A stretch of DNA of 38,614 nucleotides from assembly GCA_039801285.1 (NCBI GenBank), contig JBDRUJ010000001.1, positions 1 through 38,614 on the forward strand. Direction: 5' to 3'. The notes under the pieces were generated by a model, which was not told where the DNA came from, searched no databases, and saw only the letters and a program-made list of their open reading frames with translations. Source of the DNA: a candidate division WOR-3 bacterium. Its GTDB lineage: Bacteria > Hydrothermota > Tepidihabitantia > Tepidihabitantales > Tepidihabitantaceae. A program made the translations under genes and the position numbers. This document shows positions 1 through 38,614 of the stretch, piece after piece. Numbering within the stretch: the stretch's first letter is position 1; every line of letters starts with the position of its first letter.

Positions 1-120
1 GACGACTGGGCCTGGGACGGCAATGATGATGCCGGGCAGCCGGCAGGGCCCGGTGTCTATCTTTTCCGTCTGAGCGAAGGCAACACTTCTTGGACCGGCC
101 GGTTTGTGCTGGCCGAGTAA
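1..120 (+). CDS. 3' end of a secreted protein with a T9SS-type C-terminal sorting domain (partial; starts upstream of the window)
   Basis: Frame 1 is open from the window edge to TAA at 118-120. The translation DDWAWDGNDDAGQPAGPGVYLFRLSEGNTSWTGRFVLAE has the W.G.D..G...GVY tail seen at the C-termini of seven other ORFs in this window. Confidence 0.6.
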   Translation, partial: DDWAWDGNDDAGQPAGPGVYLFRLSEGNTSWTGRFVLAE

Positions 121-126
121 GGATTC

Positions 127-2217
127 ATGGCCAGGGTTACTCCACTTCTCCTGTGTCTGCTGACCACCCTGAGTTTCGGCCTTGTCCCGCTTGAGCGCGA
201 CCAGGTCCTTTTTGACGGTCCCTGTCCAATCCGGGATGGCCGGGCGGTTGTCGGTTTCACGCTACCTGAAGGCCGACAGCCCGGGCTCTATCTGAATGTT
301 GCCGGACTTGACAGCTTCTCGGGGGTGCTGAACGGCCGGAATGTGTTGCGGGCGGGCAACGAAAAACCCCGGGCCTGGTTTCATGGCTTTGACCTGAGCG
401 GAGCACCGCGCCTTCCGGGAAGGAACGAACTCGAAATTCTTTCTCCAGGAGCCGACGGAAATATCTTTGTCCGGCTCTGGAGCAGCGACCGTGCCTGGTT
501 TCTTAGCTCATTTCACGCGCATACCACCTACTCAGACGGTGCTTACAGCGTTCACGACCTTCTCCAACGGACGTTGGCAGCCGGTGCTCAGGCCTATGCC
601 ATCACCGACCATGACACCCTGGGTCAGTGTTATGACACCGCATTCCACTCCCTGCCCGGTCTTGAGCCAATCAGGGGAACGGAATGGACCACCGATTCAG
701 GACACGCCTGTATTCTGGGGCTGGCTGGTGCCACGACGGTTGAACATCGTTCTATCGCCCAGATGATTGACGACGCCAGCTATCGGGGCGGGCTGGTGCA
801 AATCAACCACCCCTGCGACCCGAATATGGAGTGGAAGCATCCCTTTCTTGACCCCGGGGTTGATTTGATTGAGGTCTTCAACTCGGTAACCTGGTTTCCC
901 GAAGGCACCGACAGCGATGCCGAAGCGGTTGCCTGGTGGCAGGAGCTTCTCGCCCAGGGGAAGACGATTGCTGCGGTGGGCAATGCCGACTATCACGGGA
1001 CATTCCCCTTTGAGGAACCTTTGAAGTCCTGCACCCGGGTCTTCGCTCCGAGTAATCACCCAGACTCGATTCTCAAATATGCCAAGCTGGGCAACGGGAT
1101 GGTGTGCGATGCGCCCGACGACAGCCGGCTCTATCTCTATGCCGATACCAACAATAACGGTCAGTGGGACCTGGTGATGGGCGACCGCTTCACTATCACC
1201 GGTTCTCCGCGCACCATCCGGTTCCGACTTGAGGTGGAGGATGGAGATGTTGCCGATGTGGTTTATCTCTATGACCAGAATGGCGAACGCTACAGCCACA
1301 CCCTCTGGACCGGCGGGGACTATGAGTATGAATGGACGGTTCTCTTCGGTCCCGACGACCGCAACTTCATGAGGGTTGAGCTCTGTGCCGAGCTGGGCGC
1401 TGACTATGAAGAGTGCACCAACCCAATCTACATCAATTATCCGGAATATGAGCTCGGACCTGTGGAGCTGGTCTGTGGCAGGCTGGCATGGCCCGAGACG
1501 CTTTATGTCGGCCGGGAGGAGACTCTGCAGTTTCAGGTGAGCAATCTTGCCGGTGTCAGTCCCTACCGGTTCGGAGCCAGGGTGGCGGTTGACACCGCCC
1601 TCTTCGACATCACCGCCTGGCAGAGCCGGGGCTCGGGTATCGGTCTTGTCCGCAACTGGTTCGGCTCCGGCTACGAGTTCGTCGAATGGACCGGCGGCTA
1701 CACCTGGGAGAACCGGCTGGCGGCCGGGGTCAACTTCAGCTACTGGCTGACTGTTCGGCCCAAGCGTGTCGGCAGGCATCCGGTGCTCTTTCGCGGCTGG
1801 GCCGATGACCGACTGTTTCTTATCGCTCAGGACCCAGACCACGGTGTGCCCGGCCCGGAAGGACGGTTCTGGCACCAGGAGACGGCGCTGGTTGAGATGG
1901 CAAGTGGCGTTGAGAGCGGACCAGCGCCCGGGGGTGGAACGGGCATCCTTGGGGTCACGCCTACTCTGGCCCGTGAGTTTGTTGAGATAAGGCTGGCCCG
2001 GAAGGATGGCGAGGCCCCCCTCCGTATCGAACTCCTTGACATTTCGGGCCGAGTCTGCAGCATCATCAACCTCGGCTCGCTGCCACAGGGAGAGAACACT
2101 GTCCGGCTCAACCTCAAGGAGTCGAACCGGAAGCTAAGGGCTGGTGTCTATTTTTTACGGCTCGTCGCCGACCCGGCGGACCCGGCTGATAATTACAGGT
2201 TCATAATCGCTCGCTAA
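127..2217 (+). CDS. Secreted PHP-domain metallophosphoesterase-like protein with a T9SS C-terminal sorting domain
   Basis: 696-aa ORF with a signal-peptide-like N-terminus (MARVTPLLLCLLTTLSFG). It has PHP-type metal-ligand motifs (FHAHTTYSDG, AITDHD, INHP). The C-terminal ~80 aa (LLDISGRVC...GVYFLRLV...YRFIIAR) match the sorting-domain tail shared with other ORFs here. Confidence 0.8.
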   Translation: MARVTPLLLCLLTTLSFGLVPLERDQVLFDGPCPIRDGRAVVGFTLPEGRQPGLYLNVAGLDSFSGVLNGRNVLRAGNEKPRAWFHGFDLSGAPRLPGRNELEILSPGADGNIFVRLWSSDRAWFLSSFHAHTTYSDGAYSVHDLLQRTLAAGAQAYAITDHDTLGQCYDTAFHSLPGLEPIRGTEWTTDSGHACILGLAGATTVEHRSIAQMIDDASYRGGLVQINHPCDPNMEWKHPFLDPGVDLIEVFNSVTWFPEGTDSDAEAVAWWQELLAQGKTIAAVGNADYHGTFPFEEPLKSCTRVFAPSNHPDSILKYAKLGNGMVCDAPDDSRLYLYADTNNNGQWDLVMGDRFTITGSPRTIRFRLEVEDGDVADVVYLYDQNGERYSHTLWTGGDYEYEWTVLFGPDDRNFMRVELCAELGADYEECTNPIYINYPEYELGPVELVCGRLAWPETLYVGREETLQFQVSNLAGVSPYRFGARVAVDTALFDITAWQSRGSGIGLVRNWFGSGYEFVEWTGGYTWENRLAAGVNFSYWLTVRPKRVGRHPVLFRGWADDRLFLIAQDPDHGVPGPEGRFWHQETALVEMASGVESGPAPGGGTGILGVTPTLAREFVEIRLARKDGEAPLRIELLDISGRVCSIINLGSLPQGENTVRLNLKESNRKLRAGVYFLRLVADPADPADNYRFIIAR

Positions 2218-2635
2218 GGTCAGCCTCTCCCACAATAAGCTAGTCGGTCAAACAACAGCGAGAACCTCATAGCGAAAGCACCGGAAAGGTCTCTTGGAGC
2301 CAAGCCGGGCTTGCCGAAGGGTTCGAATGAGTGGCGCGCTGGTCCGCAGTCCCGGCTATAGACACAAGGGGTTGTGTTGTGCCTGCCCGGATACCACAAG
2401 CCATTGGGGTGGGGCACGCCCCGGGCAGGCCTGGGGGCGGCTCTGGGGCATGGCCGGCTCACTCAGGTAGGAGTCTGAAGGATTCAAGCTGCTCCTGCCT
2501 GGAGCTCGTCCATGTGTTGCGGGCACGCAACCGGCACAGCCTAAAGACGCATTCCCGCTGTCAAATCCTATACCTTACCCGTGCCATCAGCCTTAGAGAT
2601 TGTCGTTGGAAAGGGAGGTCACTGACTGCGGCAGA

Positions 2636-2663
2636 TTGACAGTGAGGCGCCAAGGTATATAAT
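2636..2663 (+). promoter_or_regulatory. Sigma70-type promoter candidate for tRNA-Val
   Basis: TTGACA at 2636-2641, a 16-nt spacer, and TATAAT at 2658-2663. The tRNA starts 9 nt after the -10 hexamer. Confidence 0.5.
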
Positions 2664-2671
2664 CATTGCCA

Positions 2672-2745
2672 GGGCGATTAGCTCAGTTGGCGAGAGCGCC
2701 TCCCTTACAAGGAGGAGGTCACCTGTTCAATTCGGGTATCGCCCA
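2672..2745 (+). tRNA. tRNA-Val (anticodon TAC)
   Basis: Manual cloverleaf: acceptor GGGCGAT/ATCGCCC, D-arm GCTC-AGTTGGCGA-GAGC, anticodon arm CCTCC-CTTACAA-GGAGG (anticodon TAC), variable loop AGGTC, T-arm ACCTG-TTCAATT-CGGGT, discriminator A. CCA is not encoded. Confidence 0.9.
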
Positions 2746-2937
2746 ATGCGCCCACCTGAGAGAATCTCCTGATTTGGTTTTGGCGTCTAAGTCAAACGAA
2801 AGCTTGTGCTTAGGGTCGGCAGATGGTGAGGGAAAGGAGGTCGGACATGGGTGCCGACTCTACGGCAGATTTTCTTGCAAGGGAAGCCCGGATGGACGGG
2901 CATAAGTTGATAAAAAAACATATCTTAAGGAGGAGTC

Positions 2938-3231
2938 ATGAAGATTAGACCACTGCAGGACCGAATCCTCGTCGAAAGGGTCGAGGAGGAGGTGAAGAAA
3001 GGCGGTATCATCATCCCTGACACCGCCAAGGAGAAGCCCCAGCAGGGGAGGGTGATTGCGGTTGGCCCGGGACGTTTTGACGACTCGGGCAAGCGCATCC
3101 CGATGGAGGTGAAGAAGGGTGACTACATCCTCTTCGGCAAGTATTCGGGAAACGAGATTCGCATCGGTGACGAAGAGCATCTAATAATGCGCGAGGATGA
3201 TGTCCTCGCGATTATCGAGAAGGACAAATAA
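2938..3231 (+). CDS. groES: Co-chaperonin GroES
   Basis: 97-aa ORF starting [18 protein letters not shown]...[22 protein letters not shown], typical of Cpn10. A strong RBS (AAGGAGGAG) lies upstream, and groEL starts 12 nt downstream. Confidence 0.97.
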
Positions 3232-3243
3232 GGAGGAGCGAGA

Positions 3244-4890
3244 ATGCCGGCGAAGGACCTGAAGTTTGAAGACGAAGCACGACGGGCGATTCTGCGCGGT
3301 GCCGAGAAGCTGGCCCACGCGGTGAAGGTGACCCTGGGGCCGAGGGGCCACAATGTCATCATTGACAAGAAGTGGGGTGCCCCGACCGTAACCAAGGATG
3401 GTGTTACGGTTGCCAAGGAGATCGAGCTTGACGACAAGTTCGAGAATATGGGCGCCCAGATGATCAAGGAGGTGGCCTCCAAGACCTCGGATGTGGCTGG
3501 TGACGGCACCACGACGGCCACGATTCTGGCCGAGTCCATCTACCGCGAAGGGCTGAAGAACGTCACCGCCGGTGCCAACTCGATGGCGCTGAAGCGGGGG
3601 ATTGACAAGGCGGTCGAGGTAGCGGTAAGTGAGCTGAAGAAGCTGGCAAAGAAGACCACCGGCCGCGAGGAGATCATGCAGGTTGCCACCATCTCCGCCA
3701 ACAACGACAAGGAGATTGGCAAGCTGATTGCCGATGCGATGGAGAAGGTGGGCAAGGAAGGGGTCATCACCGTCGAGGAGGCGAAGTCCATCGAAACCAC
3801 CCTTGAGGTGGTGGAAGGGATGCAGTTCGACCGCGGCTACCTTTCGCCCTATTTCGCCCTTGAGCCGGGCACGACCACTCCTCAGAACCAGAAGATGGAG
3901 GCGATTCTCGAGGATACGCTGGTGCTGCTCTATGAGAAGAAGATATCCTCGATGCGCGACCTGTTGCCGGTTCTGGAGAAGGTGGCACAGCGCGGCCGGC
4001 CGATTCTGGTGATTGCCGAAGAGGTCGAGGGCGAGGCGCTGGCCGGTCTGGTGGTCAACCACATCAAGGGCACCCTGCGCTGCTGCGCGGTGAAGGCCCC
4101 CGGCTATGGCGACCGGCGAAGGGCGATGCTTGAGGACATCGCCGTCCTTACCGGTGGCCGGCTCATCTCTGAAGACCTCGGCATCAAGTTGGAGAACGTC
4201 CAGATTTCGGACATGGGCGTTGCCAAGCGGGTGGTGGTTGACAAGGAGAACACCACGATTGTCGAGGGCGCGGGCAAGAAGGCGGACATCCAGGCACGGA
4301 TTGAGCAGATTCGGAAGCAGATTGAGGAGACCAAGTCCGACTACGACCGCGAGAAGCTGCAGGAGCGGCTGGCCAAACTCGCCGGTGGTGTTGCCGTCAT
4401 CCATGTCGGCGCGGCGACCGAGGTCGAGATGAAGGCGAAGAAGGCCCTGGTGGAGGATGCGCTCCATGCGACCCGGGCCGCCGTGGAAGAGGGCGTGGTT
4501 CCGGGCGGCGGCGTGGCGCTGGTGCGCTGCATCCCGGCAATCGAGAAGATGAAGCTCGAGGGCGATGAACAGATTGGGGCCAACATCGTCCGCCGGGCGC
4601 TCGAGGAGCCGATTCGGCAGTTGGCCGAGAACGCCGGGGTTGACGGCTCAATCGTCTTCGAGAAGGTCAAGGCCGAAAAAGGGAACATCGGCTTCAACTG
4701 CGAGACCCTGCAGTTTGAGGATATGTTCCAGTCGGGTGTGATTGACCCGACCAAGGTCGTGCGGGTGGCCTTGCAGAATGCGGCGAGCGTTGCCGGGCTG
4801 ATGGTCACCACCGAGTGCGCCATCACCGAGCTGCCGGAGAAGGAAAAGACCCCACCTGTTCCTGGTGGCGGCTACGGCGGCGAATACTGA
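3244..4890 (+). CDS. groEL: Chaperonin GroEL
   Basis: 548-aa ORF with GroEL hallmarks ([25 protein letters not shown]) and a Gly-rich C-terminus. Confidence 0.98.
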
Positions 4891-4904
4891 AGAGGATAAG
4901 GATT

Positions 4905-4931
4905 CCTGGGGGTGGGCAAACCACCCCCAGG
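4905..4931 (+). terminator. Strong GC hairpin after groEL (possible attenuating terminator or mRNA-stabilising stem)
   Basis: 11-bp perfect stem CCTGGGGGTGG / CCACCCCCAGG with loop GCAAA, 15 nt after the groEL stop. No clear T-tract follows, and the next ORF starts at 4942. Confidence 0.35.
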
Positions 4932-4941
4932 AGTTTGAGCA

Positions 4942-5217
4942 ATGCCGACCTACGAATATCATTGTCACCACTGCGGCCATCGGTTCGAGAGGTTTCAGGG
5001 TATAACCGAGCCGCCGGTCCGGCGCTGCCCGAAATGTCGGCGCAACGGCCGGGTGGAGCGGCTTATCTCCGGTGGCAGTGGACTTGTTTTCAAGGGCTCC
5101 GGATTCTATATCACCGATTACTGCAGAAAGTCCAAGGAGTCGCCAACCGACACCGCAGCTGTTTCCGGTAAGAGCGGTGAAAAAACTCCGGAGTCGAAGC
5201 CCAGCGAAAAGCAATAA
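4942..5217 (+). CDS. FmdB-family zinc-ribbon protein (CxxC...CxxC)
   Basis: 91-aa [19 protein letters not shown]...[10 protein letters not shown]...[11 protein letters not shown]. This is the classic FmdB/CxxC_CxxC_SSSS N-terminal signature. Confidence 0.8.
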
Positions 5218-5362
5218 TTTAAGTCCGGGCCTTGTCAGGGCTGAGGTAATAATCTGTTTACGGGTCAGGCCCCTGAAGGAGTTGAAATTATGTCCAAATG
5301 AGCCAATGGATAAATACCAGAATTATAAGAACTTGGGCAAATCTGATATAATAATTCCAAGC

Positions 5363-5390
5363 TTGACAGCAGGCAGTTTTTCGGTATTGT
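5363..5390 (+). promoter_or_regulatory. Sigma70-type promoter candidate for the 16S rRNA gene
   Basis: TTGACA at 5363-5368, a 16-nt spacer, and TATTGT at 5385-5390. It lies in an AT-rich stretch about 90 nt upstream of the mature 16S 5' end. Confidence 0.4.
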
Positions 5391-5423
5391 AAAGTTACAG
5401 AGGTATCGCTCTTTGATAATTCG

Positions 5424-5460
5424 GATGTAACCCAAAGCGTGCTCGGATTGTGCCAAAACT
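5424..5460 (+). other. 5' strand of the 16S precursor processing stem (RNase III-type)
   Basis: AAAGCGTGCTCGGATTGTGC (5434-5453) is the perfect reverse complement of 7039-7058. Flanking GTAAC and AAACT segments extend the pairing. Confidence 0.75.
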
Positions 5461-5477
5461 GTCAACCCTTTAAGTTT

Positions 5478-7021
<1,544 letters not shown>

Positions 7022-7032
7022 CTACGAGCACG

Positions 7033-7075
7033 AGTTTCGCACAATCCGAGCACGCTTTATAAAGAGTTACATTCC
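7033..7075 (+). other. 3' strand of the 16S precursor processing stem
   Basis: GCACAATCCGAGCACGCTTT (7039-7058) is complementary to 5434-5453. Confidence 0.75.
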
Positions 7076-7086
7076 CCATCGAGAGT

Positions 7087-7114
7087 GAAGACCCGAGCGG
7101 GTCTTCTCTCTTTT
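7087..7114 (+). terminator. Rho-independent terminator directly after the 16S gene
   Basis: GAAGACCC-GAGC-GGGTCTTC is an 8-bp stem with a 4-nt loop (7087-7106), followed by TCTCTTTT (7107-7114). Confidence 0.6.
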
Positions 7115-7265
7115 CAGGCGGACTTGACTTGTGCCGGTTCTTGACCGAGACTATACTTGCAGCCGATGGCAACGGAAAGGCGCAACCGCTATGTCGAGCC
7201 GCTTGACCGACGGCGCTGCGTGAAGGCAGGGGCACGAATGAAAGCCCTGCCTGTCACCTTTGGAT

Positions 7266-7333
7266 GGATTCCTGCTTTCGCAGGAATGACAAAGGGGCGC
7301 GTCTTTTCTGTCATTCCCGCGCACGGGGAATCC
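7266..7333. repeat. Intergenic hairpin repeat, copy A (GGATTCC...GGAATGAC / GTCATTCC...GGAATCC family)
   Basis: GGATTCCTGCTTTCGCAGGAATGAC (7266-7290) and GTCATTCCCGCGCACGGGGAATCC (7310-7333) are imperfect inverted copies. Each can fold on itself. Related units occur at 17220-17330 and 27917-27960. Confidence 0.6.
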
Positions 7334-7417
7334 TCATGCCTTCGACCGCTTACATCAATTCATTGGTCTTGATACTTCTCCAAGAGAGTGTCGCTTGGGG
7401 CGGAGCTTCGCTCTGGG

Positions 7418-7465
7418 CTAGTTTTTGGACAGGCTCAGCATCCGAAGTGCCCTGTCAAAAACTAG
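7418..7465 (-). terminator. Long hairpin 3' of the 587-aa gene (terminator candidate, possibly bidirectional)
   Basis: CTAGTTTTTGGACAGG (7418-7433) pairs with CCTGTCAAAAACTAG (7451-7465), giving about 15 bp with one bulge. It lies 21 nt beyond the stop of the minus-strand ORF ending at 7486, and A/T runs lie inside the stem. Confidence 0.4.
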
Positions 7466-7485
7466 GAAGCACTAGTGAGTGGTTG

Positions 7486-9249
7486 TCAGGGAATTATGAA
7501 TTCGCAGTAAAAGGTCTCGTCCGGTGACTCTAAAAGGGTAACTGCCACCACTCCTGATTCGTTTTTCCTCAAGATGTGGTACTTTGCCTCTTTACCCAGA
7601 AAATGACGTGGCAGGACAAACCTTCGGATTCTTTTGTCCTCAAGGTTCAGCCGGCAAACTACCGGCCAGCCTTCTTCAAGAAGTAGAACATAGCAAAGGT
7701 CCCGGGTGATAAGAAAGTCAACAATTCGTTGCCTAAAGTTGGCCCTGAAAGTTTCAAGTAGATAGCGCAACGGCTCCTTTGACCGGTCAATAGCAGGAAT
7801 TATCGGTGGGGGATTCTCGAAGACAGTAATTGAATCAGTCAGGACCAAATCCTGATTGTAGATGTGTATCTTTCCAGAGTACCTGTCGCTTGAATAATAA
7901 ACGCCACCGGAAATCCTCACGAATCCTTCGGACACAAGGTAGCCCAGCTTCAACTCCTCAAACCGCTTCTCCAGCCTGCCCAGAAACTGCACAAACTCGC
8001 CATCAAAGTTGAAAACAGCAAACTGATGGACATTTTGCTGGTAGAATTCGTCGGTGAACGGATTTCCCTCCTTCGCGGCGTTATCATCAAGCAACTGACT
8101 TCCTGCGGGCCAGCCCTTGTGAAACGGTAAAAAGACTTTCTGGTTTCTGGAGTCAAAGGATGCGCCGATGTGAGAGAACCCCCCAAAGACGGAGTCGGGG
8201 AACGATTGAAAGCGAGCGCAACTCATTGGCTTGTTGTCAAGAATGTGTTTCCTGATGAGGACAGGCACATTATGATACCCAAAGTTCGTGTCTTCGCCTG
8301 TTACTTCCGTTACAACCTTCGGTAAAGAGGCAGTGATTATCAATGTGGTGTCATTACAGAAATCGTGGCTGAAGTACATCGAGTTTAACACATTGTTTTG
8401 CCTTAGAATCTGGTAAACCATTACCGGCACTTTGACAAACATCATCTCTTCGCTTGAGTCAGGGAAGAGTACATTGACCAATCTGCCGGTGGCCAGGTCA
8501 AAGATGTAAATATAGTAGGTCATATGGTCCATCAATGAAAGGTAGGTACCGGAAGGGCTGACGTTTATGTAGTATGTAGTTGACAATGGATACTCTTCGG
8601 TGTCATAAAGTTTCAACATTTTCTGGCATACCGGTTTATACCTCGCTCCCTTTATCCTCGCCTTTGAGGCTGGCGCTTGTGGTCTCCTTCTGCTCTTTGG
8701 TTTGGAGAGGTCGGATATGAAAGCGGCAACGGTTGATGAATCTATTACTCCATCTGTTGAGTAAGAGGCAAGCAGTTCGCCACTTCGGACAGAGAACTTG
8801 GTGACAAAGGGCACTTCAAGAATACCGGCAGAGAGTTCAAAGGAGTTCAAAAACTTTTCATTGGTAACTATGCTGTAATCGCTTTCAAAGTTCCTTCTCT
8901 TGAGATACCTTTCTGCGGCCCGTTTTTTGTTGGACACTGCCAGAAGGATTACGTCCTCCTTCACCCCCTGCTTACGCAGGTAGTGGATAAAGGGATTGAT
9001 TGTCCCCTCAATTCTTGCCGCAACCATCGGCGGGACGATAAACACATAAATCGTATCCGATTTATAGCGGATATTCAGGCCTTTGAAGAACCGGGCAATA
9101 GTTTTATGGCTGTTCTCAATCTGATGTAGCTGGTGAAGTTTTCTTTCCCACGCTATCTGGGAAAGGCAGCATGCGAAGAGGGTTACAAGCAGAACAAAGA
9201 GCGGAAGGAGAAAACCCCTTCCGCTCCTTGACTTTGGCGACAGTGTCAC
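7486..9249 (-). CDS. Hypothetical membrane-anchored protein of the low-G+C islet; N-terminal TM helix, and the C-terminal two-thirds may be a beta-propeller
   Basis: 587-aa ORF with a GTG start overlapping the upstream stop (GTGA). The N-terminus GRGFLLPLFVLLVTLFACCL is hydrophobic. I cannot assign a family from motifs alone, and the resemblance to Bacteroidota 6-bladed propeller lipoproteins is only an impression. Base composition is clearly lower in G+C than the flanks. Confidence 0.65.
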   Translation of the reverse strand: MTLSPKSRSGRGFLLPLFVLLVTLFACCLSQIAWERKLHQLHQIENSHKTIARFFKGLNIRYKSDTIYVFIVPPMVAARIEGTINPFIHYLRKQGVKEDVILLAVSNKKRAAERYLKRRNFESDYSIVTNEKFLNSFELSAGILEVPFVTKFSVRSGELLASYSTDGVIDSSTVAAFISDLSKPKSRRRPQAPASKARIKGARYKPVCQKMLKLYDTEEYPLSTTYYINVSPSGTYLSLMDHMTYYIYIFDLATGRLVNVLFPDSSEEMMFVKVPVMVYQILRQNNVLNSMYFSHDFCNDTTLIITASLPKVVTEVTGEDTNFGYHNVPVLIRKHILDNKPMSCARFQSFPDSVFGGFSHIGASFDSRNQKVFLPFHKGWPAGSQLLDDNAAKEGNPFTDEFYQQNVHQFAVFNFDGEFVQFLGRLEKRFEELKLGYLVSEGFVRISGGVYYSSDRYSGKIHIYNQDLVLTDSITVFENPPPIIPAIDRSKEPLRYLLETFRANFRQRIVDFLITRDLCYVLLLEEGWPVVCRLNLEDKRIRRFVLPRHFLGKEAKYHILRKNESGVVAVTLLESPDETFYCEFIIP

Positions 9250-9590
9250 TCTATCGGCTCTAGGCTCTCAAGCTGAAGGTCTGAGCCTTGCATTCCGGTA
9301 AGACCATCAGGTATCGGTTCGGCTAGAAGAGCTTGGTATTTATTGCTAGAAAAAGCGTCCTCAACCACTCCCTCGCTCGCATTGTAATCCTCGATTTCAA
9401 TCGTTGCGCAGAGTGCAGGGTCCTGCTGAGGACAGACTGCCGGAGGGATTATTTGGATGCCGCCCTTCCCATAGATTTTGACGACTATCTTCGCATTCGC
9501 GGTCAACGGCAGTAGCACGAGTATGAGAAATACCGCATAGAGTAACGTCCGGTCCGCTAGCGCATTGTTCTGTCTGCTATATATAGGCAT
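9246..9590 (-). CDS. Small secreted hypothetical protein (114 aa), first gene of the low-G+C islet
   Basis: ATG at 9590 is preceded by AAAGGAG. It has a signal-peptide-like segment (LLYAVFLILVLLPLTANA) and two Cys in the mature part. It is translationally coupled to the 587-aa ORF. Confidence 0.55.
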   Translation of the reverse strand: MPIYSRQNNALADRTLLYAVFLILVLLPLTANAKIVVKIYGKGGIQIIPPAVCPQQDPALCATIEIEDYNASEGVVEDAFSSNKYQALLAEPIPDGLTGMQGSDLQLESLEPIE

Positions 9591-9635
9591 GCTTTACTCC
9601 TTTCGCAGCCAGAGTCCATGCTCTAACTGCGTGCC

Positions 9636-9669
9636 ATTATACTCTCTCTCTCTCTCTCTCTCTTGTCAA
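9636..9669 (-). promoter_or_regulatory. Consensus -35/-10 promoter with a dinucleotide-repeat spacer (phase-variation candidate)
   Basis: On the minus strand: TTGACA (9669-9664), a 22-nt spacer made entirely of (AG)11 (9663-9642), and TATAAT (9641-9636). It lies 45 nt upstream of the ATG at 9590. Confidence 0.55.
9642..9663. repeat. (CT)11 / (AG)11 microsatellite
   Basis: Direct count from the sequence: 22 nt of perfectly alternating C and T at 9642-9663. Confidence 0.95.
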
Positions 9670-10026
9670 GAAAAAAACTATTTCTGTTCCAAGAGATTGC
9701 TGGGGACGCTTCTCGGTTTTTTGTCTTCTGTCCGGCAACTTACTGGGCCGGTTCATTCATCACACTCGAATCCTACCCCGTCCTCTCCTTAGTGTCAGAC
9801 CATCCTATATTTGTTTCAAAACACCGTTCCCAGAGTGTGGCGATATTGAGTGCCGGTAGCAAGTCCCCAGTCCTGAAAGCGGCAGGAAGCTGCCGTACTC
9901 CAAAATCACGCCTCAGGGTGGTAACGAACGATTGACCACATACCAGAGTGTCCTGCGTCAAGCGGTCACCTCGGGTGAAATGAAGGACAATCATCAATTA
10001 GAATCCTTTGGAGTTACATTTCCCAA

Positions 10027-10494
10027 TCAGTCGCGCCTGAGAACCAGGAAGCGGCGGGGAACGGCTGAGAGGGGAAGGACAAGGTCGAGAGTGCGGGCGA
10101 CCGACAGGCCGAGTTTCTGAAGGAGCGGGCCGAAGGGCTCGTCAGGAGCGGCGGGACTCTTGTAGAGGACAATTGAACCGTCGGGCTTTGCGTGGCGGGC
10201 GAGGTGTTTGAGCGTCTTGCGGAGCGGGCCGGTGAGGCGGCTGAGGACAATGTCGCAGCCGAGTGGGGCTAGTGACTCGGAGCGTCCGCACACAACTTCG
10301 GTGTTGGCCAGTCCGATTTCCTTCACGGCGAGTGTCAGGAACCGACATTTCTTCTGAGTCGATTCGACGAGAATCATGTGGGTGTCGGAACGGACGGTTG
10401 CCAGTGGGATTCCGGGCAGGCCGGCGCCGGTGCCGATGTCGCAGCAGCGGGCACCGGTCGGGATGAACTGGGCCGCTGCGAGAGAGTCAATCAT
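10027..10494 (-). CDS. rsmG: 16S rRNA (guanine527-N7)-methyltransferase RsmG (GidB); the coding region very likely extends upstream to about 10650
   Basis: SAM-binding motif DIGTGAGLPGIPLA is present. The same frame upstream of the first ATG reads ...FREACATLGLDLTEGRYRLLIKYADLLTDWNSRINLISRRDTHRILTYH-MIDSL, which matches the conserved RsmG N-terminal helices. It contains no ATG, GTG or TTG. Confidence 0.85.
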   Translation of the reverse strand: MIDSLAAAQFIPTGARCCDIGTGAGLPGIPLATVRSDTHMILVESTQKKCRFLTLAVKEIGLANTEVVCGRSESLAPLGCDIVLSRLTGPLRKTLKHLARHAKPDGSIVLYKSPAAPDEPFGPLLQKLGLSVARTLDLVLPLSAVPRRFLVLRRD

Positions 10495-10663
10495 ATGATA
10501 GGTAAGGATGCGGTGGGTGTCTCTGCGGGAGATGAGGTTTATCCGGCTGTTCCAGTCGGTAAGAAGGTCAGCATATTTGATGAGCAGCCGATAACGGCCT
10601 TCAGTCAGGTCGAGGCCGAGGGTAGCGCATGCCTCGCGGAAGGCCGAGAAGTCAGGCCGGTGA

Positions 10664-11629
10664 CTACCGACACTGCCCGGCGCCGGGCTGGTCTTTGATA
10701 TAGACGTTGGTTTCGAGGTACTGATGGAAGTCGGTCCACTTGATGCCCGGGTGCTTCTCGACCACCTCCCGGAACATCATCACTCGTGAGTCAAGGTTGT
10801 CCAGAGCATAGACGATGAAGGCCTCGACAAACTTTGGCGTCTTGGGCGAGCCGAACTCGAGATGGCCGTGATGGCTGAGGATGATGTGCAAAAGCATCCG
10901 GGCCAGCTCCTCGGGGAAGTCTTTACTTGCGGCGATTTTCTCCTTGACCATCTCGTAGCCGAGGACGATGTGGCCGATGAGCCGGCCATCCAGAGTGTGG
11001 TCAATGGCAACATCATAGCAGTATTCCTTTATCTTGCCGACATCGTGGAGAATTACACCGGTCATGAGCAGGTCGCGGTCAATCTCAGGATAGGTGGCGG
11101 CAACCGACCGGGCAAGGCGGCACATGAAGAGGGTGTGCTCCAAGAGTCCGCTGAGGTAATCGTGGTGAACCTGCGCGCCACCCGGAGCCATTGAGAAGCG
11201 CTCGACAAACCGGGTATCGTCAAAGAAGGCGGTAAGCAGCTGGAGGAGATTGGGATTTTTGACCTCGGCGATGTAATTGCGCAGTTCGGCCAGCATCTCC
11301 TTGGGGTCAAAACGGCTGGCGGTAAGAAAGTCATCGCGGGAGAGCTCGGACTTGTCGGCCGGCCAGATGAGGCTGATATTAAGCTGAGGGTTGCCTTGAT
11401 AGTCGCCAACTCTGCCCTGAACATGATAGAAGCCGCCGGTTTCAACACAGGCCAGGGCATCCTCAATCCGTTCCCAGATGATGGCGTTGATGGTTCCGGT
11501 CCTGTCCTTGAGCTCCAGGGTCAGAAACTGGCCGCCGTCGCGCCTTTCTTTTACATCGCGCCGGGTACAGAGGAAGATGTCGTTGACCAGGACTCCGACC
11601 TTGAGGTCTTTGACGAACTGACGCTTCAT
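10664..11629 (-). CDS. OB-fold plus HD-domain 3'-5' exoribonuclease, YhaM-like
   Basis: 321-aa ORF. The N-terminal OB-fold-like segment is VGVLVNDIFLCTRRDVKERRDGGQFLTLELKDRTGTINAII. The HD motifs are LLEHTL...ILHDVGKI...LSHHG. Confidence 0.75.
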   Translation of the reverse strand: MKRQFVKDLKVGVLVNDIFLCTRRDVKERRDGGQFLTLELKDRTGTINAIIWERIEDALACVETGGFYHVQGRVGDYQGNPQLNISLIWPADKSELSRDDFLTASRFDPKEMLAELRNYIAEVKNPNLLQLLTAFFDDTRFVERFSMAPGGAQVHHDYLSGLLEHTLFMCRLARSVAATYPEIDRDLLMTGVILHDVGKIKEYCYDVAIDHTLDGRLIGHIVLGYEMVKEKIAASKDFPEELARMLLHIILSHHGHLEFGSPKTPKFVEAFIVYALDNLDSRVMMFREVVEKHPGIKWTDFHQYLETNVYIKDQPGAGQCR

Positions 11630-11641
11630 CAGGTCCTTGGA

Positions 11642-12544
11642 CTAGAGGGCGAAGGAGAGGGAGATGCGGTGTGCCAGACCGAGTTGGAGCATCGGCACGA
11701 AGCAGTAGTCGAGCTGGTAGTTACGATAACGGACACCCAGGCCGGTGGTGATACCGGCGAGAATATCGTCGCCAGCTCCGGACTGGAGGTCGGAACCAAG
11801 CGTATTATAGCCGACGCGCAGCACGAGCAACTCGGCCACCCAGCCTTCGATACCGGCCCGCACCCCGATGCGGTTGTCCAGCGATTTGTGAAGGTCAAGG
11901 GCCAGGTTGAGTGATGGATTGGGTCGATAGCCGAGACCGATGGCGAAGTCCATTGGCATAGGGTCGCGTTCGGTCTGAAATGGCCGGAGCTGGAAGCCGA
12001 GGTTGGTGGCGGCAAGGCCGGCGGTCATGCCGGTAAGGGGCAGTTCGTAGGTTAGGCCCAAATTACCCGCAAGCCCGATGGTGTAGAATGTATCAATTGA
12101 GCCGTAGAGTCCCTGAAGGGCAACTCCTGCCGAAAGTTTCGGGATAGGCTCCAGCGCGCCACTGATGTTCACATCAGCATAGGAAACACCGAAGGTGCCC
12201 AGCTCGTTACCCTGTTCGTCGGTCCGCTTCATCCTGCCAGAGTTGAGATAGACAATGCCCAGGCCAACTCCCCGTCCCGGACCCAACGGCTGAGAATAGG
12301 CAAGGGAGCCAAGGTGGATTCCGGCAATATAGTTGCAATAGCCAAGATGGGCCTGAGGGGAGCTGCTGGCGGTCAGGTGGGCCGGACTGAACCAGAAGGA
12401 CATGGCACCGTCACCAGAGCCGGTTGCAGCTCCGGCCATTGCCGCTTCGCGAGCGGTCGGGGTGATGTGCAGGAAGTCGAAACCCGCAGTGCCGACATTT
12501 GGGTCAATCGTGACCACACTCAGGGCTAGAAGGAGTGATATCAT
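11642..12544 (-). CDS. Outer-membrane beta-barrel protein, PorV/PorQ-like (T9SS-associated)
   Basis: 300-aa ORF with a signal peptide. The N-terminal motif GTAGFDFLHITPTAREAAMAGAATG resembles the PorV/PorQ family signature. It has alternating beta-strand-like composition and ends in an aromatic-rich terminal strand (ISLSFAL). Confidence 0.5.
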   Translation of the reverse strand: MISLLLALSVVTIDPNVGTAGFDFLHITPTAREAAMAGAATGSGDGAMSFWFSPAHLTASSSPQAHLGYCNYIAGIHLGSLAYSQPLGPGRGVGLGIVYLNSGRMKRTDEQGNELGTFGVSYADVNISGALEPIPKLSAGVALQGLYGSIDTFYTIGLAGNLGLTYELPLTGMTAGLAATNLGFQLRPFQTERDPMPMDFAIGLGYRPNPSLNLALDLHKSLDNRIGVRAGIEGWVAELLVLRVGYNTLGSDLQSGAGDDILAGITTGLGVRYRNYQLDYCFVPMLQLGLAHRISLSFAL

Positions 12545-12609
12545 GATAAGTTAGGTTATGCGGGATGGCGGTTTTGTCAAGCTAAACCTCAGCACAGGGC
12601 TAGGTGATG

Positions 12610-12637
12610 TTGACAGTGCGGCGCGTTGCCTTAGAAT
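12610..12637 (+). promoter_or_regulatory. Sigma70-type promoter candidate for the yebC-ruvCAB operon
   Basis: TTGACA at 12610-12615, a 16-nt spacer, and TAGAAT at 12632-12637, about 80 nt upstream of yebC. Confidence 0.4.
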
Positions 12638-12719
12638 ATAGCCAAACGATTGTTGTGCGGTCTGAACGAGCGAAATCAATACCCTGCCCGGAGATTGGTC
12701 CGGGCCAAGGAGGACATTT

Positions 12720-13481
12720 ATGTCTGGACATTCTAAATGGGCGACCATCAAGCATAAGAAGAGCAAGGCCGATGCCGCCCGCGGCCGGGCCTTCTCCAAA
12801 CTGATTCGAGAGATTACCACCGCGGCCCGAATCGGCGGCGGCGACCCCGACGGCAACCCCCGATTGCGCACTGCAATTGAGGCAGCACGCGCAATAAACA
12901 TGCCGCAGGAGAATATTGACCGGGCAATCAAGCGGGGCACCGGCGAGCTGCCCGGTGTTACCTACGAAGAGGTGACTTACGAGGGTTATGCGCCGGGCGG
13001 GGTGGCGCTGCTGGTGCGGGTCCTGACCGATAACAAGAACCGGACAACCGCCGAGGTCCGGCATGTCTTCGATAAATACGGTGGCTCGATGGGTGCGGCG
13101 GGCTGCGTGGCTTGGCAGTTCAAACCCCGGGGCGTGATTGTGATTGACCGGGAAAAGGCGGATGAGGATTCGGTCCTGGCCGCAGCACTGGAGGCCGGTG
13201 CCGATGATGTCCAGACCGATGCCGCCGGTTTCACGGTGCTCACACCCCCTGAGGCACTGGAAAAGGTGAAGCAGCAGCTCGAGGCGGCAGGCATCAAGTG
13301 GGAGCGGGCCGAGCTCTCAATGATTGCCCAGAACACCGTGCCCGTCTCGGAGCAGGACGCACCCAAAGTCCTCAAGCTTATCGAGATGCTCGAAGAGCTG
13401 GATGAGGTCCAGCAGGTCTATGCCAACTTCGACATTCCGGATGAGGTTTTGGAACGGGTAGCGGCCGCGACAAGCAGTTGA
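12720..13481 (+). CDS. yebC: YebC/PmpR-family DNA-binding transcriptional regulator
   Basis: 253-aa ORF starting MSGHSKWATIKHKKSKADAARG, the invariant YebC N-terminus. An RBS (AAGGAGGA) lies upstream. Confidence 0.95.
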   Translation: MSGHSKWATIKHKKSKADAARGRAFSKLIREITTAARIGGGDPDGNPRLRTAIEAARAINMPQENIDRAIKRGTGELPGVTYEEVTYEGYAPGGVALLVRVLTDNKNRTTAEVRHVFDKYGGSMGAAGCVAWQFKPRGVIVIDREKADEDSVLAAALEAGADDVQTDAAGFTVLTPPEALEKVKQQLEAAGIKWERAELSMIAQNTVPVSEQDAPKVLKLIEMLEELDEVQQVYANFDIPDEVLERVAAATSS

Positions 13482-13942
13482 GAATCCTCGGGCTTGACCC
13501 CGGACTGGCCGCCACCGGTTACGGCGTGATTGAGGGCCGACGGCTGATTGAGTGCGGCGTAATTGTGACTAATCTCAAGGACGACCTTCCGGAACGATTG
13601 CGGCAGTTGGCCCAGGGGCTGGAACAGGTCGTCAGGCGCACGAGGCCGAGGCGTTGCGCGGTCGAAACGCTGTTCTTCAGGGCGGTGGGCGCAAAGAGTG
13701 TCATTCTCTCGGCCGAGTCACGCGGGGCGCTGCTCTGTGTCCTGGCCCGGCACCGGATACCGGTCACCGAGCTTACTCCAGCGACAATCAAGCTGGCACT
13801 TACCGGTAACGGTCGGGCAGCGAAGCGACAGGTGAAGTTCATGGTTCGGTCACTTTTGGGCATTGATGGCAGGATTCATGAGCATGCGGCCGATGCCCTG
13901 GCGGCAGCCTGCTGTCTGAGCCGGCGGGGAAGAGAGATATGA
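13478..13942 (+). CDS. ruvC: Crossover junction endodeoxyribonuclease RuvC
   Basis: (M)RILGLDPGLAATGYGVIE... is a RuvC N-terminus with the catalytic Asp. The TTG start overlaps the yebC stop (TTGA). Confidence 0.93.
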   Translation: MRILGLDPGLAATGYGVIEGRRLIECGVIVTNLKDDLPERLRQLAQGLEQVVRRTRPRRCAVETLFFRAVGAKSVILSAESRGALLCVLARHRIPVTELTPATIKLALTGNGRAAKRQVKFMVRSLLGIDGRIHEHAADALAAACCLSRRGREI

Positions 13943-14499
13943 TTGGACGGCTGAGCGGAATCTTGAAGGAGAAGGAGCCAACCCGGGTGGTCATTGACTG
14001 CTCCGGTATCGGTTTTGAGGTTCATGTGCCGCTCTCCACCTCAAGCCGGCTGCCCGAACCGGGTCAGGAGACAGAACTTCTGATTGCGATGGATATCACC
14101 AGAGAAGGGGTGAGCCTCTTCGGGTTTTTCGAAGAGGCGGAGCGGAGGATGTTCCGACTTATAACCTCGGTGCGCGGGGTGGGGCCAAAGGCTGCGCTGA
14201 ACCTGCTCTCCCGGCTCTCGCCGGATGAGATTGGGGGGGTTATTGCCCGGCGGGATGTTGCGGTGCTGCGCACTGTGCCCGGTATCGGGCCGAAGAAGAT
14301 TGAGCGGCTTCTGGCCGAACTGGAACCGGTGACCAGAGAGGTTTCAGCGGCCAGCTCGATGATAAGCGATGGCATAGCAGCACTGGTATCGCTAGGGCTG
14401 ACCCGGAAGGAGGCGGTCGAAAGGCTCGGTCGGGTGAAGATAACACCGGGCATGACCCTTCAGGAGTTACTGAGGATTACCTTGGCCCAGCCAAGGTAA
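13939..14499 (+). CDS. ruvA: Holliday junction branch migration complex subunit RuvA
   Basis: MIGRLSGILKEKEP... with two helix-hairpin-helix motifs (VRGVGPKAALNLL, VPGIGPKKIERL). It overlaps ruvC by 4 nt. Confidence 0.93.
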   Translation: MIGRLSGILKEKEPTRVVIDCSGIGFEVHVPLSTSSRLPEPGQETELLIAMDITREGVSLFGFFEEAERRMFRLITSVRGVGPKAALNLLSRLSPDEIGGVIARRDVAVLRTVPGIGPKKIERLLAELEPVTREVSAASSMISDGIAALVSLGLTRKEAVERLGRVKITPGMTLQELLRITLAQPR

Positions 14500-14505
14500 G
14501 AGAAT

Positions 14506-15537
14506 ATGGTTCAGATTGAGCGGGTCTCCTCTCCCCAGCGGCTCAAGGGTGAGGAGCTCCTGGACGAGGAGATTAGGCCCCGGCGTCTGGATGAGTTCAT
14601 CGGCCAGACCAAGGTCAAGGAGAATCTCAGGGTCTTTATTGAGGCGGCCAAGATGCGGAACGAGGCCCTTGAGCATGTGCTGCTCTTCGGGCCGCCCGGT
14701 CTGGGAAAGACGACCCTGGCCCGCATCATCGCCGCTGAGATGGGAAGCGAGATAAGGGCAAGTTCCGGCCCGGTACTGGAACGTCCCGTTGACCTTGCCG
14801 GCATCCTCACCGGCCTCAGACCGAAGGACGTTTTCTTTATTGATGAGGTCCACCGAACCAACAAGGCGGTTGAGGAGTACCTCTACCCGGCCCTGGAGGA
14901 GTTTGCCATTGACCTGATGATTGATAAGGGGCCGGCCGCCCGCTCTGAGAGGATTCGGCTTGCCAACTTCACTCTGGTCGGTGCCACCACCCGTTCCGGG
15001 CTGCTGACAGCACCACTGCGCTCAAGGTTCGGGATAACATTCCGGCTGGACTACTATCCGACTGACGAGCTCTACCAGATTGTCATCCGCAGCGCCCGGA
15101 TTCTCGGGGTTGAGATTGACGAAGATGGTGCCAAAGAGATTGCCGCAAGGGCACGGGGAACGCCCAGAATCGCCAACCGGCTCCTGCGCCGGGTCCGGGA
15201 TTTTGCTCAGGTCCAGAAGAAAAAGGTGGTGGACAAGGAAATCACCCAGTTTGCCCTCGCCAAGCTCGATGTCGACTCGCGGGGCCTCGATGAAATGGAT
15301 AAGAAGATTCTTTTGACCATCATTGACAAGTTCTCCGGCGGCCCGGTCGGGCTCTCCTCTTTGGCAGTGGCGGTGGGCGAGGATGCCGGGACGATTGAGG
15401 AAGTGTTTGAGCCGTTTCTGGTGCAAGAGGGGTTTCTGCAACGGACGCCAAGAGGCCGGATGGCAACACCTTTGGCTTACAGACACTTCGGGAGAAGGCC
15501 ACCGCAGGCAATCCTGCCCGGTCTCGACCTTGCTTGA
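14506..15537 (+). CDS. ruvB: Holliday junction branch migration DNA helicase RuvB
   Basis: 343-aa AAA+ protein with Walker [12 protein letters not shown], Walker B FIDEVH and the arginine finger region [15 protein letters not shown]. Confidence 0.97.
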
Positions 15538-15570
15538 CATCAAGAGCCGGTCTGATTCAATTACCTGGTC

Positions 15571-17208
15571 ATGCCTCTGGTCAACCTGACAGCTTTACTT
15601 TTGCTCCTGTCGGGAGTTGGTTCGAGCGAGCGGACCGCAGACCTCACCGGGCCAGTGCCGGTGTCAGCTCTTGAGCCTGAGCTGGCGGAGCTGAACCGGC
15701 AGTTTGAGGCGGCTCTCGCAGCCGGAGAGTTCGGTCTTGCCAAGGAGCTCGACCGGGAGATGAGCCGGTTTCGGACCGGGGTCCAAGCCCATTTCGGTCA
15801 ATCGCCCTGGGAAGCAGCCGGAAAGCCGCCTGTTGTTGCGGCCTGGGGGGAGGACATTGCCATTGACACTCTGCCCATTACTGCATTTGGTGCTGCCAGC
15901 GGTCCTGACGGCCTCATCTGGGTGGCAGCCGGCTATCCCGACAGCACGGTCCGGCTCTACTCCTCATCGGACCGGGGGGAGAACTGGGCCGGCCGACTGC
16001 AGCTCGCGGTCGGTTCCCGGGTCAGAAAGCTTGAGCTCCTCATCGGCAATGCCGACTCCAACTTCATCTTTCTCTTCTACCTAGCCGAATTGGGTAATGG
16101 CGACCTCTGGGAGGTCCGGATTCGCCCTGACATTTCGGATTGGGATGCGGTCCCGGTGAACACCGGGCCCGACACAATAGATGACTTCTCGGTGACGATT
16201 GACCGCGATTCGGCCTATTATCTCTACTGTCTTTATGTGAATGAACAGCGGATTGGTCGAACCGGTTTCTTCACACGTTCACTCGACTACGGCCTTTCCT
16301 GGGAGGCGGGCCAGGACTGGTGGAATGCCTATGACCCGCACATCAGTTTCGGAACCGGCTCAACGATTCACTGTGTCTGGCGCTACGCCCTGACCGGCCG
16401 CCAGATTCACTACGAGTCAAGCCGTCATTACGGAGCTCCAGCCCACTGGGGCCGGCATAAGGTGATGAACAATTCCAGCGAACGTTGCTGGGACCCGGTT
16501 GTCGTCCAGTCCGAAACCCTGCCTCAGACATCCTCGGTCGTCCTGGTTTTCTACACAATCGCCCGCCGGGATACCGAGATGCTCGATTTGGAATATTCCT
16601 TCAGCTGGGACGGTGGTGAAAACTGGGCAACCGGCCAGCCCTTTGGCGATTCTTTTGCTGATGAGTGGTTTGCCGACCTTGCGGTTGACCGAAATGACCC
16701 GAACGACTTTGTTGACATCTGCTACAACTACGGCGGCAGGCGGCCTGATGATGCGACCGTGGTCTATTGGCGCTGTGCCCGGTTCGGGGATATCGGGTTC
16801 TGGTCCGAGCCCATTCAGGTGAATGGCCCTAGGGCCAATCCCCTCTATGAAAGCGGCCGGCCCAGACTGGTCTATTCCGGCACCCATCAGCCGCGGGGCC
16901 CAGGTGTGGTTTTCTGTCGCTACAATGCCACCGGCCCGCTCGGACTCTACTTTGATGCCACCTGGCAGAGAGCAAGGCCGGTGCCGAGTGCCGGTCGGAA
17001 GTTGTCGTCCGTCATTCGGGAGTCGGAAGCGGGCAAACGGGTATCGGTCTATAATGTTGCCGGCCGCTTGGTCATGAGGGGGGCGGTCTCTCAGCTCGAG
17101 CCGACTCAGGGGCTGTCGCTTACGCCCGGGATTTATTTTATCCATAGGTCAGAAGAGGGGCGGCCGGCGGTCAGGCGTCTGGTAATATGTCGCCGAGATT
17201 CCCGATGA
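15571..17208 (+). CDS. Secreted BNR/Asp-box repeat protein (sialidase-like propeller) with a T9SS C-terminal sorting domain
   Basis: Signal peptide, then Asp-box motifs SSSDRGENWA, SLDYGLSWE and FSWDGGENWA. The C-terminal tail is VSVYNVAGRLV...GIYFIHR. Confidence 0.7.
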   Translation: MPLVNLTALLLLLSGVGSSERTADLTGPVPVSALEPELAELNRQFEAALAAGEFGLAKELDREMSRFRTGVQAHFGQSPWEAAGKPPVVAAWGEDIAIDTLPITAFGAASGPDGLIWVAAGYPDSTVRLYSSSDRGENWAGRLQLAVGSRVRKLELLIGNADSNFIFLFYLAELGNGDLWEVRIRPDISDWDAVPVNTGPDTIDDFSVTIDRDSAYYLYCLYVNEQRIGRTGFFTRSLDYGLSWEAGQDWWNAYDPHISFGTGSTIHCVWRYALTGRQIHYESSRHYGAPAHWGRHKVMNNSSERCWDPVVVQSETLPQTSSVVLVFYTIARRDTEMLDLEYSFSWDGGENWATGQPFGDSFADEWFADLAVDRNDPNDFVDICYNYGGRRPDDATVVYWRCARFGDIGFWSEPIQVNGPRANPLYESGRPRLVYSGTHQPRGPGVVFCRYNATGPLGLYFDATWQRARPVPSAGRKLSSVIRESEAGKRVSVYNVAGRLVMRGAVSQLEPTQGLSLTPGIYFIHRSEEGRPAVRRLVICRRDSR

Positions 17209-17219
17209 CGGCCCCTTCT

Positions 17220-17330
17220 GTCATTTCGACCGAGCGAAGCGAGTGGCGAAATCCCTTTCTTTTCAGGCTAAGGGATTCCTCGACTTCGTTCGGAATGACG
17301 GAGAGGAGGCGGAATGACGGAGAGGAGGCG
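17220..17330. repeat. Intergenic hairpin repeat, copy B, with an internal 19-nt tandem duplication
   Basis: GTCATTTCGACCGAGCGAAGCGAGTGGCGAAATCCC (17220-17255) and GGGATTCCTCGACTTCGTTCGGAATGAC (17272-17299). CGGAATGACGGAGAGGAGG is repeated exactly at 17291-17309 and 17310-17328. Confidence 0.65.
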
Positions 17331-17348
17331 ATTTGAAAGGAGGAGAGC

Positions 17349-17984
17349 ATGAGACTCAATACTCAAAGTTTGGGGTTTGAGGTTCGACGCTGGCGCCGGG
17401 CGTCGGGCCTCGGGCTAATGGCGTTCATCGGTGCCCTGGTTCTGATTGGCGGCAGGTGTCAGGAAAAACTGCCGGAGCGGCAATGGGAGCGGGGTGACTT
17501 CCATCCGATTGGCGGCAAGCCCTACCGCCTGCCTTCGGGTCTGGAAGTCCAGAGTATCGTCGGCGCCGACTCCGAAATCACCACCTCACTGCTCCCTTTG
17601 GTCTGGACGGTGCGCAACATCACCGATAAACGGATCAGCGGTCAGATGCCGGCCGGGCTCTGCTTTGACCCGTCCGACCACGAGTACCAGTATATGATGC
17701 TTCTGCAGGAGTTCGGCTTCACAGTCCCGGCCAGCGGGGAGACCGCAATCTTTCTTCCCACCTACTGCTGCAACGAAGCGCTGGACGAACCGGACGAAGA
17801 GGCCAGCTACAGCTTGAGCATTCAGGTCTGGGAGCGGGAGCTGAATGAACTCTTTGACCTGGTCCGGGGGAAGAGGCTTGACAATCTGGCGGCTGTCGAC
17901 CTCGCCCAGGAGGCGCTGTTTGAGATTACCGATGGCGAAGGGCTCACCGACACGATGCGTCTCAGACTCCAGAATCTCCCCTGA
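17349..17984 (+). CDS. Hypothetical secreted or lipoprotein-like protein
   Basis: 211-aa ORF with a hydrophobic N-terminal segment (LGLMAFIGALVLIGGRC). No recognisable catalytic motif. Confidence 0.55.
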   Translation: MRLNTQSLGFEVRRWRRASGLGLMAFIGALVLIGGRCQEKLPERQWERGDFHPIGGKPYRLPSGLEVQSIVGADSEITTSLLPLVWTVRNITDKRISGQMPAGLCFDPSDHEYQYMMLLQEFGFTVPASGETAIFLPTYCCNEALDEPDEEASYSLSIQVWERELNELFDLVRGKRLDNLAAVDLAQEALFEITDGEGLTDTMRLRLQNLP

Positions 17985-17995
17985 GCGGTCAGTAT

Positions 17996-18024
17996 TTGAC
18001 ACCAGAGAAAGGCAGGGGTAGATT
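17996..18024 (+). promoter_or_regulatory. Sigma70-type promoter candidate for parAB (geometry implies a leaderless transcript)
   Basis: TTGACA at 17996-18001, a 17-nt spacer, and TAGATT at 18019-18024. The parA ATG is at 18031, only 6 nt after the -10, and there is no Shine-Dalgarno sequence. Confidence 0.4.
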
Positions 18025-18030
18025 TGGCTG

Positions 18031-18843
18031 ATGGCAAACCGGTTGGCTGTCTGCAACCAGAAGGGCGGCTGCGGCAAGACCACCACCGCGGTCAACCTTG
18101 CGGCCGGCATCGCCCAGCGCATCGGCCGGGTGCTTTTGGTGGACATGGACCCTCAGGCTCACGCCACATTGGGCCTGGGGGTTGACCGGTCTCTTCTTGA
18201 GGTCTCGGTCTATGAGGCGCTGGTGGAGGCGCAGCGGGTGGAGGAAGCAATCTTACGGGAGCGGGCCCCGGGGCTTGACCTTTTGCCCGGTGCGGTGAAT
18301 CTTGCGGGTGCTGAGGTGGAGCTGGTTGATGCCGAACACCGGGAGTTCCGGCTGAGCCGGGCGCTCGGCCTGATTGAACCGAACTACAGCTTCATCATTA
18401 TTGACTGTCCGCCTTCGCTGGGACTTTTGACCCTGAACAGCCTGGTCGCCGCCCAGCGGGTGATTGTGCCGGTCCAGGCCGAGTACTACGCCCTGGAAGG
18501 AATCTCCCGGCTTCTTGACACCATCAGTCTGGTGCGCCGCAGCCTGAATCCGACCCTGGACATTGAAGGGGTGCTCATCACGATGTTCTCGAGCCGGCTG
18601 ACACTCTGTCAGCAGGTGGTTCGAGAGGTTCGGGAGTTTTTCAAGGAGCTGGTGTTTGATACGGTGATTCCGCGCAGTGTCCGGCTCGCCGAGGCCCCAA
18701 GCTTTGGCAAGACAATCTTCTCCTATGACGGCAATTCGGCCGGAGCCCTGGCCTACCGGGCACTTGCCGATGAACTGCTCTCCCGTCGCGGCCTGCTACC
18801 CGAAGCGGCCCGAACCCCGGTCCCATCGGAGGAGCCGCAGTGA
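18031..18843 (+). CDS. parA: Chromosome partitioning ATPase ParA/Soj
   Basis: Deviant Walker A NQKGGCGKTTTAVNLA, and typical ParA length (270 aa). Confidence 0.95.
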   Translation: MANRLAVCNQKGGCGKTTTAVNLAAGIAQRIGRVLLVDMDPQAHATLGLGVDRSLLEVSVYEALVEAQRVEEAILRERAPGLDLLPGAVNLAGAEVELVDAEHREFRLSRALGLIEPNYSFIIIDCPPSLGLLTLNSLVAAQRVIVPVQAEYYALEGISRLLDTISLVRRSLNPTLDIEGVLITMFSSRLTLCQQVVREVREFFKELVFDTVIPRSVRLAEAPSFGKTIFSYDGNSAGALAYRALADELLSRRGLLPEAARTPVPSEEPQ

Positions 18844-19673
18844 ATCGCAAAGCCCTGGGCAAGGGAATCAGGGCGATAATTCCGTCCCAGACTCAGGAGT
18901 CGTTGAATGAAGCCCGGGCCCTGCCAATTGACGAAATCCGGCCCAATCCCTATCAGCCGAGGTCGAATGTCGAGGAGGACCTGAGCGAACTGGTCAACTC
19001 GATAAAGGAAAAGGGGGTTCTCCAGCCGGTGGTGGTCAGGCGGCGCCGGGACGGCTACGAACTGGTGATGGGTGAGCGGCGCCTCCGGGCGGCAAAACTC
19101 GCCGGGCTTGACCGGATTCCGGCGGTGGTGCGGGTGGTCGAGGATGGCGAGATGCTGGAGCTGGCACTTGTTGAGAACCTGCAGCGCAAGGACCTGAACC
19201 CGGTTGCCGAGGCGCTTGCCTACAAGCGGCTCAATGAGGAATTCGGCCTGAGCCACGAGGCGATTGCTCAGCGGGTCGGGAAGGACCGCTCCACCATCAC
19301 CAACGCCCTGAGGTTGCTCAGTCTGCCCTTCAAGGTCCGGGAAGCCCTGGCAAGCGGCCAGCTGTCACCGGGCCATGCCCGGGCGCTCCTGACGCTTGCC
19401 AGCCGGCGGGAGCAGGTCGAGATGTGCGAGCGGATTGTCACTCAGGGGCTTTCGGTCAGGGAGACGGAGCGGCTCTGCAGTGAGCGGAAGGTGAGACCGC
19501 CCCGGCTGCCCAAGGAGAAGGATGTCCATATCCGCGAGCTGGAGGAGGCGCTCCAGGCTCTTCTCGGCACAAAGGTCTCAATCTTTCCGCCCGGCCGGGG
19601 CCCGGGCCGGATTGTCATTGAGTTCTTCTCGCCCGAGGACCTGGAGCGAGTCACCCGGCTTATCAGAAGGTAG
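18840..19673 (+). CDS. parB: Chromosome partitioning protein ParB/Spo0J
   Basis: ParB box motifs (IRPNPYQPR, GERRLRAAKLAG, VENLQRKDLNP). It overlaps parA by 4 nt. Confidence 0.95.
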   Translation: MNRKALGKGIRAIIPSQTQESLNEARALPIDEIRPNPYQPRSNVEEDLSELVNSIKEKGVLQPVVVRRRRDGYELVMGERRLRAAKLAGLDRIPAVVRVVEDGEMLELALVENLQRKDLNPVAEALAYKRLNEEFGLSHEAIAQRVGKDRSTITNALRLLSLPFKVREALASGQLSPGHARALLTLASRREQVEMCERIVTQGLSVRETERLCSERKVRPPRLPKEKDVHIRELEEALQALLGTKVSIFPPGRGPGRIVIEFFSPEDLERVTRLIRR

Positions 19674-19678
19674 CGTTC

Positions 19679-20428
19679 GTGGCCCGCAGGGAGATTTCGG
19701 TGATTATCTCCGGAAACCACAGCCCGAACTCCTATCACATTACCCTGGGCCTGGGTGTGGCACGGCTCCTATTTGTGCTGCTGATTCTTTTGGGACTGAT
19801 GATGCTCGCCGCCTTCGGCTTCTGGATTTCCGGTGCCTACCGCTTGACCCGGCTCGGCTATCTTGAGAGACGGAACCGACAGTTGGAGCAGGAGTTTTCC
19901 AAGCTGAGTACTCTGCGGCAGCGGCTCGAGGAGCTTGAAGAGCAGAACCGGCGGGTGGCGACAATGCTGGGGGTTGAGCTCACCCCGGCGCCGGTGGACT
20001 GGGATTCGGCCAGAACAACTGGTTCTGCCGGCACGCACCGCACGCTGGCGGCCGACAGCCGGCAAGAGCCGGTGATGGTGGTGCCCTTGGAGAGCTATGC
20101 AGTATCGCGGGGTGTCGAACCGGGGCATCCCGGAGTTGACCTTGCAGCGCAGCAGGGTGCGGCAGTTCGGGCCGCGGCCGACGGCGTTGTTGCGCGGCGC
20201 GGGACCGACCCCCAATTCGGCCGGTTTTTGCTCATCCGGCACCAGAACGGCTACGAGAGCTACTACGGCCATCTTGCCAGCTGGCAGGTCGAGACTGGCG
20301 ACACGGTCAGGCTCGGCCAGACGATTGGCGCGGTCGGAAGCAGCGGTTCATCGAGCGCCCCGCACCTCCACTTTGAGATTCGCAAGGGGGGCAAGCCGAT
20401 TGACCCTTCAACCCTGATTCGCTTCTGA
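19679..20428 (+). CDS. M23-family (LytM-type) metallopeptidase with an N-terminal membrane anchor and coiled coil
   Basis: HPGVDLAA (HxxxD) and SSAPHLHFEI (HxH) Zn-ligand motifs. A TM segment (LLFVLLILLGLMMLAAFGFWI) lies near the N-terminus. The start is GTG. Confidence 0.85.
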   Translation: MARREISVIISGNHSPNSYHITLGLGVARLLFVLLILLGLMMLAAFGFWISGAYRLTRLGYLERRNRQLEQEFSKLSTLRQRLEELEEQNRRVATMLGVELTPAPVDWDSARTTGSAGTHRTLAADSRQEPVMVVPLESYAVSRGVEPGHPGVDLAAQQGAAVRAAADGVVARRGTDPQFGRFLLIRHQNGYESYYGHLASWQVETGDTVRLGQTIGAVGSSGSSSAPHLHFEIRKGGKPIDPSTLIRF

Positions 20429-20536
20429 GCCGGTCCTTCCGCCGGGGTCGAGCCCATAATATCGGGACAGCCATGGGCCCATCCCAGCCTCCACTTGCTC
20501 GGCTCGCGAAAGGTGGCTCTCGGTCTCGGGGCATCC

Positions 20537-20564
20537 TTGCAACCGGGTCGGTGATGCATAGAAT
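20537..20564 (+). promoter_or_regulatory. Sigma70-type promoter candidate for murA
   Basis: TTGCAA at 20537-20542, a 16-nt spacer, and TAGAAT at 20559-20564. Confidence 0.35.
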
Positions 20565-20566
20565 TA

Positions 20567-21847
20567 TTGGTTGTGGATAGATTTCTGATTCGGGGCGGTC
20601 GGGTCCTTTCGGGCAGGGTCGCCACCGCCAGTGCCAAGAATGCGGTCCTGCCGATTCTCGCCGCCTGCCTTCTGACCGGGGAGACCTGCACTATCAGAAA
20701 TGTGCCCCGGCTGGAGGATGTCAAAACCATGCTTAGGCTGCTGCAGACGCTGGGCGTCACTGTGGAGTGGTCGGGCCGGACGGTGAGGGTCACGGCTAAG
20801 GGGAAACTATCCCTCAAGGCACCTTATGATATCGTCCGGAAGATGCGGGCAAGTTACTATGTTCTCGGGCCGCTCCTCGCCCGGTTCGGTGACTGTCTGG
20901 TGTCGCTGCCGGGAGGCTGTGCCATCGGCCCGCGACCGGTTGACCTCCACCTCAGGGGAATCGAGGCACTGGGTGCCCGGGTTTCAGTGGAGCACGGCTA
21001 CATCCATGCTCAGGGCCGGCCACTCAAGGGGGGAAGAGTCTTTCTGGAGGGTGTCAAGGGGCCAAGTGTCGGTGCCACAATCAATACACTCATGGCCGCA
21101 ACGTTGGCCCGAGGCAAAACGGTTATTGAGGGCGCGGCCTGTGAGCCGGAGGTGGTTGATGTCGCCCGGTTCCTGAAGACGCTCGGAGCCGAAATCAAGG
21201 GTGCCGGAACTCCAACCATCACAATCAATGGCAGACGGGAGTTGCACGGTGCGAGCCATCGGCCGATTCCGGACCGGATTGAGGCCGGAACACTGGCAGT
21301 CGCGGCGGCGATTACTGGCGGGAAGGTGGAGATTGTGCGGTGTCGGCCGCGCCATCTCGGTGCGGTCATTGAGCTGCTGCGGCAGGTTGGTGCCGAGGTG
21401 ATAACCGGCCGTCAGTCCCTTACGGTCGCAATGAAGGGCCGGGCCAAGCCGGTTGATATCGCCACCGGCCCCTATCCCAGCTTTCCCACCGACCTTCAGG
21501 CCCAGTTCACCTCACTGCTCTCTCTGGCAGACGGCACAAGTGTTGTGACCGAGAACATCTTCGAGTCGCGGTTTCTTCACTGTCTGGAGCTGAACCGGAT
21601 GGGTGCGAATATCGAGCTCGCCGGTTCCCACGCCATCATCCACGGCGTGGATAGGCTTTCGGGTGCGCAGGTGATGGCTTCAGACCTCCGTGCCTCGGCC
21701 GCCCTGGTGCTGGCCGGCCTGGCCGCAGAGGGCGAGACTGAGATTTTGCGCATCTATCATCTGGACCGGGGCTACGAGCGGCTGGAAGAGAAGCTGACTG
21801 GTCTCGGGGCCGAGATTGAGCGCGTAAGTCCAAGGTCCAATGCCTAA
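20567..21847 (+). CDS. murA: UDP-N-acetylglucosamine 1-carboxyvinyltransferase MurA (true start probably GTG at 20573)
   Basis: The catalytic-Cys loop LPGGCAIGPRPVDLH is present. The N-terminus (V)DRFLIRGG aligns with E. coli MDKFRVQG when translation begins at the GTG at 20573. Confidence 0.95.
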   Translation: MVVDRFLIRGGRVLSGRVATASAKNAVLPILAACLLTGETCTIRNVPRLEDVKTMLRLLQTLGVTVEWSGRTVRVTAKGKLSLKAPYDIVRKMRASYYVLGPLLARFGDCLVSLPGGCAIGPRPVDLHLRGIEALGARVSVEHGYIHAQGRPLKGGRVFLEGVKGPSVGATINTLMAATLARGKTVIEGAACEPEVVDVARFLKTLGAEIKGAGTPTITINGRRELHGASHRPIPDRIEAGTLAVAAAITGGKVEIVRCRPRHLGAVIELLRQVGAEVITGRQSLTVAMKGRAKPVDIATGPYPSFPTDLQAQFTSLLSLADGTSVVTENIFESRFLHCLELNRMGANIELAGSHAIIHGVDRLSGAQVMASDLRASAALVLAGLAAEGETEILRIYHLDRGYERLEEKLTGLGAEIERVSPRSNA

Positions 21848-22919
21848 GGTCCAAAGGTTGGCGGTTCGAGTCGGCAATTTGACCATTGGCGGCGGCGCAC
21901 CGGTTGTTGTTCAGTCAATGACCAAGACCGACACCAGAGATGTCAAAGCCACCATCCGTCAGATTCGCCGGCTGGGTCGTGCCGGCTGCGAACTGGTGCG
22001 GGTGGCTGTGCCTGATGGTGCTGCGGCCCAAGCCCTGAAGGAGATTCGGTCCCAAGTGGCGGTTCCTCTGGTTGCCGATATCCATTTTGACTACCGGCTG
22101 GCACTGGCCGCTATCAAGGCGGGCTGCGAAAAGGTCCGCATCAATCCGGGCAATATCGGTGCCAGCTGGAAGGTCGAGGAGATAATCAGGGCCGCAAAGG
22201 ACTCGGGCATTGCAATTCGGGTCGGGGTGAATGCCGGCTCGATTGACAAAGAGACACTGATGCGGCATCGCCATCCAACCGCTGCCGCACTCCTTGATAG
22301 CATGGCAAAGGCACTTGAGCCTTTTGAGAAGCTGGAGTTCAAAACTCTCGTGCTTTCGGCAAAGACAACTTCTGTTCCTGAAACTGTTCAGGTTTATCGG
22401 GAGCTTTATCGGCGCTATCCCTACCCCCTGCATCTTGGTCTGACCGAGGCTGGCCTGCCACTGCCCGGTGCGGTCCGCTCAACTGCCGCACTCAGCATTC
22501 TGCTCAGTCAGGGCATTGGCGACACCATCAGAGTCTCCCTGACCGGAGACCCGGTCTTGGAGGTGCGGGCGGCCTACGAGCTCCTTGCCGCACTGGGTCT
22601 GCGCCGGCGCGGGCCGGTGGTCTATTCCTGCCCGACCTGCGGACGCACCAAAATAGACGTTGCCCGGATTGCCCGTCAGGTGGAGCGGGCGGTGCGGGGA
22701 CTAAGTCGGCCGCTCAGGATTGCGGTGATGGGCTGCGTGGTCAACGGCCCGGGTGAGGCGCGGGAGGCGGATTTTGGCATTGCCGGTGGTGCCGGCAAGG
22801 GCGTGGTCTTCGCCCAGGGCCGGGTAATCAAGACCTGCCGGGAGTCGGAGCTGGTGGATGAGCTCCTCAAAGCAATCCGGACGACTTCTAAGGTCTCATG
22901 TCCAAAGTCCAAAGTCTGA
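21840..22919 (+). CDS. ispG: 4-hydroxy-3-methylbut-2-en-1-yl diphosphate synthase IspG (GcpE)
   Basis: 359-aa ORF with the GcpE TIM-barrel region and the [4Fe-4S] ligand motifs SCPTCGR and MGCVVNGPGE. It overlaps murA by 8 nt. Confidence 0.95.
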   Translation: MPKVQRLAVRVGNLTIGGGAPVVVQSMTKTDTRDVKATIRQIRRLGRAGCELVRVAVPDGAAAQALKEIRSQVAVPLVADIHFDYRLALAAIKAGCEKVRINPGNIGASWKVEEIIRAAKDSGIAIRVGVNAGSIDKETLMRHRHPTAAALLDSMAKALEPFEKLEFKTLVLSAKTTSVPETVQVYRELYRRYPYPLHLGLTEAGLPLPGAVRSTAALSILLSQGIGDTIRVSLTGDPVLEVRAAYELLAALGLRRRGPVVYSCPTCGRTKIDVARIARQVERAVRGLSRPLRIAVMGCVVNGPGEAREADFGIAGGAGKGVVFAQGRVIKTCRESELVDELLKAIRTTSKVSCPKSKV

Positions 22920-24328
22920 TTCTCTTCTCTGCGCTCCTTGCGACTCTCTTTGACCTGTTGGCTGCCTGCACCATTGGTGCCTTCGGGCCCGGTGCGACGA
23001 TTGACGGCCGGCCCATCCTCTGGAAAAACCGTGATGTCAACAATCCCGACCAGGAGATTGGCTTTTTCAACCGGGGCCGGTTCCGATTCGTCGCCAATGT
23101 TTATGCGGGCGAGACCCTCAATGTCTGGGCCGGCATCAACGAGAAGGGCTTTGCAATCATGAACTCCAACTCCTTCAACCTCGGGGGCGATGGCGCTGCC
23201 GACGACGGGAATGTGATGAGTCTGGCGCTTGCCAACTGTGCGACGATTGACGACTTCGCCAAGCTTCTGGACTCGCTGAATGTTGTCGGTCGGGAAACGC
23301 CGGCAAACTACGGTGTCTTCGACTCCACTGGCGCAACCGCCATCTTCGAGGCGAGCAATACCTACTACACCCGGTGCAACGTCGCTGACGACTCTCTGGG
23401 CCTTTTGCTCCGTGCCAACTACTCCATGTCGGGCAGTCCCAACCGTCAGGTGGGCCGGGAGCGCTGGGAGCGGGCAATGCAGCTCACCGTGCCAGCGCGG
23501 CGCGCAAACCGGATTGACGCCCGGTTCGTGATTCAGACACTTGCGCGCGACCTCGGGACGGTGAACTTCAACCCCTATCCATTGCCCTTCGAAGGCCGGT
23601 ATCATGACCTCGATTCGGGATGTGTCCCAACCGACTCGACCATCTGCCGGCCCAAGACCCGCGCCGCATTCGTCCTTGTCGGCCCGCGACCGGACCGGCC
23701 CGCGGCTGCCGGCATGATGTGGGTTCTGCTCGGCTCACCCCTTGCCACCCTGCCCATTCCGGTATGGGTCAGTGCCGGAAGAGTTCCCAACGCCCTCAAC
23801 GGCCAGTTCCGCTCCCAAATCTGCGACGAGGCCCAACTTCTCTATCGCTATCTCTGCTCCGACCCGAACCATCCAGATGCCATCAACACTTTCCGGCTTG
23901 CCGACCTGCTTGCGGAGTTTGCCCGGACCGAATCGACCATCTTCAGCCTCGTGGCCCAGAAGGAGTCAATCTGGGGCCCGGCCGGCCCGACTCCGGCTCA
24001 GGCCGAGAGCACCACCACTACCATCTGCAACCTGGTCCTTGCTGCCTATACCAGCTTCTGGGAGAACCTTGCCCGGACTCAGAGGAAGGATGTGCCCAAG
24101 CTGTGCATCATCCCGACCATCAGCCGCAACAGTGTCACTCTTACCTGGCCCACGGGAACCGAAGTCCGCTGGGTCAGGGTTTACAACTCGGCCGGGCAAC
24201 TGGTCCATCAACGGTCGCCAGTCTCGGGAAACAACCTCCTGGTGTTGTCCGGTCTTGGGGCGGGAACCTACTTTGCGGTTGTAGCTCAACCAGAACCGGT
24301 GACCATCCCGTTTCTACTGACCGACTGA
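22898..24328 (+). CDS. Secreted N-terminal-nucleophile (Cys) hydrolase, peptidase C69/C45-like, with a T9SS C-terminal sorting domain
   Basis: The signal peptide ends ...LLAA|CT. CTIGAFGPGATIDGRPILWKNRD resembles the C69-type CT....G..AT.DGS.....N.D start of the mature enzyme. The C-terminal tail is VRVYNSAGQLV...GTYFAVV. Confidence 0.65.
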   Translation: MSKVQSLILFSALLATLFDLLAACTIGAFGPGATIDGRPILWKNRDVNNPDQEIGFFNRGRFRFVANVYAGETLNVWAGINEKGFAIMNSNSFNLGGDGAADDGNVMSLALANCATIDDFAKLLDSLNVVGRETPANYGVFDSTGATAIFEASNTYYTRCNVADDSLGLLLRANYSMSGSPNRQVGRERWERAMQLTVPARRANRIDARFVIQTLARDLGTVNFNPYPLPFEGRYHDLDSGCVPTDSTICRPKTRAAFVLVGPRPDRPAAAGMMWVLLGSPLATLPIPVWVSAGRVPNALNGQFRSQICDEAQLLYRYLCSDPNHPDAINTFRLADLLAEFARTESTIFSLVAQKESIWGPAGPTPAQAESTTTTICNLVLAAYTSFWENLARTQRKDVPKLCIIPTISRNSVTLTWPTGTEVRWVRVYNSAGQLVHQRSPVSGNNLLVLSGLGAGTYFAVVAQPEPVTIPFLLTD

Positions 24329-24865
24329 CCACCCTTTCTCCCTAGCCCGCCATAACCATTGGCCTGACTGGCAACATGTCCGCTAGCAGAAGGTCTCATA
24401 CCACATATAGATTCTATCTATGCGCCAAACATCTATTCATAGTGGAGGGGCACGCCCCGGGCGCCCCTCAGGGCAGCCCCAGGCCAGGCCGGGTTTTCGT
24501 CCCACGCCCCGGACCTTTGAGGCTAAACGCCTCTCCGTCATCTCAGACTGCCACGGGCCTGCGGTCCTCGCCGAGACAAATGGGTCTATGCCTTCAGCAC
24601 CGCGGCCAGAAGATAAGATAGGGCTCAAGATGAGCTAGACTGTTGTCCATCACCGCCTAAAGCCCCCTCGCACCCAGTAGGACCGGCTGTCCCCTCGGTG
24701 AGAGATAGCCTCTCGACCAGATTGGCTTCTCTCGGATAATGAGGAATTACCAAAACCGCCATGAGCCTCACAGGCAGCAGTCCTCTGGTAAAGCCTGGAG
24801 AGTTCTAAAATCCTGCCAGCCCAAAGCACGGCTCATTCCAGAACCGGCAGACCGTTCTCGCCCCG

Positions 24866-26350
24866 TTAGCGCACAAGAACCAGTCGAAGTGGAAAGGCCT
24901 GGTTGGTTCTTCCCAGTTGGATAAAGTAAACGCCCGAGGGAACAGGCCTGCCGGTCTGGTCCTTACCATCCCAGACAGTCCAGCTTGAAGGCTTGAGAGT
25001 TCGCACCAGCCTGCCGGCCGCATCATGGATTTCCAATGCGGCTTGTGGGTCAAAAGCCCTAGCAGTTCGAATGAATACCTCGCGGTGGAAGGGATTAGGC
25101 CCGGCTCTCACCTGCACCCTGGGAGCCTCTAATCCCTCTTTCGCTTCATCAACGCCGGGATAAACCAGGCCGAGCGAATCGGTCTTGGCAACACACCGCC
25201 CCCCAACGGCATCGCCCAGAATGAGAAAACCATGGTCGTAGGTAGTGTCAATATAGAAGGCATCACCCCTCATCTCGCAACCGAAGCGCAACTTCCGTTC
25301 CCAGAGGGGTTCACCATTTGGGCCGAAACGGTGCAACTGTGGCACCCAGATGTTCGGTGACTGGGAATAGTCTCTATAGGCACCCACCACTGCACAACCA
25401 CCGTCTGAGGTCGCGGTGACGCAACGGAAAGAGCGGTGGACATATCCACTGTCCGGGAATAGCTGGCGCCACTCCTCTCTGCCCAGCGAATCGACCTTCC
25501 AGACAAATGAACCAGTAAGCACTCCACCCCATGGGAGTTCTCCGCACTGGACATAGCCGCCGTCCCGGGTCTGAGAGGCGTTGTGCCCATGGCTAAACTC
25601 CAAACCTTCAAACCGCCTCAACCAGATAATGTTGCCAGCACTGTCGGTCTTCAGAAGACAAGCAACATCTTCGGAAGCTGGGTCCGGCCCGTTGCCACCG
25701 ATGATGTAGCCCAGGTCCCGGCACTGGCGCACCGAGGCGCCCGAACTAATGCTGTCGTCAGAAGCGGAATAGCCACGGACCCATTCCAGGTTATCATCCT
25801 TGTCCATCTTCCAGAGCTCCAGCCCTTCCTTATCTTCGGTGAATAGCTCATTGACAATTGCCGAACCGGAGTCTGTAGTGCTGCAGATGTCGTCCAACAG
25901 TAGCCTCTCTCTTCCATAGGTAAAAAACCGCACAAGGTTTCCATGCGTGTCGGCCCTGGCAAAAAACTCGTCGCAAATTGTGGTGTCAGGGCGTCTGATT
26001 ATCCAGTCCCCGCCGAATAGGATACCGCCATTCGGGGCCCAGGTGATACTCTGCGCGCCGGCGTCACTGGGGTAAGGTGGCGTATAGACCCTTTCCCAGA
26101 CCACATTGCCGAGAGAATCCAGCCTTATTACTACCGCCCCAATACGACCCGTATCATTCATGTCCTTCATACCGCATATCAGATAACCATGGTCAGGAAG
26201 TTCAATCCCTTTGATGAAGCCACAGTAATCATGGTATGGAAAGGTGCGAATAAAGGTGATGGTCGCCGTCGTAACCTGCAAAAGACCGCTGATGAACACG
26301 AGGGCTAAAACCGCCGACCGCCTTGCCGAAAAGAAAGCCAAGGGTGGCAT
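24866..26350 (-). CDS. Secreted repeat (propeller-like) protein with a T9SS C-terminal sorting domain
   Basis: 494-aa ORF with a signal peptide (LALVFISGLLQVTTA) and repeated G-rich/aromatic blade-like segments. The C-terminal tail is LEIHDAAGRLV...WDGKDQTGRPVPSGVYFIQL. Confidence 0.7.
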   Translation of the reverse strand: MPPLAFFSARRSAVLALVFISGLLQVTTATITFIRTFPYHDYCGFIKGIELPDHGYLICGMKDMNDTGRIGAVVIRLDSLGNVVWERVYTPPYPSDAGAQSITWAPNGGILFGGDWIIRRPDTTICDEFFARADTHGNLVRFFTYGRERLLLDDICSTTDSGSAIVNELFTEDKEGLELWKMDKDDNLEWVRGYSASDDSISSGASVRQCRDLGYIIGGNGPDPASEDVACLLKTDSAGNIIWLRRFEGLEFSHGHNASQTRDGGYVQCGELPWGGVLTGSFVWKVDSLGREEWRQLFPDSGYVHRSFRCVTATSDGGCAVVGAYRDYSQSPNIWVPQLHRFGPNGEPLWERKLRFGCEMRGDAFYIDTTYDHGFLILGDAVGGRCVAKTDSLGLVYPGVDEAKEGLEAPRVQVRAGPNPFHREVFIRTARAFDPQAALEIHDAAGRLVRTLKPSSWTVWDGKDQTGRPVPSGVYFIQLGRTNQAFPLRLVLVR

Positions 26351-26363
26351 CGCAGCTTCCTGT

Positions 26364-27299
26364 CTAACGGACTATTGTGAGCTTACCGGTAAGCAGCCTA
26401 GAAGGGGTCTGGATGAAGTACAGATAGACTCCAGACCGAACCGGACCGTGTTCCCAAGTCAGGTCAGCACCATCCTGCTCGGCACTCGCTCTGATACAGG
26501 CCAGGAGCGAACCGGTTGCGTTGACAACCTTCAGGCACACCGGACCGGCCGGGCACGAGATGCGAAACCTGTGCAACCGGTGTCCTGCCCGGACCTGAAC
26601 CTCAGGTTTACCTGTTCCAAAGGGATGGCCGCTCTCGCCTCCACCCCGCGCCGGGTCCTCGTCCACATAGCAAAAGAATCGATTGGAGTGGGTATCCCTT
26701 TTGCCGAACACCGCATAGAAAGTGTCTCCGACCTGACACAGCGCTGCACCCGGCTCCTGAGTCCGCGGGGTTGGTTCGCAGTATTCAATATGGTCGTTAG
26801 GATAAGTGTACCGGCAGAAAGTTTTCTCTCTCCCGGTCCTTCTGTCCGCTGGCCAGAACCGGATGGCGTAGCCACTCGCACCTGCAGCCATGGCCGCTCC
26901 ACCATTAACTATCTCCGGGAAAGTCACATTGGGCCAATACCACTCATTCTGGGCCGGGTCATAGAAGTAAAACCCTTGTGTCCTGTCCCCGCGTAGAGCC
27001 ATGACAAGCCCCATGGGATGCTCGGTCCTACCAGGCAATGGACACCAGGCCAGACAGCCACCAGCCTTCACCGGCAGGTTACTCCACATTTGGGCAAGTT
27101 CTGTCCAGCCGCTGCCTCGTGGAGACGCCCCTCGATAGGGGTCAAGTGAGTAGGCATAACGGAAGAACCTGGGACTCCCACCGCCGACAAAGGCGTAGAG
27201 AAATGCGCACGGGATACCGTTGAGCTCCCAGACGCCTCCGTAACAGAGAGCACCTCCGTCATCCACTTCTGCTGGAACATCTGGCATCCGAACCCACAT
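26364..27299 (-). CDS. T9SS-sorted secreted protein; probably the 3' part of a disrupted longer gene
   Basis: 311-aa ORF with no signal peptide of its own. The C-terminal tail is LTWEHGPVRSGVYLYFIQ. The same frame stays protein-like upstream of an in-frame TAG at 27414-27416. Confidence 0.65.
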   Translation of the reverse strand: MWVRMPDVPAEVDDGGALCYGGVWELNGIPCAFLYAFVGGGSPRFFRYAYSLDPYRGASPRGSGWTELAQMWSNLPVKAGGCLAWCPLPGRTEHPMGLVMALRGDRTQGFYFYDPAQNEWYWPNVTFPEIVNGGAAMAAGASGYAIRFWPADRRTGREKTFCRYTYPNDHIEYCEPTPRTQEPGAALCQVGDTFYAVFGKRDTHSNRFFCYVDEDPARGGGESGHPFGTGKPEVQVRAGHRLHRFRISCPAGPVCLKVVNATGSLLACIRASAEQDGADLTWEHGPVRSGVYLYFIQTPSRLLTGKLTIVR

Positions 27300-27724
27300 G
27301 TCTTGGGCAGGGATGTAGCTCCAGAAATATCGAGTTCTGTGCCCGGTGAATGCGAAGAGTCTTCCATTCGGTGGAGAAGCGAACGGGTCAGGGACATAGA
27401 CAAGGGCACCACCCTAATCAACAATTCGATATGGGTCTTCCCATGGAAGTTGTCGCCGAAGATGCCAAGTGCCCTGCGGGTTAGTAGACTCATGGTGCCA
27501 GCATTCAAAGCAGTTGTAGGGCCAGACATCACAGTCACCGTGAAGCAACCAGACCAGATTGGTAGGGTTAGGAGATGGTGAACCGGCATCTAAGTCACAC
27601 CTACCAGCAGCCAGTGCACTCCCCTCCTCAGCCGGATACCCGTGGAAATCGGCTAGTTGCCGCCACCCTCCAAAGAGGTGGGGCAGGAAACTACTAAGGC
27701 AACAATCACAGCCAAGAGTTTCAT
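27300..27724 (-). pseudogene. 5' remnant of the same gene: signal peptide in another frame, plus an in-frame TAG
   Basis: ATG at 27724 with RBS AAAGGAGG encodes MKLLAVIVALVVSCPTSLEGGGN and then TAG (27653-27655). The downstream gene frame, offset by 2, reads QLADFHGYPAEEGS...WEDPYRIVD-TAG-GGALVYVPDPF... into the 26364-27299 ORF. Confidence 0.5.
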
Positions 27725-27810
27725 ATTGTACCTCCTTTTACATCTCCGACCTGTGCGCAAGACGCAGGTCCTACTTTGCTGCTAGCTAGCACCCTTGGCT
27801 TTCTGCTCTA

Positions 27811-27838
27811 ATAATAGCGTTGGCTATCCTCCTGTCAA
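27811..27838 (-). promoter_or_regulatory. Sigma70-type promoter candidate for the disrupted secreted-protein gene
   Basis: On the minus strand: TTGACA (27838-27833), a 16-nt spacer, and TATTAT (27816-27811). Confidence 0.35.
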
Positions 27839-27916
27839 GTTCCCGTATTTTGAGACAACGGGGGACTTTCGAGGAGCTGGATATATGAGGCAACATGGGT
27901 TTCCTCAGGAGCCAAG

Positions 27917-27960
27917 CGAGCGATTTCTCCGCTCGCCCTTCGGGGCTCGGTCGAAATGAC
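27917..27960. repeat. Intergenic hairpin repeat, copy C (inverted orientation), at the 3' end of the selenium/corrinoid operon
   Basis: The reverse complement reads GTCATTTCGACCGAGCCCCGAAGGGCGAGCGGAGAAATCGCTC. Its first 16 nt are identical to copy B (17220-17235). Confidence 0.6.
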
Positions 27961-27963
27961 AGC

Positions 27964-29019
27964 TCACCCCGTTTTGGCGAAGTGGTGATTTGCGCCAGCC
28001 TCCCGGGCCGCCGTCACAAATGCCCTGATGTTTTCGGCCGGTGTCTCAATCGGCACCTCGCAGCCGGTCGCTGCCACGAACCCTTTGGGGCAGGCTTTCC
28101 CGATTGCTGTCATCCGTCCAACATCGTCTGCCACCTCCTGTGGTGTCCCAAGCCACAGTCCGGTAGTGTCAAGATTGCCGATAATCCGGCACCGGTCTCC
28201 AACCTTGGCTATCGCTTCGGCAAGTCCGATGCGGTCAATGCTCAGAAGGTCTGCACCGCTGTCGGCCATAAGTTCAATCGGAGCGGTTGTGTCGCCGCAG
28301 ATGTGGAGAATTACATCCAGGTCGTAGCGGTGCAGGAATCTGATGACCGCCTGCTCATAGGGCAGGGCAAACTGCCGGTAGTCTTCCGGAGAGATGACAC
28401 TGCCCGATGCCAGGGGGTCAACGAGAATCGGCAGGGCACCGGCATCAATCATCGCCCGGCAGAATGTTATTACCGAGCGGGTAACAAACTCCAGCAGCCG
28501 CTTGACATCATCAGGCCTTTCCACGAGGCCTAGGAGAAATGTCTCAGGGTCAACCAGTTGCTGGGCGGTGGTGAAGGGCGCGGGGATGTAGGCGAGGATG
28601 GGCACGGTGTCGGCCCGGGCCTCATAGGCGCAGCGCGCTGCCGCCCAATAGACCGGGAGCCTGCCATCGCGCATCGGGTTGATGATACCAGCCAGCGGCT
28701 CCGAGCCGTCGGGCAACTCGCGCCACCTGGGCCGAGAGAGGACCGGCAGCTCGTCCTCAGGATATTCAAACCGGGAGCCCAGCGCCTCGGCAACGATGCC
28801 CACCTCGGAAAAGAGCGAGATGAAATCGGTTCCGAACCGCTCCTGGGCCTGGAGTTGACAGCGGGCCATCACTATGCCGTCGGTATAATAATCCCGCAGG
28901 TTGGCGCCGGTAAGACGGGCTGCGGCCGCGGTCAACAGCGGAAAGACCGGGCAGCGGTCCTGCGGCTCATCCATCACCAGAAGGCCGAACCGCTCCCTGG
29001 GGGTCAGGAGGTCCTTCAT
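27964..29019 (-). CDS. URO-D-family (MtaA/MtbA-like) corrinoid methyltransferase, paralogue 2
   Basis: 351-aa ORF with URO-D-fold length. It has the H-x-C...C zinc-ligand pattern of MtaA-type enzymes (ILHICGDTT ... VAATGCEVP). It overlaps the upstream gene by 4 nt. Confidence 0.8.
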   Translation of the reverse strand: MKDLLTPRERFGLLVMDEPQDRCPVFPLLTAAAARLTGANLRDYYTDGIVMARCQLQAQERFGTDFISLFSEVGIVAEALGSRFEYPEDELPVLSRPRWRELPDGSEPLAGIINPMRDGRLPVYWAAARCAYEARADTVPILAYIPAPFTTAQQLVDPETFLLGLVERPDDVKRLLEFVTRSVITFCRAMIDAGALPILVDPLASGSVISPEDYRQFALPYEQAVIRFLHRYDLDVILHICGDTTAPIELMADSGADLLSIDRIGLAEAIAKVGDRCRIIGNLDTTGLWLGTPQEVADDVGRMTAIGKACPKGFVAATGCEVPIETPAENIRAFVTAAREAGANHHFAKTG

Positions 29020-30416
29020 CGCCGGCTCCGGAGGAGTTCGAGAAAGGCGTCAATCCGCGTTAGGGTCTGCCGGTCAATCTCCGGCCCAGGTGCACCGACA
29101 TCAAACTCCAGAATCGGCAAATCAAGCGCCTCCCGGACATAATCGGCAATCAGCCGCGACTCCATAGCACAGTGGGAACCTCCAAAGACTCCGGAAACGA
29201 TAATGCCTTCGGCACCTTGCTCCCGTGCCTGCCTGATGACCGACTCGGCACGTTGCCGGCTTGTTCCAATCAGCGATGCGGCCATGAAGGAGCGGGCAAT
29301 TGCCCTGAGCCCCTGGGTGATGTCCGACCGGTCTGTTTTGACCGAACAGAAGTCAATCTCCGCCAATGCCTGGTTGATAACGAACTCCGTTCCCACCACC
29401 CTAGCTCCCCGGTCCTCGACATAGCACAAAAGCAGAGGGTCGGCCGGAGGCGTGACCCAGACCAGGCGCAAGGCATCTTCGGACAGAACCCTTTGACCAT
29501 GTTGAACCCGGGACCGGGCTAGCGCCAGGAGATGTGCAACAATTTCCGTCCACTCAGCAATGTCCGAATAGTAGTGCAGGTTTCCGAACTCGACAACCAT
29601 CATCTCCAGGGCGGGCAGGACACCTTGACCATAGGCCAGCTTGCGCAGTTGGGCAACCATCCGCCGCACCCGGTTGGTCCGGCTGATACCGGCAGAAAGT
29701 TCGGCAGGGGTCAACCGGTGGCCGGTCAACTCCTCAAGCCTTGCGACAACCCGGCGATACTCCTCAACCAAGAGCTCAACCGCACCGCCGTTCTGCTCCT
29801 GGCGCAACGGGGTCTCCACCCAGAGGACATCACCGACCAGCCACTCAACCAGCTGTTCGACACCCGAATAGTCGTCACAGGAGGCGCCAGTGGCGGCAAT
29901 CACCAGGTCCGGGTCGGGAAAGTAGGCGTGTTTGGCAAATGCCCCGAGCGCTGCCCGGGAGAAGCAGCTCGCCTCACCGATGCCCAGCCGGGCCGCAGCC
30001 TCGAACAGGACATTGCTCTCCATGACAAACGGTGTCCACCAGATGCAGTCGGGATAGAACGCCAGACAACCGGGAAATGAGTTGACAATCACCGGCAGGG
30101 CACCAAGGTCGCCCATCGTGGCAATCACCCGGCGGCCGGTCTGCCGGGCCCGGAAGAGCCGCTCGGTCTCGTTCTGGACAAAACCCCACATCCGCAGGCA
30201 GGCAAGGGAGTTGTCAAACTTCAGCCGGCGCAGATGCCGGGCACCGTAAAGGGCAAAGGTCTGGGGCGGGAACAGATACTTGGACCACGACTCCTGATTC
30301 GGTGGAAAATAGTGATAGCGCTCAATCAGTTCGTCGGGAATCTTCTGAAACAGTTCGCCCCACTCTTCGAATGTGACTCTTGCGGCGGGCGGGTTTTGGT
30401 AATGGGCCCGGCTCAC
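29016..30416 (-). CDS. 2-hydroxyacyl-CoA dehydratase / benzoyl-CoA reductase BcrC-BadD-HgdB family protein (large subunit-like)
   Basis: 466-aa ORF. It has the HGD-D-family pattern (RVIATMGDLGALPVIVNSFPG, conserved Cys positions ...GEASCFSRAALG..., ...ATGASCDDY...). It overlaps the upstream gene by 4 nt. Confidence 0.7.
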   Translation of the reverse strand: MSRAHYQNPPAARVTFEEWGELFQKIPDELIERYHYFPPNQESWSKYLFPPQTFALYGARHLRRLKFDNSLACLRMWGFVQNETERLFRARQTGRRVIATMGDLGALPVIVNSFPGCLAFYPDCIWWTPFVMESNVLFEAAARLGIGEASCFSRAALGAFAKHAYFPDPDLVIAATGASCDDYSGVEQLVEWLVGDVLWVETPLRQEQNGGAVELLVEEYRRVVARLEELTGHRLTPAELSAGISRTNRVRRMVAQLRKLAYGQGVLPALEMMVVEFGNLHYYSDIAEWTEIVAHLLALARSRVQHGQRVLSEDALRLVWVTPPADPLLLCYVEDRGARVVGTEFVINQALAEIDFCSVKTDRSDITQGLRAIARSFMAASLIGTSRQRAESVIRQAREQGAEGIIVSGVFGGSHCAMESRLIADYVREALDLPILEFDVGAPGPEIDRQTLTRIDAFLELLRSRR

Positions 30417-31534
30417 AGGTTCTCCAGAAAGGCCTCAATCCTTGTCCGGACCTGCTGACGATTCTCGGTGGAGTAGTCGCTATCGAGGTGGAGGACCGGA
30501 ATTCCGAGCACTGCTTTGAGTCGGGGGACCTCAAAACTCCAGGCATCACAGTAGAGCAGTGTCTTGAACACCAGCCCCTGGACCCGGCGTCTTCTGATGA
30601 GCTCATGCGCGGCCTGATAGAGACCGCTGTTGGGGCGGCGGCACATGCAGGCGGTGCGGGTGAAATAGAAGCGGGCAAGTGCCGCAAGCGGTTCATCACC
30701 GGGTATCAGGTCCGAATCGAACCAGCGCGTGCCGGTGCACCAGAGGTCGGCAACCACAAGGGCACGTTCTTCAATTGTCTCCAGAATCCACCGGTCGTCT
30801 TCGGTAACGATGCTGCCGCCCGCCATCAGCCGGGGCCGGAGGCCAACCGCCTGAGGCCTCACGGCCGAGACAAGATGCTCCAGAAGCGATGACAGCAGTT
30901 CAGCTCCGGCATTGGGGTCAAGGAGCCAGGCAACCGCGGCGATATCCAAGAGCTGACTTTGGGAAATCGGCGGATGGTCGGCATCGCGCAGGCTGTCCAG
31001 CCTTCTCAACCCTTGGCGCAGCCGGTTGAAGACCACAATCGCCTCCACCAGGCTGTTATCTGTCAGACCCGACCCGCAGAAGGACCCGAGCCAGTCGGCA
31101 AGGAGCTTCAGTTGGCGCCGGAACTCGTCGATTCTGTGAGGGAGCGGCTCGGAGGTCCTAGAGAGATACACCTGAAATGTCGGGATGGAAAGGTGATGTC
31201 CAATTACCTCCGGCAACCGGCGCATCATGTCACAGGTGTTCACCGCCACCACCGCATCAACCAGCCGGAACACCGGGTCGGATGGAAAATTGCCCAGACA
31301 GGCACGGCAGAACGGACAGGCATCGGCCCGCAAAAACCGTCTGCCGCTATCTGCCGCCTCACTTCCACCCCGCATCAGCCGGACCGGAATCGCACCGGCC
31401 GCCCGAATCAATTCAACCGGTGCGTAGAGGCAGAAGTAGCCGATGACCTTCTGCCCCCCTTCCTTCAGCTTTTGCAGCTCCTCAACCCGTGCGCTACGCA
31501 ACTGGGCAAGCCTTGCGCCAATCCTCATTGCCAT
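30413..31534 (-). CDS. 2-hydroxyacyl-CoA dehydratase family protein (second subunit-like)
   Basis: 373-aa ORF. The N-terminal KVIGYFCLYAPVELIRAAGAIPVRL is the typical HGD-D start. Cys-rich segments are ADACPFCRACLG and VNTCDMM. It overlaps the activase gene by 10 nt. Confidence 0.7.
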   Translation of the reverse strand: MAMRIGARLAQLRSARVEELQKLKEGGQKVIGYFCLYAPVELIRAAGAIPVRLMRGGSEAADSGRRFLRADACPFCRACLGNFPSDPVFRLVDAVVAVNTCDMMRRLPEVIGHHLSIPTFQVYLSRTSEPLPHRIDEFRRQLKLLADWLGSFCGSGLTDNSLVEAIVVFNRLRQGLRRLDSLRDADHPPISQSQLLDIAAVAWLLDPNAGAELLSSLLEHLVSAVRPQAVGLRPRLMAGGSIVTEDDRWILETIEERALVVADLWCTGTRWFDSDLIPGDEPLAALARFYFTRTACMCRRPNSGLYQAAHELIRRRRVQGLVFKTLLYCDAWSFEVPRLKAVLGIPVLHLDSDYSTENRQQVRTRIEAFLENL

Positions 31535-32931
31535 GGTTCCAGGTTCATCGAAGTGATAAATGCCGTCTCAAAGTCGGGATGACGGCTCAGCTCTATTTCC
31601 TGACAGCGCCGGGCAACAGACTCAGCAATCCTCAGAAGCTCACGGTTGTAGGTGGCACGAATTGCTCCGAGAAGCGCCAGGTTGGGATGCTGACGGATGA
31701 TTCTAGGCCGGACAGCGGGCAGAAGTCCAATTCTGATTGCCGATTCCGGCCTGAGGGCTGCTCCGAACCGGCCGGTAATGAACAACCTTTCGATTGCCGT
31801 TGCCGAAACGCCCCATTCCCGGAAAAGAATCCGGACCGCTGCAGCAATCGCCGCTTTGGCAAGTTGAACTTCACGGAGGTCGGCTTGAGAGAGATAGACA
31901 CCGTTCTCATTATCACGAAACAACCAGAGTCGTTTGTCATACCGCAGCCGGCCGGTGCAGTCTATTCGGCCGGTTTCCAATCCCGCGGCCACCGCATCCA
32001 GGACACCCGAGCCGCAGATTGTTGCCGGTTGACGCTTTCCGATGATATCGAGACGGAATCCGTTACGGCCTGGCCTCACCGCCGTGACCGCTCCCGGCTG
32101 TGCCAGACTGCCGCACTCCAGACTCGGCCCCTCAAATGCCGGCCCGGCCGCAGTGGAACAGACCAGCAGTCGCTCCGAATTTCCGAGGACAACTTCACCA
32201 TTGGTACCGGCGTCAACGAGAAGCGCAAGCCTCTTGCTCCGGTGCATCCCTGAGGCAAGAATTGCGGCCGTGCAGTCACTGCCAACAAAGCTGCCCAGAA
32301 GCGGAAGGACCCTGATTCGGCCTTGACGCACCATCCGCTTCAAGGGCAGTTTTGAGCGATAGGGATAATGTCCCAGACCGGCCGGACTTCGGTCAAAAAG
32401 AAAGTGAATCATCACCGTATTACCAACCACCGTTGCCGGCTCCCTCGGTGCTATTCCAACTTGGCGCATAAAACCGGTCAGGACATCCTTCACCGGCGCC
32501 GCTCTGCGAACCTTTCGTTCCCGGGCAATCCGGCTCATCACATCAAAACCGAATACAATCTGAGGATTGAGCAGTTCCCGACGCCGGACCACGCGCCGAC
32601 TGAGAACATCCACCGCTGCCAAGGAGATTGTTGTCGTGCCGATGTCGGCAGCCAGCCGGCACACGACGCCTGACGCCGGAGGCTCGACGCCCAACATTGA
32701 AAAGGGTGGGCTGCCGGCTCGGGGCCGGGAGCTGACGACCGTAACCGGTTCCACCGGAACGAACTGACAGGCGAGGACCACCCTTCTCCCATGCCGGTCC
32801 TGAATTTGAACCCGGCACCGGCCACATTTTCCCTTACCACCGCACTCCGACCGGACAACAACCCCAACCTCCGCCAGCAACTGACTCAGCCGCTTGCCAT
32901 GCTGCGGCAGGATGGTTCTGACATCCGACAT
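31525..32931 (-). CDS. Corrinoid reductive activase (RACo/RamA-type): N-terminal [2Fe-2S] ferredoxin domain plus ASKHA ATPase domain
   Basis: 468-aa ORF. CGGKGKCGRCRV...LAC is a plant-type 2Fe-2S motif. DIGTTTISLA and LLVDAGTNGEV are ASKHA phosphate-binding motifs. Its start abuts the stop of the upstream methyltransferase gene. Confidence 0.8.
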   Translation of the reverse strand: MSDVRTILPQHGKRLSQLLAEVGVVVRSECGGKGKCGRCRVQIQDRHGRRVVLACQFVPVEPVTVVSSRPRAGSPPFSMLGVEPPASGVVCRLAADIGTTTISLAAVDVLSRRVVRRRELLNPQIVFGFDVMSRIARERKVRRAAPVKDVLTGFMRQVGIAPREPATVVGNTVMIHFLFDRSPAGLGHYPYRSKLPLKRMVRQGRIRVLPLLGSFVGSDCTAAILASGMHRSKRLALLVDAGTNGEVVLGNSERLLVCSTAAGPAFEGPSLECGSLAQPGAVTAVRPGRNGFRLDIIGKRQPATICGSGVLDAVAAGLETGRIDCTGRLRYDKRLWLFRDNENGVYLSQADLREVQLAKAAIAAAVRILFREWGVSATAIERLFITGRFGAALRPESAIRIGLLPAVRPRIIRQHPNLALLGAIRATYNRELLRIAESVARRCQEIELSRHPDFETAFITSMNLEPWQ

Positions 32932-33939
32932 CTAAGCCTGCCACTCCCGCGCCACCTGAACCAGTGCCCGGACGTTTTCGGATGGCGCATCTACCGGCAC
33001 ATCACAGGCCGAAGAGAGAACGAGGCTGGGCAGCCCCCTTTTCAGACATTCATGGGCAGCAGTCCGGACCTGTTCTGGTGTTCCCTCAAGCAGCAGCGAA
33101 GTGGAAACATTACCCATCACCACCGTTTTGGGCCCGAGCCGTTTTCGAACTAGGTTCATGTCCATCTCGTCAATACTCAAAACATCGGCACCGGTCTCCC
33201 TCATCATTGGCAATATCGCTGAGCTGTCACCGCAGATGTGCAGACCGGTCCAACTCCGTTGGTGATGAATCTCTTGGACGAGCGCGGTCAAATAGGGCTC
33301 GGCAAACTCCTGGAACATCGTGGGACTGATAATACTGCCTGAGGCCATCGGGTCGCCGATAAAGGGCACGCCTCCTCTATTCACAATCGCCCTGACGAAC
33401 CGCCGTTGATTCTCCAGTGCCGCCTTAAGAAACCGGTGGGCCCGGCTGGGCTCTTCAAGCAGGTCGGTGAGAAACCGCTCGGTTCCGGCGAGAAAGGATG
33501 CCAGAGAGAAGGGGCCCTTCAGAGATGTCACAACAAAAACCTCATTGCCGACCAGTTCCTTGAGCCGCTCGGTCGCCTCCAGCACCACCGGCATCCGGCC
33601 CGAGGCCTCCGGGTCGGCCGGCTCAAGTCCTGCCTCATCAGCCGGCTCCAATAACACCGGTGCATCATCATGAGGAATTGCCACTTGGCAACCCATAGCC
33701 TCCGCCTCAACCAGGACGTCGCTGAAGACCATCACGAGGTCATAGCGATAATGTTGATAGGCAGCGAATAGAACCTGAGCCAGAACATCGGGTCTGGTCA
33801 GGGTTAGGTGCAGTGGCGTCCGGGCAAGTCGCGCGGCATGATTGGCCACCACCAGTGGAAAGACAACCGGTTGGTTTATCAGGTTGCCTTGGAGCAGGGC
33901 TGTGACTCTCTCCCTGCCGGTTCTGTCAGGAACCACCAC
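32932..33939 (-). CDS. URO-D-family (MtaA/MtbA-like) corrinoid methyltransferase, paralogue 1
   Basis: 335-aa ORF. It has the H-x-C...C zinc-ligand pattern (GLHICGDSS ... LSSACDVP). It overlaps the corrinoid-protein gene by 14 nt. Confidence 0.8.
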   Translation of the reverse strand: MVVPDRTGRERVTALLQGNLINQPVVFPLVVANHAARLARTPLHLTLTRPDVLAQVLFAAYQHYRYDLVMVFSDVLVEAEAMGCQVAIPHDDAPVLLEPADEAGLEPADPEASGRMPVVLEATERLKELVGNEVFVVTSLKGPFSLASFLAGTERFLTDLLEEPSRAHRFLKAALENQRRFVRAIVNRGGVPFIGDPMASGSIISPTMFQEFAEPYLTALVQEIHHQRSWTGLHICGDSSAILPMMRETGADVLSIDEMDMNLVRKRLGPKTVVMGNVSTSLLLEGTPEQVRTAAHECLKRGLPSLVLSSACDVPVDAPSENVRALVQVAREWQA

Positions 33940-34573
33940 CAGTCAGCCGCTCAATCTCAAGGACTGCGCCATGGGCATCGGGTGCATAGCCGTCCGCGCC
34001 GATGCGCCGGGCAAACTCTGATGTCACCGGTGCGCCACCGACAATCACCTTAACCCGTTCGCGCAGTCCCGACCGCTTCAGCGCCTCAATCACCTTCCCC
34101 ATCTTCGGCATTGTGGTGGTCATGAGTGATGAGAGCCCAATCACCCGAGTGCCCTCCTCGGCCGCCTTGACAAATGCCGCAACCGGCACATCCCGTCCGA
34201 GGTCAAGGACCTCAAACCCTGCGGCCTCGACCATAACCTTGACGATGTTCTTGCCGATGTCGTGGATGTCGCCCTGCACCACACCCAGCGCAACCCGGCC
34301 TCGGCCCCGCGGCCGGATGGTCAGCCCTTCCTTCAGGATGTCAAAGCCCGCGTACATCGCCTTGGAGGCAGCCAGAACCTGCGGCACAAAAAACTCCTTA
34401 GCCGCGAACTTCTCGCCCACCCGGCGCATGCCCATTGCCAAGCCCTGATTGATTGCCAGTTCAGCCGCTACGCCATTCTCAATGGCCTGCTGCGCGAGGC
34501 GGACAACTCGTTCAACCTTCATCTCAACAACCGCCTGCGCCAGCTGCGCCAGCAGTTCGGAACATTCCGCCAT
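33926..34573 (-). CDS. Corrinoid (cobalamin-binding) methyl-carrier protein
   Basis: 215-aa ORF with an N-terminal helical cap domain followed by a Rossmann B12-binding domain. The latter carries the base-off/His-on DxHxxG motif (VQGDIHDIGKN) and SSLMTTT...GG. Confidence 0.9.
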   Translation of the reverse strand: MAECSELLAQLAQAVVEMKVERVVRLAQQAIENGVAAELAINQGLAMGMRRVGEKFAAKEFFVPQVLAASKAMYAGFDILKEGLTIRPRGRGRVALGVVQGDIHDIGKNIVKVMVEAAGFEVLDLGRDVPVAAFVKAAEEGTRVIGLSSLMTTTMPKMGKVIEALKRSGLRERVKVIVGGAPVTSEFARRIGADGYAPDAHGAVLEIERLTGGGS

Positions 34574-34612
34574 TAAGTTATCTTACCAATTGCGCGCCGG
34601 TTGGCAACAGAA

Positions 34613-35650
34613 TCAAATCACCCGCACCACTCCGGGGCCTGACTCGACCCTGCCAACTATTGCCGCCGCCTCCACGCCTAAACTGTGCAGCCGCTCGAGA
34701 AGTCCGCCGCTCCGCTCGTCAGGGACTGAAATCAAAAGCCCGCCCGAAGTCTGGGCATCGCACAGTAGCAGCCGTTGCTCTTCGCTGACCGAAGGGGCGA
34801 AGCGGGCGCGGTCCTTCATGAACTCATAGTTCTTTATTGAGCCGCCTGGAAACAGACCCTGCGGTGCCAGCTGGAGCGCCTCGGGGATGACCGGAACCTT
34901 ACCGGCATCAATCACAACCTCCACCCTGCTGGCCTGCGCCATCTCCCAGACATGACCCAACAGGCCGAAACCGGTCACATCGGTTGCGGCATTCACCCCC
35001 ACCGCAGCCATTATCTCAGCCGCAACCCGGTTGAGACTGGTCATCACCCGGTTGGCCTGTTTGACTGCTGAAATCGGCGCCATGTCGGCGCGGGCCGCGG
35101 TGGTAATGATGCCGGTGCCGAGCGGTTTCGTTAGAATCAGCACATCCCCTGGTCTGGCTCCGGCATTGGTGACAATCCGTTCCGGATGGACCAGCCCGAC
35201 GACCGCCAGCCCACACTTCAACTCAACATCCCTGGTGGTGTGACCACCGGCAATCACTGCATCCGCCTCTCTCACCTTTTCCCAGGCACCGGCCAGAATG
35301 GTCTGGACTGTGGTGTGGGCCAGCTCGCCGACCGGGAATCCAAGAATGCAGAGTGCTGCCACCGGTCTCCCACCCATCGCATAGACATCGGAAAGGGAGT
35401 TGGCAGCGGCAACTTGACCGAAGATGAACGGGTCTTCACACACCGGTGTCAGCACATCAACGGTCAAAACCAGTGCCTCGTCCGGTCCAATCCGGAAGAC
35501 GCCGGCGTCGTCAAATGTGTCACCACCGACCAAGAGGTCGGGATGGGTAAAGGCCGGAAGCCGCTGCAGAACCTGCAGCAGGTCTGCCTGGCAGACCTTG
35601 CTTGCTCAGCCGGCGGCCTTGGCAAAGTCGAAGAGTCGGCGTCCGCTCAT
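34613..35650 (-). CDS. selD: Selenide, water dikinase (selenophosphate synthetase) SelD, selenocysteine-containing, with in-frame UGA at 35606-35608
   Basis: The ORF track starts at 35533. The same frame continues upstream through a single TGA to ATG at 35650 (RBS GAGGGGAAG): MSGRRLFDFAKAAG-U-ASKVCQADLLQVLQRLPAFTHPDLLVGGDTFDDAGVF. U aligns with Cys17 and the following K with Lys20 of the E. coli SelD motif GAGCGCK. Total length is 345 aa, typical of SelD. Confidence 0.88.
35563..35605 (-). promoter_or_regulatory. Candidate bacterial SECIS stem-loops immediately 3' of the selD UGA
   Basis: On the mRNA, UGA is followed by GCAAGCAA and then GGUCUGCCAGGCAGACC (7-bp stem, 35597-35581). Next comes GCUGCAGGUUCUGCAGC (7-bp stem, 35579-35563). 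The first loop region contains the GGUCUGC string that I recall from the E. coli fdhF SECIS apex. Confidence 0.45.
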
Positions 35651-35662
35651 AAACTTCCCCTC

Positions 35663-36256
35663 TCAGATGCGCACAACCTGCGTCCCGGACATCATGATTT
35701 CTGCCAGTTCGAACATGTTGGATACCAGGCCGATTCGGACCTGTTCCTTGAGTCCGTAGTAATCAAGACAGGTTCCGCACACGCGGATTGTTACTCCCAG
35801 TTCCTCAAGTTTCCTGAGCACATCCAAAACTGCAGAACCCTCGACTGCCAACTTGACACCACCATGAACAAGGAGAGGCTGGGACGGCCGGGGCTCCACC
35901 TCGCAAAGCGAACGGAGGAAAAGCTGCATCAGGAGCCTGCCCAGCTTCTCACTGCCCGAGCCGAATCCTTCAGAGCTAATGAGCACAACGCTGCTTGCCG
36001 GTATCCGTTGCGGCTCTTGGGATTTGCCGGGTTTGAGCTCGACCACATAGATTCCCGGCCCCGCTTCTGAATAGGACACTTCGTAGCCCCGGCTCTGGGC
36101 AAACCGGGCAATGTTGGCGCGCGCTTCCGGGCTGCCAGTAATCACCCGGACAGTCTTGCCTGGATTCGCCTCGAGGGCGGCGCGGGTGCGGACCACCGGT
36201 TCCGGACAGACCAGACCACGGACATCCACCTCTAGCGCAAGAGATTCACTATTCAT
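35663..36256 (-). CDS. yedF: YedF-like selenium metabolism protein (TusA/SirA-like domain fused to a DsrE-like domain)
   Basis: The start is chosen at ATG 36256 (MNSESLALEVDVRGLVCPEP...) because GAAGGAGG lies 5 nt upstream, and because the extra 47 N-terminal aa of the ORF-track version look non-coding. The CPxP motif of TusA-like sulfur/selenium carriers is present. The C-terminal half is DsrE-like (VVLISSEGFGSG...VRVCGTCLDYYG). Confidence 0.75.
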   Translation of the reverse strand: MNSESLALEVDVRGLVCPEPVVRTRAALEANPGKTVRVITGSPEARANIARFAQSRGYEVSYSEAGPGIYVVELKPGKSQEPQRIPASSVVLISSEGFGSGSEKLGRLLMQLFLRSLCEVEPRPSQPLLVHGGVKLAVEGSAVLDVLRKLEELGVTIRVCGTCLDYYGLKEQVRIGLVSNMFELAEIMMSGTQVVRI

Positions 36257-36551
36257 GGATGCCTCCTTCTGGAAGATAGGTGCTGACTGTATCCGGTTTG
36301 ATATTCTGACGGGCAAGAATTGTGAGTGCCGGGGCAAGTTGACTGGTATCAAGCACCAGAACTGCTCCGCATCCGGCAACTCGGCGGGGAGCGACAATCA
36401 CATCAATCCCATTTTCTCTGAGTAACTGACCAGCACAAAGGAGGGAACGGATTGTGGAGAATGAAAGTGCAGTTAGCTCTGGAACGAACGGCTCCAAGGT
36501 GTCTGCACGGGGCGAACCGCTCCGCATCACTCCATCAGTCATGTTTGCCAC
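36249..36551 (-). CDS. DUF3343-like putative Se/S carrier protein
   Basis: 100-aa ORF. The core ALSFSTIRSLLCAGQLLRENGIDVIVAPRRVAGCGAVLVL fits the DUF3343 pattern (helix, G-I, P-x-P-R-x-x-x-x-CG-x-x-L). It overlaps yedF by 8 nt. The exact start is uncertain. Confidence 0.6.
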   Translation of the reverse strand: MANMTDGVMRSGSPRADTLEPFVPELTALSFSTIRSLLCAGQLLRENGIDVIVAPRRVAGCGAVLVLDTSQLAPALTILARQNIKPDTVSTYLPEGGIHE

Positions 36552-36648
36552 CTCCGGCCCATGTAGTTGAGAAGTGCGCAGCCTGATAACCCAATAAGAG
36601 CGATTCTGTCCAGCGAGAGCCCATTTCGGGCAGGGGCCGCGACCCTTG

Positions 36649-37308
36649 TCATCGGACTATCACCTTCCTGACTGCCGATTCAGAACCACTGTTCATTCTG
36701 AAGAGATAGACACCGGCAGGCAGGTAGCAGAGGCCGTTCAAGCCGGGCCGCAATTCCATCACCTTGCGGCCGGAGATATCGAACAGGCAAGCGGTGACCC
36801 CATCAGACAGAAACAAAAATCGGCGCACGAAAGTTCCTTCATTCATCGTTCGGGTAGAACCGTCCATCCTTTCCTCAATCCCGGCGCCAACGATTGTGTG
36901 GGTGGCAATTGACTCAGCCAGAGCCGGGTTGCCGAGCGAGCGGACCCTGAGGCTGACAATCTCTTCGCCCTGGGTCGTGGTGGTAAAGACCGACACCTCA
37001 GGAGTGGTATCTTGAGCACCCACATCAAGGGTGTCGTACATCAGAACCCCGGGCTCGGTGCATAGGCCGCGAACACAGTAGATAACCGACCAGCCGGGAA
37101 CCGCTTGGATAACACGACAATCAAACTCATATACATCCGGCTCAGTGCCGGTGTTGGTCAGGGTGAAGTGGAAGATGGCCTCAGCCCCAGGAGAGACCCT
37201 TTGCACCGTATCCCCTCGACAATAGAAGTCGAATCCGTAGCCGGCGAATGCCAAGCCAATATCAGCAAGAAGCAGCCCACAAATCAGCACCAGTCGTTTC
37301 ATCTTCAC
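36649..37308 (-). CDS. Secreted hypothetical protein with a T9SS C-terminal sorting domain
   Basis: 219-aa ORF with a signal peptide (MKMKRLVLICGLLLADIGLAFA). The C-terminal tail is LFDISGRKV...AGVYLFRMNSG...KVIVR. Confidence 0.65.
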   Translation of the reverse strand: MKMKRLVLICGLLLADIGLAFAGYGFDFYCRGDTVQRVSPGAEAIFHFTLTNTGTEPDVYEFDCRVIQAVPGWSVIYCVRGLCTEPGVLMYDTLDVGAQDTTPEVSVFTTTTQGEEIVSLRVRSLGNPALAESIATHTIVGAGIEERMDGSTRTMNEGTFVRRFLFLSDGVTACLFDISGRKVMELRPGLNGLCYLPAGVYLFRMNSGSESAVRKVIVR

Positions 37309-38084
37309 CTCCCTGAAATAAAGTCGGTCCGGGCCGCTTGGAGCACCCGGCGGGTTCTAGGCTCTTGGACAAAGACAACCGCGTGGAGTTGCCGGGGATT
37401 CCAGAAGCCGGCCCGAACGAATTGCTCCTCTAATCTGATGGTGTCGGCACGGCTCAGCCAGATGGGACGGCCGTTGGGCCCGGGCAGAAGCGCCCGCATG
37501 ACAGAGTTGAAGACCGAATCGGTTGCTCCGCTCAGGGTGGCGCGAACACTGTCCTCAGTGATGACGACAAAGAGCCTGAGGCTCTCAGCCGGCGTTGAGT
37601 CCACACCACCGGCATCAACCGTGACGAGCCCTCCGCTTGAATCGAGCACCGCCGTGACATTGAGCTGGGCCTTTGGCGTCACGCTCCGGCTGGCCAGGAT
37701 GTAGTTGCGGAAGGTTTCGTAATTATGCTCAGGTCCGGGTGTCCTGACCACCGCACCGCCATCAAACACCGTTGCCGGCTCACCACCGGTCTCATAGTAG
37801 AGCCGGCGCCGCGCCTCAACATACTCGGGCGAGAGGGTGTCGCCGGCAATGCGGCGGTGATAGGCAATTACCACCACACTGTCCCGGAGCTCCCGCGCCA
37901 GGCTTTCAAGTGTGTGGGCCGCATAGGGACAATAGACGCAGCGCTGCCAGGTGAACAGCTCGGCCAGGACCACCCGGTTGGTCGGCACCAGCGGCACCAA
38001 AGGTGCATCCGAGCAGCCAGGGAGCCCGGCGAGGCCCAAGATGTTCAGTTGCACGATGAGCCTCACCACGCTCCTGCCGGCCAT
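37305..38084 (-). CDS. Thioredoxin-fold lipoprotein with a CxxC motif (Omp28-related/TlpA-like)
   Basis: 259-aa ORF with a lipobox-like LAGLPGCS. VVLAELFTWQRCVYCPYA is a thioredoxin-like CxxC context. It overlaps the downstream gene by 4 nt. Confidence 0.55.
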   Translation of the reverse strand: MAGRSVVRLIVQLNILGLAGLPGCSDAPLVPLVPTNRVVLAELFTWQRCVYCPYAAHTLESLARELRDSVVVIAYHRRIAGDTLSPEYVEARRRLYYETGGEPATVFDGGAVVRTPGPEHNYETFRNYILASRSVTPKAQLNVTAVLDSSGGLVTVDAGGVDSTPAESLRLFVVITEDSVRATLSGATDSVFNSVMRALLPGPNGRPIWLSRADTIRLEEQFVRAGFWNPRQLHAVVFVQEPRTRRVLQAARTDFISGR

Positions 38085-38087
38085 TTC

Positions 38088-38614
38088 TTAGCGGGCCACA
38101 ACCACCCTGGCCCTGGCGGAATGACTCCCTGCGGCGACGCAGATGATATAACTACCAGTGGGCACCGGTCTGTTGTGGTCGTCACGCAGGTTCCAGAAGA
38201 CTATGCCCGACTCAACTAGGCCTTGCCCGAGATGCCGGACCAGCCGACCGGCCGCATCGTAAGCGAGGATGTCCGCCTTCGAGCCGGCCGGAACCTGATA
38301 GCCGACTTCAACCCGTTCTCGCACCGGGCTGCCACTGACAGCTACCTTCAGAGGAAGCGGCTTAGGTCCCTCCGCCACCCCGACCTGCGGACTGCACCAG
38401 AAGTCGTCAATGTACCAGCCTTCGGCCACCGTGTTGTAGTCGCTGATGAACCGGAACCGGAGCTGGACGGTCTGACCCCGGAACGGGCCGAGGTCAAAGT
38501 TCTCCTCAACCCAGCCCGACGAACTCCCATCCCAGGACCCGAGCTGCCGCCAGAACGGCGAGCCGTTGTTGATGTCGAGCATGCAGAAGTCGTAAGTCGC
38601 CTCAGTCTCGTAGT
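38088..38614 (-). CDS. 3' part of a large secreted protein with a T9SS C-terminal sorting domain (partial; continues beyond the window)
   Basis: The frame is open to the window edge (..YETEATYDFCMLDINNG..). The C-terminal tail is ILAYDAAGRLV...WNLRDDHNRPVPTGSYIICV...VVVAR. Confidence 0.6.
   Translation of the reverse strand, partial: YETEATYDFCMLDINNGSPFWRQLGSWDGSSSGWVEENFDLGPFRGQTVQLRFRFISDYNTVAEGWYIDDFWCSPQVGVAEGPKPLPLKVAVSGSPVRERVEVGYQVPAGSKADILAYDAAGRLVRHLGQGLVESGIVFWNLRDDHNRPVPTGSYIICVAAGSHSARARVVVAR

Follow-up and report, generated by a model that had tools for sequence, protein, structure and literature searches.

The window, by which we mean the whole 38.6-kb stretch that was analysed, from a metagenome-assembled genome of candidate division WOR-3, carries on its minus strand an operon of two genes, both annotated as hypothetical proteins by NCBI. 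The operon and the elements associated with it are the following:

9670–9681, minus strand: T-rich block atagtttttttc, UP-element-like with putative function, abutting the -35 hexamer on its upstream side
9664–9669, minus strand: -35 hexamer TTGACA, perfect consensus by sequence reading
9642–9663, minus strand: (AG)11, which makes up the entire 22-nt promoter spacer and is the length-variable part (TRF and orthologue comparison)
9636–9641, minus strand: -10 hexamer TATAAT, perfect consensus, 3–6 nt 5' of the UTR hairpin in orthologues
9604–9631, minus strand: 5'-UTR stem-loop CGCAGTTAGAG / CTCTGGCTGCG, 11 bp with a 6-nt loop, starting approximately at the predicted transcription start
9597–9603, minus strand: Shine-Dalgarno region AAAGGAG, 6 nt 5' of the ATG, with GAAAGGAG conserved in orthologues
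9246–9590, minus strand: 114-aa ORF with a signal peptide (...LPLTANA followed by K) and a small two-Cys mature protein ending ...ESLEPIE (ORF reading)
9195–9230, minus strand: 16-bp stem-loop followed by a U-rich run, at codons ~8–20 of the 587-aa ORF, terminator-like
7486–9249, minus strand: 587-aa ORF with an N-terminal membrane helix, a thioredoxin-like domain and a six-bladed NHL-type beta-propeller (ORF reading, AF2 and Foldseek)

The GTG start of the 587-aa ORF overlaps the stop codon of the 114-aa ORF (GTGA). Homologues of the 114-aa protein include P0036 (84% identity) and P0037 (59%), both cysteines are conserved, and orthologues of the small ORF are found in most of the lineages described below. 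The 587-aa protein has 34 homologues at 40–69% identity, and all of those with an informative source name are from WOR-3. A search of Pfam, NCBIfam and PDB sequences returned no match for either protein. The AlphaFold (AF2) model of the 587-aa protein, with a pLDDT of 87.9, is composed of an N-terminal helix, a thioredoxin-like alpha/beta domain and a six-bladed propeller, and it is matched by Foldseek to NHL domains, to the Trx+NHL protein NHLRC2 (6gc1) and to the Bacteroides exported protein BF0058 (4raa). Fold comparison was thus the one informative approach for these proteins, the sequence searches having yielded nothing. Because of the signal peptide in the 114-aa protein, and of the N-terminal helix and the fold in the 587-aa protein, both operon products are predicted to leave the cytoplasm. 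In the collection searched, the window's own two proteins are present on a single contig, and exact-sequence look-ups of both gave no contig match.

The G+C content of the operon is 47%, compared with 59% in the flanks of the window. The preliminary description had referred to a two-gene low-G+C islet; the low G+C content stands, whereas a recent foreign insertion can be ruled out, since the operon is conserved across WOR-3 at 40–69% protein identity and falls below the G+C of its flanks in 16 of the 16 loci compared. The low G+C content is therefore a property of the gene family. In the window the upstream neighbours are rsmG (GidB), a gene for an HD/OB-fold protein and one for a 300-aa protein without a Pfam match, a 16S rRNA gene (5478–7021) lies downstream of the operon, and a tRNA-Val gene is also present. 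These neighbours vary from genome to genome, so that the operon is a self-contained unit with its own promoter.

Promoter and RNA elements in the window

Read 5' to 3' on the minus strand, TTGACA (9669–9664) is followed by (AG)11 (9663–9642) and TATAAT (9641–9636). The spacer is AGAGAGAGAGAGAGAGAGAGAG, exactly 11 AG units or 22 nt, with nothing else between the hexamers, and TRF reports a period of 2 with 11.0 copies and 100% matches, in agreement with the preliminary description of a spacer made of pure repeat. The GGAG of the ribosome-binding site at 9600–9597 and the ATG at 9590 of the 114-aa ORF were also confirmed, with 45 nt between TATAAT and the ATG. The AG tract is the sole dinucleotide array that TRF finds in the window, and matches to (AG)5 are confined to it (0.10 expected). 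With 11 perfect units it is above the threshold for slippage-prone dinucleotide repeats, which was taken as 5 units from PMC2651432. By inspection it is also a 22-bp homopurine mirror repeat with perfect mirror symmetry. The pattern TTGACA-N14–26-TATAAT occurs three times in the window, compared with 0.00 expected from 100 dinucleotide-preserving shuffles. No correctly spaced alternative -35 element was identified in the window allele, where the hexamer 17 nt 5' of TATAAT is AAGAGA, with 3/6 matches and no TTG. A weak CTGACA-17-TAGGAT site is present further upstream, at 9798–9770.

The stem-loop in the 5' UTR of the window has an MFE of -20.5 kcal/mol (z = -3.2). Across 14 lineages, 89% of the cells in the corresponding stem are paired, versus 28–40% in slid controls, and compensatory changes are found at 5 of 9 pairs, with a covariation score that was reached by none of 500 shuffles. 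The 5'-UTR stem-loop is genuine, being both covarying and conserved. In the orthologues a -10-like hexamer is always located 3–6 nt 5' of this hairpin; the hairpin thus begins about where a transcript driven from that hexamer would start, which anchors the identity of the -10 element. As for the second stem-loop, at 9195–9230, a strong stem of different sequence is found at the equivalent place in at least 12 lineages; the element is a candidate attenuator or processing site between the cistrons. A (TC)6 run in the coding region of locus L013 was considered as a frameshift switch and rejected, as it is the 3' arm of this conserved second-cistron stem-loop.

The promoter module in related WOR-3 lineages

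Orthologous loci were collected by genome and metagenome scans with a 10-sequence protein alignment (a subset of the 34 homologues) and by homologue look-ups, which together gave 47 loci. The comparison with related loci that had been proposed in the preliminary description could thus be carried out, and the orthologous operon was recovered from approximately 19 WOR-3 lineages or paralogous copies. Nearly all of these carry the same module, composed of a T-rich block, TTGAC[A/G], a spacer, a -10-like hexamer, 3–6 nt, the hairpin, GAAAGGAG and ATG. A block resembling [A/G]TTTTTC abuts TTGACA in L001, L007, L012/L029, L027, L035 and L037. The -35 hexamer is TTGACA in almost all modules, with TTGACG in L023/L024 and TTGACT in L002. 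The hexamers are thus nearly invariant and the UTR hairpin is retained, while the spacer is the variable part, with lengths of 10–22 nt, consisting mostly of (AG)4–11 and, in low-GC lineages, of poly-A or poly-T. The spacers are:

Window: (AG)11, 22 nt
L027, the closest relative (69% and 84% protein identity): (AG)9, 18 nt
L042–44: (AG)10, 20 nt
L045: (AG)10, 20 nt
L035/36: (AG)9AT, 20 nt
L004: (AG)9AC, 20 nt
L009: AGAGAA(AG)5AC, 18 nt
L013/15/16: (GA)9C, 19 nt
L023/24: TTGACG-(GA)8G, 17 nt
L037: (AG)7, 14 nt
L006/26: GC(AG)5AA, 14 nt
L028, copy a: purine-rich, 12 nt
L028, copy b: purine-rich, 20 nt
L029, copy 1: AG tract, partly decayed, 22 nt
L029, copy 2, 5' of an unrelated 199-aa gene: (AG)4AA, 10 nt
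L007: decayed purine tract, 21 nt (or 18 nt to an overlapping TATTAT)
L017: (AG)4TTTAT, 13 nt
L041: (AG)5TTTAT, 15 nt
L008: AA(TAG)3, 11 nt
L001: no repeat, 16 nt
L002, low-GC lineage: T9 run in the spacer
L003, low-GC lineage, three tandem paralogues: A7, A8 and A9 runs in the spacers

Among the long tracts the commonest spacer length is 20 nt, which occurs in four independent lineages. In 274 kb of fetched WOR-3 DNA, all 22 tracts of (AG)≥5 on the operon strand are directly 3' of a module TTGAC hexamer, and the 23rd is a module tract severed by the contig end of L038. When viral contigs were scanned with TTGACA(AG)7, the single match was unrelated. On the non-template strand, the purine fraction of the module spacers is 0.69–1.0, compared with 0.35–0.69 for other promoters. 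A second TTGACA-like hexamer is found 14–15 bp upstream in several lineages; in those with short spacers it would be 25–37 nt from the -10 element, which does not restore canonical spacing, and it was rejected as a rescue of these lineages. The small ORF is broken or deleted in L006, L008 and L037, with spacers of 14 nt or less, whereas among spacers of 16 nt or more this applies to L009 alone, which suggests that spacer collapse goes together with a first cistron that no longer functions.

Unlike the module, the other promoters in this DNA have ordinary spacers. A scan for TTGACA upstream of a -10 hexamer (5/6 matches or better) covered the window together with 18 related, non-redundant WOR-3 loci, and the ten pairs outside the module all have spacers of 16 or 17 nt. 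The phylum thus uses the canonical consensus and spacing, by which 22 nt is abnormal. In the window, a perfect TTGACA-16-TATAAT at 2636–2663 lies upstream of the tRNA-Val gene, and further consensus-like promoters with 16-nt spacers have their -35 elements at 12610 (plus strand) and 27833–27838 (minus strand). Paralogues that lack the small ORF (L005 and L039) have repeat-free promoters with 17-nt spacers. The earlier observation that other promoters in the window are spaced by 16–17 nt is thereby borne out, except that the window holds one more perfect hexamer pair, its third, with a 23-nt spacer (28855–28889, plus strand). Since this pair is antisense within a minus-strand gene, and the other promoters are at 16–17 nt, it was not accepted as a sign that long spacers are normal here.

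Differences in whole repeat units between loci with matching flanks were found in three comparisons. Over 1200 bp, L017 matches L041 at 99.75% identity, the sole indel being an AG unit of the spacer. Between L004 and L009, at 95.4% identity, the difference is one unit plus an interrupting G-to-A change. The window and L027 share the same architecture and are exactly two AG units apart. It had been predicted from the window alone that loss of two units would give a near-ideal 18-nt allele, and TTGACA-(AG)9-TATAAT in L027 demonstrates that such an allele exists in nature. On the other hand, L042–44, three assemblies of one strain with no mismatches in 3600 nt, have identical tract lengths, and L013, L015 and L016, three samples of another lineage at 1.3–4.3% divergence, all have (GA)9. 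These constant lengths speak against very fast switching; since consensus sequences display the majority allele alone, they limit the case for slippage without refuting it.

Readings of the variable spacer

On balance, we consider it probable, although by no means assured, that the conserved WOR-3 operon is driven by a sigma70-type promoter tunable by slippage, and that the window allele of this promoter is in a weak or low state. The promoter would be read by the housekeeping sigma factor through consensus -35 and -10 hexamers placed around a hypermutable (AG)n spacer. Replication slippage would add or remove 2-nt units, and each change would shift both the spacing of the two boxes and their rotational phase, by which the strength of the promoter may be set. 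Switching within a population would then be frequent and reversible, and the tract would be retained through selection for mutability. The transcript is expected to start at the foot of the conserved 5'-terminal hairpin, just 5' of the ribosome-binding site. By their predicted localisation, both ORFs encode surface or exported products, which are the usual cargo of contingency loci, and we count this in favour of a slippage-tunable promoter. The window allele, with n = 11 and a spacer of 22 nt, is 4–6 nt above the 16–18 nt used elsewhere and two units from the 18 nt of L027, and is for that reason most likely in a weak or low state. To our knowledge, the RNA polymerase of WOR-3 has never been studied.

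A standard for the length effect can be taken from E. coli, where consensus promoters are strong with spacers of 15–19 nt, significantly less active yet still moderate at 20–23 nt, and lower still, although above background, below 15 nt (PMC8695583). By this standard, the 22-nt allele of the window would be weak but not dead, and the 18-nt allele of L027 near optimal. The moderate activity at 20–23 nt indicates that the effect may be graded rather than on/off, and the system would then work as an expression dial with 2-nt steps. The preliminary description had placed the allele in an OFF or low state; the 22-nt spacer, long for this organism, agrees with low, and OFF is probably too strong in view of the E. 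coli data for 20–23 nt (PMC8695583). Two aspects of the length distribution accommodate less readily to such a scheme. The 20-nt mode among the long tracts does not fit a simple on/off counter. Furthermore, several lineages with spacers of 10–15 nt have 4–5 repeat units and keep both hexamers perfect; because tracts of (AG)4–5 would not easily slip back to 17 nt, these perfect hexamers are hard to explain if TTGACA serves only as a distance-dependent -35 element.

A second reading, which we regard as rather unlikely, is that the purine tract acts in cis in its own right, as a site for a GA-tract factor or as an H-DNA or twist-prone mirror repeat that senses supercoiling, temperature or pH, and that it offsets a spacer of about 20 nt, much as MerR does at promoters with 19–20 bp. 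On this view the promoter would be under regulation and not stochastic, and the variation in length a by-product. This would agree with the mode of 20 nt in four independent lineages, with the constancy of length between samples that are 1.3–4.3% diverged, and with the second TTGACA-like hexamer 14–15 bp upstream in several lineages, which suggests protein binding. Homopurine mirror repeats are able to form H-DNA, according to PMC11667243, but tracts of (AG)4–5 are too short for this, and lengths of 10–22 nt cannot all suit one binding or structural geometry. The spacers remain purine-rich on the non-template strand (0.69–1.0 versus 0.35–0.69) even where the repeat has decayed; decay by A-to-G and G-to-A transitions would, however, keep the purine content without any selection. 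The tract lacks dyad symmetry, and no MerR-type gene is adjacent. Finally, AG is replaced by poly-A or poly-T in the low-GC lineages, which argues for "any slippery tract" over a specific GA site.

It is also possible, although distinctly unlikely, that the tract is a neutral microsatellite which perpetuates itself, and that its promoter, driven mainly by the perfect -10 hexamer with little need for a correctly spaced -35, is approximately constitutive at any spacer length, with no switch involved. The nearly flat spread of 10–22 nt with intact hexamers does look like unconstrained spacing, and E. coli consensus promoters with spacers of 12–23 nt are all above background (PMC8695583). A dispensable TTGACA would nevertheless not be expected to stay perfect across lineages at 40–69% protein identity, and the other promoters in the same DNA are held strictly at 16–17 nt. 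Pure dinucleotide tracts of 7–11 units are found nowhere else in the 274 kb and should decay unless maintained. The skew of broken first ORFs towards short spacers (L006, L008 and L037 at 14 nt or less, L009 alone at 16 nt or more) would likewise be unexpected if length had no consequence.

A broader proposal, improbable in our estimate and offered as a speculation, is that the repeat-filled spacer is an ancient promoter design kept by selection throughout the phylum and not simply a slippage counter, with a homopurine tract that allows it to work or be regulated at non-canonical spacings via an unusual DNA conformation or a GA-tract factor. Together with the hairpin and the second-cistron stem-loop it would make up an expression cassette of three parts, so far without a described counterpart. 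That the tract or its length arose during assembly or polishing of the metagenome-assembled genome is very improbable: short-read assemblers can mis-size low-complexity tracts, and the L038 contig does end inside its tract, but 22 nt is well inside a single read, and the recurrence of the same architecture in more than 15 independent assemblies (NCBI, JGI and Logan) from different pipelines excludes an artefact in practice.

Relation to known repeat-length promoters

The closest known system to the WOR-3 module is that of the Haemophilus influenzae hifA and hifB promoters, where, according to PMC2651432 in its summary of van Ham 1993 and Geluk 1998, a (TA)9–11 tract between the two promoters alters the -35/-10 spacing. 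In both systems a dinucleotide repeat is located between -35 and -10, so that gain or loss of one unit shifts the spacing, and in hif expression with it, and in both the cargo is exported or a surface structure. A further similarity is the replacement of the dinucleotide by mononucleotide tracts, which is described for some hifA copies (PMC2651432) and is seen in the low-GC WOR-3 lineages as A7–9 or T9. As for the differences, the repeated unit is AG (homopurine) in WOR-3 and TA in hif, and a single promoter contrasts with two overlapping divergent ones. WOR-3 is an uncultivated environmental phylum, whereas hif belongs to a host-adapted pathogen, and the WOR-3 repeat site is conserved across 40–69% protein identity, far deeper than the strain-level variation of hif. 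Whereas hif is a described phase-variable system, the WOR-3 module is known here from sequence comparison.

Homopolymer tracts in the promoter spacers of opc and fetA are responsible for "volume-control" phase variation. In Neisseria meningitidis porA, a poly-G promoter tract of this "volume-control" type is described as giving graded expression (PMC3639595). The WOR-3 module would be similar to porA-like promoters in having a core-promoter repeat and several levels of expression instead of pure on/off, as predicted from E. coli for spacers of 18, 20 and 22 nt. It differs in that porA has a homopolymer with 1-nt steps, in a pathogen, whereas the WOR-3 repeat is a dinucleotide with 2-nt steps. 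Among the variable-lipoprotein promoters of Mycoplasma, those of M. hyorhinis vlp have a poly(A) spacer, and M. gallisepticum vlhA has a (GAA)n tract upstream of -35 that is active only at 12 units, by a mechanism that may involve DNA structure or a binding protein. Like the WOR-3 module, these are repeat-length promoters of exported proteins, and GAA is likewise homopurine. The GAA tract, however, is upstream of -35, whereas the AG tract is between the boxes, and the Mycoplasma genes form multigene families for antigenic variation, whereas WOR-3 has one conserved operon, sometimes with 2–3 paralogues.

Promoters of the MerR family have overlong spacers of 19–20 bp, according to PMC11049809. 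They share with the WOR-3 module near-consensus hexamers and a spacer too long for efficient initiation, and in four WOR-3 lineages the length is exactly 20 nt. MerR operators are dyad-symmetric and located beside merR, in contrast to the (AG)n tracts. A MerR-type promoter was therefore rejected for the window, given a 22-nt spacer of pure AG without an inverted repeat, orthologous spacers not fixed in length (10–22 nt) and no MerR-family gene adjacent. In H. influenzae hmw1A, a heptanucleotide repeat is combined with a 5'-UTR hairpin that is processed by RNase III (PMC12721329). The combination of an upstream repeat with a conserved structured 5' UTR is common to hmw1A and the WOR-3 module, and in hmw1A the UTR takes part in expression control. 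Whereas the hmw1A repeat is part of the transcript and supplies one arm of its hairpin, the WOR-3 repeat is separate from the hairpin, and because of its position upstream of -10 it is presumably not transcribed.

A literature search for AG, GA or CT repeats in bacterial promoter spacers returned plant and animal papers and no report of a bacterial AG spacer, nor did a search find a report of such promoter repeats in WOR-3. Most described cases of promoters switched by repeats come from pathogens and commensals adapted to a host (Haemophilus, Neisseria, Mycoplasma and Campylobacter among them), where the repeats usually vary between strains. Compared with the known systems, three features are new: AG as the repeated unit, a free-living candidate phylum as host, and the depth to which one promoter has conserved a mutable tract along with a 5'-terminal hairpin that is itself conserved.

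A slippery tract is thus kept at one promoter position of an exported-protein operon across WOR-3, in lineages as far apart as 40–50% protein identity, with a type of repeat that shifts with genome G+C. If expression follows repeat number, metagenomic read pile-ups over the tract would provide a simple read-out of the state of a population, and the alleles that occur in nature, 10 to 22 nt long, would offer a ready test of the spacer-length rules for the WOR-3 polymerase. Contingency loci would in that case represent an ancient, maintained strategy in environmental bacteria, perhaps one driven by phages or predators that act on a surface protein.

Spacer repeats and disrupted small ORFs

The AG tract that fills the operon promoter spacer reads (AG)7 in L037, and (AG)6 is present in its sister assembly L038, where the contig end cuts the tract. 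L038 is a 47.8-kb MAG contig (JBNAUT010000010.1), the end of which (position 1) falls exactly within the orthologous AG tract, and length heterogeneity could have broken the assembly here. For the low-GC WOR-3 lineages represented by loci L003 and L002, a homopolymer replaces AG as the spacer repeat: the three tandem paralogous operons of L003 (1601, 3898, and 5862) have A9, A7, and A8 runs in the spacer, and L002 has a T9 run upstream of the small ORF. The sole contig in IMG/VR containing TTGACA(AG)7 is the viral contig L046 (IMGVR_UViG_3300036851_000339), where the site is unrelated to the WOR-3 operon:

L046 11410–11429, minus strand: TTGACA-(AG)8-TAACAT, with a perfect hairpin and a T run downstream

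The small ORF upstream of the large ORF is broken in the locus pairs L006/L026 and L008/L025, and in L037 and L009. The lesions are an in-frame TAA in L006, a frameshift close to a T6 run in L008, loss of the start together with a deletion in L037, and an ATG to GCG change in L009. Three of these four lineages with a disrupted small ORF (L006, L008, L037, and L009) have a promoter spacer of 14 nt or less.

Module duplication and additional promoter-like sites

At 5652–5735, L029 carries a duplicate that takes in the entire promoter–UTR module and some 100 nt of the DNA upstream, and this duplicate is also found in L012 and L030–L033. It precedes an unrelated gene encoding a 199-aa membrane-anchored protein, and its spacer, (AG)4AA, is just 10 nt long. 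Between the L029 and L032 duplicates, a 2-nt GA indel is located within the Shine-Dalgarno region (GTGAGAGGAG vs. GTGAGGAG).

A second TTGACA-like hexamer (TTGACA, TTGACC, TTGATA, or TTGAAA) is present 14–15 bp upstream of the −35 hexamer in L006, L007, L012/L029, L028, and L037, and in these lineages the two form a direct repeat with this spacing. The window has no better counterpart than a weak CTTGGAACA, located upstream at a distance of about 23 nt. This second hexamer could bind a regulator or provide a tandem docking site for RNA polymerase.

Two further promoter-like sites were noted in the window:

28855–28889, plus strand: third perfect TTGACA/TATAAT pair, 23-nt spacer
5363–5395, plus strand: TTGACA-16-TATTGT; the 16S start follows after about 85 nt

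The first is antisense within the minus-strand gene at 27964–29019, and represents either a chance occurrence or an antisense promoter. The second is likely the 16S rRNA promoter; the low-GC 16S leader contains two more TATAAT hexamers, at 5322–5327 (minus strand) and 5347–5352 (plus strand).

Predicted RNA structures in the operon transcript

Two stem-loops are associated with the operon:

9604–9631, minus strand: 5′-UTR hairpin, conserved in the window and the orthologous loci with compensatory changes
9195–9230, minus strand: stem-loop at codons ~8–22 of the 587-aa ORF

The 5′-UTR hairpin begins approximately at the predicted transcription start, with GAAAGGAG immediately downstream. In the window, GGCA (9635–9632) is also able to pair with UGCC (9589–9586), which comprises the final two bases of the AUG and the following two bases. 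The hairpin may serve as a 5′-terminal mRNA stabiliser or as a regulatory element.

The intra-ORF structure is a strong stem-loop of 10–19 bp in almost all lineages, with equivalents at the matching position in L001, L002, L004, L013, L017, L024, L027, L028, L029, L037, and L045. The 5′ arm is GGAG-rich and the 3′ arm CUCC-rich, a U-rich run often follows, and the stem is retained across lineages while the sequence varies. As an attenuator, a terminator, or a site of processing, this element may set the ratio of the small to the large protein.

Follow-up and report, generated by a model that had tools for sequence, protein, structure and literature searches.

A putative composite selenium-handling operon coupling selD to a corrinoid and HGD-D cassette in a candidate division WOR-3 bacterium

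We read, with modest confidence, a string of nine coupled genes in a candidate division WOR-3 bacterium as a composite selenium-handling operon built of three units. The string occupies positions 36551-27964 of the window, which is the whole stretch of 38,614 nucleotides analysed, and runs on the minus strand in the order DUF3343-like protein, YedF, SelD, corrinoid protein, MlpA, RACo, HgdS, HgdL and MlpB. The last six genes form a cassette that is conserved in relatives and is repeatedly linked there, in different arrangements, to genes for selenocysteine and selenophosphate. Selenium salvage by such genes has been proposed before, while the gene arrangement described here is new.

Gene content of the operon

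The ORF listing of the window returned each of the nine ORFs where an earlier note on this DNA had placed it, and the family assignments made there for all nine genes agree with the Pfam and NCBIfam/TIGR profile scores. Junctions read from the sequence consist of an 11-nt overlap between g1 and g2, gaps of 12 nt (g2/g3) and 39 nt (g3/g4), a 14-nt overlap (g4/g5), abutting genes (g5/g6), a 10-nt overlap (g6/g7) and overlaps of 4 nt at both g7/g8 and g8/g9. The earlier note had overlooked three co-directional genes directly upstream (36649..38614), recognised by Pfam and NCBIfam matches, some of them weak ones to Omp28_seleno. They encode a T9SS-tail protein (36649-37308), a CxxC lipoprotein of Omp28/thioredoxin-like type (37305-38084) and, truncated where the window ends, a MAM/T9SS-tail protein. 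This trio is syntenic with selD in relatives, where it precedes selD or the corrinoid gene in 11-15 WOR-3 loci, and possibly shares one transcription unit with the nine genes. All genes described here, and the hairpin mentioned below, lie on the minus strand.

The first three genes concern selenium delivery and activation. The small DUF3343/Se_S_carrier-like protein g1 (36249..36551) scores 21.7 bits against Pfam PF11823 (Se_S_carrier/DUF3343), below the cut-off of 25; the family call of the earlier note can be kept at this sub-threshold level, while the start it gave is uncertain, with alternatives at 36542 and 36527. Homologues of g1 hold the same place in the order DUF3343-YedF-SelD in three other loci (L010, L024 and L047). 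YedF (g2, 35663..36259), with a TusA domain and a DsrE-like domain, reaches 180 bits against TIGR03527 (cut-off 110), and its translation carries both a CPxP (VCPEP) and a CGxC (CGTC) motif. The SelD selenoprotein (g3, 34613..35650; TIGR00476, 334 bits) has its selenocysteine at codon 15, an in-frame TGA at 35608-35606 in the context AKAAG-U-ASKV, the earlier note having already seen an in-frame UGA in selD; the codon aligns with cysteine in L002, L012, L020, L028 and L051 and with TGA in L004, L007, L010, L024, L047 and L042. A candidate bacterial SECIS hairpin (35580..35598), predicted by RNA folding, has an 8-bp stem and a 3-nt loop and begins 11 nt past the UGA; it is suggestive only, as the 74-nt stretch folds weakly better than shuffled sequences (z = -1.57) and is not statistically distinctive.

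The corrinoid methyl-transfer genes begin with g4 (33926..34573), a methyltransferase-cognate corrinoid protein with Pfam B12-binding_2 and B12-binding domains and the DxHxxG motif in the form GDIHDIG, which scores 203 bits against TIGR02370 (cut-off 215) and shares 47% identity with its counterpart in the mlp cluster of Acetoanaerobium noterae. The activase g6 (31525..32931) is of the RACo/RACE type, an ATP-dependent corrinoid reductive activase with 2Fe-2S and ASKHA domains (Pfam Fer2, Raco_middle and RACo_C_ter; CGGKGKCGRC and DIGTTT in the translation). Two MtaA-like zinc methyltransferases, MlpA (g5, 32932..33939; LHICGD ... SSACDVP) and MlpB (g9, 27964..29019; LHICGD ... ATGCEVP), each match URO-D with 235 bits, and the His-Cys-Cys zinc site (H-x-C...C) is kept in every lineage of the cassette. 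Against MtaA (4AY7) they score 109 and 107 bits, respectively, with the H-x-C and C positions of MlpA matching, and both stay under the MtaA and MtbA equivalog cut-offs. Their nearest A. noterae proteins are of the Mlp2 type (141 and 155 bits for MlpA, 185 and 162 bits for MlpB), with Mlp3 at 97 bits for each. Both thus look Mlp2/SdmBC-like rather than like MtaA/Mlp3 or O-demethylases, and no Mlp3 is present, an assignment based on a single reference cluster (A. noterae) and on a neighbour-joining tree whose bootstraps are 25-55%.

Between activase and MlpB lie two HGD-D genes. HgdS (g7, 30413..31534; HGD-D 251 bits) resembles the double-cubane cluster protein (DCCP), its best solved relative being 6ENO, and scores 199 bits against NF040772, where the cut-off is 350; six double-cubane cysteines shared with DCCP are conserved throughout the cassette loci. 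The divergent 466-aa paralogue HgdL (g8, 29016..30416; HGD-D 120 bits over residues 152-462) has four invariant cysteines (C124, C151, C180 and C416), and its AlphaFold model (pLDDT 82.9) matches DCCP over the full length with a TM of 0.70-0.78. Among 1.84 billion representatives, 36 clusters at 50% identity match HgdL with E < 1e-30; to judge from its sequence, HgdL is a marker of the cassette family and belongs to a small new four-Cys family. A protein in which HgdL is fused to DCCP (P0131) speaks for a complex of the HgdL:HgdS type. The HGD-D pair of the earlier note is thus present, yet the absence of its usual ATP-dependent partner had been missed. In 41 of the 43 covered loci a BcrAD/BadFG activator ATPase is encoded directly after MlpB, whereas here that position (27300..27963) holds no such gene, and tblastn with two cassette activators as queries found neither gene nor remnant in the whole window. 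The reductase pair may therefore lack activity here or depend on an activator from elsewhere.

The cassette in related genomes

The order Cor-MlpA-RACo-HgdS-HgdL-MlpB is identical in 48 species-level genome loci from WOR-3, Stahlbacteria, LCP-89 and Calditrichota, and because this six-gene part recurs, the nine-gene arrangement is not a product of chance. Canonical selenium genes, variously arranged, occur within the fetched flanks of 18 of 50 loci. Direct upstream placement of selD is limited to one WOR-3 subclade (12 loci), and the DUF3343-YedF-SelD trio stands at the cassette in 4 loci. Lineages outside that subclade have selA-selB-tRNA-Sec, an FTR-B-SelD fusion or DUF3343-YedF nearby. Among individual loci, selA-selB(-tRNA-Sec) directly follows the cassette in L030, L033 and L036, the fusion is divergently oriented in L042, and in L051 selA and selD flank a corrinoid-free HgdS/HgdL/Act module. 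With at least five independent arrangements, the proposed link between cassette and selenium genes holds. As regards two findings that, taken together, the earlier note had thought would speak against selenium salvage, the URO-D paralogues look closer to Mlp2 than to MtaA/Mlp3 or O-demethylases, while the cassette does often occur without adjacent selD (24 of 36 loci with a judgeable upstream side, about two thirds).

Proposed function and its alternatives

From the sequences we infer what the cassette does, including which compounds it acts on, which way methyl groups flow, what HgdS/HgdL catalyse and how that pair is reduced here. In the favoured reading, the DUF3343-like protein, YedF and SelD would take reduced selenium to selenophosphate. 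In the SdmABC-like corrinoid unit, one MtaA-like zinc enzyme would move the methyl group of methylselenol, dimethylselenide or a related compound onto the Co(I) corrinoid, freeing selenolate or selenide, the second would unload methyl-Co(III) onto a thiol-type acceptor, and RACo would re-reduce accidentally oxidised Co(II) at the expense of ATP. HgdS, with its six-Cys cluster site, and the four-Cys HgdL would form a heteromeric double-cubane-type reductase core, energised in relatives by an archerase-type ATPase, for low-potential reduction of selenium species (a diselenide, Se(0) or a C-Se bond) before or after demethylation. Published work consistent with this scheme includes the requirement of SdmABC for dimethylselenide use, as cited in PMC11097638, in vitro methyl transfer by ClMlp2 between methylcobalamin and selenide, the occurrence of mlp clusters with selD and DCCP (both PMC10418091), and, according to literature evidence, the presence of 955 of 970 strong DCCPs in SelD-containing assemblies.

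Methyl groups could also flow the other way, from SAM/UbiE or another donor through the corrinoid and the MtaA-like enzymes to selenide or selenols, so buffering or volatilising excess selenium, which we consider rather unlikely. The commonest upstream neighbour of the cassette, more frequent than selD, is a UbiE-like SAM-dependent methyltransferase, which immediately precedes the corrinoid gene in 14 loci and lies at most 10 kb away in more; it is weakly similar in NCBIfam to arsenite methyltransferases and to CpaM (corrinoid-protein-associated methyltransferase), and the sole published Mlp2 assay ran in the methylating direction (PMC10418091). Such a neighbour fits methylation as well as salvage. 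Since a UbiE-HgdS-HgdL-Act module exists without any corrinoid gene, however, the methyltransferase may belong to the reductase module rather than to the corrinoid unit. Moreover, the window holds no UbiE-like gene, the cassette is coupled here to consumers of reduced selenium (SelD, YedF and DUF3343), and M. voltae genetics (PMC11097638, PMC10418091) favour demethylation. The UbiE-like scores, far under every curated cut-off, also bear on the very improbable case of another methylated metalloid or organometal (arsenic, tellurium or mercury), akin to selenocysteine-assisted organometallic systems co-occurring with double-cubane proteins. These proteins do track the SAO system, and the arsenite methyltransferase models are among the weak matches, but no ars, mer or sao genes were found in the window or among recurrent cassette neighbours.

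An unlikely reading has the cassette act on methyl-sulfur substrates (methanethiol, dimethylsulfide or compounds derived from methylthio-adenosine), a role suggested for the 'non-selenium' mlp clusters. HgdS/HgdL would then have a MarHDK-like role, and the nearby selenium genes would mirror no more than the chemistry common to sulfur and selenium. The His-Cys-Cys site cannot distinguish the two elements, ClMlp2 is also weakly active with sulfide and non-selenium clusters pair with another ATP-dependent reductase (both PMC10418091), and the many loci lacking adjacent selD agree with this option. Against it, selD, selA, selB, tRNA-Sec, YedF, DUF3343 and the FTR-B-SelD fusion recur nearby in independent arrangements, and cysteine, methionine or methionine-salvage genes were not seen among recurrent neighbours. 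The same recurrence across lineages also speaks against the highly improbable reading that an ordinary methylotrophic or O-demethylase system, serving energy and carbon metabolism, stands beside selD by coincidence. The generic architecture of such systems does combine a corrinoid protein with two methyltransferases and an activase, yet the zinc site is Cys-Cys rather than carboxylate, the only O-demethylase-type structure match of the MtaA-like proteins is CdmB (23 bits versus about 108 for MtaA), and a Pfam scan of window ORFs of at least 130 aa revealed no pterin/H4folate or MtrH-type methyltransferase within 28 kb.

Known systems and what is added

The interpretation offered in the earlier note holds in its family calls, the likeness to SdmABC and the selenium link. 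Selenium salvage is not new as an idea, Kountz and Balskus (2023 preprint, PMC10418091) having proposed the salvage of methyl-selenides for corrinoid-based 'mlp gene clusters', some of which stand next to selD and genes for double-cubane proteins. The note's remark that no selenium or corrinoid pathway with an HGD-D pair had been described is likewise outdated, given that Lin 2015 (PMC5322559) and Haft and Gwadz (preprint 10.1101/2022.07.06.499078) linked double-cubane/HGD-D proteins to selenium genes. The type 1 mlp clusters (PMC10418091) resemble the present cassette in that two or more MtaA-like proteins, whose zinc site is His-Cys-Cys, accompany a corrinoid protein and a bacterial RACE/Ram activase, and in lacking an H4folate methyltransferase. 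Here, in contrast, both methyltransferases look Mlp2-like with neither Mlp3 nor Mlp1, the core itself holds two HGD-D genes, which space activase and second methyltransferase by 2.5 kb, and the hosts (WOR-3, Calditrichota, Stahlbacteria and LCP-89) are absent from the published organism list.

SdmABC of Methanococcus voltae and M. maripaludis likewise combines one corrinoid protein with two MtaA-like (Mlp2-class) methyltransferases and is tied to selenium supply. It is archaeal, coenzyme M is its presumed acceptor, no RACo, HGD-D pair, SelD or YedF is adjacent, and its function, unlike that of the present cassette, is backed by genetics. MtaABC/MtsAB-type methanogen systems share a small corrinoid protein that passes methyl groups on via Co(I)/methyl-Co(III), and an MtaA-fold zinc enzyme activating a thiolate-type nucleophile; in our case the host is not a methanogen, and substrate-specific non-UroD methyltransferases such as MtaB and MttB are absent. 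In the case of DCCP with its reductase DCCP-R of Carboxydothermus hydrogenoformans (PDB 6ENO, 7YYL), HgdS has the DCCP fold and six of the seven motif cysteines, and cassette relatives also encode an archerase ATPase beside the HgdS/HgdL pair; the DCCP family is statistically tied to SelD. However, the two subunits of DCCP are copies of one protein, while HgdS and HgdL are only 22% identical and both fall under the NF040772 cut-off.

To this background our analysis adds a conserved six-gene cassette in 48 species-level loci, usually followed by an activator and frequently preceded by a UbiE-like gene, whose adjacency to selD is confined to a WOR-3 subclade, other lineages having other selenium genes nearby. 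It also adds a pair of methyltransferases that look Mlp2/SdmBC-like and occur without Mlp3, together with HgdL as a new four-Cys HGD-D family.

The operon and its surroundings

All nine minus-strand ORFs reported in the earlier note were found, extending from 36551 to 27964; as read from the sequence, neighbouring ORFs overlap by 4-14 nt or are 0-39 nt apart. Profile searches bore out all of its family calls, although for the first gene the match is weak. This gene (g1) scores 21.7 bits against Se_S_carrier/DUF3343 (PF11823), where the Pfam gathering cut-off is 25, and its placement adjoining YedF is common to three related loci (L010, L024 and L047). The second gene encodes YedF (TIGR03527, 180 bits vs a cut-off of 110), a fusion of TusA and DsrE-like domains with both the CPxP and the CGxC motif visible in the translation. 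SelD, the product of the third gene, starts at 35650 (TIGR00476, 334 bits vs a cut-off of 125) and carries an in-frame TGA at 35608-35606, corresponding to codon 15 (AKAAG-U-ASKV). Twelve related SelD genes have TGA or Cys at this catalytic position, as is usual for Sec/Cys alternation. An 8-bp hairpin, a possible SECIS element, is located 11 nt downstream of the UGA, with a fold z-score of -1.57 that is not statistically distinctive. No other selenoproteins were found in the cassette, and in-frame TGA codons aligned within a protein in SelD only.

The remaining six genes encode a corrinoid protein with the GDIHDIG motif (Cor, g4), two URO-D/MtaA-CmuA-like proteins (MlpA, g5, and MlpB, g9), the activase RACo (g6) and two HGD-D proteins (HgdS, g7, and HgdL, g8). 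RACo matches Fer2 (21.8 bits, cut-off 21), Raco_middle (88.6 bits) and RACo_C_ter (207 bits), in the order of an N-terminal 2Fe-2S domain, a middle domain and a C-terminal ASKHA domain.

The 39 nt separating selD from the corrinoid gene hold no terminator-like site, though a weak match to a promoter (9 of 12 positions) falls within them. A search with Rfam at gathering thresholds revealed no riboswitch near the operon, either in the window or in seven related loci, where the sole match was tRNA-Sec in L036. Upstream of g1, at 36649-38614, lie three surface-protein genes co-directional with the operon, encoding a MAM/T9SS-tail protein, an Omp28/thioredoxin-like CxxC lipoprotein and a T9SS-tail protein. 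The trio matches the Omp28-related selenoprotein model weakly, with Cys in place of Sec. Since these genes directly precede g1 and are syntenic with selD in 11-15 WOR-3 loci, the transcription unit may, judging from gene arrangement, be longer than nine genes.

On the other side of the operon, the segment 24866-27963 comprises 665 bp without an ORF and two genes for T9SS-tail proteins. In relatives this place is taken by an activator gene and, after it, an AAT-like/IspG/MurA-like block. The segment also has a strong promoter-like site at 27838-27811, matching at 11 of 12 positions. The window lies on a contig of a candidate division WOR-3 MAG (P0001 at 100% identity), and other genes around the operon are housekeeping ones (16S rRNA, GroEL, RsmG, YebC, RuvCAB, ParAB, IspG and others). 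The lone complete 16S rRNA gene is at 5478-7021, with no 23S rRNA in the window, and it is followed at 7000-10000 by a stretch of low GC content (0.46-0.51 vs about 0.60), which includes a minus-strand ORF of 587 aa (7486-9249) without a Pfam match. Cumulative GC skew reaches its maximum near 23 kb (22000-25000), within about 5 kb of parAB, where the coding strand changes from plus to minus and the genes are convergent.

Conservation of the cassette and its linkage to selenium genes

The divergent HGD-D protein HgdL was used as an anchor for a census of the cassette. It has more than 120 close homologues, for the most part from WOR-3, and at E < 1e-30 only 36 clusters at 50% identity were found among 1.84 billion representatives. 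Scanning one genome per GTDB species gave 48 loci, hosted by WOR-3, Stahlbacteria, LCP-89, Calditrichota, Tariuqbacter and one Planctomycetaceae MAG. Mapping of the window proteins onto these loci revealed the conserved gene order Cor-MlpA-RACo-HgdS-HgdL-MlpB-Act, whose last gene, Act, encodes a BcrAD/BadFG archerase-type ATPase of 250 aa (TIGR00241, 247 bits). A RACo gene occurs in 39 of 44 loci. In five loci (L011, L015, L018, L035 and L038) RACo is missing from its place between MlpA and HgdS, and one of them, L018, is also without MlpA and the activator, leaving the order Cor-HgdS-HgdL-MlpB.

Act follows MlpB in 41 of the 43 loci that reach that far, being missing only from L018 and the window, and it is retained by the closest relatives of the window. 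Searching with two cassette activators as tblastn queries detected neither Act nor a remnant of it anywhere in the window, which rules out a degraded activator gene there. As the activator is missing from the window, one of three situations applies: the HgdS/HgdL pair is served by a gene elsewhere in the genome, it is served by RACo, or it is inactive.

The upstream neighbour of the corrinoid gene is variable. Among the 34 loci with this side fully covered, a UbiE-like SAM methyltransferase gene is found in 14 and selD in 10, while in the rest the neighbour is neither of these. Two further loci have selD at contig edges, and all loci with selD in this position belong to one WOR-3 subclade. The complete DUF3343-YedF-SelD trio is present in four loci. 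In L037 (5202-5618) and five more Calditrichota-type loci, a gene for a 138-aa EamA-type half-transporter is inserted between the UbiE-like and the corrinoid genes, and genes for ferredoxin-thioredoxin-reductase-B-like (FTR-B-like) proteins recurrently adjoin the UbiE-like gene in many cassette loci.

Selenium genes also accompany the cassette in ways other than selD adjacency. In the lineage represented by L030 (12062-15631), L033 (8005-15431) and L036 (13204-17520), where HgdL is about 46% identical to that of the window, selA and selB directly follow the cassette, and L033 and L036 also contain tRNA-Sec. In L042, the gene lying divergently upstream of the cassette (about 1536-2849 on the minus strand of that locus) encodes a fusion in which a Sec-containing SelD is preceded at its N-terminus, in frame, by an FTR-B-like domain. 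In L046, DUF3343-YedF is located 10 kb downstream of the cassette, and in L051 a corrinoid-free UbiE-HgdS-HgdS-HgdL-Act module (6547-12341) is placed between selA and selD. Altogether, a canonical selenium gene occurs inside the fetched flanks of 18 of 50 loci, a lower bound because many loci are short contigs. Because these arrangements vary, they argue for a functional link between the cassette and selenium genes rather than inherited synteny.

The HGD-D pair and the two methyltransferases

The best match of HgdS is the double-cubane protein 6ENO (132 bits). Across the cassette family it shares six Cys with 6ENO, and of the published seven-Cys motif only the second Cys is absent. HgdL is only 22% identical to HgdS and has four invariant cysteines, and its AlphaFold model (pLDDT 82.9) can be superposed over the full length on DCCP, BzdNO and HadBC subunits. 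Both proteins score below the NF040772 cut-off of 350 bits (199 for HgdS and 69 for HgdL). Double-cubane proteins of the NF040772 family have a seven-Cys motif and an ATP-dependent BcrAD/BadFG-type reductase alongside, whereas the window has neither the full motif nor the reductase.

In a protein of 867 aa, P0131, an HgdL-like half is joined with a genuine double-cubane half (480 bits), and its locus has the composition UbiE-HgdS-fusion-Act with no corrinoid genes. A corrinoid-free module of a UbiE-like methyltransferase, HgdS, HgdL and the activator is found in L055/L056 (6125-11365) as well as in L051. From these comparisons and the P0131 fusion in a corrinoid-free locus, we conclude that HgdS, HgdL and Act, often together with a UbiE-like enzyme, constitute a module in its own right, and that the WOR-3/Calditrichota cassette is this module interleaved with a corrinoid unit.

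MlpA and MlpB each score about 108 bits against M. mazei MtaA (4AY7), in alignments that match its zinc ligands (H-x-C and the distal Cys). These His-Cys-Cys ligands lie in LHICGD and in ACDVP or GCEVP, a motif kept in every cassette lineage. As a reference for Mlp types, one type 1 cluster was used, that of Acetoanaerobium noterae (L052), a species on the list of Kountz and Balskus; a Peptoclostridium match considered for the same role proved to be an unrelated sugar-transport-linked corrinoid/UroD pair. The A. noterae order (Mlp1-like, Mlp2-like, Cor, Mlp3-like, Ram, second Mlp2-like) mirrors that of C. ljungdahlii in Table S1 of Kountz and Balskus, and, in keeping with an Mlp3 identity, the highest score against MtaA (156 bits) belongs to the protein encoded next after Cor. 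Against the two A. noterae Mlp2-type proteins, MlpB scores 185 and 162 bits and MlpA 141 and 155, compared with 97 for either against Mlp3 and 31 (MlpB) or 35 (MlpA) against Mlp1. In a neighbour-joining tree with this one reference cluster, both cassette clades group with the Mlp2-type proteins, apart from MtaA, Mlp3 and Mlp1, at bootstraps of 25-55%. On this evidence, the cassette would hold two Mlp2/SdmBC-like enzymes and no Mlp3.

Published mlp clusters and the proposed selenium route

Kountz and Balskus (bioRxiv 2023, PMC10418091) defined mlp gene clusters, many of which accompany selD, selAB, Sec lyase, or double-cubane proteins and their reductase, and reported Sec machinery in 87% of the host species. 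They found that ClMlp2 performs methyl transfer between methylcobalamin and selenide, and proposed methyl-selenium salvage, building on M. voltae SdmABC. The SdmABC system, work on which is also cited in PMC11097638, is reported to be induced by selenium starvation and to be needed for dimethylselenide use. In the window, the core methyl-transfer genes (g4, g5, g6 and g9) share the minus strand, which fits the strand and content definition of a type 1 cluster, and the His-Cys-Cys zinc ligands of type 1 Mlps are found as well. Type 1 clusters have at most 2 kb of DNA between core genes, whereas in the window 2.5 kb, occupied by HgdS and HgdL, separate the RACo end (31525) from the MlpB start (29019); the spacing limit is operational, and the cassette departs from it only in the letter. 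Likewise, type 1 clusters have no tetrahydrofolate methyltransferase within 20 kb, and a Pfam scan found no Pterin_bind or MtrH families among the main ORFs of the window, which covers only about 2 kb on the upstream side. A type 1 cluster holds both Mlp2 and Mlp3, and on the comparison with A. noterae the cassette would be closer to SdmABC than to the strict type.

The earlier note read the operon as a candidate methylated-selenium salvage system. Its interpretation is partly supported by our analysis and was largely anticipated by published work. In particular, it knew of no selenium or corrinoid pathway with HGD-D proteins; however, in Lin et al. 2015 (PMC5322559) YedF, YedE and DUF3343 have HGD-D subunits and an activase as STRING partners, and Haft and Gwadz (10.1101/2022.07.06.499078) found 955 of 970 strong double-cubane proteins in SelD-containing assemblies. 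With these works and that of Kountz and Balskus published, neither the salvage idea nor the link between HGD-D proteins and selenium is new. What distinguishes the cassette are the two Mlp2-like enzymes, the integral HgdS/HgdL pair including a new paralogue family, its occurrence in new host phyla, and a linkage to selD, selAB and tRNA-Sec that varies between loci.

Salvage is the best-supported reading of gene content, motifs and comparative linkage, from which we infer what the substrates are, which way methyl groups flow and what the reductase does. One MtaA-like enzyme would transfer the methyl group from methyl-selenium compounds to Co(I), the other would pass it from methyl-Co(III) to a thiol-type acceptor, and RACo would repair oxidised Co(II). 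Selenide would then reach SelD by way of YedF and the DUF3343-like protein, while the HgdS/HgdL reductase would carry out a low-potential reduction of a selenium species. Alternatively, the cassette may operate in the methylating, detoxifying direction, since a UbiE-like gene is its frequent neighbour, or it may act on sulfur substrates, with which the zinc site is compatible. An O-demethylase or methylamine system is very unlikely, given the zinc ligands, the low score against CdmB and the finding of no H4folate methyltransferase among the scanned ORFs of the window.

Within the salvage reading, the HgdS/HgdL heteromer, together with the archerase in relatives, could even be an obligate catalytic partner of the corrinoid unit, namely a very-low-potential reductase, powered by ATP, whose cleavage or reduction of a selenium species (C-Se bond, diselenide or Se(0)) would supply selenide to SelD, a proposal that we regard as rather unlikely. 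To our knowledge, double-cubane cluster proteins have no known physiological substrates. If true, this proposal would provide the first physiological reaction for their family and a new enzyme partnership, of a DCCP-type reductase with a corrinoid methyltransferase. A bacterial route from methylated selenium to selenophosphate has so far been a hypothesis. In several uncultured phyla the cassette unites a DCCP-like pair with a set of corrinoid methyl-transfer genes and with Sec machinery as one conserved unit, and it offers a compact, expressible set of six to eight genes for probing both double-cubane substrates and the selenium route. It would also carry the proposed trait of selenium salvage into widespread lineages of sediment and groundwater.

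Follow-up and report, generated by a model that had tools for sequence, protein, structure and literature searches.

The window analysed here, a stretch of 38,614 nucleotides from a candidate division WOR-3 bacterium, carries on its minus strand a gene for selenophosphate synthetase, selD, with an in-frame TGA at codon 15. The gene lies directly downstream of yedF and 39 nt upstream of a gene for a corrinoid protein. The features discussed below are as follows:

33926–34573, minus strand: gene for a corrinoid (B12-binding) protein (TIGR02370, 203 bits), the first of a methyltransferase set
34613–35650, minus strand: selD, full-length selenophosphate synthetase of the Sec type, 345 amino acids plus stop when translated with TGA as U
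35531–35533, minus strand: TTG taken as the start in the mechanical ORF call; an internal Leu codon in a conserved LLVG motif
35554–35590, minus strand: conserved hairpin, the putative SECIS, supported by covariation, RNAalifold and fit to the bSECIS model
35580–35598, minus strand: hairpin 1, 8 bp with a CAG loop, strong only in the window and in one relative (G001)
35606–35608, minus strand: in-frame TGA, selD codon 15, read here as Sec; counterpart of Cys17 of Escherichia coli SelD, and TGA or TGY in orthologues
35654–35662, minus strand: purine-rich ribosome-binding site GAGGGGAAG, with a 3-nt spacer to the selD ATG
35663–36397, minus strand: yedF, selenium metabolism protein of TusA plus DsrE-like type (TIGR03527, 179 bits against a cut-off of 110; Pfam TusA and DsrE)

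Read from the sequence, selD starts at the minus-strand ATG at 35650–35648, and its ribosome-binding site abuts the TGA stop codon of yedF (35665–35663), a gene whose own likely true start is the ATG at 36256. The N-terminal reading is MSGRRLFDFAKAAG-TGA-ASKVCQADLLQVLQRLPAFTHPDLLVGGD, and from codon 15 the frame stays open down to the stop codon of selD, which is also TGA (34615–34613). An earlier note on this DNA, made from the sequence alone, had described this ATG, the purine-rich ribosome-binding site, the in-frame UGA and the peptide around it, and all of these proved correct on re-reading. The same note had the ORF track begin at a Met at 35533; the position is indeed where that track starts, but the codon there is TTG, not ATG. 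This TTG, the second Leu of the LLVG motif, is the first possible start past the TGA, and the mechanical ORF that begins with it is 306 amino acids long. It is not the genuine start, and the 306-residue ORF is an artefact of the UGA having been taken as a stop. For annotation, the true protein is one of 345 rather than 306 residues, and the ORF call loses the catalytic loop with its Sec and Lys.

The UGA codon in the SelD family

For scoring against family models, Cys was put in place of the TGA in the 345-residue protein. Both SelD equivalog models were passed, TIGR00476 with 363.2 bits (cut-off 125) in an alignment whose first residue, number 6, precedes the TGA, and NF002098 with 321.1 bits (cut-off 299). 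The best match among solved structures was E. coli SelD (3U0O, E=4e-65, residues 5–335), followed by SelD of Aquifex aeolicus (2YYE/2ZOD, E=2e-61). In the alignment to 3U0O, the segment R5-L-F-D-F-A-K-A-A-G-[U15]-A-S-K18 of the query faces R7-L-T-Q-Y-S-H-G-A-G-C17-G-C-K20, which makes U15 the counterpart of Cys17, and K18 that of Lys20; the motifs DDAGV, TVDV, SDVYAMGG and TDVTGFGL are kept. The proposal that the UGA occupies the Cys/Sec17 position of SelD is borne out by this alignment. Mutants of E. coli SelD at C17 and K20 have established that the loop containing Sec or Cys together with Lys is essential to catalysis. The window protein thus shares with the Cys-type E. coli enzyme its family, its domain layout over residues 5–335, the equivalents of Cys17 and Lys20 and the metal- and ATP-binding motifs, and differs from it in having UGA (Sec) where E. 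coli has Cys17 and in having Ser where the E. coli motif C-G-C-K has its second Cys. Compared with a Sec-type bacterial SelD such as that of A. aeolicus, nothing essential differs: both have the UGA in an N-terminal G-U-x-x-K loop, a SECIS inside the coding sequence shortly 3' of it, and a product truncated by ORF callers. Particular to the present case are a GUU triloop, a 9-bp stem, a distance of 33 nt from the UGA, and the presence of two Sec-type paralogues in the genome. The SelD of Haemophilus influenzae is another Sec-containing bacterial member.

When 40 related genomes were searched in six frames, 38 proved to have SelD, and in 37 there is a selD gene that contains exactly one in-frame TGA; the proteins fell into two paralogue classes, here called A and B. 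Type A genes encode proteins 57–70% identical to the window protein; for those with TGA the range is 60–70%. Nine other genomes have a type A gene with TGA at the same codon (G018, G022, G019, G003, G009, G004, G005, G001 and G030), and in six there is a Cys codon, TGY, in its place (G017, G015, G006, G011, G023 and G002); among the type A orthologues, Cys is the only residue by which the Sec position is replaced. The flanking peptide, R-L-[LI]-D-[YF]-A-[KR]-A-A-G-[U/C]-A-x-K-x-C-Q, is conserved, and the 39 codons 5' of the TTG at 35533 show conservation at the protein level across 16 orthologues. In the ten codons 5' of the Sec/Cys codon, the mean pairwise difference was 0.26 at the first, 0.13 at the second and 0.59 at the third codon position, a pattern that indicates translated sequence and that counts against a stop, a pseudogene or a one-off sequencing error. 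Alignment with Sec-type and Cys-type SelD sequences, which the earlier note had proposed as a check, supports its reading: the TGA codon matches the Cys of the six orthologues, and coding sequence is conserved on both sides of it. A scan of contigs with the SelD protein gave no members of the close family but only relatives of at most 55% identity in other phyla, from which 80 SelD loci were taken; the motif could be located in 67 of these, and 58 of the 67 genes have TGA at this codon. According to Mariotti et al., 2015 (PMC4561486), 19% of the SelD genes in a prokaryotic reference set have Sec, always at this position, and their coding sequences contain a bacterial SECIS. No bacterial selenoproteins are more widespread than FdhA and SelD (Zhang et al., 2006, PMC1794560; Peng et al., 2016, PMC5029168), Sec-type SelD being the second of the two, and SelD is ranked in this way elsewhere as well (PMC13188914).

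A conserved hairpin downstream of the UGA

The earlier note had pointed to two consecutive 7-bp hairpins shortly after the UGA. Folding of this region bore out their existence: the segment 35611–35540 (72 nt) forms both hairpins side by side, with –34.8 kcal/mol for the whole and a z of –3.1 relative to dinucleotide-shuffled sequences. Hairpin 1 (GGUCUGC/GCAGACC) begins 8 nt past the UGA and has 8 bp in the minimum free energy fold; hairpin 2 is GCUGCAG/CUGCAGC. Only the second is conserved in orthologues, and it is this one that corresponds to the putative SECIS, while the first is not part of it.

To compare the element between genes, we used an alignment (A1) of 66 nt starting from the codon that precedes the TGA, comprising ten Sec-type genes and the Cys-type gene of G017. 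The alignment contains a helix with a lower stem CAGGAAG/CUUCCUG, an AC bulge, a 9-bp upper stem CUGNNGCAG/CUGCNNCAG and an apical loop GUN. Standard pairs occupy 92% of the cells of this helix, as against 21–55% after a shift of the 3' arm by 1–3 columns, compensatory changes occur at three pairs, and RNAalifold finds the identical helix unprompted. The support from covariation is modest, the observed score having been reached by 14 of 500 shuffles among eleven sequences that are related. In the window, the upper stem is formed by 35581–35573 with 35569–35561 (9 bp including one U·G), the apical loop GUU lies at 35572–35570, 33 nt past the UGA, the AC bulge at 35583–35582, and the lower stem, 35590–35584 with 35560–35554, has five of its seven pairs. 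The full element in the window has 14 of 16 pairs and a stability of –14.9 kcal/mol, compared to –18 to –24 kcal/mol in most orthologues.

The bSECIS model for bacterial elements has a loop of 3–9 nt, an upper stem of 4–16 bp and a G at loop position 1 or 2, with G or U usually next to it, at 16–37 nt from the UGA and with a minimum free energy of –7.5 kcal/mol or lower (PMC13188914). The window hairpin at 35581–35561 lies within every one of these limits, and it resembles the consensus used by bSECISearch in being a stem-loop 3' of the UGA, in its small apical loop that starts with G-U, and in its spacing within 16–37 nt. The prototype of the bacterial SECIS is that of E. coli fdhF. Relative to this prototype, the window element is unrelated in sequence and has no assignable bulged U; SelB is predicted to bind it. 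No SECIS family of Rfam matched, either in a search of the window at gathering thresholds or in a search of 35450–35700 at E<=10; Rfam has no model for this element, so that the comparison with covariance models, which the earlier note had also suggested, is uninformative.

The upper stem is stable in all ten Sec-type genes, at –8 to –14 kcal/mol (–14.0 kcal/mol in the window), as opposed to +2 to +7 kcal/mol in five Cys-type genes (G002, G006, G011, G015 and G023). In the sixth Cys-type gene, that of G017, the upper stem is as stable as in the Sec-type genes. This gene (locus L020, G017:C238; selD codons 15–34) is nested in the tree among Sec-type genes and keeps the whole hairpin, at –22.8 kcal/mol; the hairpin is a fossil SECIS, such as Zhang et al., 2006 (PMC1794560) described, and marks a recent conversion of Sec to Cys. 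The other five make up the older Cys clade, which has lost the hairpin and in which the peptide DLxQVLxQLP has become DLFAxLxxxP. The comparison offers a small natural experiment, with the hairpin present wherever there is TGA, a fossil in one fresh convert to Cys, and erased in the older Cys clade.

A separate observation concerns the codons that face each other in the stem, at 35578–35576 and 35566–35564 (A1 columns 34–36 and 46–48). These tend to change jointly at the amino-acid level: three sequences have Met (AUG) opposite His (CAU), and the other combinations are Ala (GCG) opposite Arg (CGU) and Leu (CUG) opposite either Gln (CAG) or Arg (CGG). The pattern suggests that RNA pairing shapes the protein sequence at these codons, a rule that several sequences break.

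Hairpin 1 was considered as a part of the SECIS and rejected: it is not conserved, it has no G in the first two loop positions, and it lies 15 nt from the UGA where the model requires 16–37. Its stability is –12.8 kcal/mol in the window and –8.8 kcal/mol in G001, both of which have a GCA codon instead of GAA; it shows no covariation, and pair 20–26 is broken in nine of the eleven sequences. It shares two bases with the start of the SECIS upper stem and would compete with that stem. Hairpin 1 is lineage-specific and probably incidental, or at most a local stand-in for the weakened lower stem.

Selenocysteine machinery and the decoding of codon 15

The genome to which the window belongs (G000) is a metagenome-assembled genome (MAG) of 1.73 Mb in 203 contigs and is 70% complete. 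The earlier note had asked whether selA, selB and selC accompany the gene. The first two are there, both above cut-off, selA at C21:3625-4968 (588.6 bits) and selB at C74:978-2855 (386.6 bits). The third, the gene for tRNA-Sec, was found neither by Rfam nor by ARAGORN in this 70%-complete assembly: the best Rfam match (45.3 bits against a cut-off of 47) is a tRNA-Ser, and the 39 tRNAs reported by ARAGORN include neither SeC nor Asp. A tRNA-Sec above cut-off is present in 37 of the 40 relatives, and the genomes that lack one include a MAG of 63% completeness. The absence of selC from the assembly is best explained by incompleteness, in which case selC would lie in the unassembled 30%. Among other selenium-related genes looked for in this genome, Sec-type FdhA (TIGR01591) gave only a weak partial match without an internal stop, tRNA 2-selenouridine synthase (TIGR03167) was not found, and FlpD/MvhD (PF02662) had four matches, none of them with TGA. 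Sec-decoding bacteria without FdhA have been reported to have a Sec-type SelD (Zhang et al., 2006, PMC1794560), and the genome, having a Sec-type SelD and no Sec-type FdhA, agrees with this pattern.

Elsewhere in the genome, at C75:~3425-4843 and C61:~7559-8338, both on the plus strand, lie genes for secreted proteins of thioredoxin fold (AhpC-TSA) that also have an in-frame TGA. The TGA opens the redox motif, which reads WENF-U-PTC in C75 and WRST-U-AGC in C61, and both proteins have C-terminal sorting-type domains. They are candidate extracytoplasmic selenoproteins of the UxxC kind. A genome-wide reassignment of TGA (codes 4 or 25) was also considered and can be set aside, since TGA serves as the stop codon of yedF as well as of selD and the search for tRNAs gave none with a UCA anticodon.

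We consider it highly probable, from comparative sequence evidence, that UGA at codon 15 of selD encodes selenocysteine and that the gene specifies a genuine Sec-containing selenophosphate synthetase. In this mechanism, translation would begin at the ATG at 35650, and the UGA at codon 15 would be decoded by Sec-tRNA(Sec) brought by SelB, itself recruited by the mRNA hairpin within the coding sequence (35581–35561, comprising the upper stem and the GUU loop, 33 nt past the UGA). Sec would thereby be placed in the N-terminal flexible loop G-U-A-S-K, at the site of Cys17 in Cys-type enzymes and three residues ahead of the catalytic Lys. The insertion of Sec, the binding of SelB at the hairpin and the location of selC in the unassembled 30% are what we infer from these findings.

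Three other accounts of the TGA were weighed against this one. It might be a true stop, arisen by nonsense mutation or belonging to a pseudogene, or a TGC or TGT misread in sequencing or assembly, so that the locus would hold no functional SelD or an ordinary Cys codon. The genome does contain a second selD, such that the window copy could in principle decay, and Cys-type orthologues exist; this account is nevertheless very improbable in view of the TGA at the identical codon in nine independently assembled orthologues, the purifying selection 5' of it, the way in which the SECIS hairpin tracks the TGA, and the other 330 codons, which are intact in a protein that passes the equivalog cut-offs. 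We also see very little likelihood that the UGA is read through without Sec, by near-cognate insertion of Trp or Cys stimulated by a hairpin. Such non-Sec readthrough has been proposed for insect SPS1-UGA, and stable hairpins past a UGA can stimulate it (Mariotti et al., 2015, PMC4561486); the failure to find selC in the assembly is in line with it. Against it stand the presence of selA and selB and of tRNA-Sec in 37 of 40 relatives, the location of the site at the catalytic Cys/Sec position, which orthologues swap for Cys only, and the match of the hairpin to a bSECIS model of the SelB type.

The last of these accounts takes the TTG at 35533 as the true start of an N-terminally truncated SelD-like protein with some other role. 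This is the ORF that standard callers yield, and yet the account is scarcely credible: the TTG lies within the conserved LLVG, no ribosome-binding site was noted there, the product would be without the loop of Sec or Cys and Lys, and the 39 codons upstream of it are conserved as protein in 16 orthologues.

Two selD paralogues and the yedF-selD operon

The second selD of the genome, of type B, lies at C74:5-952 on the minus strand (locus L002:2-964) and is cut by the contig end. It is 46% identical to the window selD and has one TGA at the same position (...ATVTCAG-U-ASKLSKAQLA). The type B gene adjoins selB, 25 nt downstream of it, and the order of selB followed by type B recurs at each of the nine family-level loci examined; type A was never beside selB among the loci examined. 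Type B is near-universal; of the 24 other members of the family that were sampled, 15 have type A, as does one genome from a neighbouring family. The putative SECIS of type B is unlike that of type A, with a 4–5 bp stem GGCGC/GCGCN and a loop AGUUR located 22 nt past the UGA, and one of its pairs changes from G-C to A-U in a compensatory manner in three sequences. In a quick FastTree phylogeny, types A and B form separate, well-supported clades that are not sisters, and Cys arises twice within type A. The window selD is the accessory paralogue of two deeply diverged Sec-type copies. A literature search on two selD paralogues in one bacterium returned nothing relevant, and a pair in which each member has its own form of SECIS, and one is tied to a lineage-restricted operon of yedF and corrinoid genes, is the only mildly unusual aspect of the locus.

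The operon was analysed by comparison of the window at 27964–36397 (minus strand) with loci L020, L022, L024, L025, L027, L030 and L031. yedF is found 5' of selD in nine of the ten Sec-type loci of type A. 3' of selD, a corrinoid protein and an MtaA/CmuA-like methyltransferase are encoded in the window and in seven of the 15 other type A loci, and G017 provides an eighth such locus, in which the corrinoid protein alone is seen before the examined stretch ends. Among the 80 SelD loci of other phyla, a corrinoid gene is nearby in none and yedF in two. The linkage of yedF, selD and the corrinoid gene is conserved, yet limited to this lineage. The association of yedF with selD has been published (Lin et al., 2015, PMC5322559), and the window is like the arrangement described there in having a YedF gene (TIGR03527) immediately 5' of selD. 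It differs in that the operon extends to the corrinoid protein, the MtaA/CmuA-like methyltransferase, a RACo-like activase and two HGD-D genes, corrinoid genes having no mention in that paper (PMC5322559).

The two genes of the HGD-D family (2-hydroxyglutaryl-CoA dehydratase D-component) lie in the same operon, at 29016–31534 on the minus strand. In Table 1 of Lin et al., 2015 (PMC5322559), the STRING partners given for YedF of Slackia heliotrinireducens include subunits of 2-hydroxyglutaryl-CoA dehydratase as well as a CoA-substrate-specific enzyme activase, and the association of yedF and selD with HGD-D may recur in distant bacteria. Upstream of the operon, at 37305–38084 (minus strand) and among genes for T9SS-type cargo, the window encodes an exported protein of 259 residues that contains a CVYCP motif and weakly matches DUF1223/Omp28.

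The earlier note had suggested that SelD depends autocatalytically on selenium and that the operon serves selenium scavenging, both of which are reasonable inferences. That a Sec-type SelD depends on its own product, selenophosphate, is a consequence of its chemistry and nothing peculiar to the window gene. With regard to the operon, a supply of SelD by selenium freed through the neighbouring corrinoid methyltransferase and HGD-D genes would be compatible with the conserved linkage. A more specific proposal, which we put forward tentatively and regard as rather unlikely, is that the window selD is not the housekeeping copy but a second Sec-type paralogue, of ancient divergence and with a SECIS type of its own, which this bacterial family might have kept as the private synthetase of a selenium-salvage operon (yedF, the corrinoid methyltransferase set and HGD-D) that would demethylate methylated selenium compounds and pass the selenide directly to SelD.

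The result is a correct re-annotation within the well-known SelD family of selenoproteins; it leaves knowledge of SelD unchanged, and its added value is modest. Its main practical outcome is the corrected start of selD, a gene that automated pipelines will go on truncating in this lineage. For the organism, which is uncultivated, the finding marks it as a user of selenocysteine, in which both copies of SelD need selenium for their own synthesis, with no Cys-type back-up in the assembled 70% of the genome.
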